64,000 nt of DNA from Bdellovibrionales bacterium (GTDB lineage: Bacteria > Bdellovibrionota > Bdellovibrionia > Bdellovibrionales > UBA1609), in contig JBFWVI010000009.1 in the NCBI GenBank assembly GCA_050246815.1, positions 1 through 64,000 on the forward strand, in the 5' to 3' direction. This document shows, one piece after another, positions 1 to 64,000 of this stretch; the stretch's first letter is position 1, and every line of letters begins with the position of its first letter. The translations under genes and the position numbers were made by a program. The notes beneath the pieces are model-generated. The model was not told the origin of the DNA. It did no database searches and saw only the letters and a list, made by a program, of their open reading frames with translations.

Positions 1-45
1 GGCTATCGTTACACTCCCAAAAGCCAACCGGGGGCGGCACAGTGA
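1..45 (+). CDS. pilO: 3' end of probable type IV pilus assembly protein PilO (partial)
   Basis: Frame 1 reads GYRYTPKSQPGAAQ-stop. Its TGA (43-45) overlaps the GTG start of pilP. The call rests mainly on position in the pilMNOPQ order. Confidence 0.55.
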   Translation, partial: GYRYTPKSQPGAAQ

Positions 46-578
46 TTCGCCGCACTTCTTTTTTCTTACTCTTTCAGATGGTGTTGGCCAGTGTGGCCTG
101 GGCCCAACCCGCGCCGCCGCCACCACCCGTTGCTCCGCCGGCGGCCGTGGATGCGGTGCCCAAGCTCCCCGAAGGTTTAGAGGGCGGTCTTTCCAGTGAG
201 CTTGAAAGTTTTCTTGAGCCCTATATTTATGATCCCAAGGGGCGCCGTGATCCATTCAAGCCCTACGCCGAAACCGCCCCTCTTGAAGAGGGCGAGTTGG
301 CGGGGCCGCTACTGCCTTTGCAGCAATACGATTTGGAGCAGCTTCGCCTGGTCGGAATTTTATGGAATATCGCGGACCCCAAGGCGATGTTCGTCGATCC
401 CAAAAATCAGGTGCATATTGTTCGTCGCGATGAGCGTGTCGGCAAAAAGAACGGCTATGTGGCCGTGATTCGAGAGGGTGAAGTGGTCGTGGTGGAAGCG
501 GTGAATGTAAACGGTGATCTGATGTACTCGACTAGAGTCCTTAAGATTCGCAACAAAGTAAATCAAGATACCCGTTGA
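42..578 (+). CDS. pilP: Type IV pilus assembly protein PilP
   Basis: Signal peptide, Pro-rich linker, Y-x-P-x-GRRDPF motif, PLQQYDLEQLRLVGILW and A-M-F-x-DP core typical of PilP. Lies directly upstream of a secretin. Confidence 0.9.
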   Translation: MIRRTSFFLLFQMVLASVAWAQPAPPPPPVAPPAAVDAVPKLPEGLEGGLSSELESFLEPYIYDPKGRRDPFKPYAETAPLEEGELAGPLLPLQQYDLEQLRLVGILWNIADPKAMFVDPKNQVHIVRRDERVGKKNGYVAVIREGEVVVVEAVNVNGDLMYSTRVLKIRNKVNQDTR

Positions 579-625
579 TTCCAGACTAGGCTACACTTGA
601 CTCAAGTTTAGGTGGGGTATCAAGG

Positions 626-2788
626 ATGATGCGCAAACTCGCCATTGTACTGGCTATAGTACTACTTTTTGGACAAACTTCCTGCACAACGCCCGATTCT
701 TCGGGTGGTGGCGGCGAAGACGAAGTGATCAGCCTCGAGGATGGTCTTGATGAAGGCGGCGACACCGCGGACTCAGGCGATTCCGGAGAGAGCGCTGAAA
801 GCGAACAAGCTGATTCCGGCGGCGGCGAGGAAGCTCCCGCTGAAGAGGCGCCGCCATCAGACGACCTCGGCGAAGAGATCGCCGAAAACGAAGAGTTGGG
901 TGAAGAAGACCTCGAAGGCGAACTCGATCAAGAAGATGAGCTGGCTGAAAAAGCGGAGCCTGCGCCGGCAGAAGAGCCTGCGCCCGAGCAATTGGCCGAG
1001 CCCACGCCCGAGCCCGCCGCTCCTGTTGAGCCTGCACCAATGGAAACCGCGGCTCTTGCCGAAGTGACCAATATCAAATATTTAGCCAACCAAAGCGGTG
1101 GCGCGGTGGTGGTGGAAACTTCACAGCCCGTCAGCTATCAAGTGCGCAATAAGACCGACACCAATCAGTATGTGGTTGAGTTGACCGGCGCGACCTTGCC
1201 CGAACGTTTGAAGCGTCCTTATATCTTGAAAGAGTTTGGTGCGGCCTTTGCGGCGATCAACGCCTATCAAAACCCCGGAGCGACCACCGCCCGTATCGTG
1301 ATCCAATTAAAAGATCAGGGCAGTGAGCCCGTGGTGCAACAAGAAGGCAATTCGATCGTGATCATTCCGGGCACTCCCGGGGTGGATTCTGGAACTTTGG
1401 CCAAAGCTGAAGAGGCCAAAGCCAAAGAAGAAACCGGCAACGATTCCGTTGATCATAAGGCTGCCAACGCCGACGAAAAAGCTTTGGGTGCGCGCAACTT
1501 GGATGAGTTTTTGACCGGCTCGAACCGCTTTTATGGCAACCAAATTTCAGTCGAAGTGAATGACCAAGATATTCGCGATGTTTTGAACTTCGTTTCGGCC
1601 GAGTCGGGCTTGAACCTGATCATGACCGAAGACGTTCAGGGCAAGATCACCATGAAGCTTAGAAACATTCCTTGGGATCAAGCTTTGGTCACGATCATGA
1701 AAGCCAAAAAGCTCGGTTATGTTCGCCAGGGCTCGGTGATCCGCATTTCGACCCTGACCGCGCTGCAAGAAGAAAACGACGCGGCTAAGAAGATCTTGGA
1801 CTCGCAAAGAACTTTGGCGCCGCTGCGTGTGAAAGTGATCCCGATCAGCTACGCGGCTGTGGATGATTTGGCAAAACAAATTCCGCCCTTCTTGACCACC
1901 GGCCGAGGCCACGTGGTCACCGATGCACGCACCAGCGCCCTGATCATCACCGACACCGAAGACATTTTAGAGCGGGTCAGCCGCTTGGTGAAGGAACTCG
2001 ATATCCCGCCGGCACAAGTGATGATCGAAGGCAAAGTGGTCGAAGCCCAAGACAGTTTCACGCAAAGTTTAGGTCTCAACTGGGCCTTGAGCGGCAGCCC
2101 CTATGTGATCGGCAGCGGTAAAGGTGTGAACGGTTCAGATGTGACCCTGCAATCTTCATTGGGCATCACCAACTTGGCGCCTAAGGCGACGGGCCAGCAG
2201 ACCTCACCTCTGGCCATGACTTTAAGGATCGGTCGGTTTGATCTTTTGGGTGATATCACCGCCGCATTGAACTTGGCTGAGCAAGATTCGATGGTGAAGA
2301 TCTTGTCTTCACCGCGGGTCGTGACCATGAACAAAGAAAAGTCGAACATTTCGCAAAAAGGCCAAGTGATCACGGTGCAAACTCTGCGCGATCAACAGGG
2401 CAACACGACCAGAAACCCGGTGCGCACCGACTTCTCGCTGAATTTAGCGGTCACGCCTCAGATCACCGCCGAAGGCAGCGTGATTATGGATGTGGAAGTC
2501 ACTCGCGAATTCCCGGGCGCTATTGAAGATCCTGAAAGCGGAGCGCGTCCGATCAACTCGCGAACCGCCAAAACCAAAGTTCTGGTTTCCGACGGCCAGA
2601 CGGCGGTTATCGGTGGTATCTACAGCGCCGACAACACCACCACCGAAATTGGAGTGCCCTGGCTGCGCCACATTCCGGTCTTAGGGTGGCTGTTCAAATC
2701 CAAGGCCCGCGCCGACACCCGCAACGAGCTCTTGATCTTCCTGACCCCCAAAGTTTTGAATATTAAAGATCAGGCGGCAGAGGGGTAA
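626..2788 (+). CDS. pilQ: Type IV pilus secretin PilQ (lipoprotein-type N-terminus, acidic linker, AMIN-like domain, secretin domain)
   Basis: N0 motif (DIRDVLNFVS...GLNLI...PWDQAL), DARTSALII, QVMIEGKVVE, ILSSPRVVT, GQTAVIGG, VPWLRHIPVLGWLFKS and ELLIFLTPKV secretin signature. Follows pilP. Confidence 0.95.
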   Translation: MMRKLAIVLAIVLLFGQTSCTTPDSSGGGGEDEVISLEDGLDEGGDTADSGDSGESAESEQADSGGGEEAPAEEAPPSDDLGEEIAENEELGEEDLEGELDQEDELAEKAEPAPAEEPAPEQLAEPTPEPAAPVEPAPMETAALAEVTNIKYLANQSGGAVVVETSQPVSYQVRNKTDTNQYVVELTGATLPERLKRPYILKEFGAAFAAINAYQNPGATTARIVIQLKDQGSEPVVQQEGNSIVIIPGTPGVDSGTLAKAEEAKAKEETGNDSVDHKAANADEKALGARNLDEFLTGSNRFYGNQISVEVNDQDIRDVLNFVSAESGLNLIMTEDVQGKITMKLRNIPWDQALVTIMKAKKLGYVRQGSVIRISTLTALQEENDAAKKILDSQRTLAPLRVKVIPISYAAVDDLAKQIPPFLTTGRGHVVTDARTSALIITDTEDILERVSRLVKELDIPPAQVMIEGKVVEAQDSFTQSLGLNWALSGSPYVIGSGKGVNGSDVTLQSSLGITNLAPKATGQQTSPLAMTLRIGRFDLLGDITAALNLAEQDSMVKILSSPRVVTMNKEKSNISQKGQVITVQTLRDQQGNTTRNPVRTDFSLNLAVTPQITAEGSVIMDVEVTREFPGAIEDPESGARPINSRTAKTKVLVSDGQTAVIGGIYSADNTTTEIGVPWLRHIPVLGWLFKSKARADTRNELLIFLTPKVLNIKDQAAEG

Positions 2789-2917
2789 CCCAACAAAGTT
2801 CACGGGCCAAAGCAGGCGGAAGTCTTCGGCCGGTGGCCCAGGCCTGCAAGCTCGGCCCGCTCACCGAGCTCGGCCGCAGTGGCGGGTCACCGAAACTGTG
2901 ATTTGATTTCGATCCGT

Positions 2918-3445
2918 CTATTTTGTCGAGAATGAAACTGTTTTGTACAGACGATCTTCGGGGACGGCGCCAGTGCCAACCCATCCTTGCACTTCACATT
3001 CCACTGAGTAGGTAAGCGAAAGCACATCTTTTTCTAGTCCGTCAGCGAAGATGGTAAAGGTCGGCGTTGATGTGGCTCCGGCTAAAACTTCATCCAAATA
3101 GGCTTCGTTCTCTGCGCCAGTGTAATCCGAAGGTTTAACAGTCACTGTGGAGGTTGTAATCACTCCTGTGGTGGTGATGGCCATGACCTTAAAGAGCAGA
3201 CTTTGAATCGTGATCGGTTTGGTTGAATTGTTGACAACTGTGTAGTTGACCGCAAACCAAGGCGCTGTGATCTCCACTTCATTGTCGGTGCCTGCATTCA
3301 GTGTGAAATCCGACAAAATCACAATGGGAGTTTTGGGGTGAATTTGAAAATTGACCTGCTTGCTGATGGTGTTTTCATCACCACAATTCACAAGGCTCAT
3401 CATGGCCATCGCGACCAAGCTCAGTCGTAACCCCAGTTGTTTCAT
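2918..3445 (-). CDS. Hypothetical beta-rich lipoprotein, paralog of 4952..5461
   Basis: GGAGGG RBS, signal peptide ending SLVNC, and clear similarity to the 4952..5461 product (shared VILSDFTLN, APWFA, YLD, GW-x-GT, DRL, terminal TK). Confidence 0.75.
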   Translation of the reverse strand: MKQLGLRLSLVAMAMMSLVNCGDENTISKQVNFQIHPKTPIVILSDFTLNAGTDNEVEITAPWFAVNYTVVNNSTKPITIQSLLFKVMAITTTGVITTSTVTVKPSDYTGAENEAYLDEVLAGATSTPTFTIFADGLEKDVLSLTYSVECEVQGWVGTGAVPEDRLYKTVSFSTK

Positions 3446-3493
3446 CCGGCCCTCCGTGGAAGGTCTTCAATTGCTTAAGGATTTCCATATCCA

Positions 3494-3521
3494 TTATCGG
3501 CATAAATCGTCGTTTTTTTGA
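3494..3521 (-). promoter_or_regulatory. Sigma-28 (FliA)-like promoter for the 2918..3445 gene
   Basis: Minus strand reads TCAAA-N15-GCCGATAA. The -10 matches the FliA consensus exactly and the spacing is canonical. Confidence 0.65.
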
Positions 3522-3538
3522 GATCTTAAGGTCGCCTT

Positions 3539-3553
3539 GTCTCATTTCTAGAC
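3539..3553. promoter_or_regulatory. Imperfect palindrome GTCTCA-TTT-CTAGAC (putative operator)
   Basis: Two mismatches to the perfect GTCTCA-N3-TGAGAC at 17262-17276. Extends to TTGTCT-N7-AGACAA. Lies in a divergent intergenic region. Confidence 0.4.
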
Positions 3554-3590
3554 AATGGACAGGGCGTTAAAAGCATAATAAACCAGAGGC

Positions 3591-4934
3591 ATGGATTTAT
3601 TCACCCAAAGTGCCAACAATTTCGCAGCACAAATGGGACCTTTGGCCGAACGCCTAAGGCCCACAACAGCGAAAGATTTGGTTGGTCTGCCGCGTGACAC
3701 GGGCCCGTGGCGATTGGTGTGGCGCGCCCTTGAGGGCCATGGGCTGTCCACCAATCTGATTTTTTGGGGACCACCCGGAACTGGTAAGACCTCTTTGGCT
3801 CGCGTTCTTGCCACGGTCTGCGAAGCCCATTTTGTTGCGGTGAACGCTATCGATTCGGGCGCTAAAGAATTGCGCCAAATTGGGGAACAGGCCCGCTACC
3901 GCCGCGGCCAAGACCAACGTCCAACAGTTTTGTTTATTGATGAAATCCATCGTTTGAACAAAGGTCAGCAAGATGTGCTGTTGCCATTCAGCGAGCGCGG
4001 TGATTTTGTTTTAATTGGCGCCACCACCGAAAACCCCTCTTATGAGTTGAACCAGGCCTTGCTCAGCCGCTGCCAAGTGGTGAAGTTTGAACGCTTGGTG
4101 GAATCTGATCTGCTCCAATTACTCGAAAAGGCCTCCGCCAAAGAGCAAGCAGACTTGGATCAAATTCTGACTAAGCCGGCACAAGAGCAACTGCTGCGCT
4201 CAAGTGACGGCGATGCCCGCCGCCTGCTGACCCAGTTTGAGTCCATTTTGCTTTTAACCCGTGCCGATGTGAGCATCATCACTCCTTTAACTCCTGAAAG
4301 CATGACAACCCTTCTGGACAAACCAACACTGGGTTATCAAAAAACCGGTGATGATCACTACGATTGCATTTCGGCCTTTATCAAAAGTGTGCGTGGCAGC
4401 GATCCTGATGCTGCTGTTTATTATTTGGTGCGTATGCTGGAAAGCGGTGAAGACCCGGTGTTCATCGCCCGCCGCCTGGTGATTTTGGCATCGGAAGACA
4501 TTGGCAACGCGGATCCACGTGGTCTCAGCGTGGCGGTGGCGGGACTGCAAGCCGTCGAATTGGTCGGTATGCCCGAAGCCTCCATCAGTCTTGCACAAGT
4601 GACCACCTACCTCGCTTCTGCGCCAAAATCGAATGCTTCCTACATGGCGCTTAAAAATGCAGAAAAAGTGGTCCGCGAAACGGGGCGTGAAGAGGTGCCG
4701 CTGGCTTTGCGTTCATCAAAAACCCAACTCAACAAGGGCATGGGCTACGGCAAAGGCTATCTGTATTCGCACGATGGTCCGCGCGGCTTCCAAGCCCAAG
4801 AATTTTTACCCGAACGTCTGCGCGGCCAAAAATTTTACGAGCCTAAAGAGCTGGGCTTCGAAAAAAACATCCGCCAATATCTGGCCTGGATCCGCGGTCA
4901 AAAAAGAACTGGTGCAGAATCGGGCGAATCTTAA
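3591..4934 (+). CDS. rarA: Replication-associated recombination protein A (RarA/MgsA AAA+ ATPase)
   Basis: WGPPGTGKT Walker A, LFIDEIHRLNKGQQDVLLP, GATTENPS, GDARR, HYDCISAFIKSVRGSDPDAA, ASEDIGNADP, APKSNASY and GYGKGY motifs. Confidence 0.96.
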   Translation: MDLFTQSANNFAAQMGPLAERLRPTTAKDLVGLPRDTGPWRLVWRALEGHGLSTNLIFWGPPGTGKTSLARVLATVCEAHFVAVNAIDSGAKELRQIGEQARYRRGQDQRPTVLFIDEIHRLNKGQQDVLLPFSERGDFVLIGATTENPSYELNQALLSRCQVVKFERLVESDLLQLLEKASAKEQADLDQILTKPAQEQLLRSSDGDARRLLTQFESILLLTRADVSIITPLTPESMTTLLDKPTLGYQKTGDDHYDCISAFIKSVRGSDPDAAVYYLVRMLESGEDPVFIARRLVILASEDIGNADPRGLSVAVAGLQAVELVGMPEASISLAQVTTYLASAPKSNASYMALKNAEKVVRETGREEVPLALRSSKTQLNKGMGYGKGYLYSHDGPRGFQAQEFLPERLRGQKFYEPKELGFEKNIRQYLAWIRGQKRTGAESGES

Positions 4935-4951
4935 GTCTGGCGCGGTGAGTT

Positions 4952-5461
4952 TTATTTCGTCTCGAACGAGTAGCTTTTACTTAGGCGGTCCACCGGCATT
5001 TGTGGGGTGCCAAACCAACCCATAATTTCCACGGTCACGCGAAATTGAGTGTGGTTGTTTGGATCAAAAAGCCCATCGATAAAGAGGGGCAGGCAGGCCT
5101 CCACTTCGGATTCGGCAGGTATAAAATCCAAGTACGCGGGATTATGTTCGCGGCCGCAAGCGTCCACACCCGCATAATCGCTCGCCTTTAGAATGATTTT
5201 AGTTTCCCTTCCCCCTGAATTCACCACGGTGAATTTAAGCGTTTGCAGGGTGATTGATGTGTTCGAGCCATTTTTAATGGAGTAGGTCGTGGCAAACCAG
5301 GGTGCGCGAATTTCTCGTTCGGTGTCTTTGCCTGGATTGAGAGTGAAGTCAGACAGAATGACCACAGGCAAACTCGGGTTCATTTTAAAATCGATTTGTT
5401 CATTTTGCGCGGCCTGTGCCAACTGACTGGCCAAACATAAAGCCAAAATCTGAGCTCGCAT
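4952..5461 (-). CDS. Hypothetical secreted protein, paralog of 2918..3445
   Basis: Start moved to ATG 5461 (GGGGGA RBS upstream). Signal peptide MRAQILALCLASQLAQA. Alignable end to end with the 2918..3445 product. Confidence 0.75.
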   Translation of the reverse strand: MRAQILALCLASQLAQAAQNEQIDFKMNPSLPVVILSDFTLNPGKDTEREIRAPWFATTYSIKNGSNTSITLQTLKFTVVNSGGRETKIILKASDYAGVDACGREHNPAYLDFIPAESEVEACLPLFIDGLFDPNNHTQFRVTVEIMGWFGTPQMPVDRLSKSYSFETK

Positions 5462-5504
5462 AAGTCCCCCCGTGAAGACAGCAGGACTCAAGTGTAAGGA
5501 GGAG

Positions 5505-5915
5505 TTAGCCGCGTTGCAAGCGGTTCCAAATACTCTGCAACTTGGTTTTGATGGTGGATTCGCTGAACGGTTTCACCACATAATCCGAAACCCCTAAGGC
5601 CACCGCGCGCAGCACGTAATCGCGCTCGCTTTCGATGGTGATCATCAAAAAGGGCACATTGACGAAGCGCGGATCCGCATTACGCGCTTCAAGCAAATCC
5701 AAACCCGTCATATTGGGCATATTCCAGTCGCAGATGATAAACTGAAAAGGGTTTTTTTCGGCGATAGCCGACTTCATCATCGACAGCGCCTGTTGGCCGT
5801 CTTCGGCTTCGTGGACATCGTTAAAGCCCAACTTTTCCAAAATATCGCGCAACATGGTGCGAATGGTTTTGGTGTCGTCGGCAATCAAAAATTTAGTCGA
5901 ACTATCAAACATCAT
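5505..5915 (-). CDS. CheY-like single-domain response regulator
   Basis: FLIADD, EAEDG, ICDWNMPNMTGLDLL (phospho-Asp), MIT and YVVKPF receiver motifs. No output domain. Confidence 0.92.
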   Translation of the reverse strand: MMFDSSTKFLIADDTKTIRTMLRDILEKLGFNDVHEAEDGQQALSMMKSAIAEKNPFQFIICDWNMPNMTGLDLLEARNADPRFVNVPFLMITIESERDYVLRAVALGVSDYVVKPFSESTIKTKLQSIWNRLQRG

Positions 5916-6005
5916 CCGGCCTTTAAAGAATCCTAACGGCGTCGTCCGGATTGCGCAACCCCGACACTGTTAAAATTTTCTCGCGCTTCGAAGTGAAGCA
6001 GGCAG

Positions 6006-6311
6006 TCAAAACGTTTTCTGGGCACAGATACATAGACAAGGTTGTTCGCCCTCAACATGTTTTGAATGGCGTGTGTTCGATGGAATGATGATTTTATCTC
6101 CCGCCCGAAGCAGCAGTCGATTGCCGGCGATGTCCAGCATCATTTGTCCTTCGGCCACCATGCGCACTTCATCAAATGGATGGCGGTGGTCCGCCACATT
6201 GGTCTGTGGCGGGAACAGTTCTTCGTAGGGGGTCAAGCCCTCCGCTTCGAACATCATTTTGATTTGCTGTTTGGTCGGCACCATGGGTGCCTGCCACCGA
6301 GTGACCAACAT
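6006..6311 (-). CDS. Cupin-domain protein
   Basis: HRHPFDEVRMV-x-EG and AGDKIIIPSNTRH cupin motifs. Start reassigned to ATG 6311 (GAGGAG RBS), which removes the overlap with the divergent gene. Confidence 0.85.
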   Translation of the reverse strand: MLVTRWQAPMVPTKQQIKMMFEAEGLTPYEELFPPQTNVADHRHPFDEVRMVAEGQMMLDIAGNRLLLRAGDKIIIPSNTRHSKHVEGEQPCLCICAQKTF

Positions 6312-6433
6312 CCGACTCTCCTCGCTCTGCTGTCTAAACAGTTGACGAATTATGCGCTCATTAGGTTGTGCCACCTCGTCACCCGTCGGGTCAATTTGTC
6401 TTGAAGTGAGTCTATCTTCGCCAAAGAGCGATA

Positions 6434-7054
6434 TTGATACAGGACAATACTCCAAAAATGGGGCCGTTTCTTAAGTCCGTTGACGAGGGGGTCGAAGAGA
6501 GGGTTGTCCAAGGCTCGAGTAGCTTTGCTGGAGGACTGAACTTGAACAGCGTCAATGACCCAAGCCAAAATGGCCCGAATGTGCGAAAAATCGCCGATTT
6601 CGTTGCGCAGAGCGCCGGGCTCAAGTCCTGGTGCCTTAACGACCGCATTGAAATCCTGCAGAAAACCGATGGCAAGCGACTGGCCTTTCACGACACGGAT
6701 GTGGACGAAGTCATCCCGCGTTTGGATTCCGATGGTCAGCCTTTTCTGCAAATTAACTTTAACTCAGGTAAAAAAATTCTTCTGACAGATAACTTTATTG
6801 GTTTTAAGCCCGCTCAATGTGTGGGCCTTGATATGGACCGCCTGCCGAAGGTCGTCACCACTCCCGATTTGATCAGCGTCGTCGAGGCGATCGAAGAGAG
6901 CATGACCACGCAAATCACCAATGAAGAAGTCGATGTTTTGCGCCGCGTGTTTGACTCCGTCTTAAAGGGGGGCGAATCGATTGGTTTTGATCTCACCTCT
7001 GAACGCATGTGGCTTCAGCGCATAACCAAGTCGACAGGCAAAGCTTCTGCTTAA
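6434..7054 (+). CDS. Hypothetical protein (start uncertain)
   Basis: 206-codon ORF filling the gap before the tRNA/rRNA promoter region, with a globular-looking C-terminal two thirds. No family recognised. Confidence 0.7.
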   Translation: MIQDNTPKMGPFLKSVDEGVEERVVQGSSSFAGGLNLNSVNDPSQNGPNVRKIADFVAQSAGLKSWCLNDRIEILQKTDGKRLAFHDTDVDEVIPRLDSDGQPFLQINFNSGKKILLTDNFIGFKPAQCVGLDMDRLPKVVTTPDLISVVEAIEESMTTQITNEEVDVLRRVFDSVLKGGESIGFDLTSERMWLQRITKSTGKASA

Positions 7055-7208
7055 TAAATAAATATAATTTATATTAATCAATTTCGCTCAAGTGGCTTGC
7101 CGTTTTAAGCCCTTCTTCGGGCTCCCGTCCCCCAGTTTTTAAAAACCAACCCCCTCAAACCTCAAATCCCGGTTTTTAGGCCCTAAAACAGCTTTTTTTC
7201 GCCGCCGC

Positions 7209-7237
7209 TTGACTGTCTGCCCGCGATTAAGCATCTT
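7209..7237 (+). promoter_or_regulatory. Putative sigma-70 promoter for tRNA-Ala
   Basis: TTGACT-N17-CATCTT followed by a GC-rich discriminator-like stretch, 28 nt before the tRNA. Confidence 0.45.
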
Positions 7238-7265
7238 AGCCCCTCGCGCGATTTGCGAAGCCCGT

Positions 7266-7341
<76 letters not shown>

Positions 7342-7442
7342 CTAAAGCTTCGCCGATTAAGCGATAAGGTGTTGTAAACACTTGAGTTTTTCGCCCACTC
7401 GAAACTGCAAAACTTTTCTTCGAAAAAGATTGCGAATTGAGA

Positions 7443-7472
7443 TTGACGTGAGCCCCTCAAGTCCATTAGAAC
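7443..7472 (+). promoter_or_regulatory. Putative rRNA operon promoter
   Basis: TTGACG-N18-TAGAAC just upstream of boxA. Confidence 0.45.
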
Positions 7473-7491
7473 CCTTAGCTCTGCAAAAAAC

Positions 7492-7520
7492 TGCTCTTTG
7501 AAAACTAAATAGCTAGTCAA
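7492..7520 (+). promoter_or_regulatory. rrn leader boxA and 5' strand of the 16S processing stem
   Basis: TGCTCTTTGAAAA boxA-like motif. GCTCTTTGAAAACTAAATAGCTAGTCAA is complementary to TTGACTAGCTGTTTAGTTTTGAGAGAGC at ~9251-9278. A second boxA-like TGATCTTTGAAAA lies at ~9479. Confidence 0.8.
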
Positions 7521-7666
7521 CACAAGAAGGTTTTAGGTCTCGATCCTTTGAAGACCGCAAGGTCGGCTAAAGGAACGAGTCAATGAATTTTTAGTTTTGT
7601 CATGCAATACGTTGAAAAACGATTTGATGCTTAGACAAACTATTTTGTTTAAAAATTTAAAAGTTT

Positions 7667-9192
<1,526 letters not shown>

Positions 9193-9333
9193 TTTAGACT
9201 GTCGAACGGTGTTCGGCACGTCTCACTTCGTTGGTCATCCCTAAGACCTTTTGACTAGCTGTTTAGTTTTGAGAGAGCACAAAGCCACTTTGCGGTACGT
9301 TGTTTCTGGTGGCGGTGTAGATAGAAGACCTAG

Positions 9334-9410
<77 letters not shown>

Positions 9411-9642
9411 TCTTTTCAAGCAAGAGTTCGCGGAAGCGAAAGTTTGCTTGAGAATATGAGAGGCGAAAGCTTTCTCTGTGATCTTTGAAAATAGAATATA
9501 TTTGTTATCGATAGTTAAGTTTTTAACTATCAGCAAAAAAACCATAAGTTTTTTATTTTTTAGATTAGAGAAAAGATAAGAATTACTACCTAACAAAAAT
9601 TAGGTTCAAGTAATTCTTAGCAAGGTGAGTTCAAATACGAAT

Positions 9643-12623
<2,981 letters not shown>

Positions 12624-12670
12624 GTTTATTTGAACTCAATCCTTGCTAAGAATGACTTGTGCTTAATTTT

Positions 12671-12787
12671 TGCTGGTGTCTATAGCGGCGGGGCCACACC
12701 TGATCCCATCCCGAACTCAGAAGTTAAGTCCGCCAGCGGCGATGGTAGTGCAGCGGTAACGCTGTGGGAGAGTAGCACGATGCCAGC
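12671..12787 (+). rRNA. rrf: 5S ribosomal RNA
   Basis: CACCTGATCCCATCCCGAACTCAGAAGTTAAG, GATGGTAGTG and GGGAGAGTAG motifs. GCTGG/CCAGC terminal stem. Confidence 0.97.
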
Positions 12788-12797
12788 TTTTTTTTGT

Positions 12798-12835
12798 AAA
12801 GCCCGTCTTGGGAGACCAAGACGGGCTTTTTTTTT
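12798..12835 (+). terminator. Rho-independent terminator of the rRNA operon
   Basis: AAAGCCCGTCTTGG-GAGA-CCAAGACGGGCTTT hairpin followed by a T run. Confidence 0.92.
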
Positions 12836-12870
12836 GCCTTTTTGAGGTCATTGCCATGACTTTGCCCGCC

Positions 12871-12900
12871 TTGATTCGTTTTCGTGATTCCCCGTAGAAT
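12871..12900 (+). promoter_or_regulatory. Putative sigma-70 promoter of the exporter operon
   Basis: TTGATT-N18-TAGAAT about 40 nt before the TolC-family start. Confidence 0.45.
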
Positions 12901-12942
12901 TCCAAATGGTTTTTTAGTCCATTCGAAGGCAGTGGGAAACAT

Positions 12943-14271
12943 TTGAACTGTAGCGCCTATTTCAAATTGCTTGTGGGGCTTTTGCTTGGACTTTGTGCCG
13001 AGGCTTGGGCCGCCACTGATGGGCTGGTGGGCATGCGCTCCCTGCTGAGTTGGGCAAAAGAAAGCCAAGTGGATTGGCGCGAGGCTACTTACGCACGAGA
13101 AAAAGCCGGGATGAGTGTCACTTCGGCGCGCTCGGTGTTCTTGCCGGATTTAGGTCTGCGCTCGACGTATACTTACGACTGGCAACTTGATGATGCGAAA
13201 AGTGACTCGGTTTCATCTGAGGCAATGATCGTTTCGACCTGGTCGCTTTATGACAATGGGACTTCGTTTCGAACTTTTCGCATTCGCAATTTGGAATTGG
13301 AAAAGGCCAAACTTCAGGAAACCACAGCACACAACTCAGTGAGCTATGAGGTTTTTGATCGTTACTTGCGCCACCTGTTGGCTCGTCGCCAAAAGGAAAT
13401 CACCACAGGCAAACTGAATCTTTTGGTGGGGCAGTATCGCTTGACTCAGCAACAGTATCGTCAAGGTTTGAAGACACGTCGCGATTACCAGCGGCTCGAG
13501 TCCGAGACGGAGCGGGCGCGCCTGAATCTGCTTCGCCAGGAAAACTCGGAGAAAGATTCTTTCGATGAGCTGAAACGCTATTTGGGCGTAAGTGGCGCGG
13601 CACTGACTTCGATGGAAAAATTAAAGATTGTACCGGTCGCGAGTTTTTTACCAGCCATGCAGCGTATGCGGGATTTTAATAAAATCAAAAAGGACCAAGT
13701 TCTAACTGTGCGAACTGCCGAGCTGGACAAAGATGTACGCCGGTTACAGAGTTTGCAGGCCGACACGCCGCTTTGGCCAATGGTGGATTTGAATGGTCAG
13801 GTGGGTTACGGCTCGCAATCCTTTGCGGGATTTGGCGAAAGCTGGCGTGATCAGGATCGTTTCTATGGTCAGGGGCTGGTTCAATTCAGCTGGAATTTGT
13901 GGGATTGGGGCGGGCGGCGCAGTACGGCTCGTGCGGCTCAGCTTGATGAAAGGCTTTCTCATTTGCGGTTCGATCAAAGTCGTTTGAACGCAGATGCGGA
14001 ATTTGAAAGATTGTTGCGCGATTATCTGCGGCTTGAAAAGTCTTTGGCCGTTGTGCGCAAGGTGCACTCCATCGAATTGAGCACATTTCGTGATATTGAA
14101 GTCGAATATCGTGAAGGGCGCGCCTCTTACTTGGACTTGATCACCAGTTTGGATCGGCGTTCGCAGGCCGAGCTGGACGTGGAGCAAGAAACGGTGGCGA
14201 TGCTTTTGAATATGTCACAGCTCTTGAGAATGACGGGGGACCTGTATGAAGCTTGCCTGCAGTTGGACTAA
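12943..14271 (+). CDS. TolC-family outer membrane efflux protein
   Basis: Signal peptide and two OEP-like repeats (FLPDLGL...WSLYDNG...QYRQG; WPMVDL...WNLWDWG...EYREGRASYLDL). Operonic with an adaptor and an ABC transporter. Confidence 0.88.
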   Translation: MNCSAYFKLLVGLLLGLCAEAWAATDGLVGMRSLLSWAKESQVDWREATYAREKAGMSVTSARSVFLPDLGLRSTYTYDWQLDDAKSDSVSSEAMIVSTWSLYDNGTSFRTFRIRNLELEKAKLQETTAHNSVSYEVFDRYLRHLLARRQKEITTGKLNLLVGQYRLTQQQYRQGLKTRRDYQRLESETERARLNLLRQENSEKDSFDELKRYLGVSGAALTSMEKLKIVPVASFLPAMQRMRDFNKIKKDQVLTVRTAELDKDVRRLQSLQADTPLWPMVDLNGQVGYGSQSFAGFGESWRDQDRFYGQGLVQFSWNLWDWGGRRSTARAAQLDERLSHLRFDQSRLNADAEFERLLRDYLRLEKSLAVVRKVHSIELSTFRDIEVEYREGRASYLDLITSLDRRSQAELDVEQETVAMLLNMSQLLRMTGDLYEACLQLD

Positions 14272-15097
14272 TTTTAACCTGGTGATGATGGCAGGGGCGC
14301 TCGCTGTGAGTTGCACTAAAAAAATCGATTCCACTGTCAAAACCGGAAAAGTTGAAAAGACCGACGTTATTCAGCGTACCACATTGAATGGCAGCCTACG
14401 TGGCAATCGGCAGAGCCAGATCCAGCCGGGGTACTCTGGTTATGTGGGCAAAGTTTTTGTGAAGGTCGGTGAAGACGTGAAGGCTGGACAGGCTTTGGTG
14501 AGCATCACGCAGACGATCAACCAAAACTTGAACGAAGTATTTCCGATACGTGCGCCGTTTGCGGGAAAGGTGACTCAAATTCTGAAGCAAGAGGGCGAAT
14601 ACATTTCGACGTCGAGCAGCAACAACGCTTTGTTGGTGCTGGATGATCTGACCTCGATGTGGATTGATGCCAATATCCCCGAGGTCGACATTGCCAAGGT
14701 ATCTTTAGGGCTTGAGGCGCAAATTCGTGCCAATGCTTTGCCCGGACGCACTTACAAGGGGGCGGTACAGACCCTGTCACTGTCTTCCAAGGCCGCCACG
14801 GATCGTTGGGACCGAGGCCGGGTGGAGTTTCCGGCTGAAATTCGAGTGCTGGATCCGGATCAAGATCTGAAGCCCGGCATGACGGTTGTGGTGGATGTGA
14901 TTTCGGCCAAAGTAGAAGGGGTACTGGCGGTGCGACATGAATTTGTGCATCGCGAGCGTGGGGATGTTTTTTTGATCGACAAAAATGATCGGCGTTATCC
15001 GGTTGAGCTGGGACTTTCAAATGAAGACATGGTGGAAATTCGCAGCGGTGTAAGTGAAGGTTTTGAAGTCAAAATGAAGGACTTCACAAAACTTTGA
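14246..15097 (+). CDS. MacA-like periplasmic adaptor (membrane fusion lipoprotein)
   Basis: Lipobox LAVSC, GYVGKVFVKVGEDVKAGQAL and IRAPFAGKV lipoyl halves with almost no helical hairpin between them, IPEVDI, LKPGMT, VELGLSN. Confidence 0.88.
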   Translation: MKLACSWTNFNLVMMAGALAVSCTKKIDSTVKTGKVEKTDVIQRTTLNGSLRGNRQSQIQPGYSGYVGKVFVKVGEDVKAGQALVSITQTINQNLNEVFPIRAPFAGKVTQILKQEGEYISTSSSNNALLVLDDLTSMWIDANIPEVDIAKVSLGLEAQIRANALPGRTYKGAVQTLSLSSKAATDRWDRGRVEFPAEIRVLDPDQDLKPGMTVVVDVISAKVEGVLAVRHEFVHRERGDVFLIDKNDRRYPVELGLSNEDMVEIRSGVSEGFEVKMKDFTKL

Positions 15098-17187
15098 TGG
15101 AGCTGCTGCTTGAAACCCGCAATTTGGGCTTTTCTTATAAGACAGGGCCGCCTGTTTTAAAGGGTATTTCGTTTGGAATTCGGCATGGCGAATTTGTGGC
15201 AATCACAGGTCCATCGGGCTCGGGCAAGTCGACTTTGTTTTATTTGTTGGGTGCGCTGACTTCTAAATTCAAAGGCGATATTTTTTTTGAAGGCATTTCT
15301 TACCGCACCATGAGTGCCGAGAAAGCCGCCGTGTTTCGCAATCAAAATATCGGCTTTGTATTTCAGCAGTTTTACCTGCTGCCGCGGGCGAATGTTTTGG
15401 ACAACATATTGTTACCAGCAAATTATCCCTTTGAAACTTCGCGCCCCACACTGGTGGACCAAGAACGAGCTAAAAATTTAGCTCATGAGTTGGGAATAGA
15501 GCATTTACTAGAGCGCGGACCACAACAGCTTTCGGGCGGGCAGCAACAACGAGTGGCGATTGCGCGAGCCCTGCTGCGAGACCCAGATTTGATTTTGGCT
15601 GATGAACCCACGGGAAATTTGGACAGTCACTCGAGTGAGGCGGTTTTTGGCTTGCTGCGCGAGATGAATCGCAAAGGAAAAACCGTGGTTTTGATTACTC
15701 ACAGCCAAGAACTAGCCAATCAGTGCGAGCGAATCATTCGCTTTAAAGATGGTGAAATCGAAGAGGATGTGAAAAATGGATCTAAATCGGCAGAGGGTTC
15801 TGTTCAAGAGTCAAAGGGGGCGCTTGAAGGACTGAATCTTTCGGACATCGCCAAATTTCGTATGCGGGAACCTTTGGCCCCCGGGTCGCGTTGGATGCAG
15901 TTTTTGGCCACATGGTCTTTGGTTTCTTATTGGCGATCGCTTCGGCCTGCCATAGAAAATATCCGGCGCAGTAAGGCCAAATCTTTTTTGACGATGCTGG
16001 GTGTGGTGCTGGGGATCGCGGCGGTTTTGAGTACGATGAGTCTGGGCGATTTTACCAAACGGCGGGTGCTGGCCGGCTATGAGTCAATGGGTGTTAATAA
16101 CTTGAATTTGAATGGTTATCCAAATTGGCGCCGCAGCTCGCGTGAATATGCCCCAGCTATTTTTCAGGCCTTTGATTGGCGGCGGGACTTGTTACCATTA
16201 CAAAAAATATTCACTGAAATTGAGGCCATGTCACCCGTGCTGCAAGTGTGGAGCCCTAAATTTAATTTCGGCGGTAACACTTTGTCAGACGACACGACCT
16301 TGCTGGGGGTGAATGAAGACTATTATATGATCACTAATCAGCAGCTTAAGGAGGGGCGACGCTTGATGTGGTTGGACGTCGAGAACGCCCATCCGGTGTG
16401 CGTGATTGGCTCAGGCGTGCAGAAGAAACTGTTCCGCCATGATGCTGCCCTGGATCGCATCGTCACCATTTTGCCGCAAAATCAAGAAAGTGAAATTCCG
16501 TGTCGCGTGGTGGGCGTATACAAACCTCAGCCGTCGCAAAATGCCAACAACCAGCCCGATGATATGATTTACGCACCTTACACCTACTTGCAGCGCGGTT
16601 TGACCAATCCTTGGGAGCGGGACATGCGCGGAGTTTCGATCAAAATCAGTTCCGGTTTTGACCCGGATAAAATGGGCAAACAATTTGAAGGGTATTTTAA
16701 GTCCCGCTATGGCAACACGGGCCAATTCAATTCCAATTCGAATGCGAAGGCCATCGCCGAGATGCGACTTTTTGTGGCCATTTTTTCATCGCTTTTGACT
16801 GCGGTGGCGCTGATCGCCTTGATTGTTGGCGGGGTTGGGATCAACAACATGATGTTGGTGAATTTATCAGAGCGATTAAAGGAGCTGGGCTTACGCAAGG
16901 CCTTGGGCGCGACACCACAGCAGATTCGCGCACTGCTGCTGACCGAGTCTTTGGTTTTGTGTCTGATCGGCGGTGTGGTGGGTTTGATTTTAGGATTTTG
17001 TGGATACCACGGCTTGATCTATGCCGCGACGAAGTTAATTCCAAACCTTGAGTTTCAGTGGGTTGTGCTATGGGGGGCTGTGCTGCTGTCGGGAGGCGCG
17101 GTCATCATCACGGGACTTTTAAGTGGCATGACTCCGGCGCTCAAAGCGGAACGTCTTCAAGTTATCGATGCGCTAAGACAGGAATAG
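15097..17187 (+). CDS. macB: MacB-family ABC transporter (fused ATPase and permease)
   Basis: [66 protein letters not shown] 15097 overlaps the upstream TGA. Confidence 0.92.
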
Positions 17188-17261
17188 CATTTTTTTTCGC
17201 AGATAAATTTGTCCAAAAAATATTCAGATTCAACCTGATCCCGATTTGGTTGGGGTAAGAT

Positions 17262-17276
17262 GTCTCACTTTGAGAC
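17262..17276. promoter_or_regulatory. Perfect palindrome GTCTCA-CTT-TGAGAC (putative operator)
   Basis: 6-3-6 inverted repeat 84 nt upstream of the octaheme gene. Related copies at 3539 and 39050. Confidence 0.55.
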
Positions 17277-17360
17277 CGTTCGTATTTAAATAAATCTGAA
17301 GCTTCTCTCCAAGTTTAAATTGGCTGATAATGGGAGCAGTAGACTTATGCCGGGGTACCC

Positions 17361-18185
17361 GTGAAAAGAAGCAGTCTTCTTCAAAACCTGAGTGTCATCG
17401 TGTTTTTTGCCGGCATGATTTTTTTGTTTCAGAATTGCAATGTGTTAAGCCGGCCTCAGGCGGTCGACATGTCATCACTTTCGTTGCTTTTATTTCATGA
17501 CAACTTTGATGTGGCGACTTTACAATGTATGGATTGTCATGAAAGTGATCGAAAAGACGTCGCTCACTTTGCAGGGCAAGACTGTGCCGGTTGCCATGTG
17601 CCTGGCCCAGGTTGGGCTGTAAGCGCGGATGCCGCACATAACCCAGTACCAGTTCAATGCAAATCCTGCCATGCTGATGGAGCCACTTACGATCGATATC
17701 CTGTTGGTCATATGGCAATTGCAAGTGGCAGTGATTGTATTGACTGCCATAAGGCGTCCATCAGTGCGGGCTTTATGGATTGGAAGGGTGGTTTATTTGC
17801 ACACGATGCTACATTAATCGCAGGAAGAAACTGTTCAAGCTGCCATGCTGCAGATCGCCCCCCGATCGTTAATTCAACGAACATCAACCCCAGTATCAAT
17901 GATGCCCGTGTCGTGGATAAAACTCACTTTGCGGCCAAAGATTGCTTTTACTGCCACAATGCACCACCGACAGGAAACTCGTGGCGAGGTGCCAGTGCCA
18001 ATCAGTATGAACACACCGATGCATCAGGAATCAAACTCAATTTCTGCCTCTCTTGCCACATGAGAAGTGAGCATGTGGGCGTACACGGCTCGGTCAACTC
18101 GGACTTAGACACAGACGGAAAGTGCCAGCAATGTCACCAGAAACGAAGAAGCTGGGACAAATCGCCGCGCAATCCAAACTTGTGA
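17361..18185 (+). CDS. Octaheme c-type cytochrome, probable lipoprotein
   Basis: Eight CxxCH motifs (CMDCH, CAGCH, CKSCH, CIDCH, CSSCH, CFYCH, CLSCH, CQQCH). Hydrophobic signal ending FLFQNC. Confidence 0.88.
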   Translation: MKRSSLLQNLSVIVFFAGMIFLFQNCNVLSRPQAVDMSSLSLLLFHDNFDVATLQCMDCHESDRKDVAHFAGQDCAGCHVPGPGWAVSADAAHNPVPVQCKSCHADGATYDRYPVGHMAIASGSDCIDCHKASISAGFMDWKGGLFAHDATLIAGRNCSSCHAADRPPIVNSTNINPSINDARVVDKTHFAAKDCFYCHNAPPTGNSWRGASANQYEHTDASGIKLNFCLSCHMRSEHVGVHGSVNSDLDTDGKCQQCHQKRRSWDKSPRNPNL

Positions 18186-18187
18186 TT

Positions 18188-18778
18188 TTACTCTTTCAAA
18201 AGACGCGACATTTCTTGAATCGACGCAGGGCTTTGCCAATCTCTAAAACCACTAATCTTGCGGTAAAACTTCAAGCCTTTTTTTAAAATATAGCTTTCAG
18301 GCAGCGCTGAAGTTCCATAACTATTAGCGGTCTGTCCGAATGGGTCCAGCAATGTAATGAAATTCGAACTTGGTTTGATTTTTAAGTTTTTAAAAAAATC
18401 GAGCACCACGGACGAATTCTTGTCTTGCGAGATCGCGAGGATAAGAATTTCTTTTTCAAAGCTTCTTGAAAATTGAAGAAGAGAGGGCAGTTCGTCCAAA
18501 CAGGGTTTGCACCAGGTAGCCCAAAAGTTAACGATCACAATCTTATCTGTATGGTCTTGAATGGCAAATGGGCTTCCGTTCAAGTCAAGAAGCGAGAAGT
18601 GCGGCGCTTGTTGAAAGGGCGTCTGTAGAGTCGCAATATCAAGGTCCGAGGGATTGATTTCTGGATTCACAACATAGCGATCGACAAGTTTGTAGGTGCC
18701 GAAGGCGATGGCCACTACCGCGAGCAAAATCAGCGTTGTGGTTAAAGTCCGAGATCGAATGTGAACTGGTTGTGACAT
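18188..18778 (-). CDS. Membrane-anchored TlpA/ResA-family thiol-disulfide oxidoreductase
   Basis: N-terminal TM helix, APHFSLLDLNG, VNFWATWCKPC-x2-ELP and YGTSALPESY motifs. Confidence 0.92.
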   Translation of the reverse strand: MSQPVHIRSRTLTTTLILLAVVAIAFGTYKLVDRYVVNPEINPSDLDIATLQTPFQQAPHFSLLDLNGSPFAIQDHTDKIVIVNFWATWCKPCLDELPSLLQFSRSFEKEILILAISQDKNSSVVLDFFKNLKIKPSSNFITLLDPFGQTANSYGTSALPESYILKKGLKFYRKISGFRDWQSPASIQEMSRLLKE

Positions 18779-21222
18779 TTATTACATTCCTGCACGCCTA
18801 AAATTGGTGCGTGATTGAAGGTGGAGTTATCGACGTTGTTGCGATGGCAGTCTGTGCAGCTTGAGTAAGTGCCCTGGTAGACTCCATTGTTGTGGCACGA
18901 GAAACAATCCAAAGCTCGATGACTCCCGCGAAGCGGGAAGGCTGTCATGGAGTGGCGAAATTTTGAATGCTCCCAAAATGTTTGTCGGTGGCATTCGCTG
19001 CAATTGGGTAAGGAGCCATTGTGGACGTCGTCTTTTTGGTGGCAGACAGAGCAGCTTTCGCTGAGGCCCGAAAGTTTACGATCTTCTCGGTGGCACTCCA
19101 CGCAAGACAGCGTAAAGTGGCTCGCATGCAAAGTGAAATTGCGGTGAAAGTCCTTTACGATGGACCAACCTTTGTCGATGTGGCAGCTTTGGCAGCGATT
19201 GCCGAATTGCCCCTTATGGGTATCATCTCTTTTGTGGCAGTCGACGCAATCGGTTGAGAGTGGCCGATAGAGAGTTAATCTGTAGGCCTTCTGGTCGGGG
19301 CCAAATTGCACGCGCTTAGTTTCGTGGGGTTTATGGCAATCGCTGCATTTTGTCTTGACGTGTTTACCCGATAGCGCAAACCGTGTGCCCTTGTTGTGAT
19401 TGAAGTTGGTCGGCGACCACTTTTTTTCGTTATGACAATTTTGGCAGCTGATTCCTAATTGGCCAGCATGAAAATCAGAGTGACAAGTGGTGCAGGATTT
19501 TTTTTCCAGATCTGGGAAAAGAAAGCGGTGCCAAACTACTTCTTTTTGTCCGTAAGTCGAGCGGTTCAATGGCTTGTGACAATCGGCGCATTTAAGATCT
19601 TTGTGCCGCCCTTTAAGGGAAAATGCGGTTCGCTCATGGTCAAAGGATTTGAGATCAGAAAAGCGAGTGGTGGTATGGCATTCGGTGCAATTTTTTGCCG
19701 AAAATGCGGTGTGGAATTGATCCAAGTGAGGGTTGCGATGACAATCGAGACAAAATCCGGATTCAAAGCTTGGAAACTTAAAGACTTGCTTGCCGTTTTG
19801 ATTGTGGCACGAGGAGCATTTAAGATTTTGATGCTGGCCGCTGAGCTGGAATCGGGTTTGATTGTGATCGAAAGTTCCTTTTTTGTCATTGGGTTGCAGA
19901 TGCCAGCCCTCTGTAATATGGCAAGTGCTGCACTTTTTATTTGTAAAAGCCTTTGATGGAGAGCCCAAGTGAGGGTTTTGGTGGCAGGCGTTGCAGCTGG
20001 CGGAGGTTAGGTTGTGCCATAAATATCGGCCTGGCTTGTTGGCCCTATGCAGTGGCATCAAGAGTCCAGCTTTCTTTTTTTCCGGTAGATGGCAGTCCGC
20101 GCAAGACAGTGCGCTGTGTTTGCCATCGATTTCAAAGCGAGTGTTTGTTGAGTGGTTGAAGTCGTGAGTTTTCTTCCAATCGGATTCGGAATGACAGGAT
20201 AAGCAGTTGTTTGGATTTTTTATGCGTGGAGATTTGTAGGCGCCAAACAAATGCTGATCTTTATGACAAGTGAGGCAGGCTTGTGAGAGGCCTTTGTAGT
20301 TGAGTTGGGCCGCTTTGGGCCGGCCGGCGTTTTGTTTATGACAGTCTGTGCAGCGAAGCTGGGCGTGTTTGCCGCGAAGCGGATAGCCGGTGTTTTGGTG
20401 TGGGAAGCTTGTTGTCTTCCAGCTAGTTTGATTGTGGCATGTGGTGCAATTGCCGTTTTGATATTTAGCCGAAAGATTTTGTCGGTGAGGCGATTCATGA
20501 CAGCTAAGGCACTTTGAGCTTGAAAGCTGTTTCCAATGATAGCGCGCAGGTGACTTGGGGGTGGTCGGCTTCTGAGGGGAGTGACAGTCTTGGCACTTTA
20601 ACTGAGCGTGCTTTTCTTCAAGCTGAAATCGCGTATCCCGATTGTGATCAAATTTGGTTACTGTTTTCCAGGCCTGACTGTTGTGGCATGCATCACAGTC
20701 CTTTCGGGCCCACTTATCCGTGAACTGATGAATGTCGTCTTTGCGGTGGCAAGAGATGCAGCTTGAGATCTGCCCAATGTAGCGGACCCCGTCGGGTCGA
20801 ATAGGCTTTTGTGAGCGCTTTTGTTTGTGGCAGTCCGTGCACTTGAGTTGAGCGTGTTTGCCCGTCAGCGAAAGGCCTGTGATGTCATGGTTGAACTTGG
20901 CTTCGTTCAAAATTGTTGTATCATGTTGGCGACCTTGGTGGTCGGAATGGCAGTCCTGGCACTTTTTATCTGTGCGTCCGTGCAGTCCGCGTTTTTCATT
21001 TACGAACGGCAGGATCTCCTTATGGCATTCAAGGCATTTTTGGCTGGGCAGTCCTTTGCCCGCATCGTGGCATTTCATGCAGTCCGTGGCCTCTAAGTCT
21101 TTGTGCCCTTCGATAAGGGGGCCTGGTGCAAAGAGTTTATTGAGCAGGGCTTCCCGACTGGCCTCTTGGGCTTGCAGGACAACAGGTATCAAAACCAGTA
21201 GGGTATAGAGCCAACGCTTCAT
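18742..21222 (-). CDS. 30-heme c-type cytochrome built from ten triheme modules
   Basis: 30 CxxCH motifs counted in 826 aa. Cleavable signal peptide (...VVLQA). Repeating F-[DN]-H-x-T-x-F-x-L-x-G-x-H...CxxCH pattern. Confidence 0.92.
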   Translation of the reverse strand: MKRWLYTLLVLIPVVLQAQEASREALLNKLFAPGPLIEGHKDLEATDCMKCHDAGKGLPSQKCLECHKEILPFVNEKRGLHGRTDKKCQDCHSDHQGRQHDTTILNEAKFNHDITGLSLTGKHAQLKCTDCHKQKRSQKPIRPDGVRYIGQISSCISCHRKDDIHQFTDKWARKDCDACHNSQAWKTVTKFDHNRDTRFQLEEKHAQLKCQDCHSPQKPTTPKSPARYHWKQLSSSKCLSCHESPHRQNLSAKYQNGNCTTCHNQTSWKTTSFPHQNTGYPLRGKHAQLRCTDCHKQNAGRPKAAQLNYKGLSQACLTCHKDQHLFGAYKSPRIKNPNNCLSCHSESDWKKTHDFNHSTNTRFEIDGKHSALSCADCHLPEKKKAGLLMPLHRANKPGRYLWHNLTSASCNACHQNPHLGSPSKAFTNKKCSTCHITEGWHLQPNDKKGTFDHNQTRFQLSGQHQNLKCSSCHNQNGKQVFKFPSFESGFCLDCHRNPHLDQFHTAFSAKNCTECHTTTRFSDLKSFDHERTAFSLKGRHKDLKCADCHKPLNRSTYGQKEVVWHRFLFPDLEKKSCTTCHSDFHAGQLGISCQNCHNEKKWSPTNFNHNKGTRFALSGKHVKTKCSDCHKPHETKRVQFGPDQKAYRLTLYRPLSTDCVDCHKRDDTHKGQFGNRCQSCHIDKGWSIVKDFHRNFTLHASHFTLSCVECHREDRKLSGLSESCSVCHQKDDVHNGSLPNCSECHRQTFWEHSKFRHSMTAFPLRGSHRALDCFSCHNNGVYQGTYSSCTDCHRNNVDNSTFNHAPILGVQECNKCHNQFTFDLGL

Positions 21223-22550
21223 AAGCGTCCCCGCGGTGGCGTGCCGTCTCGGAGCGGAGAAATTTTTTGATTGCCGAACAAAAGTGTGACTTGGAAGAGC
21301 GCAGAATAGATTTCAACTTTTTCGTCTCGTTGGTACTGTAGACTGGCGGCGCCAAAAAAACGCCGTGAGACTTGGAAGGCATAAGTGGCTTCACCGATGA
21401 TCGGGTGCAGGTGTTGACCCGTGGTCTCAGTTTCAGCGCCAAGGTCAATTGAGAACTCATACTCATCTTTGTCGGTGAAATAGCCAAAGCTGTATCCGCC
21501 ATAAGTGCCAGTTTTCGTAAATTCCTTTTTTTGTGCAAGTCGGTAAGACATATCGATGTTTTTGGAGTGTATTCTTGGCGTTTTACATTCGCCAGTGACA
21601 TTTAAGCGCTCCAAGTCATCCGCGCTTCGTTTTCCGTAGCGGGTTTGGAGGGTCCAGCGAAGCGTTGGACTAGAGAGCAGGGTGCCACGAAGAGACGCTT
21701 CTTTGTATGGGCTGGGCTCTAATTGTTCGCGTAGGTCCTGGGCACGGCGATATTCGACAACGTCGTAGGCGCTCAGACCTAATTGAGTGAAAAAGCGGGA
21801 TGTCCATTTTTGGTCATAGAGAGCCAACCCATTTTGAACGTAAGTGCGAGGCACAAAATCCAAGTACACCATACTTGAGACTTGGCTCCCCACGGCCCAT
21901 TGATAGGCGCTTCTTTGGTAGAGGTACTGGCGATCAGTTTGGCCATCGTATTGTTGTGTGACGTGGGCCACATGAAGTTCTTTGCGTGTAGTCCATGACG
22001 GTGTTTTGGGAGTCAGCGAAGCTATCGCGCCGAAGGTGGTGGCCTTTTCGCGAAACTGGAGATAGCTTTTGTCATATTGTTTTGGGTTAAGGCCGGCAAA
22101 GGCTTCGGCGCTAAAACTTTGCGACAGCCGCCATCCAATGCTCGCGCCATCGTTGAATGTAGCGCCAGCATCTGGTATCGCATAGCGGCCGACCTCAAAA
22201 ATAAGACCTTCTGAATTGGGATTTTTTCGTAAGGAGAGTTGGCGGACTTGGAATGAGTTGTGATCTGTCAGTTCCTGTCTTTCGCGGTCTAGCTTATTGA
22301 AAAAATCATGTTTGTCCCTGAGATCCGAGGTGAAGACCCACTCGCGCGTGAGCAGGTCCCCCGCACGATAGTAAAACCGGGCCGACGAAGTGGCAAAATC
22401 ATTGTTGTCGGTGCTGAAGGGCTCGGGCTCATGTTTTTCATGGGAGAAAAAGGCGCCAAAGCTAAGGCGCCCGTGTTCATCAAAGGCAAAAGTGGGGACC
22501 GCAAAGACGGCCCCAAACAACATCGGGATAAGTAAGCTTTTACTTTTCAT
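21219..22550 (-). CDS. Putative outer-membrane beta-barrel (porin-like) protein
   Basis: Signal peptide, no internal TM helices, many amphipathic aromatic-rich strands (GRLSFGAFFS, FEVGRY, GASIGW, YGGYSFGYF, ASLQYQ, LFQVTLLF). Overlaps the 30-heme gene start by 4 nt. The barrel call is an inference and there is no terminal Phe. Confidence 0.65.
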   Translation of the reverse strand: MKSKSLLIPMLFGAVFAVPTFAFDEHGRLSFGAFFSHEKHEPEPFSTDNNDFATSSARFYYRAGDLLTREWVFTSDLRDKHDFFNKLDRERQELTDHNSFQVRQLSLRKNPNSEGLIFEVGRYAIPDAGATFNDGASIGWRLSQSFSAEAFAGLNPKQYDKSYLQFREKATTFGAIASLTPKTPSWTTRKELHVAHVTQQYDGQTDRQYLYQRSAYQWAVGSQVSSMVYLDFVPRTYVQNGLALYDQKWTSRFFTQLGLSAYDVVEYRRAQDLREQLEPSPYKEASLRGTLLSSPTLRWTLQTRYGKRSADDLERLNVTGECKTPRIHSKNIDMSYRLAQKKEFTKTGTYGGYSFGYFTDKDEYEFSIDLGAETETTGQHLHPIIGEATYAFQVSRRFFGAASLQYQRDEKVEIYSALFQVTLLFGNQKISPLRDGTPPRGRL

Positions 22551-22579
22551 TTCAATCAGGCTCTGTCTAGAATGCTAGC

Positions 22580-24322
22580 GTGGGATGGCTTAAACGTCAG
22601 CTTTTGTTCAAAATCTTTTCCTCGGTCAAATTCGCCGTCCCGTTGCTGTTGGTCATCGCGGCGGTGATCGCGGCCGGGACCTTGGTTGAGAGTCGATACA
22701 ACGCCAGCTATGCACAAATGCGAGTCTATGAAACCTGGTGGTTTCGCGCTCTGATGGGCTGTTTGGGGCTTTCTGTTTTCACGGCGGCATTGTCACGCTG
22801 GCCATGGCAAAAGCGCCACGTGGGTTTTTTAGTCACGCATCTAGGTATTTTGATGATGCTGGCGGGAGGCGTGGTCACAAAACTTTGGGGCATTGATGGT
22901 CAGTTGCAGATACCCGAAGGAAAGTCGGGGCAGCAGGTGTTTATTTCGGAGCGTGTCTTTGAGTACTCAGGACCAAGAGATTTTAAGAAAATTCTCATCC
23001 CCACAAGCGCGAGTGCGTGGCGTGAAGGGTGGTTGAGCCCGGTCAGGCAGGAGCCGGATTCACCTGCGCAAGTCGTGGGATTTGAGCCTTTTGTACGACC
23101 TCGTGCTCAAAGCGGCCCCCGGGGAGCAGGGGGGAAGTTCATTGCGTTTCGCCTGCAAAGCCAGTTTTTTGATCAGGAGGAATGGCTGGACTCCGTTGAG
23201 CGACCACAAATTCAAATGGGGCCGGCGCTGATTCGCTTTGGTATGCAAGAAAAGATGCTCGTGCCAAAGCAGGAGCCGCTGCATAAAAAAGACTTTGTGG
23301 GACTGTTTATTCGAGACGCCGATGGCGAAGCCGTTGCCAAACGTCTAGACATTGGTCTTGGGCAGCGCGAAGCCCGCATCGGGGCTGTGAAAATTCAGGT
23401 GAAGCAAGTTCTGAAGCGTGCCACTGTGGCGGACAACAAGATCGCGGAGGGCGATAGCGGCCCGCTTAACCCAGCACTGGAGATTGAGATCTTAGCGAAT
23501 GGAAAAACATATCGCGATGTGATTTTCTCGCGCTTCCCAAGCTTTTCCCTTCTGAAAGAAAATCCAACTCGCTTTCGCTTCGAATACGTGGCTGGAGGTT
23601 CGGGAGAATCGCTACAAAATGAGGATGCCGCGCGCAATTTAATTGAATTTATTCCTTCGCCTGAGCAATCGGACAAAGCCATTTTGAGGTTGTCCAAGCA
23701 AGGCAAAGTCATTTTAGAGAAAGAAGTAAAAGTCGGAGAGCCAACCGATACTCCATGGATGGGTATGAAAGTGACTTTAGTTTCCTTAACTGCGCCTGAA
23801 ACCAATACAGCGCAGGCGGAGAAAATTGAGACTATTCGCCCCACGCCTAAACAGCCCAATTTGCCGCCGAGTGCAATTTTAGTTCGTGTGGCAGGCGAGC
23901 AACCTCCTTTTTGGCTGGTGGAGGGCGATATCAAGGATGTTCAGGTTCGAGGAGAGCGTTACCAGTTCTATTATGGGCTTAATTCCATTCGCTTGCCGTT
24001 TGCGCTTGAGCTCTTAAAATTTACAAAAGTTGACTATCCGGGAACTGAGACTGCGATGTCGTTTGCGAGTGACGTTCGCGTCGTAACAGACCAAAGTCGA
24101 CATACAATTTCGATGAATGAACCATTGAAACGAGATGGTTACACTCTTTATCAGAGCAGTTATGATCTACAACCGGGACGCCCTGCGCTTTCGATCTTTT
24201 CTGTGAATCGGGACCCTGGGCGTTGGATCAAATACATGGGCGGATTGGTTTTAGCATTTGGGATTGTCACGCTGACCATAACGAGAAGCCGGATGGCGCG
24301 GCGGAGCGGGAAACAAGTATGA
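22580..24322 (+). CDS. resB: Cytochrome c biogenesis protein ResB/CcsB (system II)
   Basis: SSVKFAV...GTLVES, VYETWWF, GFLVTHLG (heme His), large periplasmic domain, ISMNEPL-x3-GYTLYQSS and VNRDPG followed by a TM helix. Confidence 0.88.
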   Translation: MGWLKRQLLFKIFSSVKFAVPLLLVIAAVIAAGTLVESRYNASYAQMRVYETWWFRALMGCLGLSVFTAALSRWPWQKRHVGFLVTHLGILMMLAGGVVTKLWGIDGQLQIPEGKSGQQVFISERVFEYSGPRDFKKILIPTSASAWREGWLSPVRQEPDSPAQVVGFEPFVRPRAQSGPRGAGGKFIAFRLQSQFFDQEEWLDSVERPQIQMGPALIRFGMQEKMLVPKQEPLHKKDFVGLFIRDADGEAVAKRLDIGLGQREARIGAVKIQVKQVLKRATVADNKIAEGDSGPLNPALEIEILANGKTYRDVIFSRFPSFSLLKENPTRFRFEYVAGGSGESLQNEDAARNLIEFIPSPEQSDKAILRLSKQGKVILEKEVKVGEPTDTPWMGMKVTLVSLTAPETNTAQAEKIETIRPTPKQPNLPPSAILVRVAGEQPPFWLVEGDIKDVQVRGERYQFYYGLNSIRLPFALELLKFTKVDYPGTETAMSFASDVRVVTDQSRHTISMNEPLKRDGYTLYQSSYDLQPGRPALSIFSVNRDPGRWIKYMGGLVLAFGIVTLTITRSRMARRSGKQV

Positions 24323-25962
24323 AAAGAAACTGGCTCGTCTTGATATGTATGCTGTGCATTCCCTCATCGGTCATGGCCCTGACAGATCCGCATGAGGCAT
24401 TTTTAAGTCATGGCCGACAGATTCGAAGCCAGCTTTTTGAAACTTTGCCTGTACATGATCGTGGACGTATTAAGCCGGCACATACTTTTATGCGCGAGGC
24501 GATTTTATTTGTAACGGGAGGTTATAACTTCAGCGGGCTGGATGCCGTACAAACTTATCTGAGTCTTATCGGCTTTTCTGAAATTGAGCGGCTCAAAGTA
24601 TTGAACGTCAGGCATGTGCCTGTGCGCAAAGCCTTGGGTTTGAACGCGTCAGCGAGATTTTTTTCAACGGCGGATATCGAAAGCAGTAAGTTATTGGAAT
24701 TTGCTCAGCCGTTGTTGGAAAAGGAAGAGAAAAATTCGCGAGCGCTTGAGCCCCACGAAAAAAACCTGCTTGAAATCTACAACCAGTATTGGCTGTTAAA
24801 AAATATTCATTCAGGCCAACACTTGCTGCGGGCCGTGGATGCAAATGAGGTGGGACATGCGGCTGAATTCCACCAAGAGCCGACCGGCGAAGCGGTGCAA
24901 AAAGTTAGAGATTGGTTACAGGCGACTATCGATGGGAATTGGAACTTAGTTTCGGAGTTGCGTTCACTTACATTCGAAGCTGTACGCCAACAACATTGGC
25001 CCGAGCTTTTTGCCAAGCAATTTGAGCACCTAGAAAGAGAAGTTCAGTACAACAAAATTCGCCCATTTTTAATCGCAGGCCTGCTTTTTTTAATTCTTGG
25101 CGCGAGCTTGGCGTTTAAGGACCATGTGCCGTTTCTATCGAAGGTTAACTTTGGTTATTTACTTGTGCTGCCTTTTTTTCCGCTGGCCTATGGCCTTTAT
25201 CTAAGAGTGATCATCACCGGGTTTGCGCCTGTGACCAATATGTACGGAACCATGATCTGGGTTTCGTTTGGTATAGGGCTGTTCAGTCTAGTTTTATGGT
25301 ATCTGTATCAAAAGCACCGTTTTGTCGGCGGCCTTTGGATCGCCGCCGCGGCAACACTTTTTTTAACTGAGAGTATTCCGCTGGTTCTAAGCCCGGATCT
25401 TGACCCAATTGTCGCTGTTTTACGGTCGAATCTGTGGCTGACCATCCATGTGCTCACGATTGTCATTTCTTATGCGGCCTTTGCTATTGCGATGATCCTT
25501 GGCAATATCGTTTTGATTCGTACTTTGCGTCGGCCTGTCTATGATGATCCTGCCATTCGCGATGCCGCCAAATCTTGCTACAGAATGATCCAGCTTGGCG
25601 TTTTTTTACTTTCCGGAGGCATTATTTTAGGAGGTGTCTGGGCGGATTACTCTTGGGGGCGTTTTTGGGGGTGGGATCCGAAAGAAACATGGGCCTTAAT
25701 CGCAGATCTTGGCTTTTTGGCCATTCTACATGCGAAATACGTCGGATGGCTGGGGGCCTATGGTCTGTTGGCGGCCTCGACTGTTGCATTTTTGCTTGTG
25801 ATCATGGCCTGGTACGGCGTCAATTTTATACTTGCGGCGGGCCTGCACTCTTATGGCTTTTCGAGCGGCGGAGCGACAATGGTATTGGTTTTCGTGATCA
25901 TGCAATTGGGGTTGTTGGCCGCCTCTCTTATGCGTTATTCGCGGAGTAAAGTGGTAAGGTGA
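24319..25962 (+). CDS. ccsA: Cytochrome c synthase CcsA/ResC (system II) with N-terminal periplasmic domain
   Basis: GRIKP, APVTNMY, VLRSNLWLTIHV, WWD motif WADYSWGRFWGWDPKETWAL and GLHSY. Start reassigned to ATG 24319 (ATGA overlap with the resB stop). Confidence 0.93.
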   Translation: MKRNWLVLICMLCIPSSVMALTDPHEAFLSHGRQIRSQLFETLPVHDRGRIKPAHTFMREAILFVTGGYNFSGLDAVQTYLSLIGFSEIERLKVLNVRHVPVRKALGLNASARFFSTADIESSKLLEFAQPLLEKEEKNSRALEPHEKNLLEIYNQYWLLKNIHSGQHLLRAVDANEVGHAAEFHQEPTGEAVQKVRDWLQATIDGNWNLVSELRSLTFEAVRQQHWPELFAKQFEHLEREVQYNKIRPFLIAGLLFLILGASLAFKDHVPFLSKVNFGYLLVLPFFPLAYGLYLRVIITGFAPVTNMYGTMIWVSFGIGLFSLVLWYLYQKHRFVGGLWIAAAATLFLTESIPLVLSPDLDPIVAVLRSNLWLTIHVLTIVISYAAFAIAMILGNIVLIRTLRRPVYDDPAIRDAAKSCYRMIQLGVFLLSGGIILGGVWADYSWGRFWGWDPKETWALIADLGFLAILHAKYVGWLGAYGLLAASTVAFLLVIMAWYGVNFILAAGLHSYGFSSGGATMVLVFVIMQLGLLAASLMRYSRSKVVR

Positions 25963-25966
25963 ACAT

Positions 25967-27310
25967 ATGAAATGGCTGGTGATGTTGTTAGACCATCTTT
26001 GGATCTGGGGTTTACTTATTTTTGGTGGACTGGCCTATTACGGTGTCGCAAAAAAAAATCGGCAAGAAAATCAGGCAAAAAAAATTTTGCAAAAAGCTGT
26101 GGCGACCGGGCTTGATGAGCCGTTGAGTCTGCACCCAGAGGTCGACCCGGCGAAATGCGCGGGTTGTGGCGCCTGCACGAAGGTTTGCCCCGAAGGTGAC
26201 ATTCTTAAAATGATCAACAGCAAGGCTGTTTTGGTTTCACCAACGAAGTGTGTGGGCCACGGCGAATGCGAGCGCGCCTGCCCCTTTGGCGCCATTGACT
26301 TGGTATTTGGCACTAAAAAACGTGGTGTCGATATTCCACGCCTTTCTAAGAACTATGAAACAAATGTACCTGGACTGTATATTGCGGGTGAGTTGGGCGG
26401 CATGGGGCTGATCCGCAATGCGATCAAACAAGGCCATCAGGCTGCAGATCATGCCTTGAGCAATTTAAATCCCAGCGTGAAATCCGACACGGATGTGCTT
26501 GTCGTTGGGGCTGGTCCCGCCGGATTGGCGGTATGCCTGACGGCGATCGTGCATAAAAAGCGTTATCTATGTATTGAGCAGAATACGGCCGGTGGTACGG
26601 TTTATAATTTTCCTCGGCAAAAAGTTGTGATGACCCATCCAGCGGATCTGCCGGGTGTAGGGAAAATGAAGTTTCCGCGTAATGTGGTTTCAAAAGAGGA
26701 GCTGTTGCACTATTGGAATCAAGTGCGGCAAAAGGTCGGAATTAAGATTAGAGAAAATGAAAAATTTGAGGGACTTGAAAAGGTCGGAGATCATTTCAAA
26801 GTCAAGACCTCAAAGGCGGAGTACATGGCCCAAAAGGTTGTCTTGGCTATGGGTGTGCGAGGCTCGCCTAGGCGCTTGGGCTTGCCAAATGAAGACACGA
26901 CAGGTGTGGCTTATAACTTGATTGATCCGGCACAATATACGAACAAAAAAATCGCGGTGGTGGGCGGCGGTAATGCCGGTGTGGAAGCTGCGCAGATGCT
27001 GGCTAACCCTAAATATAAAAATCAGGTGACTTTGTTGGTGCGTGGTCCTGCATTTGATCGTTGCAATGAGGACAATAAGCGAATTATTGAGGATATGGCC
27101 CAAAAAAAAATGGTCCAAATTTGGTATGAAGCCCAAGTGAAGGAAATTAAAAAAGACCAGCTGAATATTGAGCGTGCGGGGCAATTGCTGGACATCGAGA
27201 ATGATCAGCTTTTTGTATTCGCAGGCGCCGAGATGCCGTTTAAGTTTTTGATGAGCTTAGGAGTCGAAATTAATAAAGCTTTTGGTCAGAAATTGAAGTC
27301 GGGTGGATAA
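25967..27310 (+). CDS. Membrane-anchored 2x[4Fe-4S] ferredoxin fused to a thioredoxin-reductase-like FAD/NAD(P)H oxidoreductase
   Basis: N-terminal TM helix, CAGCGACTKVCP and CVGHGECERACP, ETNVPGLYIAGELGG, VVGAGPAG, VVLAMG and VVGGGNAGVEAA. No TrxR active-site CxxC. Confidence 0.88.
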   Translation: MKWLVMLLDHLWIWGLLIFGGLAYYGVAKKNRQENQAKKILQKAVATGLDEPLSLHPEVDPAKCAGCGACTKVCPEGDILKMINSKAVLVSPTKCVGHGECERACPFGAIDLVFGTKKRGVDIPRLSKNYETNVPGLYIAGELGGMGLIRNAIKQGHQAADHALSNLNPSVKSDTDVLVVGAGPAGLAVCLTAIVHKKRYLCIEQNTAGGTVYNFPRQKVVMTHPADLPGVGKMKFPRNVVSKEELLHYWNQVRQKVGIKIRENEKFEGLEKVGDHFKVKTSKAEYMAQKVVLAMGVRGSPRRLGLPNEDTTGVAYNLIDPAQYTNKKIAVVGGGNAGVEAAQMLANPKYKNQVTLLVRGPAFDRCNEDNKRIIEDMAQKKMVQIWYEAQVKEIKKDQLNIERAGQLLDIENDQLFVFAGAEMPFKFLMSLGVEINKAFGQKLKSGG

Positions 27311-28180
27311 ATGATCGCGTGGTTCGGCCGACAATTGATTTTGCTTTGGTTTTTTATCGCGCTGATCCTGTGTTGGGAGTACTTAGCCTTGAACTACAGT
27401 CCTGGCTTAAGTCTATTGTTGTTTGCAAAAATAAAGTGGCCCTATTGGGCAGAAGTCGATTTTTCGACAAAACCTGGAAAGCCGATCAGCTATGCATTGG
27501 GTTGGATCGGTTTTGGGTTTATGGTCTCTACAAACTTTTATATTTTGCGTAAGCGTTTGGGCATTATGCAAAAGTGGGGCAACCCATCGGTCTGGCTGGA
27601 TTATCATATTTTTTGTGGTTTGATCGGCCCCACTCTTATTATTTTTCATACTGACTTTAAAGTTCGTGGCTTGGTCGCAATTAGTTTTTGGTCCATGATG
27701 ATCGTTGCGGGCAGCGGTATTTTAGGACGATATCTGTATATGAAGGTCTTGATTGGCGCAGCCGAATTGAGGGGGCAGATTCAAGAGTGGGATAAAAAAA
27801 TTTCGACCTTAATCACATCCAGCAAAAAAAATGTGACCGAAGCTGAGATCGCGGGCTTAAAAGGGATGGCACTGCAATACGCGGGGGCCACGCCGCTGAC
27901 GGAAGAGGTCGTGGGGTTGAGTGGATTATTTAAAATCGTTTGGTTTTCTGTTGTTGGCGATATCAAAATATTTTTTTCGCATGCGGGGATTGGACGCCAT
28001 CTTCATCCGTTGGCACCTATTGTACTTTTAAATTACGCCACCACGGTCCGGCGCGAACTCACGCTTGAACCCTTTCGCCGTCTTTTGGGCTACTGGCATG
28101 CGTTTCATGTGCCCTTTACGTTCGCGATGTACATCACGGCTATCATCCACATCGTGGTCGTCTCGCTGCTGCGGGTCTAA
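27311..28180 (+). CDS. Polytopic inner-membrane protein, putative di-heme b (ferric-reductase-TM-like)
   Basis: About five hydrophobic segments and two H-x13-H pairs (YHIFCGLIGPTLIIFH; FHVPFTFAMYITAIIH). Starts immediately after the flavoprotein stop. Confidence 0.72.
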   Translation: MIAWFGRQLILLWFFIALILCWEYLALNYSPGLSLLLFAKIKWPYWAEVDFSTKPGKPISYALGWIGFGFMVSTNFYILRKRLGIMQKWGNPSVWLDYHIFCGLIGPTLIIFHTDFKVRGLVAISFWSMMIVAGSGILGRYLYMKVLIGAAELRGQIQEWDKKISTLITSSKKNVTEAEIAGLKGMALQYAGATPLTEEVVGLSGLFKIVWFSVVGDIKIFFSHAGIGRHLHPLAPIVLLNYATTVRRELTLEPFRRLLGYWHAFHVPFTFAMYITAIIHIVVVSLLRV

Positions 28181-28188
28181 TGTCGCTT

Positions 28189-29490
28189 TTACTGCGGAAC
28201 GACCCGCCAAATGGATCCTGAGTCGGTGGCCACGTACAAATTGCCGTCGGGACCCTGGACCAAAGAGCGAATGCGCTGCGCGGGTAAACCCACTTGAGTA
28301 ACGCTGGCCACGCTATTGTTGGCATTGAGGCGCAGGCGATCTAGTCGTGTGGCAGCCATGACCCCTACCAAAAGACTGCCTTCCCACGCTTTCCACTGTG
28401 TGCCGTATAAAAACACGCTGGGGCCCATACCTTGGGATTGGCCGTTGTTGGTGTACACCGGCATCATGGCGTTCACGAACTTGCCAGTGTCGGTCATTGG
28501 AGTCAGGGCGCCGTTGGTTTTGTTGGAAACATAACCACAGTAGTTGTCGTTGCAGGTGACTCCGGCTTCGGGTCTTGGGTCCCAGCCTGAGTTGCCGCCA
28601 GCCGCGAGGGGTGTGACTTCATCGGTGTGGCCGGGGCCGTGCTCAGAGGAAAATGGTTGATTGGAACCAGGGCGAAAGGCGATCCCTTGAACATTTCGAT
28701 GACCAAAAGTAAAAATGCGCGGATCGGCCCCGGCGGGAGCGTTGTTGCCAGGAGCGGCGGTGCCGTTACCGGTCACGCGTAAAACTTTGCCCCCCAAGCG
28801 GGTCAGATCTTGTGGCAGCGGACCGTTGTGATTGTCGCCCGTGGTGACATACAAATAGCCGTCAGGTCCGAAGCGCAAACGTCCGCCGCTGTGAGCGCCC
28901 GCCCCACCCCAGCTGTTGCCTGCGTTTTTATAAGCAATGTCGGTGATGATGTCCGTGCGGTTGGCGACCATTGTGTAGCCGGCATCTACCGTCAGGCGAA
29001 TCACGCGATTGGTGCGGGGGTTGGTGGACAGATTTGAGGCCATATAAACATAGATCGTACGGTTTGTGGCGAAGTTGGGGTCCACCGCCACGCCGAGCAT
29101 GCCGCTTTGGCCCTCACAGAACATATCAGCAGCCACAAGGGCCGAGCCCGCAGAGCCAAACAAGCGCGTCACTGAACCATCCGCACGGCGAACTGAAAGG
29201 CCGTTGCAACGTTCGGTGAACAGCATGGCATTGTCGGGAGTGAAGGCCAAATCCCAAGGATTGCTCAAGCCTGTCATGAAATCCGTGCGCTGCAAAGTGG
29301 GCTCGACATTGCTTGAGGGCTCAAGAGGTGTGCCGCTGCCAGGGGGGGGAGGGGTGCCACCACCGGGACCGCCACTGCTGCCTTGATTGTTAGCTTGTTG
29401 CGAGTCAAAGCCACCGGTGCAGTTTTGAGCAATGACAATGGAGCTAGCCAAAATGGCCAGTAACCCCAGCATTTTCACCCGACGACGCAT
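28189..29490 (-). CDS. PQQ-dependent glucose/sorbosone dehydrogenase family (GSDH) lipoprotein
   Basis: GLSNPWDLAFTPD, GMLGVAVDPNF, HSGGRLRFGPDGYLYVTTGD, GKVLR, GHRNVQG, EHGP-x2-DE and RIRSLVQGPDGNLYVATD. Start at ATG 29490 (AGGGGG RBS), signal ending IAQNC. Confidence 0.92.
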   Translation of the reverse strand: MRRRVKMLGLLAILASSIVIAQNCTGGFDSQQANNQGSSGGPGGGTPPPPGSGTPLEPSSNVEPTLQRTDFMTGLSNPWDLAFTPDNAMLFTERCNGLSVRRADGSVTRLFGSAGSALVAADMFCEGQSGMLGVAVDPNFATNRTIYVYMASNLSTNPRTNRVIRLTVDAGYTMVANRTDIITDIAYKNAGNSWGGAGAHSGGRLRFGPDGYLYVTTGDNHNGPLPQDLTRLGGKVLRVTGNGTAAPGNNAPAGADPRIFTFGHRNVQGIAFRPGSNQPFSSEHGPGHTDEVTPLAAGGNSGWDPRPEAGVTCNDNYCGYVSNKTNGALTPMTDTGKFVNAMMPVYTNNGQSQGMGPSVFLYGTQWKAWEGSLLVGVMAATRLDRLRLNANNSVASVTQVGLPAQRIRSLVQGPDGNLYVATDSGSIWRVVPQ

Positions 29491-29638
29491 AATATTCCCC
29501 CTGATTGCGGTTTGATCTAAACCTGGTCTCATTGGGATCTATTGTGAGATTGTTGGGGCGGGTTTGTCCAGAGCAAGATGGGCATAGGCAGAATACGGTT
29601 TAGTTTAACGCGATTGTGTGTAGGTTTGCCGACAATTT

Positions 29639-29667
29639 GAAAAGGGAGCGCAAGCAGCTCCCCTTTC
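29639..29667 (-). terminator. Probable intrinsic terminator after the 29674..30273 gene
   Basis: GAAAAGGGAGC...GCTCCCCTTTC imperfect hairpin just past the stop codon. Confidence 0.5.
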
Positions 29668-29673
29668 GATCAT

Positions 29674-30273
29674 TTATTTTTGAATCGAGCAGACTTGTTT
29701 GGTTTGCAGGATGGTCATAACGCCATCTGGCACTTCGAAAGTTTCTGGTTCGTTGTTGAAGTAGCTTTCGTAGCTGAAGCCGTCAGGGCCCTCGATCGCG
29801 AATTCGGTACCCGAGATCGGCAGGCTTTGGCCATCTTGCATTGCGCTGACGAGTGTTTTGGTGCCGTCGAGTTCACGTTGGTAAACATTTTCTGTACGAC
29901 TGGTTCGGGTTTTGCTTTCGCTGCCGTTGAAAGTTGTGGTGGTGGTGATGTCTGAAATTTCTTTGAATTGGCCGCCGTTCAATTCTTGCGAGGTGGTGGT
30001 GCGGACCGCGCTGTAGGCGTAAACCACTTGTCCGTTCTGATCTAACTGTTCGCCGGTGGTGCGGTATTCCGCCGCATGAGCTTGCAATGTTTTGGTGCGA
30101 GTGGCGCGAAGCATACTTTTTACGACTTCGATCGGATGTTGTTCCCCTTTGTCTGCTGTGAACTGTTGATAGCTGGTGCTTATGCAGCTAATTTTTTCGG
30201 TCGTGGTCAGAGACGCGTGAGCAGCGGCGCCGGTGAAGCTTAGGGCAAGTGCGAGCCCAATCGTTAATTTCAT
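29674..30273 (-). CDS. Hypothetical secreted Thr/Ser-rich beta protein
   Basis: Start reassigned to ATG 30273 (GAGGGGG RBS). Signal peptide MKLTIGLALALSFTGAAAHA. One Cys near each end of the mature chain. Confidence 0.75.
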   Translation of the reverse strand: MKLTIGLALALSFTGAAAHASLTTTEKISCISTSYQQFTADKGEQHPIEVVKSMLRATRTKTLQAHAAEYRTTGEQLDQNGQVVYAYSAVRTTTSQELNGGQFKEISDITTTTTFNGSESKTRTSRTENVYQRELDGTKTLVSAMQDGQSLPISGTEFAIEGPDGFSYESYFNNEPETFEVPDGVMTILQTKQVCSIQK

Positions 30274-30397
30274 CGAGTTCCCCCTCGTCGAATGTTGTGA
30301 GCGGCAGATTAAGGGGGGCATCTGCGCGAGTCCAGATTCGCGTAAAGAGTGAAACCTTTACAGAACTCAATTGAGGACAAAGCGGCGGATTTTGCCG

Positions 30398-31855
30398 CTA
30401 CGTCACTTTGATTTTTTCGACTTCAGCCAGATATTTTTTGGTTCCCTCTGGAAGTTCGCGCCACAGTTTGACGGCAAAGAACAGCCCCAGCAGAGTGAAC
30501 GGAATTAAAAACGCGGGCCAATAATGCCAAGTATGGGCCGAAACCAGTGCGCCCAGCACAAATTCTTGAAATGAAGAGCCCAGCTTCGAGAACCCATCCG
30601 CAACTCCGGTGGCGGTGGCGGCGCGGCGGCGGCCACCAAAATCGGCGGTGGCTGTACCCGACATAATCGAGTGAACGCCAATCACCGCCATCATGATCAC
30701 GAGGGCGCCTGCACCCACAACATGGGGATTGTTGCTGATGGTGAGTAGCATGCAAAGAGCCGCGATAAACATCACAACTTGCATCATGCCAGCGACCGGC
30801 GCCCGGCGAGAGTGGAAGAACTTATCGGAAACCCAGCCCGCGAAGAAGGCGCCGATGATACCCGTGACGCAGGCCCACAGACCCCAGTTGTGGGTGATGA
30901 TATCCACGCCCATATTGGTGTCTTTGACGAACAGGCGGTACCATTTCATCACACCGTCACGCAAAACACCTGACGTGAACTCGATGATCCCAATCATGAG
31001 CAAGACGCGGTTTGAAAGTACCGATTTAATCACTTTCCACCATGTGCTGAGGTCGGTGTTGTCGTCATGGGAGGCATCATGGGTTTCAAGCCGCCCAAAG
31101 CCCGCTTCATCGGGCGAGTCTTTGATCAAAATCAAATCGATAAATGCCCACAAAAGCAAAAATCCGGCGGGAATAAAGAACAGCAGCCAAAACGCTGAGA
31201 CCTCGGCCATGTGAAGGCCAAAGAGGCTTTGCATAAATTCACGAAATGGGTAGCTGTCACCTTCAAACTGCACATTGACCGCTCTGACAATGGCTTCGGT
31301 CCAGTCAAAGGCAAAATACACTCCCAAAGAAATAAGCGTGCCGAAGATCGCACCAAAAGTGCCGCGCTCGCGCACATGAAACCAAAAAGATTTCACTTTG
31401 ATCGTCGAGATCGCACCAAAACTTTGAAAGAACATATTGCACGAATAAAGTACCGACAAAACGATCACGATGTTCATGGACACTGAGTCGTGCAAGTAAA
31501 GATAAAGTGCCCAGCCCATCAGTATATTGAAAATCGCAGCACCCAGGCTTGCCAAAATCATCCCCTTTTTGCCGCCCACGCGGTCAATCAGGGGGCCTGT
31601 GGTGAAGAGCGCGGCAGCATAGATGAAAAAACCCCAGCCGGAGATCTGGCTCTTTTGCGCCTTGGTGATGACCTCGGCCGTGGCCAGGGCATCCAGGTTA
31701 TAACGGGCCATGTACATGAAGGCATAGGTCATACCGAGCGGGAACCAACTTAAGAATCGGCGCCACATGAATTTCTTGCTGTGATTCATGGGGTTGCGCA
31801 TGAAATAAAGCGTGATGATGTAAGTGATCAGGCCGCTGACAATCAACAGCTGCAT
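30398..31855 (-). CDS. MFS transporter, organophosphate:Pi antiporter (GlpT/UhpT/UhpC-like) family
   Basis: YAFMYMARYN, GPLIDRVGGK, WFHVRERGTFGAIF, GWVSDKFFHSRRAP and AATATGVADG motifs. Multiple TM helices. Confidence 0.85.
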   Translation of the reverse strand: MQLLIVSGLITYIITLYFMRNPMNHSKKFMWRRFLSWFPLGMTYAFMYMARYNLDALATAEVITKAQKSQISGWGFFIYAAALFTTGPLIDRVGGKKGMILASLGAAIFNILMGWALYLYLHDSVSMNIVIVLSVLYSCNMFFQSFGAISTIKVKSFWFHVRERGTFGAIFGTLISLGVYFAFDWTEAIVRAVNVQFEGDSYPFREFMQSLFGLHMAEVSAFWLLFFIPAGFLLLWAFIDLILIKDSPDEAGFGRLETHDASHDDNTDLSTWWKVIKSVLSNRVLLMIGIIEFTSGVLRDGVMKWYRLFVKDTNMGVDIITHNWGLWACVTGIIGAFFAGWVSDKFFHSRRAPVAGMMQVVMFIAALCMLLTISNNPHVVGAGALVIMMAVIGVHSIMSGTATADFGGRRRAATATGVADGFSKLGSSFQEFVLGALVSAHTWHYWPAFLIPFTLLGLFFAVKLWRELPEGTKKYLAEVEKIKVT

Positions 31856-31937
31856 AGGTCCCCCGGGAAATATTTGGTTACTTTGGAGTATCGGGGGGCT
31901 GCAGTTTAGTCAACATAGGGAAGGGCCACACACCGCG

Positions 31938-32963
31938 CTATTTTAGCGCTTCGCGTAGGTAGGCGCTGGAAATATCGAGCAGCCAGACCACGGCAGCAAT
32001 AACCGCGATCAGACAGCTGACTTGGGGCCACTGCGCGCGCATGGAATACTGGTACAAAAGCGTGCCAATGCCACCGCCGCCTGCAAAACCGATAATAGTC
32101 GCCATTCGCACGTTGGTGTCCCAGCGGTAAATCGTAAACGAGATGTAGGGCAAAAGCACTTGTGGCACAACGCCATACCAGATGGTTTGCATCTTATTGG
32201 CGCCAGTGGCCGCAATGCTGTCGATTGGGCCGGCCTGAGCGCTTTCAATCAGCTCAGAGTATTGTTTGGTCAAGGAAGCAATGGATTGCATCATCAGCGC
32301 CAACATGCCGGCAAAGGGGCCAACGCCCACCCACACGGCAAAAATAATGGCCCAGATCACAGGTTCGACAGAGCGGATGATATTAAAGAGCGTGCGCAAT
32401 GTGCCATAAAGCATAAAAGCCGCAGGATGGCTCATCAAATTTTTAGCGGCGAAGAAGGCCAAAACAAAGGCTATTGGCACGGCCAACAAGGTGGCGATCA
32501 AAGCGATATAAATCGTTTCGATGACTTTTTGCACGGCAACTGCAAGCAGTGTCCAATCGGGTTGAAGCAAACCAAAAAATAATTTTTGCGCAGAGCCAAA
32601 ACCATCCGAGTCCATGAGCTCGTAAAACGAGAATTCTGTCTGGCGAGCCCCCATTAGAATCGCAATTAAAAGAGTTAGCAGGAGCTGCCAGCCCCAGACC
32701 GAGCGCCACAGCGGTGCATGCGCCGTCAGCCGACTTTGCCGAGCAAAAAGCAGTGCGCCTAGAGTGATCACATGAAAACGGTTGGCGATCAGCGACAGTG
32801 TTAACCCCAGGATAAAGCCGGCCAAGAGAACCCAGGCACCGGCAGCAAGGTCAAAATTTTGATTTTGCTCATGAGGGCCAAAAAGGCCCAGGCTCATGGT
32901 CAAAAGGATGGCGCTGTTGCAGCCGTCAAAGACCCATGGTTTGAGGTTAATTGATTTGAACAT
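31938..32963 (-). CDS. phnE: Phosphonate/phosphite ABC transporter permease PhnE with N-terminal membrane extension
   Basis: ETIYIALIAT, IRSVEPVIWAIIF-x3-VGVGPFAG, ATGA and YRWDTNVRMATIIGFAGGGGIG. Start uncertain; ATG 32963 chosen. Confidence 0.88.
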   Translation of the reverse strand: MFKSINLKPWVFDGCNSAILLTMSLGLFGPHEQNQNFDLAAGAWVLLAGFILGLTLSLIANRFHVITLGALLFARQSRLTAHAPLWRSVWGWQLLLTLLIAILMGARQTEFSFYELMDSDGFGSAQKLFFGLLQPDWTLLAVAVQKVIETIYIALIATLLAVPIAFVLAFFAAKNLMSHPAAFMLYGTLRTLFNIIRSVEPVIWAIIFAVWVGVGPFAGMLALMMQSIASLTKQYSELIESAQAGPIDSIAATGANKMQTIWYGVVPQVLLPYISFTIYRWDTNVRMATIIGFAGGGGIGTLLYQYSMRAQWPQVSCLIAVIAAVVWLLDISSAYLREALK

Positions 32964-33723
32964 CTTTGGCCTCAGCCCCGTAAATTTGTTTGAACCAATC
33001 TTGGGTGATTTCTTGTGGTGAGCCAGTGAACACCAGGCGGCCATCGCGTAGGGCGATCACGCGGCTGGCGTATTGGCGGACCAGGCTTAGGAAGTGCAGA
33101 TTGCAGATGACTGTCAGACCCATCTCTTGATTTATTTTTTTTAAATAATCCATGATGGAGTGACTGGTTGCGGGATCAAGGCTGGCAACGGGTTCGTCGG
33201 CCAGTAAAACACTGGGCTTTTGAGCCAAGGCGCGAGCAATGGCCACCCGCTGCTGTTGGCCGCCAGACAATTGATCGGCGCGCACGTAGGCTTTCTCCTC
33301 GAGACCTACCATGCGTAGCAGCTCGGTGGCGATTTGCTGATCTTGACGGCTGAATACGTGCAATAAGCTTTTCATGGTGCTGGTATGGGACAAACGGCCC
33401 ATTAAGATATTGCTTAAGACGTTTTGGCGAGGCACTAAGTTGTAGCTTTGAAAGATCATCGCGACCTGCTGACGCAGCTGCCGCACCTGCTGGCCAGTCA
33501 CATGCGTGACGTCTTGGCCTTTGTAAAGCACTTTGCCATCACTTGGGTCCAAAAGGCGATTCAGACTGCGCAACAGCGTTGACTTGCCCGAGCCCGAAAG
33601 TCCAATCACCACCAAAAATTCGCCGGGTTGCACTTTGAAGCTGACATCATTAAGCGCCCGGACCCCGTCGGGGTACTGGTGCGACAGATGTTGAACTTCA
33701 ATAATGGGTGAGTCGGCGGCCAC
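32947..33723 (-). CDS. phnC: Phosphonate/phosphite ABC transporter ATPase PhnC
   Basis: [47 protein letters not shown] and CNLH. Start reassigned to GTG 33723. Confidence 0.92.
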   Translation of the reverse strand: MAADSPIIEVQHLSHQYPDGVRALNDVSFKVQPGEFLVVIGLSGSGKSTLLRSLNRLLDPSDGKVLYKGQDVTHVTGQQVRQLRQQVAMIFQSYNLVPRQNVLSNILMGRLSHTSTMKSLLHVFSRQDQQIATELLRMVGLEEKAYVRADQLSGGQQQRVAIARALAQKPSVLLADEPVASLDPATSHSIMDYLKKINQEMGLTVICNLHFLSLVRQYASRVIALRDGRLVFTGSPQEITQDWFKQIYGAEAKDVQIN

Positions 33724-33736
33724 TTTTTGTTCCTGT

Positions 33737-34651
33737 TTATTGAGCTGGGTTATTCTGTTCGCTGGCTTCCAGTTCGGCAAACATTTTTCTTGCGGCTTGA
33801 TAGTCTTGATCGGTCGCCGGCTTGAAGCCACTGACCGTGAATGTGCTTTCAAGGGCGGCACGGCCCTGGGGCGTGGCGATGAAATCAATCAAGCCTTGGC
33901 TGATCGTTTGTTTTATTTCTTCAGGCAAGTCATGACGAAAGACGATGGCATCGTTGGGAATGGAGTCTGTTAGCTGCACGATTTTGATTTTCTCAATCAC
34001 ATCCGGGTACTGGGTCAAAACCAAACGTCGCGCATCCTGGATGTCGTTGCCTTCCGGGGGTGAATAGTAAATCGCCCCGGCATCCACTTGCCCCTGATAG
34101 ATCATCGAGATCACGTTGTCATGGCGTTGGGCATAGATGGTCTGCTTGGGTTTGATTTTATTCTCTTTAAACAGGTGGTTGGGCAAAATGTAGCCCGAAG
34201 TCGAAGTCGGATCGACAAAAGCAAAACGCTTGCCGTTGATATCGCTTAATTTTTTAATGCCGCTTTTAACGTGAGCGATAATCGCGGACTGGTAAGTGCT
34301 CTGCCCGTTGCGGATCACCGTGAGGCGAGCCTGAGCCTTATATTTTTGATGGGCCAATACATAACCGTAGGTGTTCAGTGAAGCTACGTCGGCGCGTTTA
34401 GAGCCAAAAGCCTCGACCACCGCAATGTAGCTGGTGGGAACAGAGACTTTGTATTTATATTTGGTGTGAGCCTCGAGGTAGTCTTTGATGGCCTGACCAC
34501 TTTCTTCAAGCACATTGTGCTCAACCGAAGGTAGCAAAAAAAATTTAATGGGATTTTGGGTCGAGCCCAACTCACCTTTGGTTTTTGTGCAGGATGTGAC
34601 GCCCAAAAGCAGCAGGGCAAGGCCGATTGAAAAGGCTTGGCGTCGCAGCAT
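33737..34651 (-). CDS. phnD: Phosphate/phosphite/phosphonate-binding lipoprotein PhnD
   Basis: Lipobox GVTSC, SYIAVVEAF, YQSAII, FAFVDPTSTSGYILP, HDNVI and IPND motifs. Confidence 0.9.
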   Translation of the reverse strand: MLRRQAFSIGLALLLLGVTSCTKTKGELGSTQNPIKFFLLPSVEHNVLEESGQAIKDYLEAHTKYKYKVSVPTSYIAVVEAFGSKRADVASLNTYGYVLAHQKYKAQARLTVIRNGQSTYQSAIIAHVKSGIKKLSDINGKRFAFVDPTSTSGYILPNHLFKENKIKPKQTIYAQRHDNVISMIYQGQVDAGAIYYSPPEGNDIQDARRLVLTQYPDVIEKIKIVQLTDSIPNDAIVFRHDLPEEIKQTISQGLIDFIATPQGRAALESTFTVSGFKPATDQDYQAARKMFAELEASEQNNPAQ

Positions 34652-34811
34652 CGATCACTCCTATCAAGGGCGTCATTCGCTCTTAGCAAACTATAGGGGC
34701 TGTCATCAGAATTGAAGCACTTCAGGTGTTTACGCTCCTTGTCATGGGGCTAAGGTTTGGCCTTTTCTGCCTCAGGAGCTAAGCTCGTGAGATCCAATCA
34801 GGGGAGGGGTT

Positions 34812-36929
34812 ATGATTCAGCGCCATTTGTGGGCAGTTTTGCTGCTCTGTTTTGCGGGGAGCTGCGCCTCAGCCCCCAAACAGGATGCATTTTCAAAATC
34901 AACGGCTTGGCTGGAGGAAGTGGAGGGCGAAAAGGCGCTCAATTGGGTAAGGGCCGAAAATCTGCGTACGCAAACGCGTCTTGAGGCCGATCCTCGTTTG
35001 GCAAAGTTTCGTGGGCAGTTTGAAAAAGTGTTGATGGCCAAGGACCGTATCCCTTTTGGATGGTTTGAAGGTTCTCGAATTCACAATTTTTGGCAAGACG
35101 ATAAAAGCGTACGCGGCATTTGGCGTCGGACCACCCTGGACGAATACAAAAAAACCAAACCCAGTTGGGAAACTATTTTGGATTTGGACAAATTAGCGAC
35201 CACCGAAAAAGAAAATTGGGTTTTCAGCAATGTGCATTGTTTGCCTCCCGCAGAGGGACGCTGCCTGATGAGCCTGTCACGCGGCGGTAAGGACGCAGAC
35301 GTGCTGCGCGAATTTGATTTGGCCAACAAAAGTTTTGTGAGTGACGGGTTTATTTTACCCGAGGCGAAGTCCTCGTTTTCTTGGTGGGACGAAAATACGA
35401 TTCTGGTCGGCACGGATTGGGGCAAAGGCACACTAACCCGCTCAGGTTATCCGCGCCAAGTGCGTGTTTGGCGACGTGGCCAAGATTACCGCAGGCTGCC
35501 TGTGTTATTTGAAGTGAAAGAAGAAGATTTGGCGGCGGGTGCGCTTGTTTATCAGCGCCCCGAAGGTCAATATGTTTTTGTGAATCGTCAGATTGATTTT
35601 TATTCGCAAGAATTTTTTTGGGTGCGCCCCGATTTTCAAGAGCTGCGCAAGATGCCGCTCCCTTTGGACGTAGATGTGATCGGCTTGCACAAAGGTCAGT
35701 TTATCATGAGCGTGCGAAAGCCGTGGATTGCGGATACGGCGGATGGCGCACGCGCTGTTGCGTCGGGCGAGGTGGTGTCGTTTGATTTTGAAGCGTGGCT
35801 AAAAAACGGCAAATTGACTAAGGTCCGAACTATTTTTAAGGCCACCGAGCAGCAGGCTTTTCAGAGTTTGCGGCAGACCGCATCCGCCGTTTATGTCAGT
35901 TATCTTGAAAATGTTCAAGCCCGCGTGAATGAATTGAAATGGCAAGAGGGTGAATGGACTTCCACCCCAGTGTCCGTTGGCGACGGATTGAATATGAGTC
36001 TTTCAACCACCTCGGTCTATCGTGATGACATGATGTTGCGGGTGGAAAGCTTTTTGGCGCCCACCCAACTTTGGTATCGGGGCGAAAAAGACACCGGCTT
36101 TAAAACTCTGCGGAAAATGCCGGACCGTTTTAGTGCCAAAGGGTTGCAGGTTGAACAATTGTGGGCCACTAGTGCCGACGGCACCAAGATTCCCTATTTT
36201 TCAGTCGGCCCTAAAGAAAACAAGGTGACCGCGCGTCCCACTGTGCTTTCGGCCTATGGCGGTTTTGAAATTCCGCTCACCCCTTACTATTCGGGGGGCC
36301 TGGGCAAAGTTTGGATGGAGCGCGGCGGACGCTACATCGTGGCGAATATTCGCGGCGGTGGCGAGTTTGGACCGCGTTGGCATCAAGCCGGCATCAAAGA
36401 AAATCGACCGCGGGTGTATGAAGACTTTATTGCCGTGGCCGAAGATTTGATCAGGCGGGGTTTGACCACGCCGAAGCAGCTGGGAATTATGGGTGGAAGC
36501 AACGGCGGATTGCTGGTGGGGGTGGCCTTCACCAAACGCCCTGACCTTTTTGCAGCGGTGGATTGCCAAGTGCCACTTTTAGATATGATGAACTATCACC
36601 GGTGGCTGGCGGGAGCGAGCTGGGTGGGTGAGTATGGCGATCCAGAGGACTCTAAGATGCGTCAAGTGCTGCTTTCTTATTCGCCGCTGCACAACTTTCA
36701 CGCGGACCGGACTTATCCAGAAATTCTTTTTGTGACTTCGACAAAAGATGATCGCGTGCACCCGGCCCACGCTCGCAAGATGGCCTATTTGATGCGTGAA
36801 AGTGGCAAGCCTTTTTTGTATTATGAGAACATCGAAGGTGGTCATGGGGCTGCGGCCAACTTGAAGCAAAGAGCCTATAAGTCGGCGCTCGAATTCACTT
36901 ATTTCTCACAAAAATTAGGCTTGCCGTAA
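34812..36929 (+). CDS. Prolyl oligopeptidase (S9A), probable lipoprotein
   Basis: WLEEVEG, SADGTKIPYF, YGGF, ANIRGGGEFG, GGSNGG (catalytic Ser), DDRVHP (Asp) and EGGHG (His). Lipobox FAGSC. Confidence 0.95.
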   Translation: MIQRHLWAVLLLCFAGSCASAPKQDAFSKSTAWLEEVEGEKALNWVRAENLRTQTRLEADPRLAKFRGQFEKVLMAKDRIPFGWFEGSRIHNFWQDDKSVRGIWRRTTLDEYKKTKPSWETILDLDKLATTEKENWVFSNVHCLPPAEGRCLMSLSRGGKDADVLREFDLANKSFVSDGFILPEAKSSFSWWDENTILVGTDWGKGTLTRSGYPRQVRVWRRGQDYRRLPVLFEVKEEDLAAGALVYQRPEGQYVFVNRQIDFYSQEFFWVRPDFQELRKMPLPLDVDVIGLHKGQFIMSVRKPWIADTADGARAVASGEVVSFDFEAWLKNGKLTKVRTIFKATEQQAFQSLRQTASAVYVSYLENVQARVNELKWQEGEWTSTPVSVGDGLNMSLSTTSVYRDDMMLRVESFLAPTQLWYRGEKDTGFKTLRKMPDRFSAKGLQVEQLWATSADGTKIPYFSVGPKENKVTARPTVLSAYGGFEIPLTPYYSGGLGKVWMERGGRYIVANIRGGGEFGPRWHQAGIKENRPRVYEDFIAVAEDLIRRGLTTPKQLGIMGGSNGGLLVGVAFTKRPDLFAAVDCQVPLLDMMNYHRWLAGASWVGEYGDPEDSKMRQVLLSYSPLHNFHADRTYPEILFVTSTKDDRVHPAHARKMAYLMRESGKPFLYYENIEGGHGAAANLKQRAYKSALEFTYFSQKLGLP

Positions 36930-36930
36930 G

Positions 36931-39009
36931 GTGGTCATGTCACGTCTTTGGGTCCTCTTATCGTTTCTGCTTCTGATGGTTGCCTGTGCCAGTTTTCGCT
37001 TTGGCAAAGTCGACGAGCCGCCATCTTGGCTAGAAAATGGCAAGGCCCCCCAAACCATCGCATGGGTGCAGGCCGAGAACGAGAGGGTGAAGCGGGACTT
37101 CGCTGATCACGCCGACTTCAAGGGTGTATATGATCGTGTGCTTGATTTTTATGAAAGCGGAACCCGCCTACCGCAGGGAATGATCCATGGCGTGCACTTT
37201 TACAACTTGATGCAAAATACGGCGCATCCGCGCGGACTTTGGCGGCGGGTAAGCACGAAAATTTTTCGACACCACGGTCGTCCAGCTGCCGAGCACTGGG
37301 AGATTCTTCTTGATGTGGATCAGCTTGCAGTCTCACAAGGTAAAAACTGGGTTTTTCAGAACGCGATTTGCTGGAAAATGCAGCGTTGCCTTTTGTTTTT
37401 GTCTAATGGCGGCAGCGAAAACATGGAAATGCTGGAGTTCAGTCTGCTCGAAAAGAAAATCGTAATCAATGGTTTTCAACTGCCTGAGGGGCGGCATCGC
37501 GTGGCATGGCTAAGTGGCGACCAGATTGTGTTGGCGACTAAGCGCGAAGATAAGTGGTCTATAGGACAGGTGCGAGTGTGGCAACGAGGCCAAACCTTGG
37601 CCGAAGCGGAGGTGGTGAGAGGAATTGAGCTGGATAAGGCGATTTTGACGCCACTGACTCAAGGTTTAAATCCGGGTCAGATTTTTTTCATTCGCAAACA
37701 CTCACTTTTTGCTCAAGATTATTTGTTGGTGACCAAAGATCGGCATGTTTTTCCGGTGAAAGTTCCGCCCACCGCGCAACTTTTGGAGGTTGACGCACAT
37801 CGCGGATATTTTTTCTTGAGGCGTCCCTGGCCGCAGGCCGGCCCACAGTTCACTGCTGGCGCGGTGGTGGCGGTTTCATGGGACAACTTGGTTGTGCCGC
37901 CAGAGTTGGTATGGCCCGGTTCAGAAGGGCAAATGGTGGTTGGCGCCAAGTCGCTGAAGTCATCGTTGCTGCTGAATGTTTTGAAAAACCTAAAAAGCGA
38001 GGTGATCGAGCTTCGCCGCAGTGCCAAAGGGTGGGCGGGTGAGACGTTGGGTGTGCCAACTCTCGGAAACGTTACGTTTATTGAAGGCGAAGGAAGGCCC
38101 GATGAAGCGTGGATAGTAAACGATTCTTATTTAATTCCGACGCGTCTAATGAGCTGGCGGGTGGGGGAGAAAAAATTTGTCGTGGAAGCAAAATCCAAGC
38201 CTTCTTTTGCAACCGAAAACCTGGAGCGAATTTCAGATGAGGCGGTAAGTGAAGATGGCACCCGAATTCCGTATGTGGTGATCAAACCTAAAAATTTGCC
38301 TATGGGCGCCAGAACTCCCGCTTTGTTGAATGGCTATGGTAGCCTTGTCTTTTTGGGGCTTGAAACGTATTTGGGCGCAGTTGGTGCAACATGGCTTAAG
38401 GACGGTGGAATTTGGGCTTTCGCCCATGTGCGAGGTGGGCTGGAGCTTGGTCCTGATTGGACCTTTGCCGCGCACCGTGAAAATCGCGCGAAGGCTTATG
38501 CGGATTTGCATGCCGTAGCCAAAGCGATTCATCAAAAAGGCTGGAGCAGTCCTGCGCACACAGGGTTGTTTGGCAACAGCAAAGGCGGCTTGTTGGCGGC
38601 GGCCACGGCGACCACCTATCCGGCCGATTTTGGCGCTGCTGTTTTGCGTGTCCCAATTTTGGATTTGTTGAATTTTTCACGTTGGCCCAACGGTGCCAGT
38701 TGGACAGACGAGCTGGGAGAGCCTCGCTCAGAGAGCGATAGAGCTTTTCTTAAAAAGCACTCCCCCGTGCAACCAGAAAAAGTGGTGGGCAAGCTTCCCG
38801 CATTCTTGCTGCTTACAGCCACTGACGATGATCGAGTTGCTCCGGCTCATGCGCGTCGCATGGCGTGGTTGCTGCAAAGAAACGATCAGAAATTTTATTA
38901 CTTTGAAAGTGAAGAGGGGGGGCATGCACTTTCGAATAATCCCCTTCAACGAGCCTTTCGAACGGCTCTGGAATTGACATGGCTTAAACGCGAGCTGTCA
39001 AAGCCCTAA
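36931..39009 (+). CDS. Second, divergent prolyl oligopeptidase-family (S9A) protein, probable lipoprotein
   Basis: SEDGTRIPY, AHVRGG-x-ELG, GNSKGG, DDRVAPAHAR and EGGHA. Signal ending MVAC. Start may be ATG 36937. Confidence 0.88.
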   Translation: MVMSRLWVLLSFLLLMVACASFRFGKVDEPPSWLENGKAPQTIAWVQAENERVKRDFADHADFKGVYDRVLDFYESGTRLPQGMIHGVHFYNLMQNTAHPRGLWRRVSTKIFRHHGRPAAEHWEILLDVDQLAVSQGKNWVFQNAICWKMQRCLLFLSNGGSENMEMLEFSLLEKKIVINGFQLPEGRHRVAWLSGDQIVLATKREDKWSIGQVRVWQRGQTLAEAEVVRGIELDKAILTPLTQGLNPGQIFFIRKHSLFAQDYLLVTKDRHVFPVKVPPTAQLLEVDAHRGYFFLRRPWPQAGPQFTAGAVVAVSWDNLVVPPELVWPGSEGQMVVGAKSLKSSLLLNVLKNLKSEVIELRRSAKGWAGETLGVPTLGNVTFIEGEGRPDEAWIVNDSYLIPTRLMSWRVGEKKFVVEAKSKPSFATENLERISDEAVSEDGTRIPYVVIKPKNLPMGARTPALLNGYGSLVFLGLETYLGAVGATWLKDGGIWAFAHVRGGLELGPDWTFAAHRENRAKAYADLHAVAKAIHQKGWSSPAHTGLFGNSKGGLLAAATATTYPADFGAAVLRVPILDLLNFSRWPNGASWTDELGEPRSESDRAFLKKHSPVQPEKVVGKLPAFLLLTATDDDRVAPAHARRMAWLLQRNDQKFYYFESEEGGHALSNNPLQRAFRTALELTWLKRELSKP

Positions 39010-39049
39010 AATTAAATTTTGGAAACCTTCTCATTTTCTCAAAAAAGAC

Positions 39050-39098
39050 GCCTCATTTTGAGACCGCGGCTTAAGGTCGAGTTCACTTTATCCGATCA
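39050..39098 (+). promoter_or_regulatory. Palindrome GCCTCA-TTT-TGAGAC followed by a FliA-like promoter for the giant gene
   Basis: Palindrome at 39050-39064 (one mismatch). TAAG (39072-39075)-N15-TCCGATCA (39091-39098) resembles TAAA-N15-GCCGATAA. Confidence 0.55.
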
Positions 39099-39108
39099 TA
39101 TAGACGAG

Positions 39109-42100
39109 ATGGTTGAACGTGGATTGATAAGCTCAATTATAACTGCTTGGAGTCGGCGCTTTGCGCCTGCGGTTTTTTTGCTTTCAGCCATTGCACTTTC
39201 GGGCTGTAAACTAGAAACCAATATAAAAGACCTGACTGAGCCAGCATCCGACATTCCGATTTTATCCACTCAAGACGTGAGCATTACCGAAGGCACAACG
39301 GCGGCTTACTTGGTGACCATGAACCGGTCGTCCTCGATGCCGGTGGTGGTGGTTTATCAGACGCTGCCGCAAACAGCCACCAGTGGCGCGGACTACACGG
39401 CGTTGTTTGGTTTGTTGACTATTCCTGCGGGGCAGACTTTTGGTTATCTGCCGCTAGCGGCGCTTGAAGATCCCAACTACGAAGGCAATGAAATTTTTCG
39501 TGTTGAGTTGAGTGCGGCGAGCAATGCCGTGATGGCGTCTGCGACCTTGGCCAAAAACATCACGATCCTGGACAACGAGAACCGCCCGAAAGTTTTCATT
39601 TCGGATGCGACGGTTGGAGAAGGCGGCACGCTGACGTTCAACGTGACGACGGATGTGCCGTCGGAGCTCGAGGTGGCGTTCAACTATGCTTCGGTTGCGG
39701 GATTGGATCCGGATCCGCTGATGAGAGCTTCGGCCGGGGCAGATTTTACGAGTGTGGCGGGTCGGATCACCTTGGCGGCGTTGTCGATGGCGACATCGAT
39801 CCCTGTTATTTCGCTTCAAGACATTTTGGATGAGAACGACGAGCTCTTTCATGTGACTTTGACTTCGCTTTCGAACTCGGATCCGGGTGATGTGTCAGGC
39901 CTTGGTGAGATCACGGACGATGATCTTGCACCCGTGCTGTCGGTTTCGGATTTGAGCATCAATGAAGGCGACACGGGCTCTTTGGCAGTGAGTTTGTCGG
40001 TGATCTCGGGATTGCCGGTGGTGTTTGACATCGCGACCAGCAACGGCTCCAACGTCGACCCGACGTTGAATGCGCAAGCGCCCGGTGATTACACGGCGAA
40101 GAGTTTGGTGTCGGTCACGATTGCGGCGGGGCAAGCGCAAGTGATCGTGACGTTGGTGACAATCGAAGACCTTGTGGATGAGCAAGACGAAGGGTTTTTT
40201 GCCACAGTTTCAAATGTGACCAATGCGGGCACCGGTCAGTTGATTTCAAATGTCACCATTGTTGACGATGATGGCCCACCCTTGATCTACATCACCGACA
40301 CTGCGGTTGTGGAAGGTGGAACGTTGGCATTTGTGGTGTCGTTGACCGCACCATCGGCGCTGGATGTGACCTTTAACTTTCAAAGCTTTGATGGCACGGC
40401 CACCACGGCTGACAGCGATTACACCGGCATCAACAGCGCCGGTACGATCCCCATGGGCTCTTTGACGACCCTAGTCTATGTTATCACTACAGCCGACACC
40501 AAGTACGAAGCCAACGAGACCATGACCGTGTCTTTGTCGGCGGTGGTGAACGCGGGCAATGGTGATTTACTGGCCACAGGTACGATAACCAACGATGATT
40601 CACCCCCCGGTCTTTATATTACAGATGCGGCTGTGCTTGAAGGCGAGACAGCGCACTTTGTGATTTCTTTAAGCGAGATCTCTTCGCAAGATGTGACGGT
40701 GAATTGGTTCACAGCCAATGGCACGGCAACCACGTCTGACAGCGATTACACGGGCGTGGCATCAACACTGGTCACGATTCCAGCCGGCTCTTTGACAGTT
40801 GGTGCCGCGGTTATCACCGTTGAAGACACGCGCTACGAAGCCAATGAAACTTATAACGTCAGTCTGCAAACGGCCACTGGTGCCACCATCGTGGATAACA
40901 CAGGGGTCGGCACGATCACCAATGACGATGTTTTGCCAACGATCTACATCGATGACTTGACCATGAGCGAAGGTGAGACCGGGCAGTTTGTGGTGTCGTT
41001 GTCGACTGCTGCCGGCCTGCCTGTGGTGTTTGATTGGCAAACTTTCGCCGCAACCGCCACGGCGCCTGGTGACTTTACGGCCGTGACGACCACCACCAGA
41101 ACTATCCCCGCGGGCACCTTGTTCGTGAATGTTGCCGTGATCACCACGGAAGACGCCCTGAACGAAGTGAGTGAAAATTTTCAAGTTTCATTGTCTTCTT
41201 TAACCAACGCGGCGGCCGGTGACTTGCTTGCAACCGGCACCATCACCGATGATGATGCGGCCCCCAGCCTTTATATTGTAGACGCCGCAGCCGTGAGCGA
41301 AGGTCAAACCAGCGTCTTTTGGGTGACCATGACTGCGGCCTCGGGCCTTGACGTGACCTTTAACTATCAAAGCGTCGATGGCACCGCAGTTTCAACCCAG
41401 GACTACACGGCCGTGGCCTTGACCATGGGCACGATCCCAGCGGGCAGCTTGTCGGTGGCCATCAATGTAGTGACCATCGATGACCTGGTCGATGAGACCA
41501 GCCCTGAAAACTACACCGTCACCTTAACATCTCCCACCAATGCCACCATTTCCGATGGCATCGGCCTTGGCACGATCAATGACAACGACAACCCACCCTT
41601 ACTTTATGTCCTAGACTCTTCTGTCAACGAAGGTGAAACGCTGACCTTTTATGCGACCTTGTCGCAAATTTCGGATTTAGACGTGGTGTTTAACTACACT
41701 TCATTAGACGGAACCGGTGGTGATCGGGCCCAAGCTCCTGGCGATTACACTTCGGTGTCGAACCAAACTATGACGATCCCGGCGGGTAGCCTGTCGGTGG
41801 CCATGCAGGTGGTCACAGTTGAAGATGTCACCTTTGAAGCAGACGAAAAGCTCAATATCACTTTGTCTTCTTTAAGCAACGTCACCTTAGGCGATGACGG
41901 TCTAGGCGAAGGCACGATCTTAAATGATGACGCTGGCCCCTTGATCTTTATCGGCGATGCCAGTGTGACCGAAGGTCAAACAGCGGTGTTTGCGGTGACG
42001 ATTTCTGCTTTGAGCAGCGTGGATGTGATTTTCACCTGGAACACCACAAACGACACGGCGACCGGAGGTTCGGATTACACGGCAGTCGGTGCGACAGTTG

Positions 42101-45100
42101 TGACGATCCCGGCCGGCAGTTTAACCACGGCCGTGAGTGTTGTGACAATAGATGATGTGGTGGCGGCAGAGCCGGCCGAGACCTTCAACGTGACGTTGAC
42201 CGGTTTAACGAACGTGAACTCTGGCGACATCAACGGTGTTGGCACTATTAACGATAACGACACGTCGACGCTTTATATCGGCGATGCCTCTGTGACCGAA
42301 GGTGGCACGCTGATTTTTGCGGTGACTTTATCTTTGGCCACGGGCGTGGATGTGACATTTAACTTTCAAACGGTGGATGGCACGGCGACGACAGCAGACA
42401 GCGATTACACCTCGATTGCATTGACTGCGATGACGATCCCAGCGGGAAGTTTGACCAGCTTCTTGGCTGTTGTGACCGCTGCGGACACGAAGTATGAAAA
42501 CAATGAAACGCTGAACGTGACGTTAACGTCAGCGGTGAACGCCGGCGCTGGTGACATGAACGGCGTGGGTACGATCAACAATGATGATTCGGTGCCTGGG
42601 GTCTATATTAATGATGTCACGGTTATTGAAGGCGGTACGGCGAATTTCAGTATCTCTTTAAGCGCGGTCTCTGGTGTGGATGTGACTGTGAACTGGGCAA
42701 CGATTGACGGCACAGCCACCACCGCAAACAGTGATTACACGGGTGTCGGAACGACACTGGTCACGATCCCTGCAGGATCGCTCTCGGTTGTAGGCCCGGT
42801 CATCACATTGCAAGACACCCTACATGAGAACAGCGAGACCTACACAATCACGCTGACTTCGGCCACGGGTGGCACAATCGTCGATGGCTTGGGGCTTGGC
42901 ACGATCACCGACGATGACACGGCTCCGCAGTTGTCGATCTATGATTTGACGATCTTAGAGGGTGAAACCGGCCAGTTTGTGGTGAGTTTGTCGGCGCTTT
43001 CGGGGCTTGAGACCGTGTTCTCATGGCAGACGTTTTTTGGTACGGCCACGGCGCCTGATTTCACGGCTGTTTCAACCACCGTGATCACGATTCCGGCGCT
43101 CACAAGTTCGGTGCAACTGCCCTTGATCACGACTGAAGATCTTTTAAATGAAGGTGATGAGACCTTCTTGGCTTCTTTGTCGGCGGCAAGCAATGCCACG
43201 TTCTTAGATGATCTGGCCACAGGCACAATTACTGATGATGATGGTCCGCCGATGCTGTATGTGCTGGATGCGGCAAGTGTGACCGAAGGTCAAACAAGTC
43301 TGTTTTGGGTGACGCTCACGGCGGCCTCGGGCCTTGATGTGACCTTTAGCTATCGCACTTTTAATGACACGGCTGTTTCGACTCAAGATTACACTGCGGT
43401 TGGGCTGACCAGTGCGACGATCCCGGCGGGCTCTTTAAGTGTCAGCTTTAACGTGGTGACGATCGATGACACTCAAGATGAGGTTTCGCCAGAGTATTTT
43501 GATCTTTCGATTTCGGCCCCAAATAACGCGACCATTGCGGATGCTTTAGGCAAGGGCGGCATTACCGATAACGACAACCCGCCCGAGATCTTTATTGCGG
43601 ATGTCGCGGTGAGCGAAGGTGGGACGCTTGGTTTTTGGGTGACCTTGTCGGCGCTTTCAGATTTGAATGTGGATTTTAGCTATGTGACGAACGATGGTTT
43701 AGGCACAGACAAGGCCGAGGCTCCTGGCGATTACACCGCGATCACGCTGACGGCGGGTCAAATCCCGGCGGGCTCTTTAAGTCTGTTGATTAATGTGGTG
43801 ACGATTCAAGAGAGCATTTTTGAGGTGAACGAGCAGTTGACCGTCACCTTAAGTGCGCTTTCCAACGCCACTTACGGTGATGACGGCATCGCCACGGGTA
43901 CGATCACCAATGACGATGCGGGGCCAAGTATTTTCATTGGTGATGCCAGCGTGACCGAAGGTCAAACGGCGGTGTTTGCAGTGACGATTTCTGCTTTGAG
44001 CAGCGTGGATGTGATTTTCACTTGGAACACCACAAACGACACGGCGACCGGTGGTTCGGATTACACCACAGTCGGTGCGACAGTTGTGACGATCCCGGCT
44101 GGAAGCTTAACCACGGCCGTGAGTGTTGTGACAATAGATGATGTGGTGGCAGCAGAGCCGGCCGAGACCTTCAACGTGACGTTGACCGGTTTAACGAACG
44201 TGAACTCTGGCGACATCAACGGTGTTGGCACTATTAACGATAACGACACGTCGACGCTTTATATCGGCGATGCCTCTGTGACCGAAGGTGGCACGCTGAT
44301 TTTTGCGGTGACTTTATCTTTGGCCACGGGCGTGGATGTGACATTTAACTTTCAAACGGTGGATGGCACGGCGACGACAGCAGACAGCGATTACACCTCG
44401 ATTGCATTGACTGCGATGACGATCCCAGCGGGAAGTTTGACCAGCTTCTTGGCTGTTGTGACCGCTGCGGACACGAAGTATGAAAACAATGAAACGCTGA
44501 ACGTGACGTTAACGTCAGCGGTGAACGCCGGCGCTGGTGACATGAACGGCGTGGGTACGATCAACAATGATGATTCGGTGCCTGGGGTCTATATTAATGA
44601 TGTCACGGTTATTGAAGGCGGTACGGCAAATTTCAGCATCTCTTTAAGCGCGGTCTCTGGTGTGGATGTGACTGTGAATTGGGCTACGGTTGACGGCACG
44701 GCCACCACCGCAAACAGTGATTACACGGGTGTGGGAACAACACTGGTCACGATTCCTGCAGGATCGCTCTCGGTTGTAGGCCCGGTTATCACATTGCAAG
44801 ACACCCTACATGAGAACAGCGAGACCTACACAATCACGCTGACTTCGGCCGCAGGTGGCACAATCGTCGATGGCTTGGGTCTTGGCACGATCACCGACGA
44901 TGACACGGCTCCGCAGTTGTCGATCTATGATTTGACGATCTTAGAGGGTGAAACCGGCCAGTTTGTGGTGAGTTTGTCGGCGCTTTCGGGACTTGAGACC
45001 GTGTTCTCATGGCAGACGTTTTTTGGCACGGCCACGGCGCCTGATTTCACGGCTGTTTCAACCACTGTGATCACGATCCCGGCGCTCACAAGCTCGGTGC

Positions 45101-48100
45101 AACTGCCCTTGATCACGAGCGAAGATCTTTTAAATGAAGGTGATGAGACCTTCTTGGCCTCTTTGTCGGCGGCAAGCAATGCCACGTTCTTAGATGATCT
45201 GGCCACAGGCACAATTACCGATGATGATGGTCCACCGATGCTGTATGTGCTGGATGCGGCTAGCGTGACCGAGGGGCAAACAAGTCTGTTCTGGGTGACG
45301 CTCACGGCGGCCTCGGGCCTTGATGTGACCTTTAGCTATCGCACTTTTAATGACACGGCTGTTTCGACTCAAGATTACACCGCGGTTGGGCTGACCAGTG
45401 CGACGATCCCGGCGGGCTCTTTAAGTGTCAGCTTTAACGTGGTGACGATCGATGACACTCAAGATGAGGTTTCCCCAGAGTATTTTGATCTTTCGATTTC
45501 GGCCCCAAATAACGCGACCATTGCTGATGCTTTAGGCAAGGGCGGCATTGCCGATAACGACAACCCGCCTGAGATCTTTATCGCGGACGTTGCGGTGAGC
45601 GAAGGTGGGACGCTTGGTTTTTGGGTGACCTTGTCGGCAGTTTCAGATCTGAACGTGGATTTTAGCTACGTGACGAACGATGGTTTAGGCACAGACAAGG
45701 CCGAGGCTCCTGGCGATTACACGGCGATCACGCTGACAGCGGGTCAAATCCCGGCGGGCTCTTTAAGTCTGTTGATTAATGTGGTGACGATTCAAGATGT
45801 GGTGGCGGAACCCAGTGAGTTGTTGACTATGACTTTAAGTGCGCTTTCAAACGCCGCCCATGGTGATGACGGCATCGCCACGGGTACGATCAACGACAAT
45901 GACGTGGTGCCGTTCACTTGGGTGGGCACGACGGGCGATGGTTTGTGGTCGACGGCCGGTAACTGGTCAGGCCTTACGGTTCCGACGGCGGCCAATGTGG
46001 CCACATTCACAAACGTTTGTTTGGGGGCAAATTGCAATGCCACTGTGGACGTGGCGGTGGATGTACAGGGTCTCAATATGACCTCGGCTTATTCGGGCAC
46101 GATCACTCAAGCTGCAGGCGTGGCGCTGCGCACAGGAAATTCAGATTGGCTGATGGCGGGCGGTGCGTTTATCGGTTCAAGTGGTGCGATCACGATCAAC
46201 CGCGATTTCAATCAATCGGGCGGTACGTTCACGGCAGGTACGCAAACGATTGAGGTGCAACGCAATTGGACGAGCACAGCCGGTGCTATGAATATGACGG
46301 GATCGACGGTGGAATTCAAGGGCGCAAGCGGCACCACAATCAATATTGGCGCACAACAATTCTATAATTTGAGTTTATTAAAAGACGCATGGACGGCCGC
46401 GGCGGCGACCGGAAGCGTCACTATAGCAAATGATTTTAGTTTAAATCAGGGGTTTAATGCATTTAACCAGGGACGAGTGACAGGCGGCACATTTGATGTC
46501 GTCAATCGTGTCAATCTAGGCCTCAATAATGGTGGCTATGGGCCTTGGGCGTTGCGGTTGGTGGGTACGGGAGCTCAAACCATCGCGGGTGGAATCGATA
46601 GCGAATCTGCATTAAACCAACTTCATATCGCGAAGCCGTCAGGCTTGGTCAGCGTCGAAGGCACGATTGGTATTGACTCAGATTTTACATATATGAGTGG
46701 CTCAACATTCAATGCCGGAACTAGCGCGATACATTTTATTAACGGCTATGGAACGCTAAGCCTAGCCTCGGATTTAGATTTTTACGACGTTAAGATCGCC
46801 AAATACCAGTATGCCAATGTGACGATTGTCGGCGCCGGTACGATGCAGGTGAATCATGACCTCACCTTGGATGCTTCAAACGTGCTATTAGGTGGGGCGC
46901 TTTTGGGCGGAAGCATTCGCGCAATGGGCAATGTCTATGCCAACAGCACGGGTGGTTACTTGGGTGGTAGCACGACAGTTTTGTATTTGGCGGGTACGGG
47001 GGCGCAAACGATCGTGGGTGGCGACGGCGACCTGCCAAGCGTTGTGATAAATTCAACAGGAACTGTTGATTTGACGGGCACATTTGCAGTGGTTGGGTCG
47101 TTTATTCATACCAACTCTGCCGGGCTAAGTGCTGGAACTTCAACTGTGTACCTGGAATCCACCGGCACATCCACAGTGAGTATGGGTGCACAGTCTTTGA
47201 ACAATGTGAATGTCAGTTCGGGCAGCGGACGTTCAATGGTGATTGCTGGGGCTTTAACGATTAACGGCAATGCGGAGCTGAGCGGTTCTGCAGGCGGTAA
47301 CACCCTAGATGGTGGCACGTTGGTGGCCAAGAAGAACGTTTCGATTACGTCGGCGGACTTTGATGGTGGCACGGCCTCGATTCTGTTGAATGGAACGGGA
47401 GCGCAAACGATCAGCAATCCAGGCGGTGGCGCCTGGACATCGGGCAAAAACTACGTGGATAAAGTAAGTGGTGCGGTGGAGCTTGCAGGTAACACCACCT
47501 TTGCATTGGCTCAAGACATGGATTTCACGTCCGGCACGATCAATATGCGTGGTTATGATTTGGGTATTCGCGACGCATTGACGATGGCCTCGGGCACAAC
47601 AATCTACACAGATTGTGGCGTCTTAACCTACAACGGTGGCTCATCCAGTTTAGGCGGCACAATCATTGACGGCACGCCAGGAGCATTATTGTCGGTGAAC
47701 GACGTGACGGTCAGCGAGTCGGCAGGCAATGCCACCTTCACGGTGACATTGGCGGCACCCTCTTGCGCACCGACAATCTTTAACTTCGCAACCGTCAACG
47801 GCACGGCCGTCCAGCCCGGTGATTACACTTCGACATCAGGCGTGGGCACAATCCCGGCCGGTCAGCAATCATGGACAACAAACGTGCCGATCATCGACGA
47901 TACGCTGTATGAAGGTGCCACCGATGAGACCTTCACATTCTCGTTGTCGGCGGTGATGGGAGCGCCTGTTTTAGATCCTTTGGGCGTGGGCTCGATCACC
48001 GACAACGATGCGCAGCCCAATATTTTCGTTAATGATGTGACCGTGACCGAAGGTCAGACGGCGAATTTTGTGATCAGCTTGTCGAACGCAACCACTTCGG

Positions 48101-51100
48101 ATGTGACCTTTACGTGGGAAACGGTGAACGGCACGGCGACTTCGGGTGCGGATTACACCGGGGTTGGTGCGACCAGCGCCACGATCGCGGCCGGCCAGTT
48201 GGCGATCACTGTCGCCGTGGTGACGACGGATGATGTGGTCTTTAGCGAGGGCGATGAAAACTACAACGTCACGTTAACTTCTATCGCTAATGCCAGTGCG
48301 GGCGACACCAACGGCGTGGGCACGATCAATGACAATGACAACGCCTTCTTGTTTATTGCGGATGCCGATGTGGTCGAAAGTGGCACGTTGCTATTCGTGG
48401 TGACAATGAGCGCTGTCAGTGGGTCTGAAGTGACCTTTAGCTTCCAATCTTACAGCGGTTTGAACTCGGTGATGGGTGGAGCCGCTGCGACCTCGGGCAC
48501 GGATTTCACCGCGATCAGCGGCACGGCCACGATCAGCGCCGGCGTATTGGCAGTGACTTTGCCTGTGGTGACCACGGTGGATGCGACTTACGAAGGCTTG
48601 GAAAATTTAAGTGTCACGATCAGCGCACCAGTGGGTGCGTCGATCACGGATAGCACAGGCCTTGGTTTCATCCACAACGACGACTGCCCAGCCACCGGCT
48701 GGTGCCAGCAGGCTTATATCAAGGCGATCAATGCGGATGCGGGCGATATCTTCGGCGAGGGCGTTTCTATAATGGATGATACCCTTGTGGTCGGCGCTCC
48801 TTACGAATTAAGCAGTCAGACCACGATTACCAATGATACCACGGCTTCATCGGATAACTCGGCCTCACAAAGCGGCGCGGCTTATGTGTACGTGCGCAGT
48901 GGCAACACATGGGTGCAGCAAGCTTATATCAAACGCGGTAAACACGATGGTTACTTTGGTCGCTCTGTTTCAATCAATGGCGACACGCTGGCCATTGGGG
49001 CCTTTCTTGACGTGAGCGGCAGCACACAAATTTTTAATGGCACGGGCATGGCCTATGATTCACCCGGAGGTGCCGAGTACGGCGCTGTCCACATCTACAA
49101 ACGAACGGGCAGCACTTGGGTACAAGAGGCCTTTATTAAAGCATCGAATTCAAGGGCTAACACTGATTTTGGCAATGGATTAAATTTGGCGAAAGACTCC
49201 TTGGTCGTGGCATCGGCCTCGGAAAGTAGCAACCAATCATATATCACCCAAGGCACAGGAAGTTCCACTGATGCTTCAAGCGCCGCGGCTGGGGCAGTTT
49301 ACATTTATAGAAGAACTGGCAACACTTGGGTACAAGAGGCTTACGTCAAGGCCAGCAATCGTAACAACAACGATCGTTTTGGTTTTGGCACGGCTTTTGA
49401 CGGCCAGACCCTGGCTGTGGGGGCGATCTATGAGGACAGCAATGGCACGGGTGTTTATAATGGCACGGGTGCTTCAGCCGATAATAGCTCGGCCGATTCT
49501 GGTGCTGTTTACGTGTATGCACGAAGCGGCACATGGGTTCAGCAAGCGTATATCAAATCTGCGTTGACCGGCGGTTCGGCGTATTTTGGTTATGATGTGG
49601 CCTTGTCCGGAGACACCTTGGTTGTCGGTGAACCGCTTGGCCGTGCCAGTGCTGTATTGATCAACGGCACGCAGGCCCCAGTGGATGAAAACGTCTATGG
49701 GACGGCGACTGTTTACAAGCGTACCGGCAGCACATGGGTACAACAAGCTATATTGAAGCCTCCGGTTCAAAACTACGCCCAAATATTTGGCGCGGCGGTA
49801 GCCATCAGTCAGGATCGTGTAGCCGTGGCTGCATACGCCGAAACAAGTTTAGAAAGCCAGGTCTTCAATGGCACAGCCGTGCCAAATCCCAATGCCGGTA
49901 CAGACGAAACTGGAGCGGTATTTGTGTATGCGCGCACAGGCAGCACGTGGGTGCAGCAGGCCACCTTAAAGCCCAGTAATCCCGATAATGTGTCTAGTTT
50001 CGGGGCGCCAGCGTACGATACGGCAACATTTTCACCTCACCGCAGTTTGGCAATTTCGGGCGATACGATTGTGGTAGGATCAAATGCCGAACGCAGCAAT
50101 CAACGTGGCATCACCAATGGTCCATGGGCATCCCTTAACCGAAGCGCGATAAGTTCTGGCGCAGCCTACGTGTTCCATTACAAGGGCGCACCTCAGGTGA
50201 CCATCCAGCAGGCCGCCACACAAGTGGATCCGGCATCCAGCTTGCCGATTGAGTTCAGTGTGGACTTCGGTAAGGCGATAAGCACCGCCACTTTCACCGA
50301 TGCAGACATCACGCAAAATGGCACAGCGACCGGCATTACCTGGTCGATTACGAATCCGTCGGGCGACAATCGCAACTTTGTGTTGCAAGCCACTGGTGGC
50401 ACGGCGGGCACATACACTCCAAGCGTGGCTGCCGGCTTAGTGACGGATGTGGATGGCAACACCAACTTGGCGTCTTCAACTGAATACGACAACAGCGTGA
50501 CGTACAATATTCCGCGCAATTTGTTTATCACCGATGCCGAAGTTGTTGAAGGCGGCACCATGGTCTTCACTGTGAGTCTTGATGGCACAGCCGGCAGTGA
50601 TGTGACATTTAACTATCAGTCGTACAGTGGTTTGAGTACTCAGTTGGGTGGAGCCGCTGCTGCACAAGGCACAGATTTTACTGCGACTAGTGGTGCTGCA
50701 ACTATTCCGATGGGCTCATTGACGTTGGCACTTTTGGTGGTGACGACAGTGGATGCGACTTATGAAGGCATGGAGAACTTAAGCTTGACCTTGAGTTCAG
50801 CAAGCGGCGCCACGATCAGCGACTCAACGGGTTTAGGCTTCATCCACAACGACGATTGCCCAACAACGGGCTGGTGCCAGCAGGCGTATTTAAAGGGCGC
50901 CACCGCCGACGCCAATGATCTGTTTGGCTATTGGACAGCAATTCACCGGGACACCGTGGTGGTCGGTGCGCCGTACGAGTCTGCGGACACGTCCTCTGTG
51001 CTAAATGGCACAGGAGGATCTTCAAGCAATGGCCGCAGCCGCACAGGTGCAGCCTACGTCTACAAGCGCACCGGTGGCACATGGGTGCAAGAAGCTTATT

Positions 51101-54100
51101 TGAAGGGTGCCACAACAGATGTAGACGACTTTTTTGGCGATACTGTGGCGATCCATGAAGACACCATCGTGGTCAGTTCTTACGGCGAGGGTTCAAGCTC
51201 AAGCACAATTGTCAACGGCACAGGCGGGTCCAGCAACAATTCGCACAGCAATGGTGGTGCAGCCTATGTGTTCAAACGAACCGGTAACACATGGGTCCGA
51301 GAAGCTTATTTGAAAGCCGGTACCCCCAAGGATTCTTCTTATTTTGGAGAAGCCGTGAGTATTCATGGCGACACTATTTTGGTCACTGCACTTTCAGACT
51401 CGAGCGGTGTCAGTGGTGTGCTCAATGGCACGGGTGGCTCGACAGACACCTCGGTGTCTTCAGCCGGTTCGGCCTACATTTTTAAGCGCACAGGCAACAC
51501 GTGGGTGCGTGAAGCTTACTTAAAGGCAGCCAATCCAGATGCAAGCGATTATTTTGGCAGTTCTGCGGCATTGGATCGCGACACGGCCGTGATTACGGCC
51601 GCGTGGGAGAGCAGTGGCACAAGTACCGTCCTGAATGGCACAGGAGGCTCTGCAGATAATTCTGTCAACCAAGTTGGCGCGGCTTATGTGTTTAAGCGCA
51701 CAGGCAACACGTGGGTGCAAGAAGCCTATCTGAAACCTTATACGGCAATCGTGGCCTACATGTTTGGTCAATATGACACTGCCATCAGCGGTGACACGAT
51801 TGCCATTGGCGCGAATGGCGACAGCAGCAACGCGACGGGCATTACTCACGGGACGGGTGGGCCTGCCGACACTTCGGGTTCAAGCTATTCAGGCGCGGTT
51901 TATATCTTCAAACGCACGGGCAGTACATGGGCGCGTCAAGCCTTTATCAAAGCCACAAACGCAGGGTCTTGGGATCAGCTGGGTAGCTGGGTTTCTTTGT
52001 CGGGCGATTTGTTGGCGGCGGGTGCTGATAGCGAGGACAGCTATCAGAGTCTGGTTTCCAGCGGAACCTTGGCTTCGTCCACCAATGACGGAACAGATAT
52101 TGGTGCTGCATATATTTTCCGTCGTACGGGCAATACTTGGGTACAGGATGCATATATTAAACCTTCAAATGGTGATACGGGCGACTTATTCGCGAGTGTT
52201 CGAATTGATGGTGACACCTTGGTGGTTGGTGCAAGAGGGGAATCCTCTAATTTGACGGGTGTGATCAACGGCCCGTACGCTTCGATCAACAACAGTGCCG
52301 TCAGTTCTGGCGCAGCCTACGTGTTCCATTACAAGGGCGCGCCTCAGGTGACCATCCAGCAGGCCGCCACACAAGTGGATCCGGCATCCAGCTTGCCGAT
52401 TGAGTTCAGTGTGGACTTCGGTAAGGCGATAAGCACCGCCACTTTCACCGATGCAGACATCACGCAAAATGGCACAGCGACCGGCATTACCTGGTCGATT
52501 ACGAATCCGTCGGGCGACAATCGCAACTTTGTGTTGCAAGCCACTGGTGGCACGGCGGGCACATACACTCCAAGCGTGGCTGCCGGCTTAGTGACGGATG
52601 TGGATGGCAACACCAACTTGGCGTCTTCAACTGAATACGACAACAGCGTGACGTACAATATTCCGCGCAATTTGTTTATCACCGATGCCGAAGTTGTTGA
52701 AGGCGGCACCATGGTCTTCACTGTGAGTCTTGATGGCACAGCCGGCAGTGATGTGACATTTAACTATCAGTCGTACAGTGGTTTGAGTACTCAGTTGGGT
52801 GGAGCCGCTGCTGCACAAGGCACAGATTTTACTGCGACTAGTGGTGCTGCAACTATTCCGATGGGCTCATTGACGTTGGCACTTTTGGTGGTGACGACAG
52901 TGGATGCGACTTATGAAGGCATGGAGAACTTAAGCTTGACCTTGAGTTCAGCAAGCGGCGCCACGATCAGCGACTCAACGGGTTTAGGCTTCATCCACAA
53001 CGACGATTGCCCAACAACGGGCTGGTGCCAGCAAGCCTATATGAAAGTGCAGTGGGGTAAGCGCCTGGGCGAGTCGACGTCGGTCCATAATGACACGGTT
53101 GTTGTGGGTGCGACCACTCACAGCGGCACAGATTCTGGCGTGATCAATGGTACAGGGATGCCCGGCGACAGTGCACCGCTTAACTCAGGAATGGCTGTTG
53201 TGTACGCTCGCAGCGGCAGCACCTGGGTTCGTCAGGCCACTTTGTTGCCGCCGGCCCCTGACACTTTTGACTATTTCGGTCGAAAAGTCCGAGTGTCTGG
53301 CAATACTGCGGTGATGAGCACGGGTGATGAAGACAGTTTGGCTACTGGCGTGATCAACGGCACGGGCGCGGCGTTTAACGAAGGCGCCAGCGCATCGGGT
53401 GCGGCCCTAGTTTACAAAAGAACCGGTAACACTTGGGTGCAAGAGGCTTATCTAAAAGCCAGCAATGCGGAAGCGGATGACGGCTTTGGTTTTGCCATTG
53501 ATCTAGACGAAGATACGGTCGTTGTTGGCGCTTACAAAGAAGACAGCTCCGTGACCGGAATCACGGCCGGCACTGGCGGTTCAAGCGACAACACAGCCGC
53601 CGATGCTGGCGCTGTCTATGTCTTTAAACGCACCGGCAACACTTGGGTGCAAGAAGCTTTCTTGAAGGCCAACAACACGGGGGCAGACGACCAATTTGGT
53701 TACAGCGTGGCCGTTTCGCAAAATACGGTTGTGGTGACAGCTCCGAATGAGGATTCGAGCTTAACGGGTGTTTCAAATGGCCCCGGCTTCACCGACAACG
53801 AATTGGGCGCCAATGACGGTTCTGCCTATGTTTTTCGAAGAACAGGCAGCACTTGGGTGCAAGAGGCGATTTTGCGTTCTTCTGGTGCAGGTGGGCAGCT
53901 CTTCTTTGGTAATGATATCGATATCAGCGCCGATTCGATCATTGTTGCCAACTACTTGGATTACAGCGACGAAACCGGTGTTAAAAACGGCACCGACGGT
54001 CCGATCAATTCAGATGCCTCAGCTTCTGGCGCGGCCTACATCTTTAAACGAACCGGTCTGACTTGGGTTCAAGAATCTTACCTCAAAGCCGGTAACAGTG

Positions 54101-57100
54101 AAGCCAACGACGAGTTCGCCCGGGGCGGAGTTGCCATTTCGGGTAATTTAGCGGCCGTGGGTTCGATTCGTGAGGATAGTATCAGCAGTCAAGTGATCAA
54201 CGGCACGGCCTCGGCAACTGATAACGATGGGGTTAATTCTGGCGCGGTCTATGTGTATCGGCGCACCGGCAACACCTGGGTGCAAAGCGCCTACTTAAAA
54301 GCCAGCAACGGAAAAGCCGGTGATTTATTTGGTAGCAGTGTCGCAATCGATGGTGACACTTTGATTGTGGGGGCAGAAGAGGAGTCCTCCACCGCCACTC
54401 AAGTGGCGAATCAAGCTTGGGCGCCTGCATTCGCGCAAGGCAGTTCAATCGGTGCGGCCTATGTGTTCTATTACAAGGGTGCGCCCGAGGTGGTTATCCA
54501 GCAAGCTTCCACGCAGGCTGATCCAACTTCAAGCCTGCCCATCGCGTTCAACGTCGCCTTTTCGAAACCAATTTCGGCCGGCACCTTCACCGATGCCGAC
54601 ATCACTCAAGGCGGCACAGCGACGGGCATCACTTGGTCGATCACCAATCCGTCGGGCGATAATCGCAACTTCGTTTTACAGGCAACGGCGGGCACAGCGG
54701 GCACTTACATTCCAAGCGTGGCGGCCGGCCTAGTGACAGATGTGGATGGCAACACCAACTTGGCGTCTTCGAGCAGCTTTGATAACAGCGTCACATATGC
54801 ACCGCCGAGTTATTTATATATTAGTGACGCCTCGGTTCTTGAAGGGGGCACGCTTGTATTCAATGTGAGCCTTGATGTTACATCCACCAGCGAAGTGACG
54901 TTTAACTATCAAACAGTCAATGGTACGGCCACCACCGCCGACAGTGATTACACCTCAGTGGCATTGACCGCATTTACAATACCCGCCGGCACATTGACCA
55001 CCAGCTTGTTTGTGGTCAGCACGCCGGATACTCGCTACGAAAATGACGAGACTTTGAGTGTCACTTTAACCTCGATTGTGACCGCGATCCCAGGCGATAC
55101 GGACGGCTTAGGCACTATCCAAAACGACGATGCCGTGGTTGGCATCAGCGTCTATGATGTGGCGATCAATGAAGGCGAAACCGCACAATTTGTGGCAAGC
55201 TTAAGTGCCGTTTCAGGCTTAAATGCAGTCTTCCAGTGGCAAACCATCAACGGAACCGCGACTTCAGCTAGCGATTACACCGCGGTCAGTTTGACCACTG
55301 TGACCATTGTGGCCGGTCAGCTAACCATCTTGCTGCCGGTCATCAGCACAGAAAATGCGACTGCAGAACCCACGGAGCAGTTCACAGTGAGCCTGAGTTC
55401 AGCCACCAACGGGAATTTTGTCGACCCGGTGGCGATTGGAACTATTTTAGATGATGATGTGGCCGCGTTCACTTGGGTCGGCACCACGGGTGATCAAAAG
55501 TGGACCACTGCGGCCAACTGGTCCACCGGCACTGTGCCGGGAAGTGCGGATATTGCCATCTTTAATAATGTTTGTGCGACTCTTTGCGCTGCCAATATTG
55601 ATGGCAACATCACGGTGAGCGGTATTCTTTTAGAGTCCACTTACACGGCGACACTTTCACAAAATACGGGTCAGCCGATCACCGTTGGTTTTGATGATTT
55701 GATCATTGCTGGTGGAGCGTTCCAGGCGAGCAATGCGGATATCCGCTTAAACGATGCGGTTTGGCAGCAAGGTGGCACGGTCAATATGGGTTCGGCCAAT
55801 TGGTACTTTGATAACTGCCGAATTGACGCCGGCACGTGGAATGCGCAGACCTCAACAGCTCACATGAATGGGTCGGGATTTTCTGGGTCACTTATCGGGG
55901 CGGCCACATTTAACAATTTATCTTTAGTGCGTGATACGTCTTTAGGAAATCCAACCGAGGCTCAAGTCAATGGAACGATCACAGTGGCAGGAACACTGTT
56001 ACTCGATAAGGTCGGCTCCAACGCGCATCAATTGACGGCGGTTGGCAGTTCGAAAATCGTCGCTCTTGGCAATGTGAACGCGGTTGATTTTGACGGTGGT
56101 GACACCGGCTTAATTGAAATCGGCGGCACCGGAGTTCAGACCCTCACGGGTGGGATCGGTGGACAACTGCCCAATGTCGCTGTGATCAAAACGGGTGGTT
56201 CGCTCGATTTGGTGGGCACCATCGACTTTGCGGAAAGTCTCGGTATGGCTTCGGGAACCGTGAATGCCGGCACATCGACAGTACGATTCGTCAACACGGG
56301 TAGCATCACGGTGGTTCAGGGTGGCGTTGATTTTTACAATATGGAATTTCGCAAAGACACATCTGCTGGTAATTTGACAGTGACCTTGGGTGCTGGGAGC
56401 CATTTGTTTGCGGATGGGGACGTGCTTTTTGAAAGCACGGGTTCTAATCGAATGAACGTCGTTCATCCCAGCTCGAGCAGTATTGTTGTTCAAGGGGATA
56501 TCACTGCGACTAAGGTTTACGATACGCCATCATTGCGTACTAATAAGCCCAGTGGGACACAAACGATTACGGGGGTCGCGGGGGCACAGCTTGGGGCAAT
56601 ACACCTAGGCAGCGCATCCACGGTTAATTTAGTTGGTACCATAGACATCTTGGAAGGCTTCGAGAACTTGAGTACCGCGACAGTTAATCCTGGCACTTCG
56701 CTGGTTCGATTTATTAACGCGCCAGATGTGGCCGCCAACAGCTCCGCAATTAATTTGGGTGCTGGAAATTACCTCAACCAAGTTGTTTTCAATAAATCGT
56801 CTGTATGGAACACAATAAACGGAGTGGTGACCATCACCGGGAACTTGACGATCGACAATAGCAACACAGGTAACGGGATTAATTCCGCACCGGTGCAAGT
56901 GCAAGGCAATGTAGTGATGTTGGACAACGATGAGGGCACCGGCCGCATCGAAATGACAGGGGCCGCCCATACCACCGTCACCATGGTGGCAAGTTCGGCT
57001 TGGCCCACGGGCGGCTGGACTGTGAATAAACCCGGAGCCAGTGTCAGATTGCTTTCAAACATCACGCTGTCACCCGCAGGAACGGACTTAACTCTGACGG

Positions 57101-60100
57101 CGGGAACAATCAGCCTATCGGGTTACCACTTAAGCGTACGCGATGTTTTGACCATGGCCTCGGGTACCGTGATTGACAAAGGTTGCGGCACCGTGCGTGT
57201 CAATGGCACGTTGTTGCCAGATGGCCCCTACAGTTCCGGAACCATTACCAACACATCTCCATCCATCAACCTTTCCGTCAATGATGTGACCGTTGGTGAG
57301 GCCGATGGCAACGCCACATTTACCGTGACTCTCAGTGGGGCACATTGTGCAGCGGTGACATTTAATTACGCGACCGTCAATGGGACGGCGGCGCAGCCTG
57401 GTGATTACACGTCAACTTCTGGGGTGGGCACGATTGCTGCGGGACAGCTGACGTTGGCGGTGAATGTGCCGATCATCAATGACTCAGATTACGAGGGGTC
57501 AACAGATGAGACCTTCACGCTTTCGCTCTCTGGAGTTTCGGGTGTGGCCGTGCTGGATCCTTATGGTGTGGGTTCCATCACCGACAACGATGCCGCGCCA
57601 GTTCTTTTTATCTCTGACGCCACCGCCACAGAAGGCGGAACACTCGACTTCATAGTGACTTTGGCCAGCAGCAGCGGTAGCGAAATCACATTCAACTTCC
57701 AGACCTACAACGGAACCGCCACCACGGCTCAAGATTACACGGCACAAAGCGGATCGGCCACCATTGCGATAGGCGCCACTTCGGTGACCATCAGCGTGGT
57801 GACACTTGATGACACAACTGATGAGGAGAGCCCTGAAAGCTTAACCCTCACAATTAGTTCAGCAACCAATGCCGCGATTGTCGACACCACCGGAGTCGGC
57901 TCGATCAACGACAACGACAATGCGCCTTTGATTTTTGTCAATACGGCTTCCGTCAACGAGGGTGGGACGCTTCAATTTGGTGTTTCGCTTTCGCAGAGTT
58001 CGGATCGAGAAATCACCTTTCAGTACAGCACAAATGATGGCGCTGGTTCAGACAAGGCTGAGGCCCCCGGTGATTACACGGCGGTGACAAATCAAGTTGT
58101 GACTATTGCGGCGGGCAGCCTCACCACAAGCCTTGGCGTTGTCACTGCGCAAGAAACTACTTTCGAAATGAACGAGAAAATGAAAGTGGTGTTGTCTTCT
58201 TTAGTCAACGTCACCTCTGGCGACACAGGGGAGGCCGAGGGTACGATTAGCAATGAAGACACTTTCACGCCTGTGGTTGTCGCAGTTTATCCGACCAATG
58301 GTGCGAACTGGAACGACTACGTCAAGTACGACAATGATAACGGCGGCACCAATACTTTCAATCAAGACGACATAGCCTGCACGGGTGCCGAAACCGGCCG
58401 CTATGGCCAATTGAACGGTTGTATCCACGGTGGTGAAAGGCGCAAAGTCACTGTCACCGGTTATACTTCGTGCGCGAACTTAACCATGACGGATTCTGTT
58501 GGCGCCTTTGATTGGAAGTGTATCGTCTCTGGGGGCACAGCCACGTTTTACTCCACAAGCTTTAACTCGGGCAAAGGTTTGGCGGATCTTATTAATGCAA
58601 CGTCTTGGAAGAACATAACCGTCACGGTTTTAGATGGTGTGACCACGCTGGGGACTTCGGCCGCCGCCGCATGGGCATCAAATATCGTAGCGGCGTTGCC
58701 TGATAATAACAGCACTGGTGCAGTCGTTCAACTTGACGGCACTGATGATGACACCAGTGGGCCCGATTTCGGCATTACGGCGGGTTCGATCCTGACGCGC
58801 TCGACGGACATGACTGCAAGCCGTGGGTTTAACCTGAATGCGGATAGACTTAGCATCGTGACTCTTGGCACGGCCAGAATCACTTACGATCCAAGTGCGG
58901 GAGCAGTTTGTGATTGGACGACAGGTGAAACGACCGGCGCAACTACGTCAGTATTTCTCTGCACCGGAGGTCAAAAATTTATATGGATTGAAGGCAATTT
59001 TGCTGGGGATACCTCGTCGACCAATGACTTGCTCATGACTCTGGTGAATACAAAGCATTCGCGAGTTCATAAAACACGATTGACTCGATCTGAATACGAA
59101 ACATTTTATTTGTACAATTCGAACTCAAACATGGTGACGGATTTGGCGATCCATACCGGCAGTGCATACTACAACACGTTCGGTGTTGACGCTTCTTCAT
59201 ACAACACATTTGTTGGGGTCAAGGTTTCAAACTCAATTGCAGCCAATCCTTATGTCGCGATCTATGTGACGGGAGCTTCGTCTTACAACGTTTTTCACGA
59301 GATCGCGCTTTCAAATGCCCCACACTATGGCTTTTTTCTTGAAAACGGCACCAATAACACGATTTCAAAAGTGGTTTTGGCCAACACCACCGGTCGCGCG
59401 TATTATATTAGTGGAGCTCAGGGTTCTGTGGCCCGAAATACCACAAGTCACCTGACGATGGCCAACGCCGAAGGGATCATTTTAGAAGGGTATACCTTTG
59501 GGGCTGATTACCAGACCCTCAACCAGGCTGTGGTTGCCAACGGAAGTGACTATGCCGCGCTCTATGTCTATGGTGCGAACAATGCAAAAATATCGCAATT
59601 TGTAAGCGGTCATAATTCGGTGGACCTGACCGCGAGCGGCAGCAATGGATTTTTCACGAACAATATGCTGATTGGCCCGTCGGCATCGGGGGCATGTAAT
59701 GGCAATACCGGGACAAACACCGGTCTTGGCGCATTTACCTGTACAAACCAAGGATCTTCGGACGCCAACTTTGTCATCGGCAGCTCGATTGACCTGACCA
59801 ACTCATTTGTTGGCAAAGCGACTAGTGATTCGGCCAACACATCTGACACATCCGGTACTGCGGCATACAATACGATCACTGACTTTTTGAACTTTGAAAA
59901 TTTCTATCGTCTATGGGGGCTTGATGGTTCGGGAGCCTTCCCTCATGCCAGCCAAGAGGGTCGTTGTTCAGGCACCAGCACTTGTCGAATTTGGGATTGG
60001 CGTTTGAAATCCACGGATACTGTTCTTCGTAATAAGAGCAATGATGGCTCCACTTCGAACGACGCCTTTACGGCCAACAGCACTTGCCCGGCCGCAGTCC

Positions 60101-60348
60101 ATGGCAACAAGGCCCTGGCGGATCAACAGACCTCGGTCAACACCTTCTTGATCAACGCCCAAGAGATCATGTTGGACGGCGTGGGCGACGACGACGGCCT
60201 GTGCGAAAGCAGCGAAGAGTGTATCTATTCACCGAACTTCGGGGCCTATCAAGGTGAGGGTAATTATAAAGCGGGTGGCACGTGCACCTTCCAAAACGGC
60301 ACGATCACCGGCGTGATCATGTATGCTTATCCAACCAACGGTGGCTAA
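39109..60348 (+). CDS. Giant (~7,080 aa) surface lipoprotein/adhesin: 30 Calx-beta-like domains, three 7-bladed FG-GAP-type propellers, three Ig-like linkers, two beta-helix-like regions and a Cys-rich C-terminal beta-helix domain
   Basis: Uninterrupted 21-kb ORF. Lipobox ALSGC. Repeats D-x-x-V-x-EG...DGTA...DYT...TIPAG...E-x-x-E...GTI-x-[DN]DD. Blades WVQ[QE]AY[LI]K...FG...GDT-x-VVGA...SGAAY. ATG 39109 preferred over TTG 39019. Confidence 0.9.
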   Translation: MVERGLISSIITAWSRRFAPAVFLLSAIALSGCKLETNIKDLTEPASDIPILSTQDVSITEGTTAAYLVTMNRSSSMPVVVVYQTLPQTATSGADYTALFGLLTIPAGQTFGYLPLAALEDPNYEGNEIFRVELSAASNAVMASATLAKNITILDNENRPKVFISDATVGEGGTLTFNVTTDVPSELEVAFNYASVAGLDPDPLMRASAGADFTSVAGRITLAALSMATSIPVISLQDILDENDELFHVTLTSLSNSDPGDVSGLGEITDDDLAPVLSVSDLSINEGDTGSLAVSLSVISGLPVVFDIATSNGSNVDPTLNAQAPGDYTAKSLVSVTIAAGQAQVIVTLVTIEDLVDEQDEGFFATVSNVTNAGTGQLISNVTIVDDDGPPLIYITDTAVVEGGTLAFVVSLTAPSALDVTFNFQSFDGTATTADSDYTGINSAGTIPMGSLTTLVYVITTADTKYEANETMTVSLSAVVNAGNGDLLATGTITNDDSPPGLYITDAAVLEGETAHFVISLSEISSQDVTVNWFTANGTATTSDSDYTGVASTLVTIPAGSLTVGAAVITVEDTRYEANETYNVSLQTATGATIVDNTGVGTITNDDVLPTIYIDDLTMSEGETGQFVVSLSTAAGLPVVFDWQTFAATATAPGDFTAVTTTTRTIPAGTLFVNVAVITTEDALNEVSENFQVSLSSLTNAAAGDLLATGTITDDDAAPSLYIVDAAAVSEGQTSVFWVTMTAASGLDVTFNYQSVDGTAVSTQDYTAVALTMGTIPAGSLSVAINVVTIDDLVDETSPENYTVTLTSPTNATISDGIGLGTINDNDNPPLLYVLDSSVNEGETLTFYATLSQISDLDVVFNYTSLDGTGGDRAQAPGDYTSVSNQTMTIPAGSLSVAMQVVTVEDVTFEADEKLNITLSSLSNVTLGDDGLGEGTILNDDAGPLIFIGDASVTEGQTAVFAVTISALSSVDVIFTWNTTNDTATGGSDYTAVGATVVTIPAGSLTTAVSVVTIDDVVAAEPAETFNVTLTGLTNVNSGDINGVGTINDNDTSTLYIGDASVTEGGTLIFAVTLSLATGVDVTFNFQTVDGTATTADSDYTSIALTAMTIPAGSLTSFLAVVTAADTKYENNETLNVTLTSAVNAGAGDMNGVGTINNDDSVPGVYINDVTVIEGGTANFSISLSAVSGVDVTVNWATIDGTATTANSDYTGVGTTLVTIPAGSLSVVGPVITLQDTLHENSETYTITLTSATGGTIVDGLGLGTITDDDTAPQLSIYDLTILEGETGQFVVSLSALSGLETVFSWQTFFGTATAPDFTAVSTTVITIPALTSSVQLPLITTEDLLNEGDETFLASLSAASNATFLDDLATGTITDDDGPPMLYVLDAASVTEGQTSLFWVTLTAASGLDVTFSYRTFNDTAVSTQDYTAVGLTSATIPAGSLSVSFNVVTIDDTQDEVSPEYFDLSISAPNNATIADALGKGGITDNDNPPEIFIADVAVSEGGTLGFWVTLSALSDLNVDFSYVTNDGLGTDKAEAPGDYTAITLTAGQIPAGSLSLLINVVTIQESIFEVNEQLTVTLSALSNATYGDDGIATGTITNDDAGPSIFIGDASVTEGQTAVFAVTISALSSVDVIFTWNTTNDTATGGSDYTTVGATVVTIPAGSLTTAVSVVTIDDVVAAEPAETFNVTLTGLTNVNSGDINGVGTINDNDTSTLYIGDASVTEGGTLIFAVTLSLATGVDVTFNFQTVDGTATTADSDYTSIALTAMTIPAGSLTSFLAVVTAADTKYENNETLNVTLTSAVNAGAGDMNGVGTINNDDSVPGVYINDVTVIEGGTANFSISLSAVSGVDVTVNWATVDGTATTANSDYTGVGTTLVTIPAGSLSVVGPVITLQDTLHENSETYTITLTSAAGGTIVDGLGLGTITDDDTAPQLSIYDLTILEGETGQFVVSLSALSGLETVFSWQTFFGTATAPDFTAVSTTVITIPALTSSVQLPLITSEDLLNEGDETFLASLSAASNATFLDDLATGTITDDDGPPMLYVLDAASVTEGQTSLFWVTLTAASGLDVTFSYRTFNDTAVSTQDYTAVGLTSATIPAGSLSVSFNVVTIDDTQDEVSPEYFDLSISAPNNATIADALGKGGIADNDNPPEIFIADVAVSEGGTLGFWVTLSAVSDLNVDFSYVTNDGLGTDKAEAPGDYTAITLTAGQIPAGSLSLLINVVTIQDVVAEPSELLTMTLSALSNAAHGDDGIATGTINDNDVVPFTWVGTTGDGLWSTAGNWSGLTVPTAANVATFTNVCLGANCNATVDVAVDVQGLNMTSAYSGTITQAAGVALRTGNSDWLMAGGAFIGSSGAITINRDFNQSGGTFTAGTQTIEVQRNWTSTAGAMNMTGSTVEFKGASGTTINIGAQQFYNLSLLKDAWTAAAATGSVTIANDFSLNQGFNAFNQGRVTGGTFDVVNRVNLGLNNGGYGPWALRLVGTGAQTIAGGIDSESALNQLHIAKPSGLVSVEGTIGIDSDFTYMSGSTFNAGTSAIHFINGYGTLSLASDLDFYDVKIAKYQYANVTIVGAGTMQVNHDLTLDASNVLLGGALLGGSIRAMGNVYANSTGGYLGGSTTVLYLAGTGAQTIVGGDGDLPSVVINSTGTVDLTGTFAVVGSFIHTNSAGLSAGTSTVYLESTGTSTVSMGAQSLNNVNVSSGSGRSMVIAGALTINGNAELSGSAGGNTLDGGTLVAKKNVSITSADFDGGTASILLNGTGAQTISNPGGGAWTSGKNYVDKVSGAVELAGNTTFALAQDMDFTSGTINMRGYDLGIRDALTMASGTTIYTDCGVLTYNGGSSSLGGTIIDGTPGALLSVNDVTVSESAGNATFTVTLAAPSCAPTIFNFATVNGTAVQPGDYTSTSGVGTIPAGQQSWTTNVPIIDDTLYEGATDETFTFSLSAVMGAPVLDPLGVGSITDNDAQPNIFVNDVTVTEGQTANFVISLSNATTSDVTFTWETVNGTATSGADYTGVGATSATIAAGQLAITVAVVTTDDVVFSEGDENYNVTLTSIANASAGDTNGVGTINDNDNAFLFIADADVVESGTLLFVVTMSAVSGSEVTFSFQSYSGLNSVMGGAAATSGTDFTAISGTATISAGVLAVTLPVVTTVDATYEGLENLSVTISAPVGASITDSTGLGFIHNDDCPATGWCQQAYIKAINADAGDIFGEGVSIMDDTLVVGAPYELSSQTTITNDTTASSDNSASQSGAAYVYVRSGNTWVQQAYIKRGKHDGYFGRSVSINGDTLAIGAFLDVSGSTQIFNGTGMAYDSPGGAEYGAVHIYKRTGSTWVQEAFIKASNSRANTDFGNGLNLAKDSLVVASASESSNQSYITQGTGSSTDASSAAAGAVYIYRRTGNTWVQEAYVKASNRNNNDRFGFGTAFDGQTLAVGAIYEDSNGTGVYNGTGASADNSSADSGAVYVYARSGTWVQQAYIKSALTGGSAYFGYDVALSGDTLVVGEPLGRASAVLINGTQAPVDENVYGTATVYKRTGSTWVQQAILKPPVQNYAQIFGAAVAISQDRVAVAAYAETSLESQVFNGTAVPNPNAGTDETGAVFVYARTGSTWVQQATLKPSNPDNVSSFGAPAYDTATFSPHRSLAISGDTIVVGSNAERSNQRGITNGPWASLNRSAISSGAAYVFHYKGAPQVTIQQAATQVDPASSLPIEFSVDFGKAISTATFTDADITQNGTATGITWSITNPSGDNRNFVLQATGGTAGTYTPSVAAGLVTDVDGNTNLASSTEYDNSVTYNIPRNLFITDAEVVEGGTMVFTVSLDGTAGSDVTFNYQSYSGLSTQLGGAAAAQGTDFTATSGAATIPMGSLTLALLVVTTVDATYEGMENLSLTLSSASGATISDSTGLGFIHNDDCPTTGWCQQAYLKGATADANDLFGYWTAIHRDTVVVGAPYESADTSSVLNGTGGSSSNGRSRTGAAYVYKRTGGTWVQEAYLKGATTDVDDFFGDTVAIHEDTIVVSSYGEGSSSSTIVNGTGGSSNNSHSNGGAAYVFKRTGNTWVREAYLKAGTPKDSSYFGEAVSIHGDTILVTALSDSSGVSGVLNGTGGSTDTSVSSAGSAYIFKRTGNTWVREAYLKAANPDASDYFGSSAALDRDTAVITAAWESSGTSTVLNGTGGSADNSVNQVGAAYVFKRTGNTWVQEAYLKPYTAIVAYMFGQYDTAISGDTIAIGANGDSSNATGITHGTGGPADTSGSSYSGAVYIFKRTGSTWARQAFIKATNAGSWDQLGSWVSLSGDLLAAGADSEDSYQSLVSSGTLASSTNDGTDIGAAYIFRRTGNTWVQDAYIKPSNGDTGDLFASVRIDGDTLVVGARGESSNLTGVINGPYASINNSAVSSGAAYVFHYKGAPQVTIQQAATQVDPASSLPIEFSVDFGKAISTATFTDADITQNGTATGITWSITNPSGDNRNFVLQATGGTAGTYTPSVAAGLVTDVDGNTNLASSTEYDNSVTYNIPRNLFITDAEVVEGGTMVFTVSLDGTAGSDVTFNYQSYSGLSTQLGGAAAAQGTDFTATSGAATIPMGSLTLALLVVTTVDATYEGMENLSLTLSSASGATISDSTGLGFIHNDDCPTTGWCQQAYMKVQWGKRLGESTSVHNDTVVVGATTHSGTDSGVINGTGMPGDSAPLNSGMAVVYARSGSTWVRQATLLPPAPDTFDYFGRKVRVSGNTAVMSTGDEDSLATGVINGTGAAFNEGASASGAALVYKRTGNTWVQEAYLKASNAEADDGFGFAIDLDEDTVVVGAYKEDSSVTGITAGTGGSSDNTAADAGAVYVFKRTGNTWVQEAFLKANNTGADDQFGYSVAVSQNTVVVTAPNEDSSLTGVSNGPGFTDNELGANDGSAYVFRRTGSTWVQEAILRSSGAGGQLFFGNDIDISADSIIVANYLDYSDETGVKNGTDGPINSDASASGAAYIFKRTGLTWVQESYLKAGNSEANDEFARGGVAISGNLAAVGSIREDSISSQVINGTASATDNDGVNSGAVYVYRRTGNTWVQSAYLKASNGKAGDLFGSSVAIDGDTLIVGAEEESSTATQVANQAWAPAFAQGSSIGAAYVFYYKGAPEVVIQQASTQADPTSSLPIAFNVAFSKPISAGTFTDADITQGGTATGITWSITNPSGDNRNFVLQATAGTAGTYIPSVAAGLVTDVDGNTNLASSSSFDNSVTYAPPSYLYISDASVLEGGTLVFNVSLDVTSTSEVTFNYQTVNGTATTADSDYTSVALTAFTIPAGTLTTSLFVVSTPDTRYENDETLSVTLTSIVTAIPGDTDGLGTIQNDDAVVGISVYDVAINEGETAQFVASLSAVSGLNAVFQWQTINGTATSASDYTAVSLTTVTIVAGQLTILLPVISTENATAEPTEQFTVSLSSATNGNFVDPVAIGTILDDDVAAFTWVGTTGDQKWTTAANWSTGTVPGSADIAIFNNVCATLCAANIDGNITVSGILLESTYTATLSQNTGQPITVGFDDLIIAGGAFQASNADIRLNDAVWQQGGTVNMGSANWYFDNCRIDAGTWNAQTSTAHMNGSGFSGSLIGAATFNNLSLVRDTSLGNPTEAQVNGTITVAGTLLLDKVGSNAHQLTAVGSSKIVALGNVNAVDFDGGDTGLIEIGGTGVQTLTGGIGGQLPNVAVIKTGGSLDLVGTIDFAESLGMASGTVNAGTSTVRFVNTGSITVVQGGVDFYNMEFRKDTSAGNLTVTLGAGSHLFADGDVLFESTGSNRMNVVHPSSSSIVVQGDITATKVYDTPSLRTNKPSGTQTITGVAGAQLGAIHLGSASTVNLVGTIDILEGFENLSTATVNPGTSLVRFINAPDVAANSSAINLGAGNYLNQVVFNKSSVWNTINGVVTITGNLTIDNSNTGNGINSAPVQVQGNVVMLDNDEGTGRIEMTGAAHTTVTMVASSAWPTGGWTVNKPGASVRLLSNITLSPAGTDLTLTAGTISLSGYHLSVRDVLTMASGTVIDKGCGTVRVNGTLLPDGPYSSGTITNTSPSINLSVNDVTVGEADGNATFTVTLSGAHCAAVTFNYATVNGTAAQPGDYTSTSGVGTIAAGQLTLAVNVPIINDSDYEGSTDETFTLSLSGVSGVAVLDPYGVGSITDNDAAPVLFISDATATEGGTLDFIVTLASSSGSEITFNFQTYNGTATTAQDYTAQSGSATIAIGATSVTISVVTLDDTTDEESPESLTLTISSATNAAIVDTTGVGSINDNDNAPLIFVNTASVNEGGTLQFGVSLSQSSDREITFQYSTNDGAGSDKAEAPGDYTAVTNQVVTIAAGSLTTSLGVVTAQETTFEMNEKMKVVLSSLVNVTSGDTGEAEGTISNEDTFTPVVVAVYPTNGANWNDYVKYDNDNGGTNTFNQDDIACTGAETGRYGQLNGCIHGGERRKVTVTGYTSCANLTMTDSVGAFDWKCIVSGGTATFYSTSFNSGKGLADLINATSWKNITVTVLDGVTTLGTSAAAAWASNIVAALPDNNSTGAVVQLDGTDDDTSGPDFGITAGSILTRSTDMTASRGFNLNADRLSIVTLGTARITYDPSAGAVCDWTTGETTGATTSVFLCTGGQKFIWIEGNFAGDTSSTNDLLMTLVNTKHSRVHKTRLTRSEYETFYLYNSNSNMVTDLAIHTGSAYYNTFGVDASSYNTFVGVKVSNSIAANPYVAIYVTGASSYNVFHEIALSNAPHYGFFLENGTNNTISKVVLANTTGRAYYISGAQGSVARNTTSHLTMANAEGIILEGYTFGADYQTLNQAVVANGSDYAALYVYGANNAKISQFVSGHNSVDLTASGSNGFFTNNMLIGPSASGACNGNTGTNTGLGAFTCTNQGSSDANFVIGSSIDLTNSFVGKATSDSANTSDTSGTAAYNTITDFLNFENFYRLWGLDGSGAFPHASQEGRCSGTSTCRIWDWRLKSTDTVLRNKSNDGSTSNDAFTANSTCPAAVHGNKALADQQTSVNTFLINAQEIMLDGVGDDDGLCESSEECIYSPNFGAYQGEGNYKAGGTCTFQNGTITGVIMYAYPTNGG
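41944..45903 (+). repeat. Tandem in-frame duplication, 1,986-bp unit x2 (six Calx-beta domains per unit)
   Basis: ~41944-43917 matches ~43930-45903 at offset 1986 with scattered, mostly synonymous differences. Shadow ORFs recur at the same offset (42075/44061, 43204/45190). Confidence 0.95.
50152..50882 (+). repeat. ~731-bp direct repeat, copy 1 (Ig-like plus Calx-beta spacer)
   Basis: Near-identical to 52303-53033 (offset 2151). Identical shadow ORFs at 50193/52344 and 50476/52627. Confidence 0.95.
52303..53033 (+). repeat. ~731-bp direct repeat, copy 2
   Basis: Near-identical to 50152-50882; I saw one synonymous GCA/GCG change. A diverged partial third copy lies at ~54460-54790. Confidence 0.95.
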
Positions 60349-60500
60349 GAAGTAACCCCAGTCTTTTGGGGCAATTTTCTCGCCATTCGTAACATGTTGA
60401 AAATAAAGGTATTTTTTGCCGTCCGTGGAGTTCTTGTGATGGGCCTGCCTTCCGGCCCAAATTCTCATGGGGCAGGCTTGTCTGGGGCGGGCAAAACTCT

Positions 60501-60528
60501 TTGACTTTATGCGCTTAAGATCTATAAA
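60501..60528 (+). promoter_or_regulatory. Putative sigma-70 promoter of rpsA
   Basis: TTGACT-N16-TATAAA about 90 nt upstream of the GAGGAGG RBS/start region. Confidence 0.55.
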
Positions 60529-60626
60529 CCTACGCCATCACCATGTTCCTTTCATTTAACCAAAAAGGCATAGGTGTACGGTCGTCGTCGCTTAAGACGG
60601 TGACCCTGAGGAGGTACGATTTGCGT

Positions 60627-62447
60627 ATGGCAGAAACTAGTGGTGGGTCCAAAAAAAGCAAGGCCCAGATCGCGCGCGAGCAGGTGCTGGCGCAGCTGGA
60701 TGAGGCTGATAAAGAGGTCCCCGCCAATCCCGGATTGCTTCGTGCAACATCCGGCGGTGAAGAGTTCGCCGCATTGTTTGAAAAATCGTTGGGTGAGCGC
60801 GACTCCAAAGTGGGTGACATCGTCACCGGCCGGGTGGTCGAAGTTCAAAGCGATTACGTCTTAGTCGACATCAATTACAAAAGTGAAGGTTTGATCCCGA
60901 TTTCAGAATTTCGCGTGGTTGAAGGTCAGCGCATGATCGAAGTGGGTCAAGAGGTCGAAGTTTACATCGACCGTGTTGAAAACGAAAACGGCATGGTTGT
61001 TTTGTCGAAAGACAAAGCCGACATGATGCGCGCTTGGAACGATATTTCGCGCGCGGCTGAAAACGAAGAAGTGATCGAGGGCACGATCATCGCCAAGGTC
61101 AAAGGCGGTCTCAGCGTGGACATCGGCGTGAAAGCCTTCTTGCCGGGCAGCCAAATCGATCTGCGTCCGGTCCGCAACATGGATGCCTACATCGGCAAAC
61201 GTTTCAAATTTAAAGTGATCAAATTCAACAAAAAACGTGGCAACATCGTATTGTCTCGCCGTGCATTGCTGGAGCAAGAGCGCGAAACCCTTCGCACTCA
61301 AACTTTGGACGCGATGAAAGAGGGCTCTATCGTCAAAGGGATCGTCAAGAACATCACCGACTACGGTGCGTTCATCGACCTGGGCGGCATGGACGGTCTT
61401 TTGCACATTACCGACATGAGCTGGGGCCGAGTGAAACATCCTTCGGAAATCCTGCAAGTCGGCGACGAAATCGAAGTCAAAGTTTTGAAGTTCGACAACG
61501 AAAAAGAACGCGTCAGCCTGGGCTTGAAACAACTGAAAGCCGATCCTTGGGAACAAGTGGTCGCTGAGTTTAAAGTCGGTGCCAAAACCAAAGGCAAAGT
61601 GGTCTCGTTGGCTGACTACGGCGCGTTTATCGAATTGGCCGAAGGCATCGAAGGTTTGATCCACGTTTCCGAGATGAGCTGGACCAAACGCGTGAAGCAC
61701 CCTTCGCAACTGGTGAAAGCCGGTGACGAAGTGGACGTTCAAGTGCTTGAAATCGACATGGCCAACCGCCGCATCAGCCTTGGCATGAAGCAGCTGGAAG
61801 CCAACCCATGGGTGGAGCTGAAAGAAAGCTATGCACCGGGCACGATCATCGAAGGCGAAGTGAAGTCGGTCACCGATTTCGGCGTGTTTGTAGGTGTAGA
61901 AGACGGCATCGATGGTCTGGTTCACATTTCGGATTTCTCGTGGACCAAACGTATCAACCATCCCTCGGAAATGTTCAAAAAAGGCGACAAAGTTCGTTGC
62001 GTGGTTTTGGGCGTGGACATCGAAAACGAGCGTTTCAGCCTTGGCGTGAAACAGCTTGAGGGTGATCCGTGGTCGAATATCGACGAAAAATATCGCATTG
62101 GTAGCCAGCATGACGTGAAAGTCACCAAGACCGCCGACTTTGGCGTGTTCGTGGAGCTTGAGGCCGACATCGAGGGTTTGATCCACATCAGCGAGCTCAG
62201 CACCAAGCGTGTTGAAAAGCCCGAAGACGTGGTCCAAGTGGGCGAAACCGTGAAAGCGGAAGTCATCAGCATCGACAAAGACGCGCGCAAGATCGGCTTG
62301 AGCGCGAAACTGGTGAAGCTGCGTGAAACTCAAGGCGACGTTGAAGATTACGTCAAAAAGGCCACGGCCACTTCAAAAACCAGCCTTGGCGATCTGTTCG
62401 GTGACACGCTGAAAGCCTCCCTGGGCGAAGGCGATAAAAAGAACTAA
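60627..62447 (+). CDS. rpsA: 30S ribosomal protein S1
   Basis: Six S1 domains (YKSEGLIP, AFLPGSQID, YGAFIDLGGMDGLLHITDMSW, IEGLIHVSEMSW, IDGLVHISDFSW, IEGLIHISEL). GAGGAGG at 60608-60614 favours TTG 60621 or ATG 60627 over 60543. Confidence 0.97.
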   Translation: MAETSGGSKKSKAQIAREQVLAQLDEADKEVPANPGLLRATSGGEEFAALFEKSLGERDSKVGDIVTGRVVEVQSDYVLVDINYKSEGLIPISEFRVVEGQRMIEVGQEVEVYIDRVENENGMVVLSKDKADMMRAWNDISRAAENEEVIEGTIIAKVKGGLSVDIGVKAFLPGSQIDLRPVRNMDAYIGKRFKFKVIKFNKKRGNIVLSRRALLEQERETLRTQTLDAMKEGSIVKGIVKNITDYGAFIDLGGMDGLLHITDMSWGRVKHPSEILQVGDEIEVKVLKFDNEKERVSLGLKQLKADPWEQVVAEFKVGAKTKGKVVSLADYGAFIELAEGIEGLIHVSEMSWTKRVKHPSQLVKAGDEVDVQVLEIDMANRRISLGMKQLEANPWVELKESYAPGTIIEGEVKSVTDFGVFVGVEDGIDGLVHISDFSWTKRINHPSEMFKKGDKVRCVVLGVDIENERFSLGVKQLEGDPWSNIDEKYRIGSQHDVKVTKTADFGVFVELEADIEGLIHISELSTKRVEKPEDVVQVGETVKAEVISIDKDARKIGLSAKLVKLRETQGDVEDYVKKATATSKTSLGDLFGDTLKASLGEGDKKN

Positions 62448-62468
62448 TTGGTCCGAAGTTCCATATTG

Positions 62469-62539
62469 ACCCACTGAGTCTCATTGGGTGACTGCCTAAG
62501 CAGTCACCCAATATCTGGTCCAGTGGGTTTTTTGTTTTT
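62469..62539 (+). terminator. Extended nested hairpin with T tail after rpsA
   Basis: Inner 13-bp stem ATTGGGTGACTGC-CTAA-GCAGTCACCCAAT, outer 8-bp stem ACCCACTG/CAGTGGGT, then a T-rich tail. Confidence 0.7.
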
Positions 62540-62594
62540 GGCTTACGCCTGAGGGCTTGATAAAACTTCAGGGCTCACTTTGAAAGGGGCCCGC

Positions 62595-63518
62595 ATGCGT
62601 AAATTCTTAAGTACTTTCTTCACTGGCGTTGGCATTTTGGTGGTGGGTGGTTGCCTGCTTGGCATCGGCAGCATGTTCGCGGTGGTTCAACCCACGGAAT
62701 TGCGAATCAAAAAGAACAGCATTTTATTTTTAAAACTCGATGGCGTGATCATGGATGGCGAAAAGTTTTTAGAGAAACTGCGCCGCTATCGCAAAGAGGA
62801 CTCCATTAAAGGCGTATTGGTGCAGATCAATTCGCCCGGCGGGGCGGTGGGCCCCAGTCAAGAGATCTACGCCGAACTCAAGCGCACGCGGGAAGAGTTT
62901 AAGAAACCTGTCGTCGTTTCTTGTTTGAGTGTGGCCGCAAGTGGCGCCTATTATGCGGCCGCTGCAGCGGATAAGTTTATCACCACCCCGGGCTGCATGG
63001 TCGGCTCGATCGGCGTGATCATGGAGTTCGCCAATTTAGAAAAGCTTTTCGACTGGGCAAAGGTGAGCCGCTATTCGATCAAGACCGGTAAATTCAAAGA
63101 CACCGGTGCCGAATACCGTGGCATGACCGAAGAAGAGCGACAGCTGATGCAGGGTTTGGTCAACGATGTGTTGGTGCAATTCAAATCCGACATTGTGAAT
63201 GGCCGCAAGATGAAGCCAGAGGTGGTGGATTATTATGCTGATGGACGCGTGTTCACCGGCGCCATGGCGGTCAAGTATGGATTCGCCGATCAAACAGGAA
63301 CTTTAGACGACGCCAAAAAAGTGGTGGGTGAAATGGTGGGGCTTGGGGCCCACCCCGAGTTGTTTAAGCCGCGCAGTTGGTCACGAGATGATTGGCGCAT
63401 GTTTTTTGAAGAAGAGGAAAGCTCTTCGAAAATGCTACATCGTTTAATGGATGGCGCGGTGGGCCTGCAGATGCGCGGTCAGCCTTTGTTGATTTGGCCC
63501 GGGGCTTTGGGAATTTAG
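62595..63518 (+). CDS. sppA: Signal peptide peptidase SppA (S49, short form)
   Basis: INSPGGAVGPSQEIY, KPVVVS, AASGAYY, GSIGVI, KTGKFKD and DGRVFTG. Follows rpsA. ATG 62595 chosen as start. Confidence 0.93.
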   Translation: MRKFLSTFFTGVGILVVGGCLLGIGSMFAVVQPTELRIKKNSILFLKLDGVIMDGEKFLEKLRRYRKEDSIKGVLVQINSPGGAVGPSQEIYAELKRTREEFKKPVVVSCLSVAASGAYYAAAAADKFITTPGCMVGSIGVIMEFANLEKLFDWAKVSRYSIKTGKFKDTGAEYRGMTEEERQLMQGLVNDVLVQFKSDIVNGRKMKPEVVDYYADGRVFTGAMAVKYGFADQTGTLDDAKKVVGEMVGLGAHPELFKPRSWSRDDWRMFFEEEESSSKMLHRLMDGAVGLQMRGQPLLIWPGALGI

Positions 63519-63519
63519 T

Positions 63520-64000
63520 ATGGCAAAATCGGGTGCGAAGAAAAAAGCCAAGAAGCTCAAGGCGGGCACAAAGGGCAAAAGCGCCGGGCGGCGCACGGGT
63601 GTTGTCGCCCTTTCGCACGATATTTGGCCGCAAGAACGCGATGTGATGGCGCGCCCTGAACGTTACAAATATGTGCGTCAGCTGATCAAAACTGAAGGCT
63701 GTGTGTTTTGTTCGGCACTGAAGAAAGGTCTTGGGGCCGAAAGTCTGGTGCTTTATAAAAACGACAAGGCCATGGTGATGCTGAACAAATATCCATACAA
63801 CAGCGGCCATTTGTTGGTGTTGCCCACGCGTCATGTCGGTAATTTAATGGAACTGAAAGACGAAGAGTATTTGGAGGTCCAGCGTCAATTGCGTCGGGCC
63901 GCCAAGGCCGTGATAGACTGCTACCAGTGCACGGGTTTTAATTTGGGATTGAACCATGGCAAAGTGGCTGGTGCGGGAATCCCGGATCACTTGCATTGGC
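63520..64000 (+). CDS. HIT-family protein (FHIT/Ap4A phosphorylase-like), truncated by the window end
   Basis: Not in the ORF track because it has no stop. My translation from ATG 63520 gives GCVFC, MLNKYPYNSGHLLVLPTRH and GFNLGLNHGKVAGAGIPDHLHW. Confidence 0.9.
   Translation, partial: MAKSGAKKKAKKLKAGTKGKSAGRRTGVVALSHDIWPQERDVMARPERYKYVRQLIKTEGCVFCSALKKGLGAESLVLYKNDKAMVMLNKYPYNSGHLLVLPTRHVGNLMELKDEEYLEVQRQLRRAAKAVIDCYQCTGFNLGLNHGKVAGAGIPDHLHW

Follow-up and report, generated by a model that had tools for sequence, protein, structure and literature searches.

A cluster of eight genes in a 64,000-nucleotide stretch of DNA from a Bdellovibrionales bacterium (the whole of which is termed 'the window') is read here, on balance and with modest confidence, as a PCC3-type trans-envelope multiheme conduit that would draw its electrons from NAD(P)H in the cytoplasm and not from quinol. 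PCC3 is a predicted and functionally unproven class of porin-cytochrome systems (He, Barco, Emerson and Roden 2017, PMC5566968), and was still called functionally unverified in 2025. All eight open reading frames (8/8) are present between 17361 and 28180, and their first-pass annotation as cytochromes, a barrel, System II proteins, a flavoprotein and a membrane protein was borne out for every gene, including the 8 and 30 CxxCH motifs of the two cytochromes. The genes are as follows:

17361..18185, + strand: A, octaheme c-type cytochrome, predicted lipoprotein (8 CxxCH; Cytochrome_C7)
18188..18778, - strand: B, membrane-anchored ResA/TlpA-like thiol-disulfide oxidoreductase with a CKPC motif (AhpC-TSA, Thioredoxin_8, Redoxin)
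18742..21222, - strand: C, exported 30-heme cytochrome c, predicted periplasm-spanning wire (30 CxxCH; Sec signal)
21219..22550, - strand: D, 22-strand outer-membrane beta-barrel without a plug in its AF2 model, predicted cytochrome sheath
22580..24322, + strand: E, ResB (CcsB), cluster-linked paralog (PF05140)
24319..25962, + strand: F, CcsA, cluster-linked paralog (PF01578; WWD motif)
25967..27310, + strand: G, membrane-anchored, predicted cytoplasmic Fe-S flavoprotein (Pyr_redox_3; Fer4 families)
27311..28180, + strand: H, five-TM inner-membrane protein with four invariant histidines (two WX3HX13H; SGILG)

Genes E, F, G and H follow one another with a 4-nt overlap, then a 4-nt gap and then no gap; the TTG at 24223 originally taken as the start of F has been replaced by the ATG at 24319 as the most likely start, giving a protein of 547 residues and an ATGA overlap with the stop of E. 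The stop of D and the start of C likewise overlap by 4 nt, with D translationally coupled to C. The octaheme gene A is transcribed separately, from the strand opposite to these two, a feature that counts against the conduit reading.

According to the proposed path, which would run outward and independently of quinones, NAD(P)H would reduce the FAD of G, from which electrons would pass to the two Fe-S clusters of the same protein (the second with an invariant histidine ligand) and then, crossing the inner membrane, to two b hemes likely bound by H. The 30 hemes of C would form the route across the periplasm and into D's 22-strand barrel, and at or beyond the outer membrane the electrons would be accepted by the octaheme lipoprotein A for transfer to an external acceptor.

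The outer portion of this path relies on two cytochromes that are the only ones in the genome with more than five CxxCH motifs. C (826 residues, with a Sec signal) contains 30 CxxCH, 41 further histidines and 4 methionines, corresponds to 26.9 residues per heme once the signal peptide is removed, and matches Cytochrome_C7 at E 3e-38; a comparison with PDB sequences returned no relative at E 0.01. A contains 8 CxxCH and 9 further histidines and matches the same family at E 1e-12. Judged by their sequences, both proteins hold enough further histidines for bis-His ligation. The signal peptide of A ends in LFQNC, a non-canonical lipobox, and a crude scan of 324 signal-like N-termini from the same genome found 'QN' before the cysteine to be the joint commonest pair (18/324). 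The second cytochrome of related clusters carries between 8 and 41 hemes and has a lipobox cysteine in 17 of 18 cases, mostly followed by a P-x-V-x-D/E stretch similar to that of A; A represents the small version of this second, lipoprotein-type multiheme cytochrome.

D had been put forward as a putative porin, and structure prediction returned an outer-membrane barrel rather than a soluble fold: the AF2 model of its 443 residues (pLDDT 87.1, pTM 0.78) has 22 strands and no plug, and Foldseek matched it to usher and porin barrels at E values from 1e-11 to 1e-7, with MtrB absent from the list. No Pfam or NCBIfam family matched D, even at E 10, and its profile retrieved chance rows only from PDB sequences at E 1. 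The organism names given, for a minority of its 59 homologs, are all Bdellovibrionales-like or 'Deltaproteobacteria', more distant homologs were reached by hhalign in Oligoflexus (100%) and Maribellus (85%), and the family is patchy within the Bdellovibrionota (22 strong matches in 401 genomes).

In the MtrCAB, MtoAB and PioAB systems a multiheme cytochrome is sheathed by an outer-membrane barrel, which in the case of MtrB has 26 strands, and is joined by a lipoprotein cytochrome (structure 6R2Q). The cluster shares this logic of a barrel-sheathed cytochrome plus a lipoprotein cytochrome with MtrCAB of Shewanella and with MtoAB/PioAB, but it differs in the number of hemes (30 in C, 10 in MtrA), in the number of barrel strands (22 in D, 26 in MtrB) and in its point of electron entry, which would not involve a CymA-type quinol dehydrogenase. 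Assignment of C to the decaheme MtrA/DmsE family was rejected on the basis of its 30 hemes and a TIGR03508 score (88.4 bits) below the cut-off of 192.2.

The proposed entry point is formed by G and H. G has an N-terminal TM segment, a ferredoxin domain and a Pyr_redox_3 domain (136 bits), with Rossmann motifs GAGPAG at residue 181 and GGGNAG at residue 333. Its first-pass description as a 2x[4Fe-4S]/FAD/NAD(P)H protein stands as far as the domains are concerned, while the second of its two Fe-S motifs (CxxCxxCxxxCP and CxxHxxCxxxCP) is a correction. Across an alignment of 33 sequences, seven of the predicted Fe-S ligands are invariant or nearly so, among them H98, a histidine in all 33; the homologs also share the TM segment and a basic stretch. 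G resembles YpdA and other TrxR-type enzymes in its two Rossmann GxGxxG motifs and matches the YpdA model at E 3e-45 (154.6 bits, the cut-off being 339.9), and by sequence it is a relative, not an equivalog. The redox-active CxxC of those enzymes is absent, and because G contains no CxxC or other cysteine pair outside its Fe-S motifs it is not considered to be a disulfide reductase.

H, a protein of 289 residues, carries WX3HX13H at residues 95 and 262 and SGILG at residue 135, all placed on helices (92-113, 121-146 and 235-287) of an AF2 model with a pLDDT of 93.4. Its H99, H113, H266 and H280 are invariant in 59 sequences and are spaced, as far as can be judged from the motifs, as in two-heme b cytochromes; H is accordingly predicted to bind two b hemes, and may also harbor a quinone site. 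The family comprises 1859 representatives at E<=1e-3, and its members show sub-threshold matches to DUF4405 (44 of 59) and Ferric_reduct (PF01794; 20 of 59), together with weak matches to Ni_hydr_CYTB. The window's own H matched no Pfam family, even at E 10, and structural searches with it gave no informative match, so that heme b binding rests on the motifs.

The pairing of these two proteins is recorded in natural fusions. P0238 (805 residues) consists of G followed by H (hhalign 99.9%, E 2e-32), P0309 is a fusion of the same type (hhalign 99.4%), and a structural search of the Atlas independently returned a G-H fusion with a TM-score of 0.74. In P0225 a G domain is followed by a TM segment and then a cytochrome, multiheme-cytochrome Pfam domains occur in 45 of the 120 long G homologs listed (as counted from the table), and poly-ferredoxin domains are fused to 14 homologs of H. 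G is therefore probably the cytoplasmic partner of H, and the earlier proposal of an entry module running from NAD(P)H through FAD and Fe-S clusters to heme b gains support from the fusion proteins.

Enzymes of the NOX, FRE and SpNOX type pass electrons from a cytoplasmic NAD(P)H-flavin module across the membrane through two b hemes, held on pairs of histidines 13 residues apart, and the single-chain G-H fusions mimic that layout. The dehydrogenase is of a different kind (thioredoxin-reductase-type plus a ferredoxin domain in G, FNR-type in NOX), H spans the membrane five times and carries a helical insert on the cytoplasmic side, and the predicted acceptor is a cytochrome c wire, whereas in the NOX family it is O2 or an Fe(III) chelate. 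Membership of G and H in the NOX/ferric reductase (FRD) family was rejected, given an H without Pfam matches, PF01794 matches in its family that are sub-threshold only and a G of the Pyr_redox type.

Set against published descriptions, the motifs and layout of the cluster appear to place it in the PCC3 class, and the system is not peculiar to Bdellovibrio. The periplasmic cytochrome of PCC3 has a median of 21 hemes (range 21-27) at 26-27 residues per heme (PMC5566968; PMC10734462), and the inner-membrane protein shared by PCC3 and PCC4 has about 300 residues and five TM helices, of which TM4 bears SGXXG and TM3 and TM5 each bear WX3HX13H (PMC5566968); the Leptothrix cholodnii example combines a 22-TM porin with cytochromes of 24 and 22 hemes. 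Correspondingly, gene D adjoins a many-heme, presumably periplasmic cytochrome (30 hemes, 27 residues per heme), a second multiheme cytochrome (predicted to be extracellular in PCC3) is present as the predicted lipoprotein A, and the 289 residues of H contain exactly the inner-membrane motifs (SGXXG and two WX3HX13H). PCC3 has been reported as four genes in Alpha-, Beta- and Gammaproteobacteria, with electrons thought to move inward and an inner-membrane protein thought to be quinone-linked. In this cluster, by contrast, H has an Fe-S flavoprotein as its neighbor (and elsewhere as its fusion partner), the conduit comes with a System II set of its own, no more than 8 hemes are present in the second cytochrome, and the host belongs to the Bdellovibrionota. 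A literature search found no description of an Fe-S flavoprotein partner for a PCC3-type inner-membrane protein.

The published proposal of inward flow and Fe(II) oxidation for PCC3 (PMC5566968; PMC10734462) counts against an outward reading. Under such a scheme the barrel-cytochrome complex would oxidize an external donor, for example Fe(II) or a reduced mineral, and H would deliver the electrons to the quinone pool, leaving G as an accessory or running in reverse. This is the model of He et al. for PCC3 and PCC4 (PMC5566968); PCC3 genes are expressed in Sideroxydans CL21, where one inner-membrane component rises with iron oxidation, and a survey of Gallionellaceae notes that multiheme conduits can operate in both directions (PMC10734462). 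It is nevertheless considered quite improbable for this cluster, in view of natural fusions, seen in some organisms, that join H to a flavoprotein of the NAD(P)H type, hosts that belong to heterotrophic or predatory lineages, and standard potentials by which the reduction of NAD(P)+ from donors at the level of Fe(II), against the membrane potential, would be strongly uphill.

The coherence of the cluster was assessed within the Bdellovibrionota at 21 loci surrounding homologs of the barrel, where the genes prove to be kept together despite a shuffled order. A large cytochrome (21-33 hemes) lies directly downstream of the barrel gene in 21/21 of these loci, a second cytochrome with at least 8 hemes is found in 18/21, G and H in 17/21 each, and ResB plus CcsA in 11/21; some loci are without G or H, and several of those stop at a contig edge. 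Beyond this phylum, the best 80 loci around homologs of H span more than 10 phyla, as had been anticipated when related clusters were first suggested; Sideroxydans and Leptothrix, the genera of the type PCC3 clusters (S. lithotrophicus ES-1 and L. cholodnii SP-6), are not represented among these 80. In 61 of the 80 (47 of the 51 that extend at least 3 kb to both sides), a homolog of G is found no more than 10 kb from H, and a cytochrome with at least 8 hemes is near H in 69 of the 80 (49 of the same 51). A similar NAD(P)H-to-surface conduit design, predicted there as it is here, is thus widespread in other phyla. The cassette also appears to be portable: on the Emticicia plasmid pEMTOL02 a row of genes encodes CcsA, H, G, a pair of cytochromes and a product that looks weakly like a barrel.

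The heme-attachment genes of the cluster comprise a ResB (E; PF05140, 86.1 bits against a cut-off of 24.6), a CcsA (F; PF01578 Cytochrom_C_asm, 93.2 bits against 29.9) with the WWD motif WGRFWGWD at residue 447 (numbered from the 24316 start), and the product of gene B, which has a TM anchor and a thioredoxin fold with WCKPC, the CxxC being at residue 90 (AhpC-TSA at E 6e-16; ResA subfamily at E 2e-19, below the ResA cut-off). The likeness to System II (ResA-ResB-ResC/CcsBA) thus lies in a ResB and a CcsA above their Pfam cut-offs, a WWD motif and an anchored CxxC thioredoxin; the differences are that this copy is second and divergent, linked to the conduit and without its own CcdA. Contig C54 encodes a second ResB (27-31% identical to E) and a housekeeping CcsA (38% identical to F), the pair being located in an Alternative Complex III-like operon. 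A tree of CcsA sequences divides 13 cluster-linked from 5 housekeeping copies on a branch supported at 100/100; on sequence grounds, E and F are a second, divergent paralog pair that travels with the conduit. Together with B they form a second heme-attachment set, likely dedicated to loading the 38 hemes. CcdA/DsbD is not encoded in the cluster, the genome's DsbD_TM matches being confined to contigs C6 and C12, so that the set, first regarded as a full System II complement, is incomplete, and the notion of a self-contained conduit was too strong.

The tight operon of G and H with ResB and CcsA, the lack of CcdA from the cluster, and the position of a CcsA directly upstream of H and G in Emticicia would also suit a role confined to the periplasm, in which G and H might, for example, keep the thiols of heme or apocytochrome reduced for the adjacent System II. 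That role is regarded as very improbable, and the same slight weight is given to its companion proposal, in which the large cytochromes would store electrons in the periplasm and the barrel would be an ordinary porin. In about 6 of the 21 Bdellovibrionota loci the barrel and cytochromes are accompanied by G and H but by no ResB/CcsA, ResB/CcsA was found by tblastn in 0/63 loci of other phyla, the barrel is coupled to a cytochrome gene in 21/21 loci, G has no disulfide-active cysteine pair, and a plug-less, empty 22-strand pore, as modeled, would be expected to leak.

Returning to the conduit fed from NAD(P)H, such a module would spend membrane potential, because electrons leave while protons stay inside; its role is therefore likely to be that of a reductant sink or surface reductase rather than of energy-conserving respiration. 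An unlikely though plausible variant retains the same outward chain and makes it a non-respiratory, NAD(P)H-driven surface reductase of largely aerobic heterotrophs, whose use would be to acquire iron or manganese reductively, to reduce oxidants or humic material outside the cell, or to dispose of excess reductant. NADPH oxidases dissipate membrane potential by exporting electrons, and NAD(P)H electron export through a two-heme protein would be expected to do likewise. At least 38 hemes would represent a large outlay of iron if the device served uptake or defence, no gene of the cluster indicates a particular substrate, and a search for expression data found none. In favor of this variant, the cassette spans many heterotrophic phyla and is also carried on a plasmid, aerobes are found among its hosts (Oligoflexus tunisiensis, for one, has been described as aerobic), and the window's own genome has heme-copper oxidases. 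Of the candidate roles first put forward (anoxic respiration, metal reduction and redox exchange with prey), anaerobic respiration is not implied, given those aerobic carriers and oxidases, and a general link to predation is unlikely, the same cassette being present in aerobes and in phyla that are not predatory.

The eight contiguous genes first described at 17361-28180 as an electron conduit form a real and well-described cluster: the open reading frames were confirmed, as were the 8 CxxCH motifs of the smaller cytochrome and the 30 of the larger. They are grouped as three transcription units.

Genes of the cluster, by transcription unit

17361..18185, + strand: A, octaheme predicted lipoprotein; a unit of its own
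21219..22550, - strand: D, predicted barrel; one unit with C and B; its stop shares an ATGA with the start of C
18742..21222, - strand: C, 30-heme cytochrome; overlaps B by 37 nt
18188..18778, - strand: B, ResA/TlpA-like thioredoxin
22580..24322, + strand: E, ResB; one unit with F, G and H
24319..25962, + strand: F, CcsA; shares an ATGA with E if the ATG at 24319 is its start; 4 nt before G
25967..27310, + strand: G, Fe-S flavoprotein; gap of 0 to H
27311..28180, + strand: H, four-His inner-membrane protein

A and C contain 9 and 41 further histidines, and C has few methionines, which is sufficient for bis-histidine ligation throughout; no other open reading frame in the 3.4-Mb assembly has more than five CxxCH motifs. 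Searches of Pfam and NCBIfam placed E and F well over the curated cut-offs for ResB and CcsA, identified B as a CKPC thioredoxin with a membrane anchor (nearest to ResA, DsbE and TlpA), and divided G into an N-terminal transmembrane helix, a two-cluster ferredoxin and a thioredoxin-reductase-type flavin/NAD(P)H domain, while D and H matched no Pfam family, even at an E value of 10. The divergent barrel and ResB operons start just 29 bp apart (22551-22579), so that either each promoter lies inside its neighbour's coding sequence or the starts have been miscalled. A promoter scan returned 11 sites against a chance expectation of 10.9, terminator-like sites numbered 21 against 14.9, and Rfam matched the ribosomal RNA operon and tRNAs only, with no match in the cluster itself.

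The GC content of the cluster (48.5%, against 50.7% for the genome; 8.6th percentile) gives no clear sign of recent transfer. Comparison of the flanks with three congeners and two family members found genomes too divergent for synteny to be read (MacB matches reach 42% identity at best); the gene that converges on H, a glucose/sorbosone dehydrogenase-like (PF07995) predicted lipoprotein gene at 28189-29532 (- strand), is mostly absent from the matches in those genomes. Immediately upstream of A lies a TolC-like, HlyD-like and MacB-type ABC efflux operon (12943-17187, + strand), which shows no sign of belonging to the conduit; the MacB-like matches that two other loci show close to H probably reflect chance.

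The suggestion that D encodes a porin, as opposed to a soluble protein, is upheld by structure prediction. An AlphaFold2 model, built with 59 homologs (of which those with names are all Bdellovibrionales-like or 'Deltaproteobacteria'), has a pLDDT of 87.1 and a pTM of 0.78, and contains a signal peptide and 22 antiparallel strands without a plug domain; its Foldseek neighbours are large outer-membrane barrels, including the FimD/PapC ushers and the Occ and MOMP porins (E 1e-11 to 1e-7). An unplugged pore of 22 strands would leak unless filled, and this property, together with the 4-nt coupling of D to the 30-heme gene, fits an MtrB-like role, in which D would form a sheath around the cytochrome. 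Searches of PDB sequences with C and with the H and D profiles returned nothing meaningful.

The barrel profile matched 2 of 41 close relatives (the window's own genome included). In a phylum-wide sample of 401 genomes it matched 26, 22 of them strongly (E below 1e-120) and 4 weakly, with the strong matches scattered over about ten families. When up to 20 kb was inspected around 21 barrel loci, a cytochrome of 21-33 hemes was found immediately downstream of the barrel in every case (with 30 hemes in 12), a second cytochrome with at least 8 hemes in 18, G and H in 17 each, and ResB with CcsA in 11; several of the absences fall at contig ends. The order and strand of the genes vary among these loci, which indicates linkage beyond inherited synteny; the genes are co-conserved in other Bdellovibrionota. 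Cluster genes are occasionally split in two pieces (G in locus L045, 3682-4975; the large cytochrome in L042, 6585-9575, and in Oligoflexus tunisiensis, L061, 14073-17125), which may reflect frameshifts, assembly errors or decay.

The signal peptide of A ends in LFQNC, a departure from the textbook lipobox, and a crude scan of this genome found 'QN' to be the joint commonest pair preceding cysteine (18 of 324 signal-like N-termini). The second cytochromes of related loci contain from 8 to 41 hemes, with a lipobox cysteine in 17 of 18 that is mostly followed by a similar stretch, C-x(2-4)-P-x-V-x-D/E; the 8-heme form occurs in one other genome as well. Judged by the lipobox and the stretch they have in common, A would represent a conserved lipoprotein component in its smallest version. 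The dehydrogenase-like neighbour of H has the lipobox IAQNC, and in five related loci the second cytochrome has 'x-Q-N-C' too; this seems to be a lineage-typical lipobox.

H belongs to a large family, for which an exhaustive HMMER search recovered 1859 cluster representatives at E<=1e-3, of which 960 passed E<=1e-10. In an alignment of 59 sequences, H99, H113, H266, H280, W262, G136 and G139 are invariant, and the model (pLDDT 93.4) contains five transmembrane helices: helices three and five bear the histidine pairs, and helices four and five are separated by a helical insert that, by the positive-inside rule, would face the cytoplasm. Foldseek found no match to this model in the PDB at E<=1e-3, and a wide VIA-align search gave nothing beyond designed bundles and helical hairpins (Z<=8.9), which are uninformative; together with the PDB sequence search, these gave no informative likeness to a solved structure. 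Matches of the 59 family members to DUF4405 (44), Ferric_reduct (20) and Ni_hydr_CYTB (7), all below threshold and to families that we take to share one Pfam clan, point to a protein of the two-heme cytochrome b kind. The text of He et al. 2017 (PMC5566968) describes the inner-membrane protein of the predicted PCC3 and PCC4 porin-cytochrome classes as having about 300 residues, five transmembrane helices, SGXXG on the fourth, and WX3HX13H on the third and fifth, and H matches these defining features point for point. By its motifs and layout, the cluster fits the already predicted PCC3 class, of which it would be a variant.

The expectation that related clusters exist in other phyla also proved correct. 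Among the contigs (one genome per species) that harbor the best 80 homologs of H, found with a profile from a 14-sequence alignment, a G homolog lies within 10 kb of H in 61, and in 47 of the 51 loci with at least 3 kb on both sides; a cytochrome with at least 8 hemes is nearby in 69 of the 80, and in 49 of the 51. These best 80 loci come from Bdellovibrionota (including Oligoflexus tunisiensis Shr3), Acidobacteriota, Ignavibacteria, Calditrichota, Bacteroidota (including Maribellus luteus XSD2), Gemmatimonadales, Zixibacteria, Marinimicrobia, Krumholzibacteriia, Planctomycetota and Nitrospiria, and outside Bdellovibrionota the common orders are H, G, a 20-heme cytochrome and a larger cytochrome, or H, cytochromes and G. 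D has a clear homolog in the Oligoflexus barrel (hhalign 100%, E 3e-39), and the gene next in order in Maribellus encodes a 559-residue protein with a C-terminal phenylalanine (85%, E 6e-6 to the barrel profile).

The link between G and H is physical in natural fusion proteins. Two homologs, P0238 (805 residues; hhalign 99.9%) and P0309 (789 residues; 99.4%), consist of G followed by H, an order consistent with the predicted cytoplasmic N-terminus of H, and a structural search of the Atlas recovered such a fusion independently; G is therewith the predicted partner of H. Multiheme-cytochrome domains occur in 45 of 120 long G homologs, among the matches listed, and in one further protein (P0225) G is followed by a transmembrane segment and then a cytochrome; poly-ferredoxin domains are fused to 14 homologs of H. 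Every extracted G homolog retains the N-terminal transmembrane helix and a basic stretch, and in the second Fe-S motif an invariant histidine replaces the second cysteine; histidine-ligated clusters are typically electron exit points, as in hydrogenases and complex I. A role for G as a disulfide reductase was ruled out by the absence of any cysteine pair beyond its Fe-S motifs. On a Methylophaga pinxianii plasmid (NZ_CP095734.1, 10073-13427), flanked by copper/heavy-metal genes and a complete ccm operon, a 2Fe-2S protein (612 residues), an H-like membrane protein (252 residues) and a cytochrome c stand in a row; as it is paired here with a different reductase, the H-type protein seems to act as an adaptor that can, in general, join cytoplasmic reductases to periplasmic cytochromes.

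The ResB and CcsA of the cluster are distinct from a second pair on another contig of the same genome (about 1300-9550), which stands in the same strand-run as a pentaheme cytochrome and proteins of 1043 and 454 residues, and resembles part of an Alternative Complex III operon that has maturation genes of its own. F shares 38% identity with that housekeeping CcsA and 43-50% with cluster-linked CcsA proteins of other families; both copies are also present in 4 of 5 other cluster-bearing genomes examined, and a maximum-likelihood tree separates 13 cluster-linked from 5 housekeeping copies by a branch with 100/100 support. A copy from the window's own family places with those of another family within the cluster-linked group, which hints at transfer within the order. 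Beyond Bdellovibrionota, tblastn found ResB/CcsA near H in none of 63 loci among the best 80. A 100-kb plasmid of Emticicia oligotrophica, a cultured member of Bacteroidota (pEMTOL02, NC_018749.1), has the complete cassette at 8755-21339: a gene for a fused CcsA comes first and is immediately followed by H, then by G, two 'cytochrome c3 family' genes (635 and 1001 residues), a 538-residue gene and a GW-domain gene, and the row includes a weakly barrel-like gene. A CcdA/DsbD gene lies elsewhere in the window's genome. The cluster-linked ResB/CcsA paralog illustrates cleanly how a dedicated maturation apparatus can travel with very heme-rich substrates.

In the proposed mechanism, electrons would pass from NAD(P)H to FAD and two Fe-S clusters, all on G at the cytoplasmic face, then to the two b hemes of H, then to C, through the periplasm and into D, and from there to lipoprotein A and an external acceptor. 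It has been argued that PCC3 wires reach across the periplasm (PMC5566968; PMC10734462), and at 27 residues per heme, as in those wires, the length of C is plausible for that task. Outward flow would be downhill, and flow inward to NAD(P)+ steeply uphill and against the membrane potential, so that the outward direction is favoured. Since electrons would leave and protons stay inside, membrane potential would be spent, as in NADPH oxidases (NOX), and the module would more plausibly act as a surface reductase or an outlet for reductant than as a coupling site; the heme-copper oxidases encoded in this genome, and the description of O. tunisiensis as an aerobe, fit such an outlet.

A conduit, predicted and not special to Bdellovibrio, is the best-supported reading of the cluster. 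A wider proposal, which we hold at slightly less than an even chance, is that G and H represent a widespread prokaryotic 'split NOX' class, in which a TrxR-type Fe-S flavoprotein docks on a two-heme membrane protein and the pair sends NAD(P)H electrons directly across the inner membrane to very large cytochrome c wires, with no part played by quinones. On that view, PCC3-type conduits would not be machines for oxidising iron but would let ordinary heterotrophs, Bdellovibrio-like predators among them, discharge reductant; in this lineage they are accompanied by their own heme-attachment system. To our knowledge, every characterised Gram-negative route of extracellular electron transfer begins at the quinone pool (CymA, ImcH, CbcL), and a conduit that draws its electrons straight from NAD(P)H would, if real, represent a different entry principle; PCC3-like clusters in environmental genomes would need to be reread, from iron oxidation to reductant disposal. 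The pairing of G and H is directly testable, given the natural single-chain fusions and the cultured carriers (Oligoflexus tunisiensis Shr3, Maribellus luteus XSD2 and, on its plasmid, Emticicia oligotrophica DSM 17448). For Bdellovibrionota, mostly studied as aerobic predators, the cluster would give some lineages an added redox capability.

PCC3 is still described, in a recent preprint, as functionally unverified (10.1101/2025.02.27.639646). A literature search found no paper joining PCC3, a porin and a flavoprotein, and found HX13H and multiheme together in He et al. 2017 only; the text of that paper's supplement mentions neither Bdellovibrio, FAD nor pyridine nucleotide, and any tables set as images could still list such genes. 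A passage of a lake survey reports FeGenie matches in Bdellovibrionia and leaves the genes undescribed (10.1101/2022.03.26.485925), and the clusters in section 9 of a peat preprint (10.64898/2026.05.27.727921), with 8-13 hemes, differ from this one. The search returned nothing further on the cassette, and nothing at gene level for Bdellovibrionota. Four features are specific to the cluster in this window: its host lineage, a private System II (ResA/ResB/CcsA) paralog, the minimal 8-heme lipoprotein and a Bdellovibrionota-centred barrel family.

Elsewhere in the window, a complete rRNA operon occupies 7266-12788 (+ strand; 16S 7667-9184, 23S 9642-12623, 5S 12672-12788), with one tRNA upstream and one in the spacer. 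Among sequencing runs that contain this DNA, none of RNA is listed; the three DNA runs belong to a single study, bear the label landfill metagenome, and include two that may be its source. A tandem pair of prolyl-oligopeptidase (S9) genes (34812-39009, + strand) precedes a single open frame of 7109 residues (39019-60348, + strand), whose Calx-beta (15 stretches) and FG-GAP (13 stretches) repeats suggest an adhesin-like surface protein of giant size.
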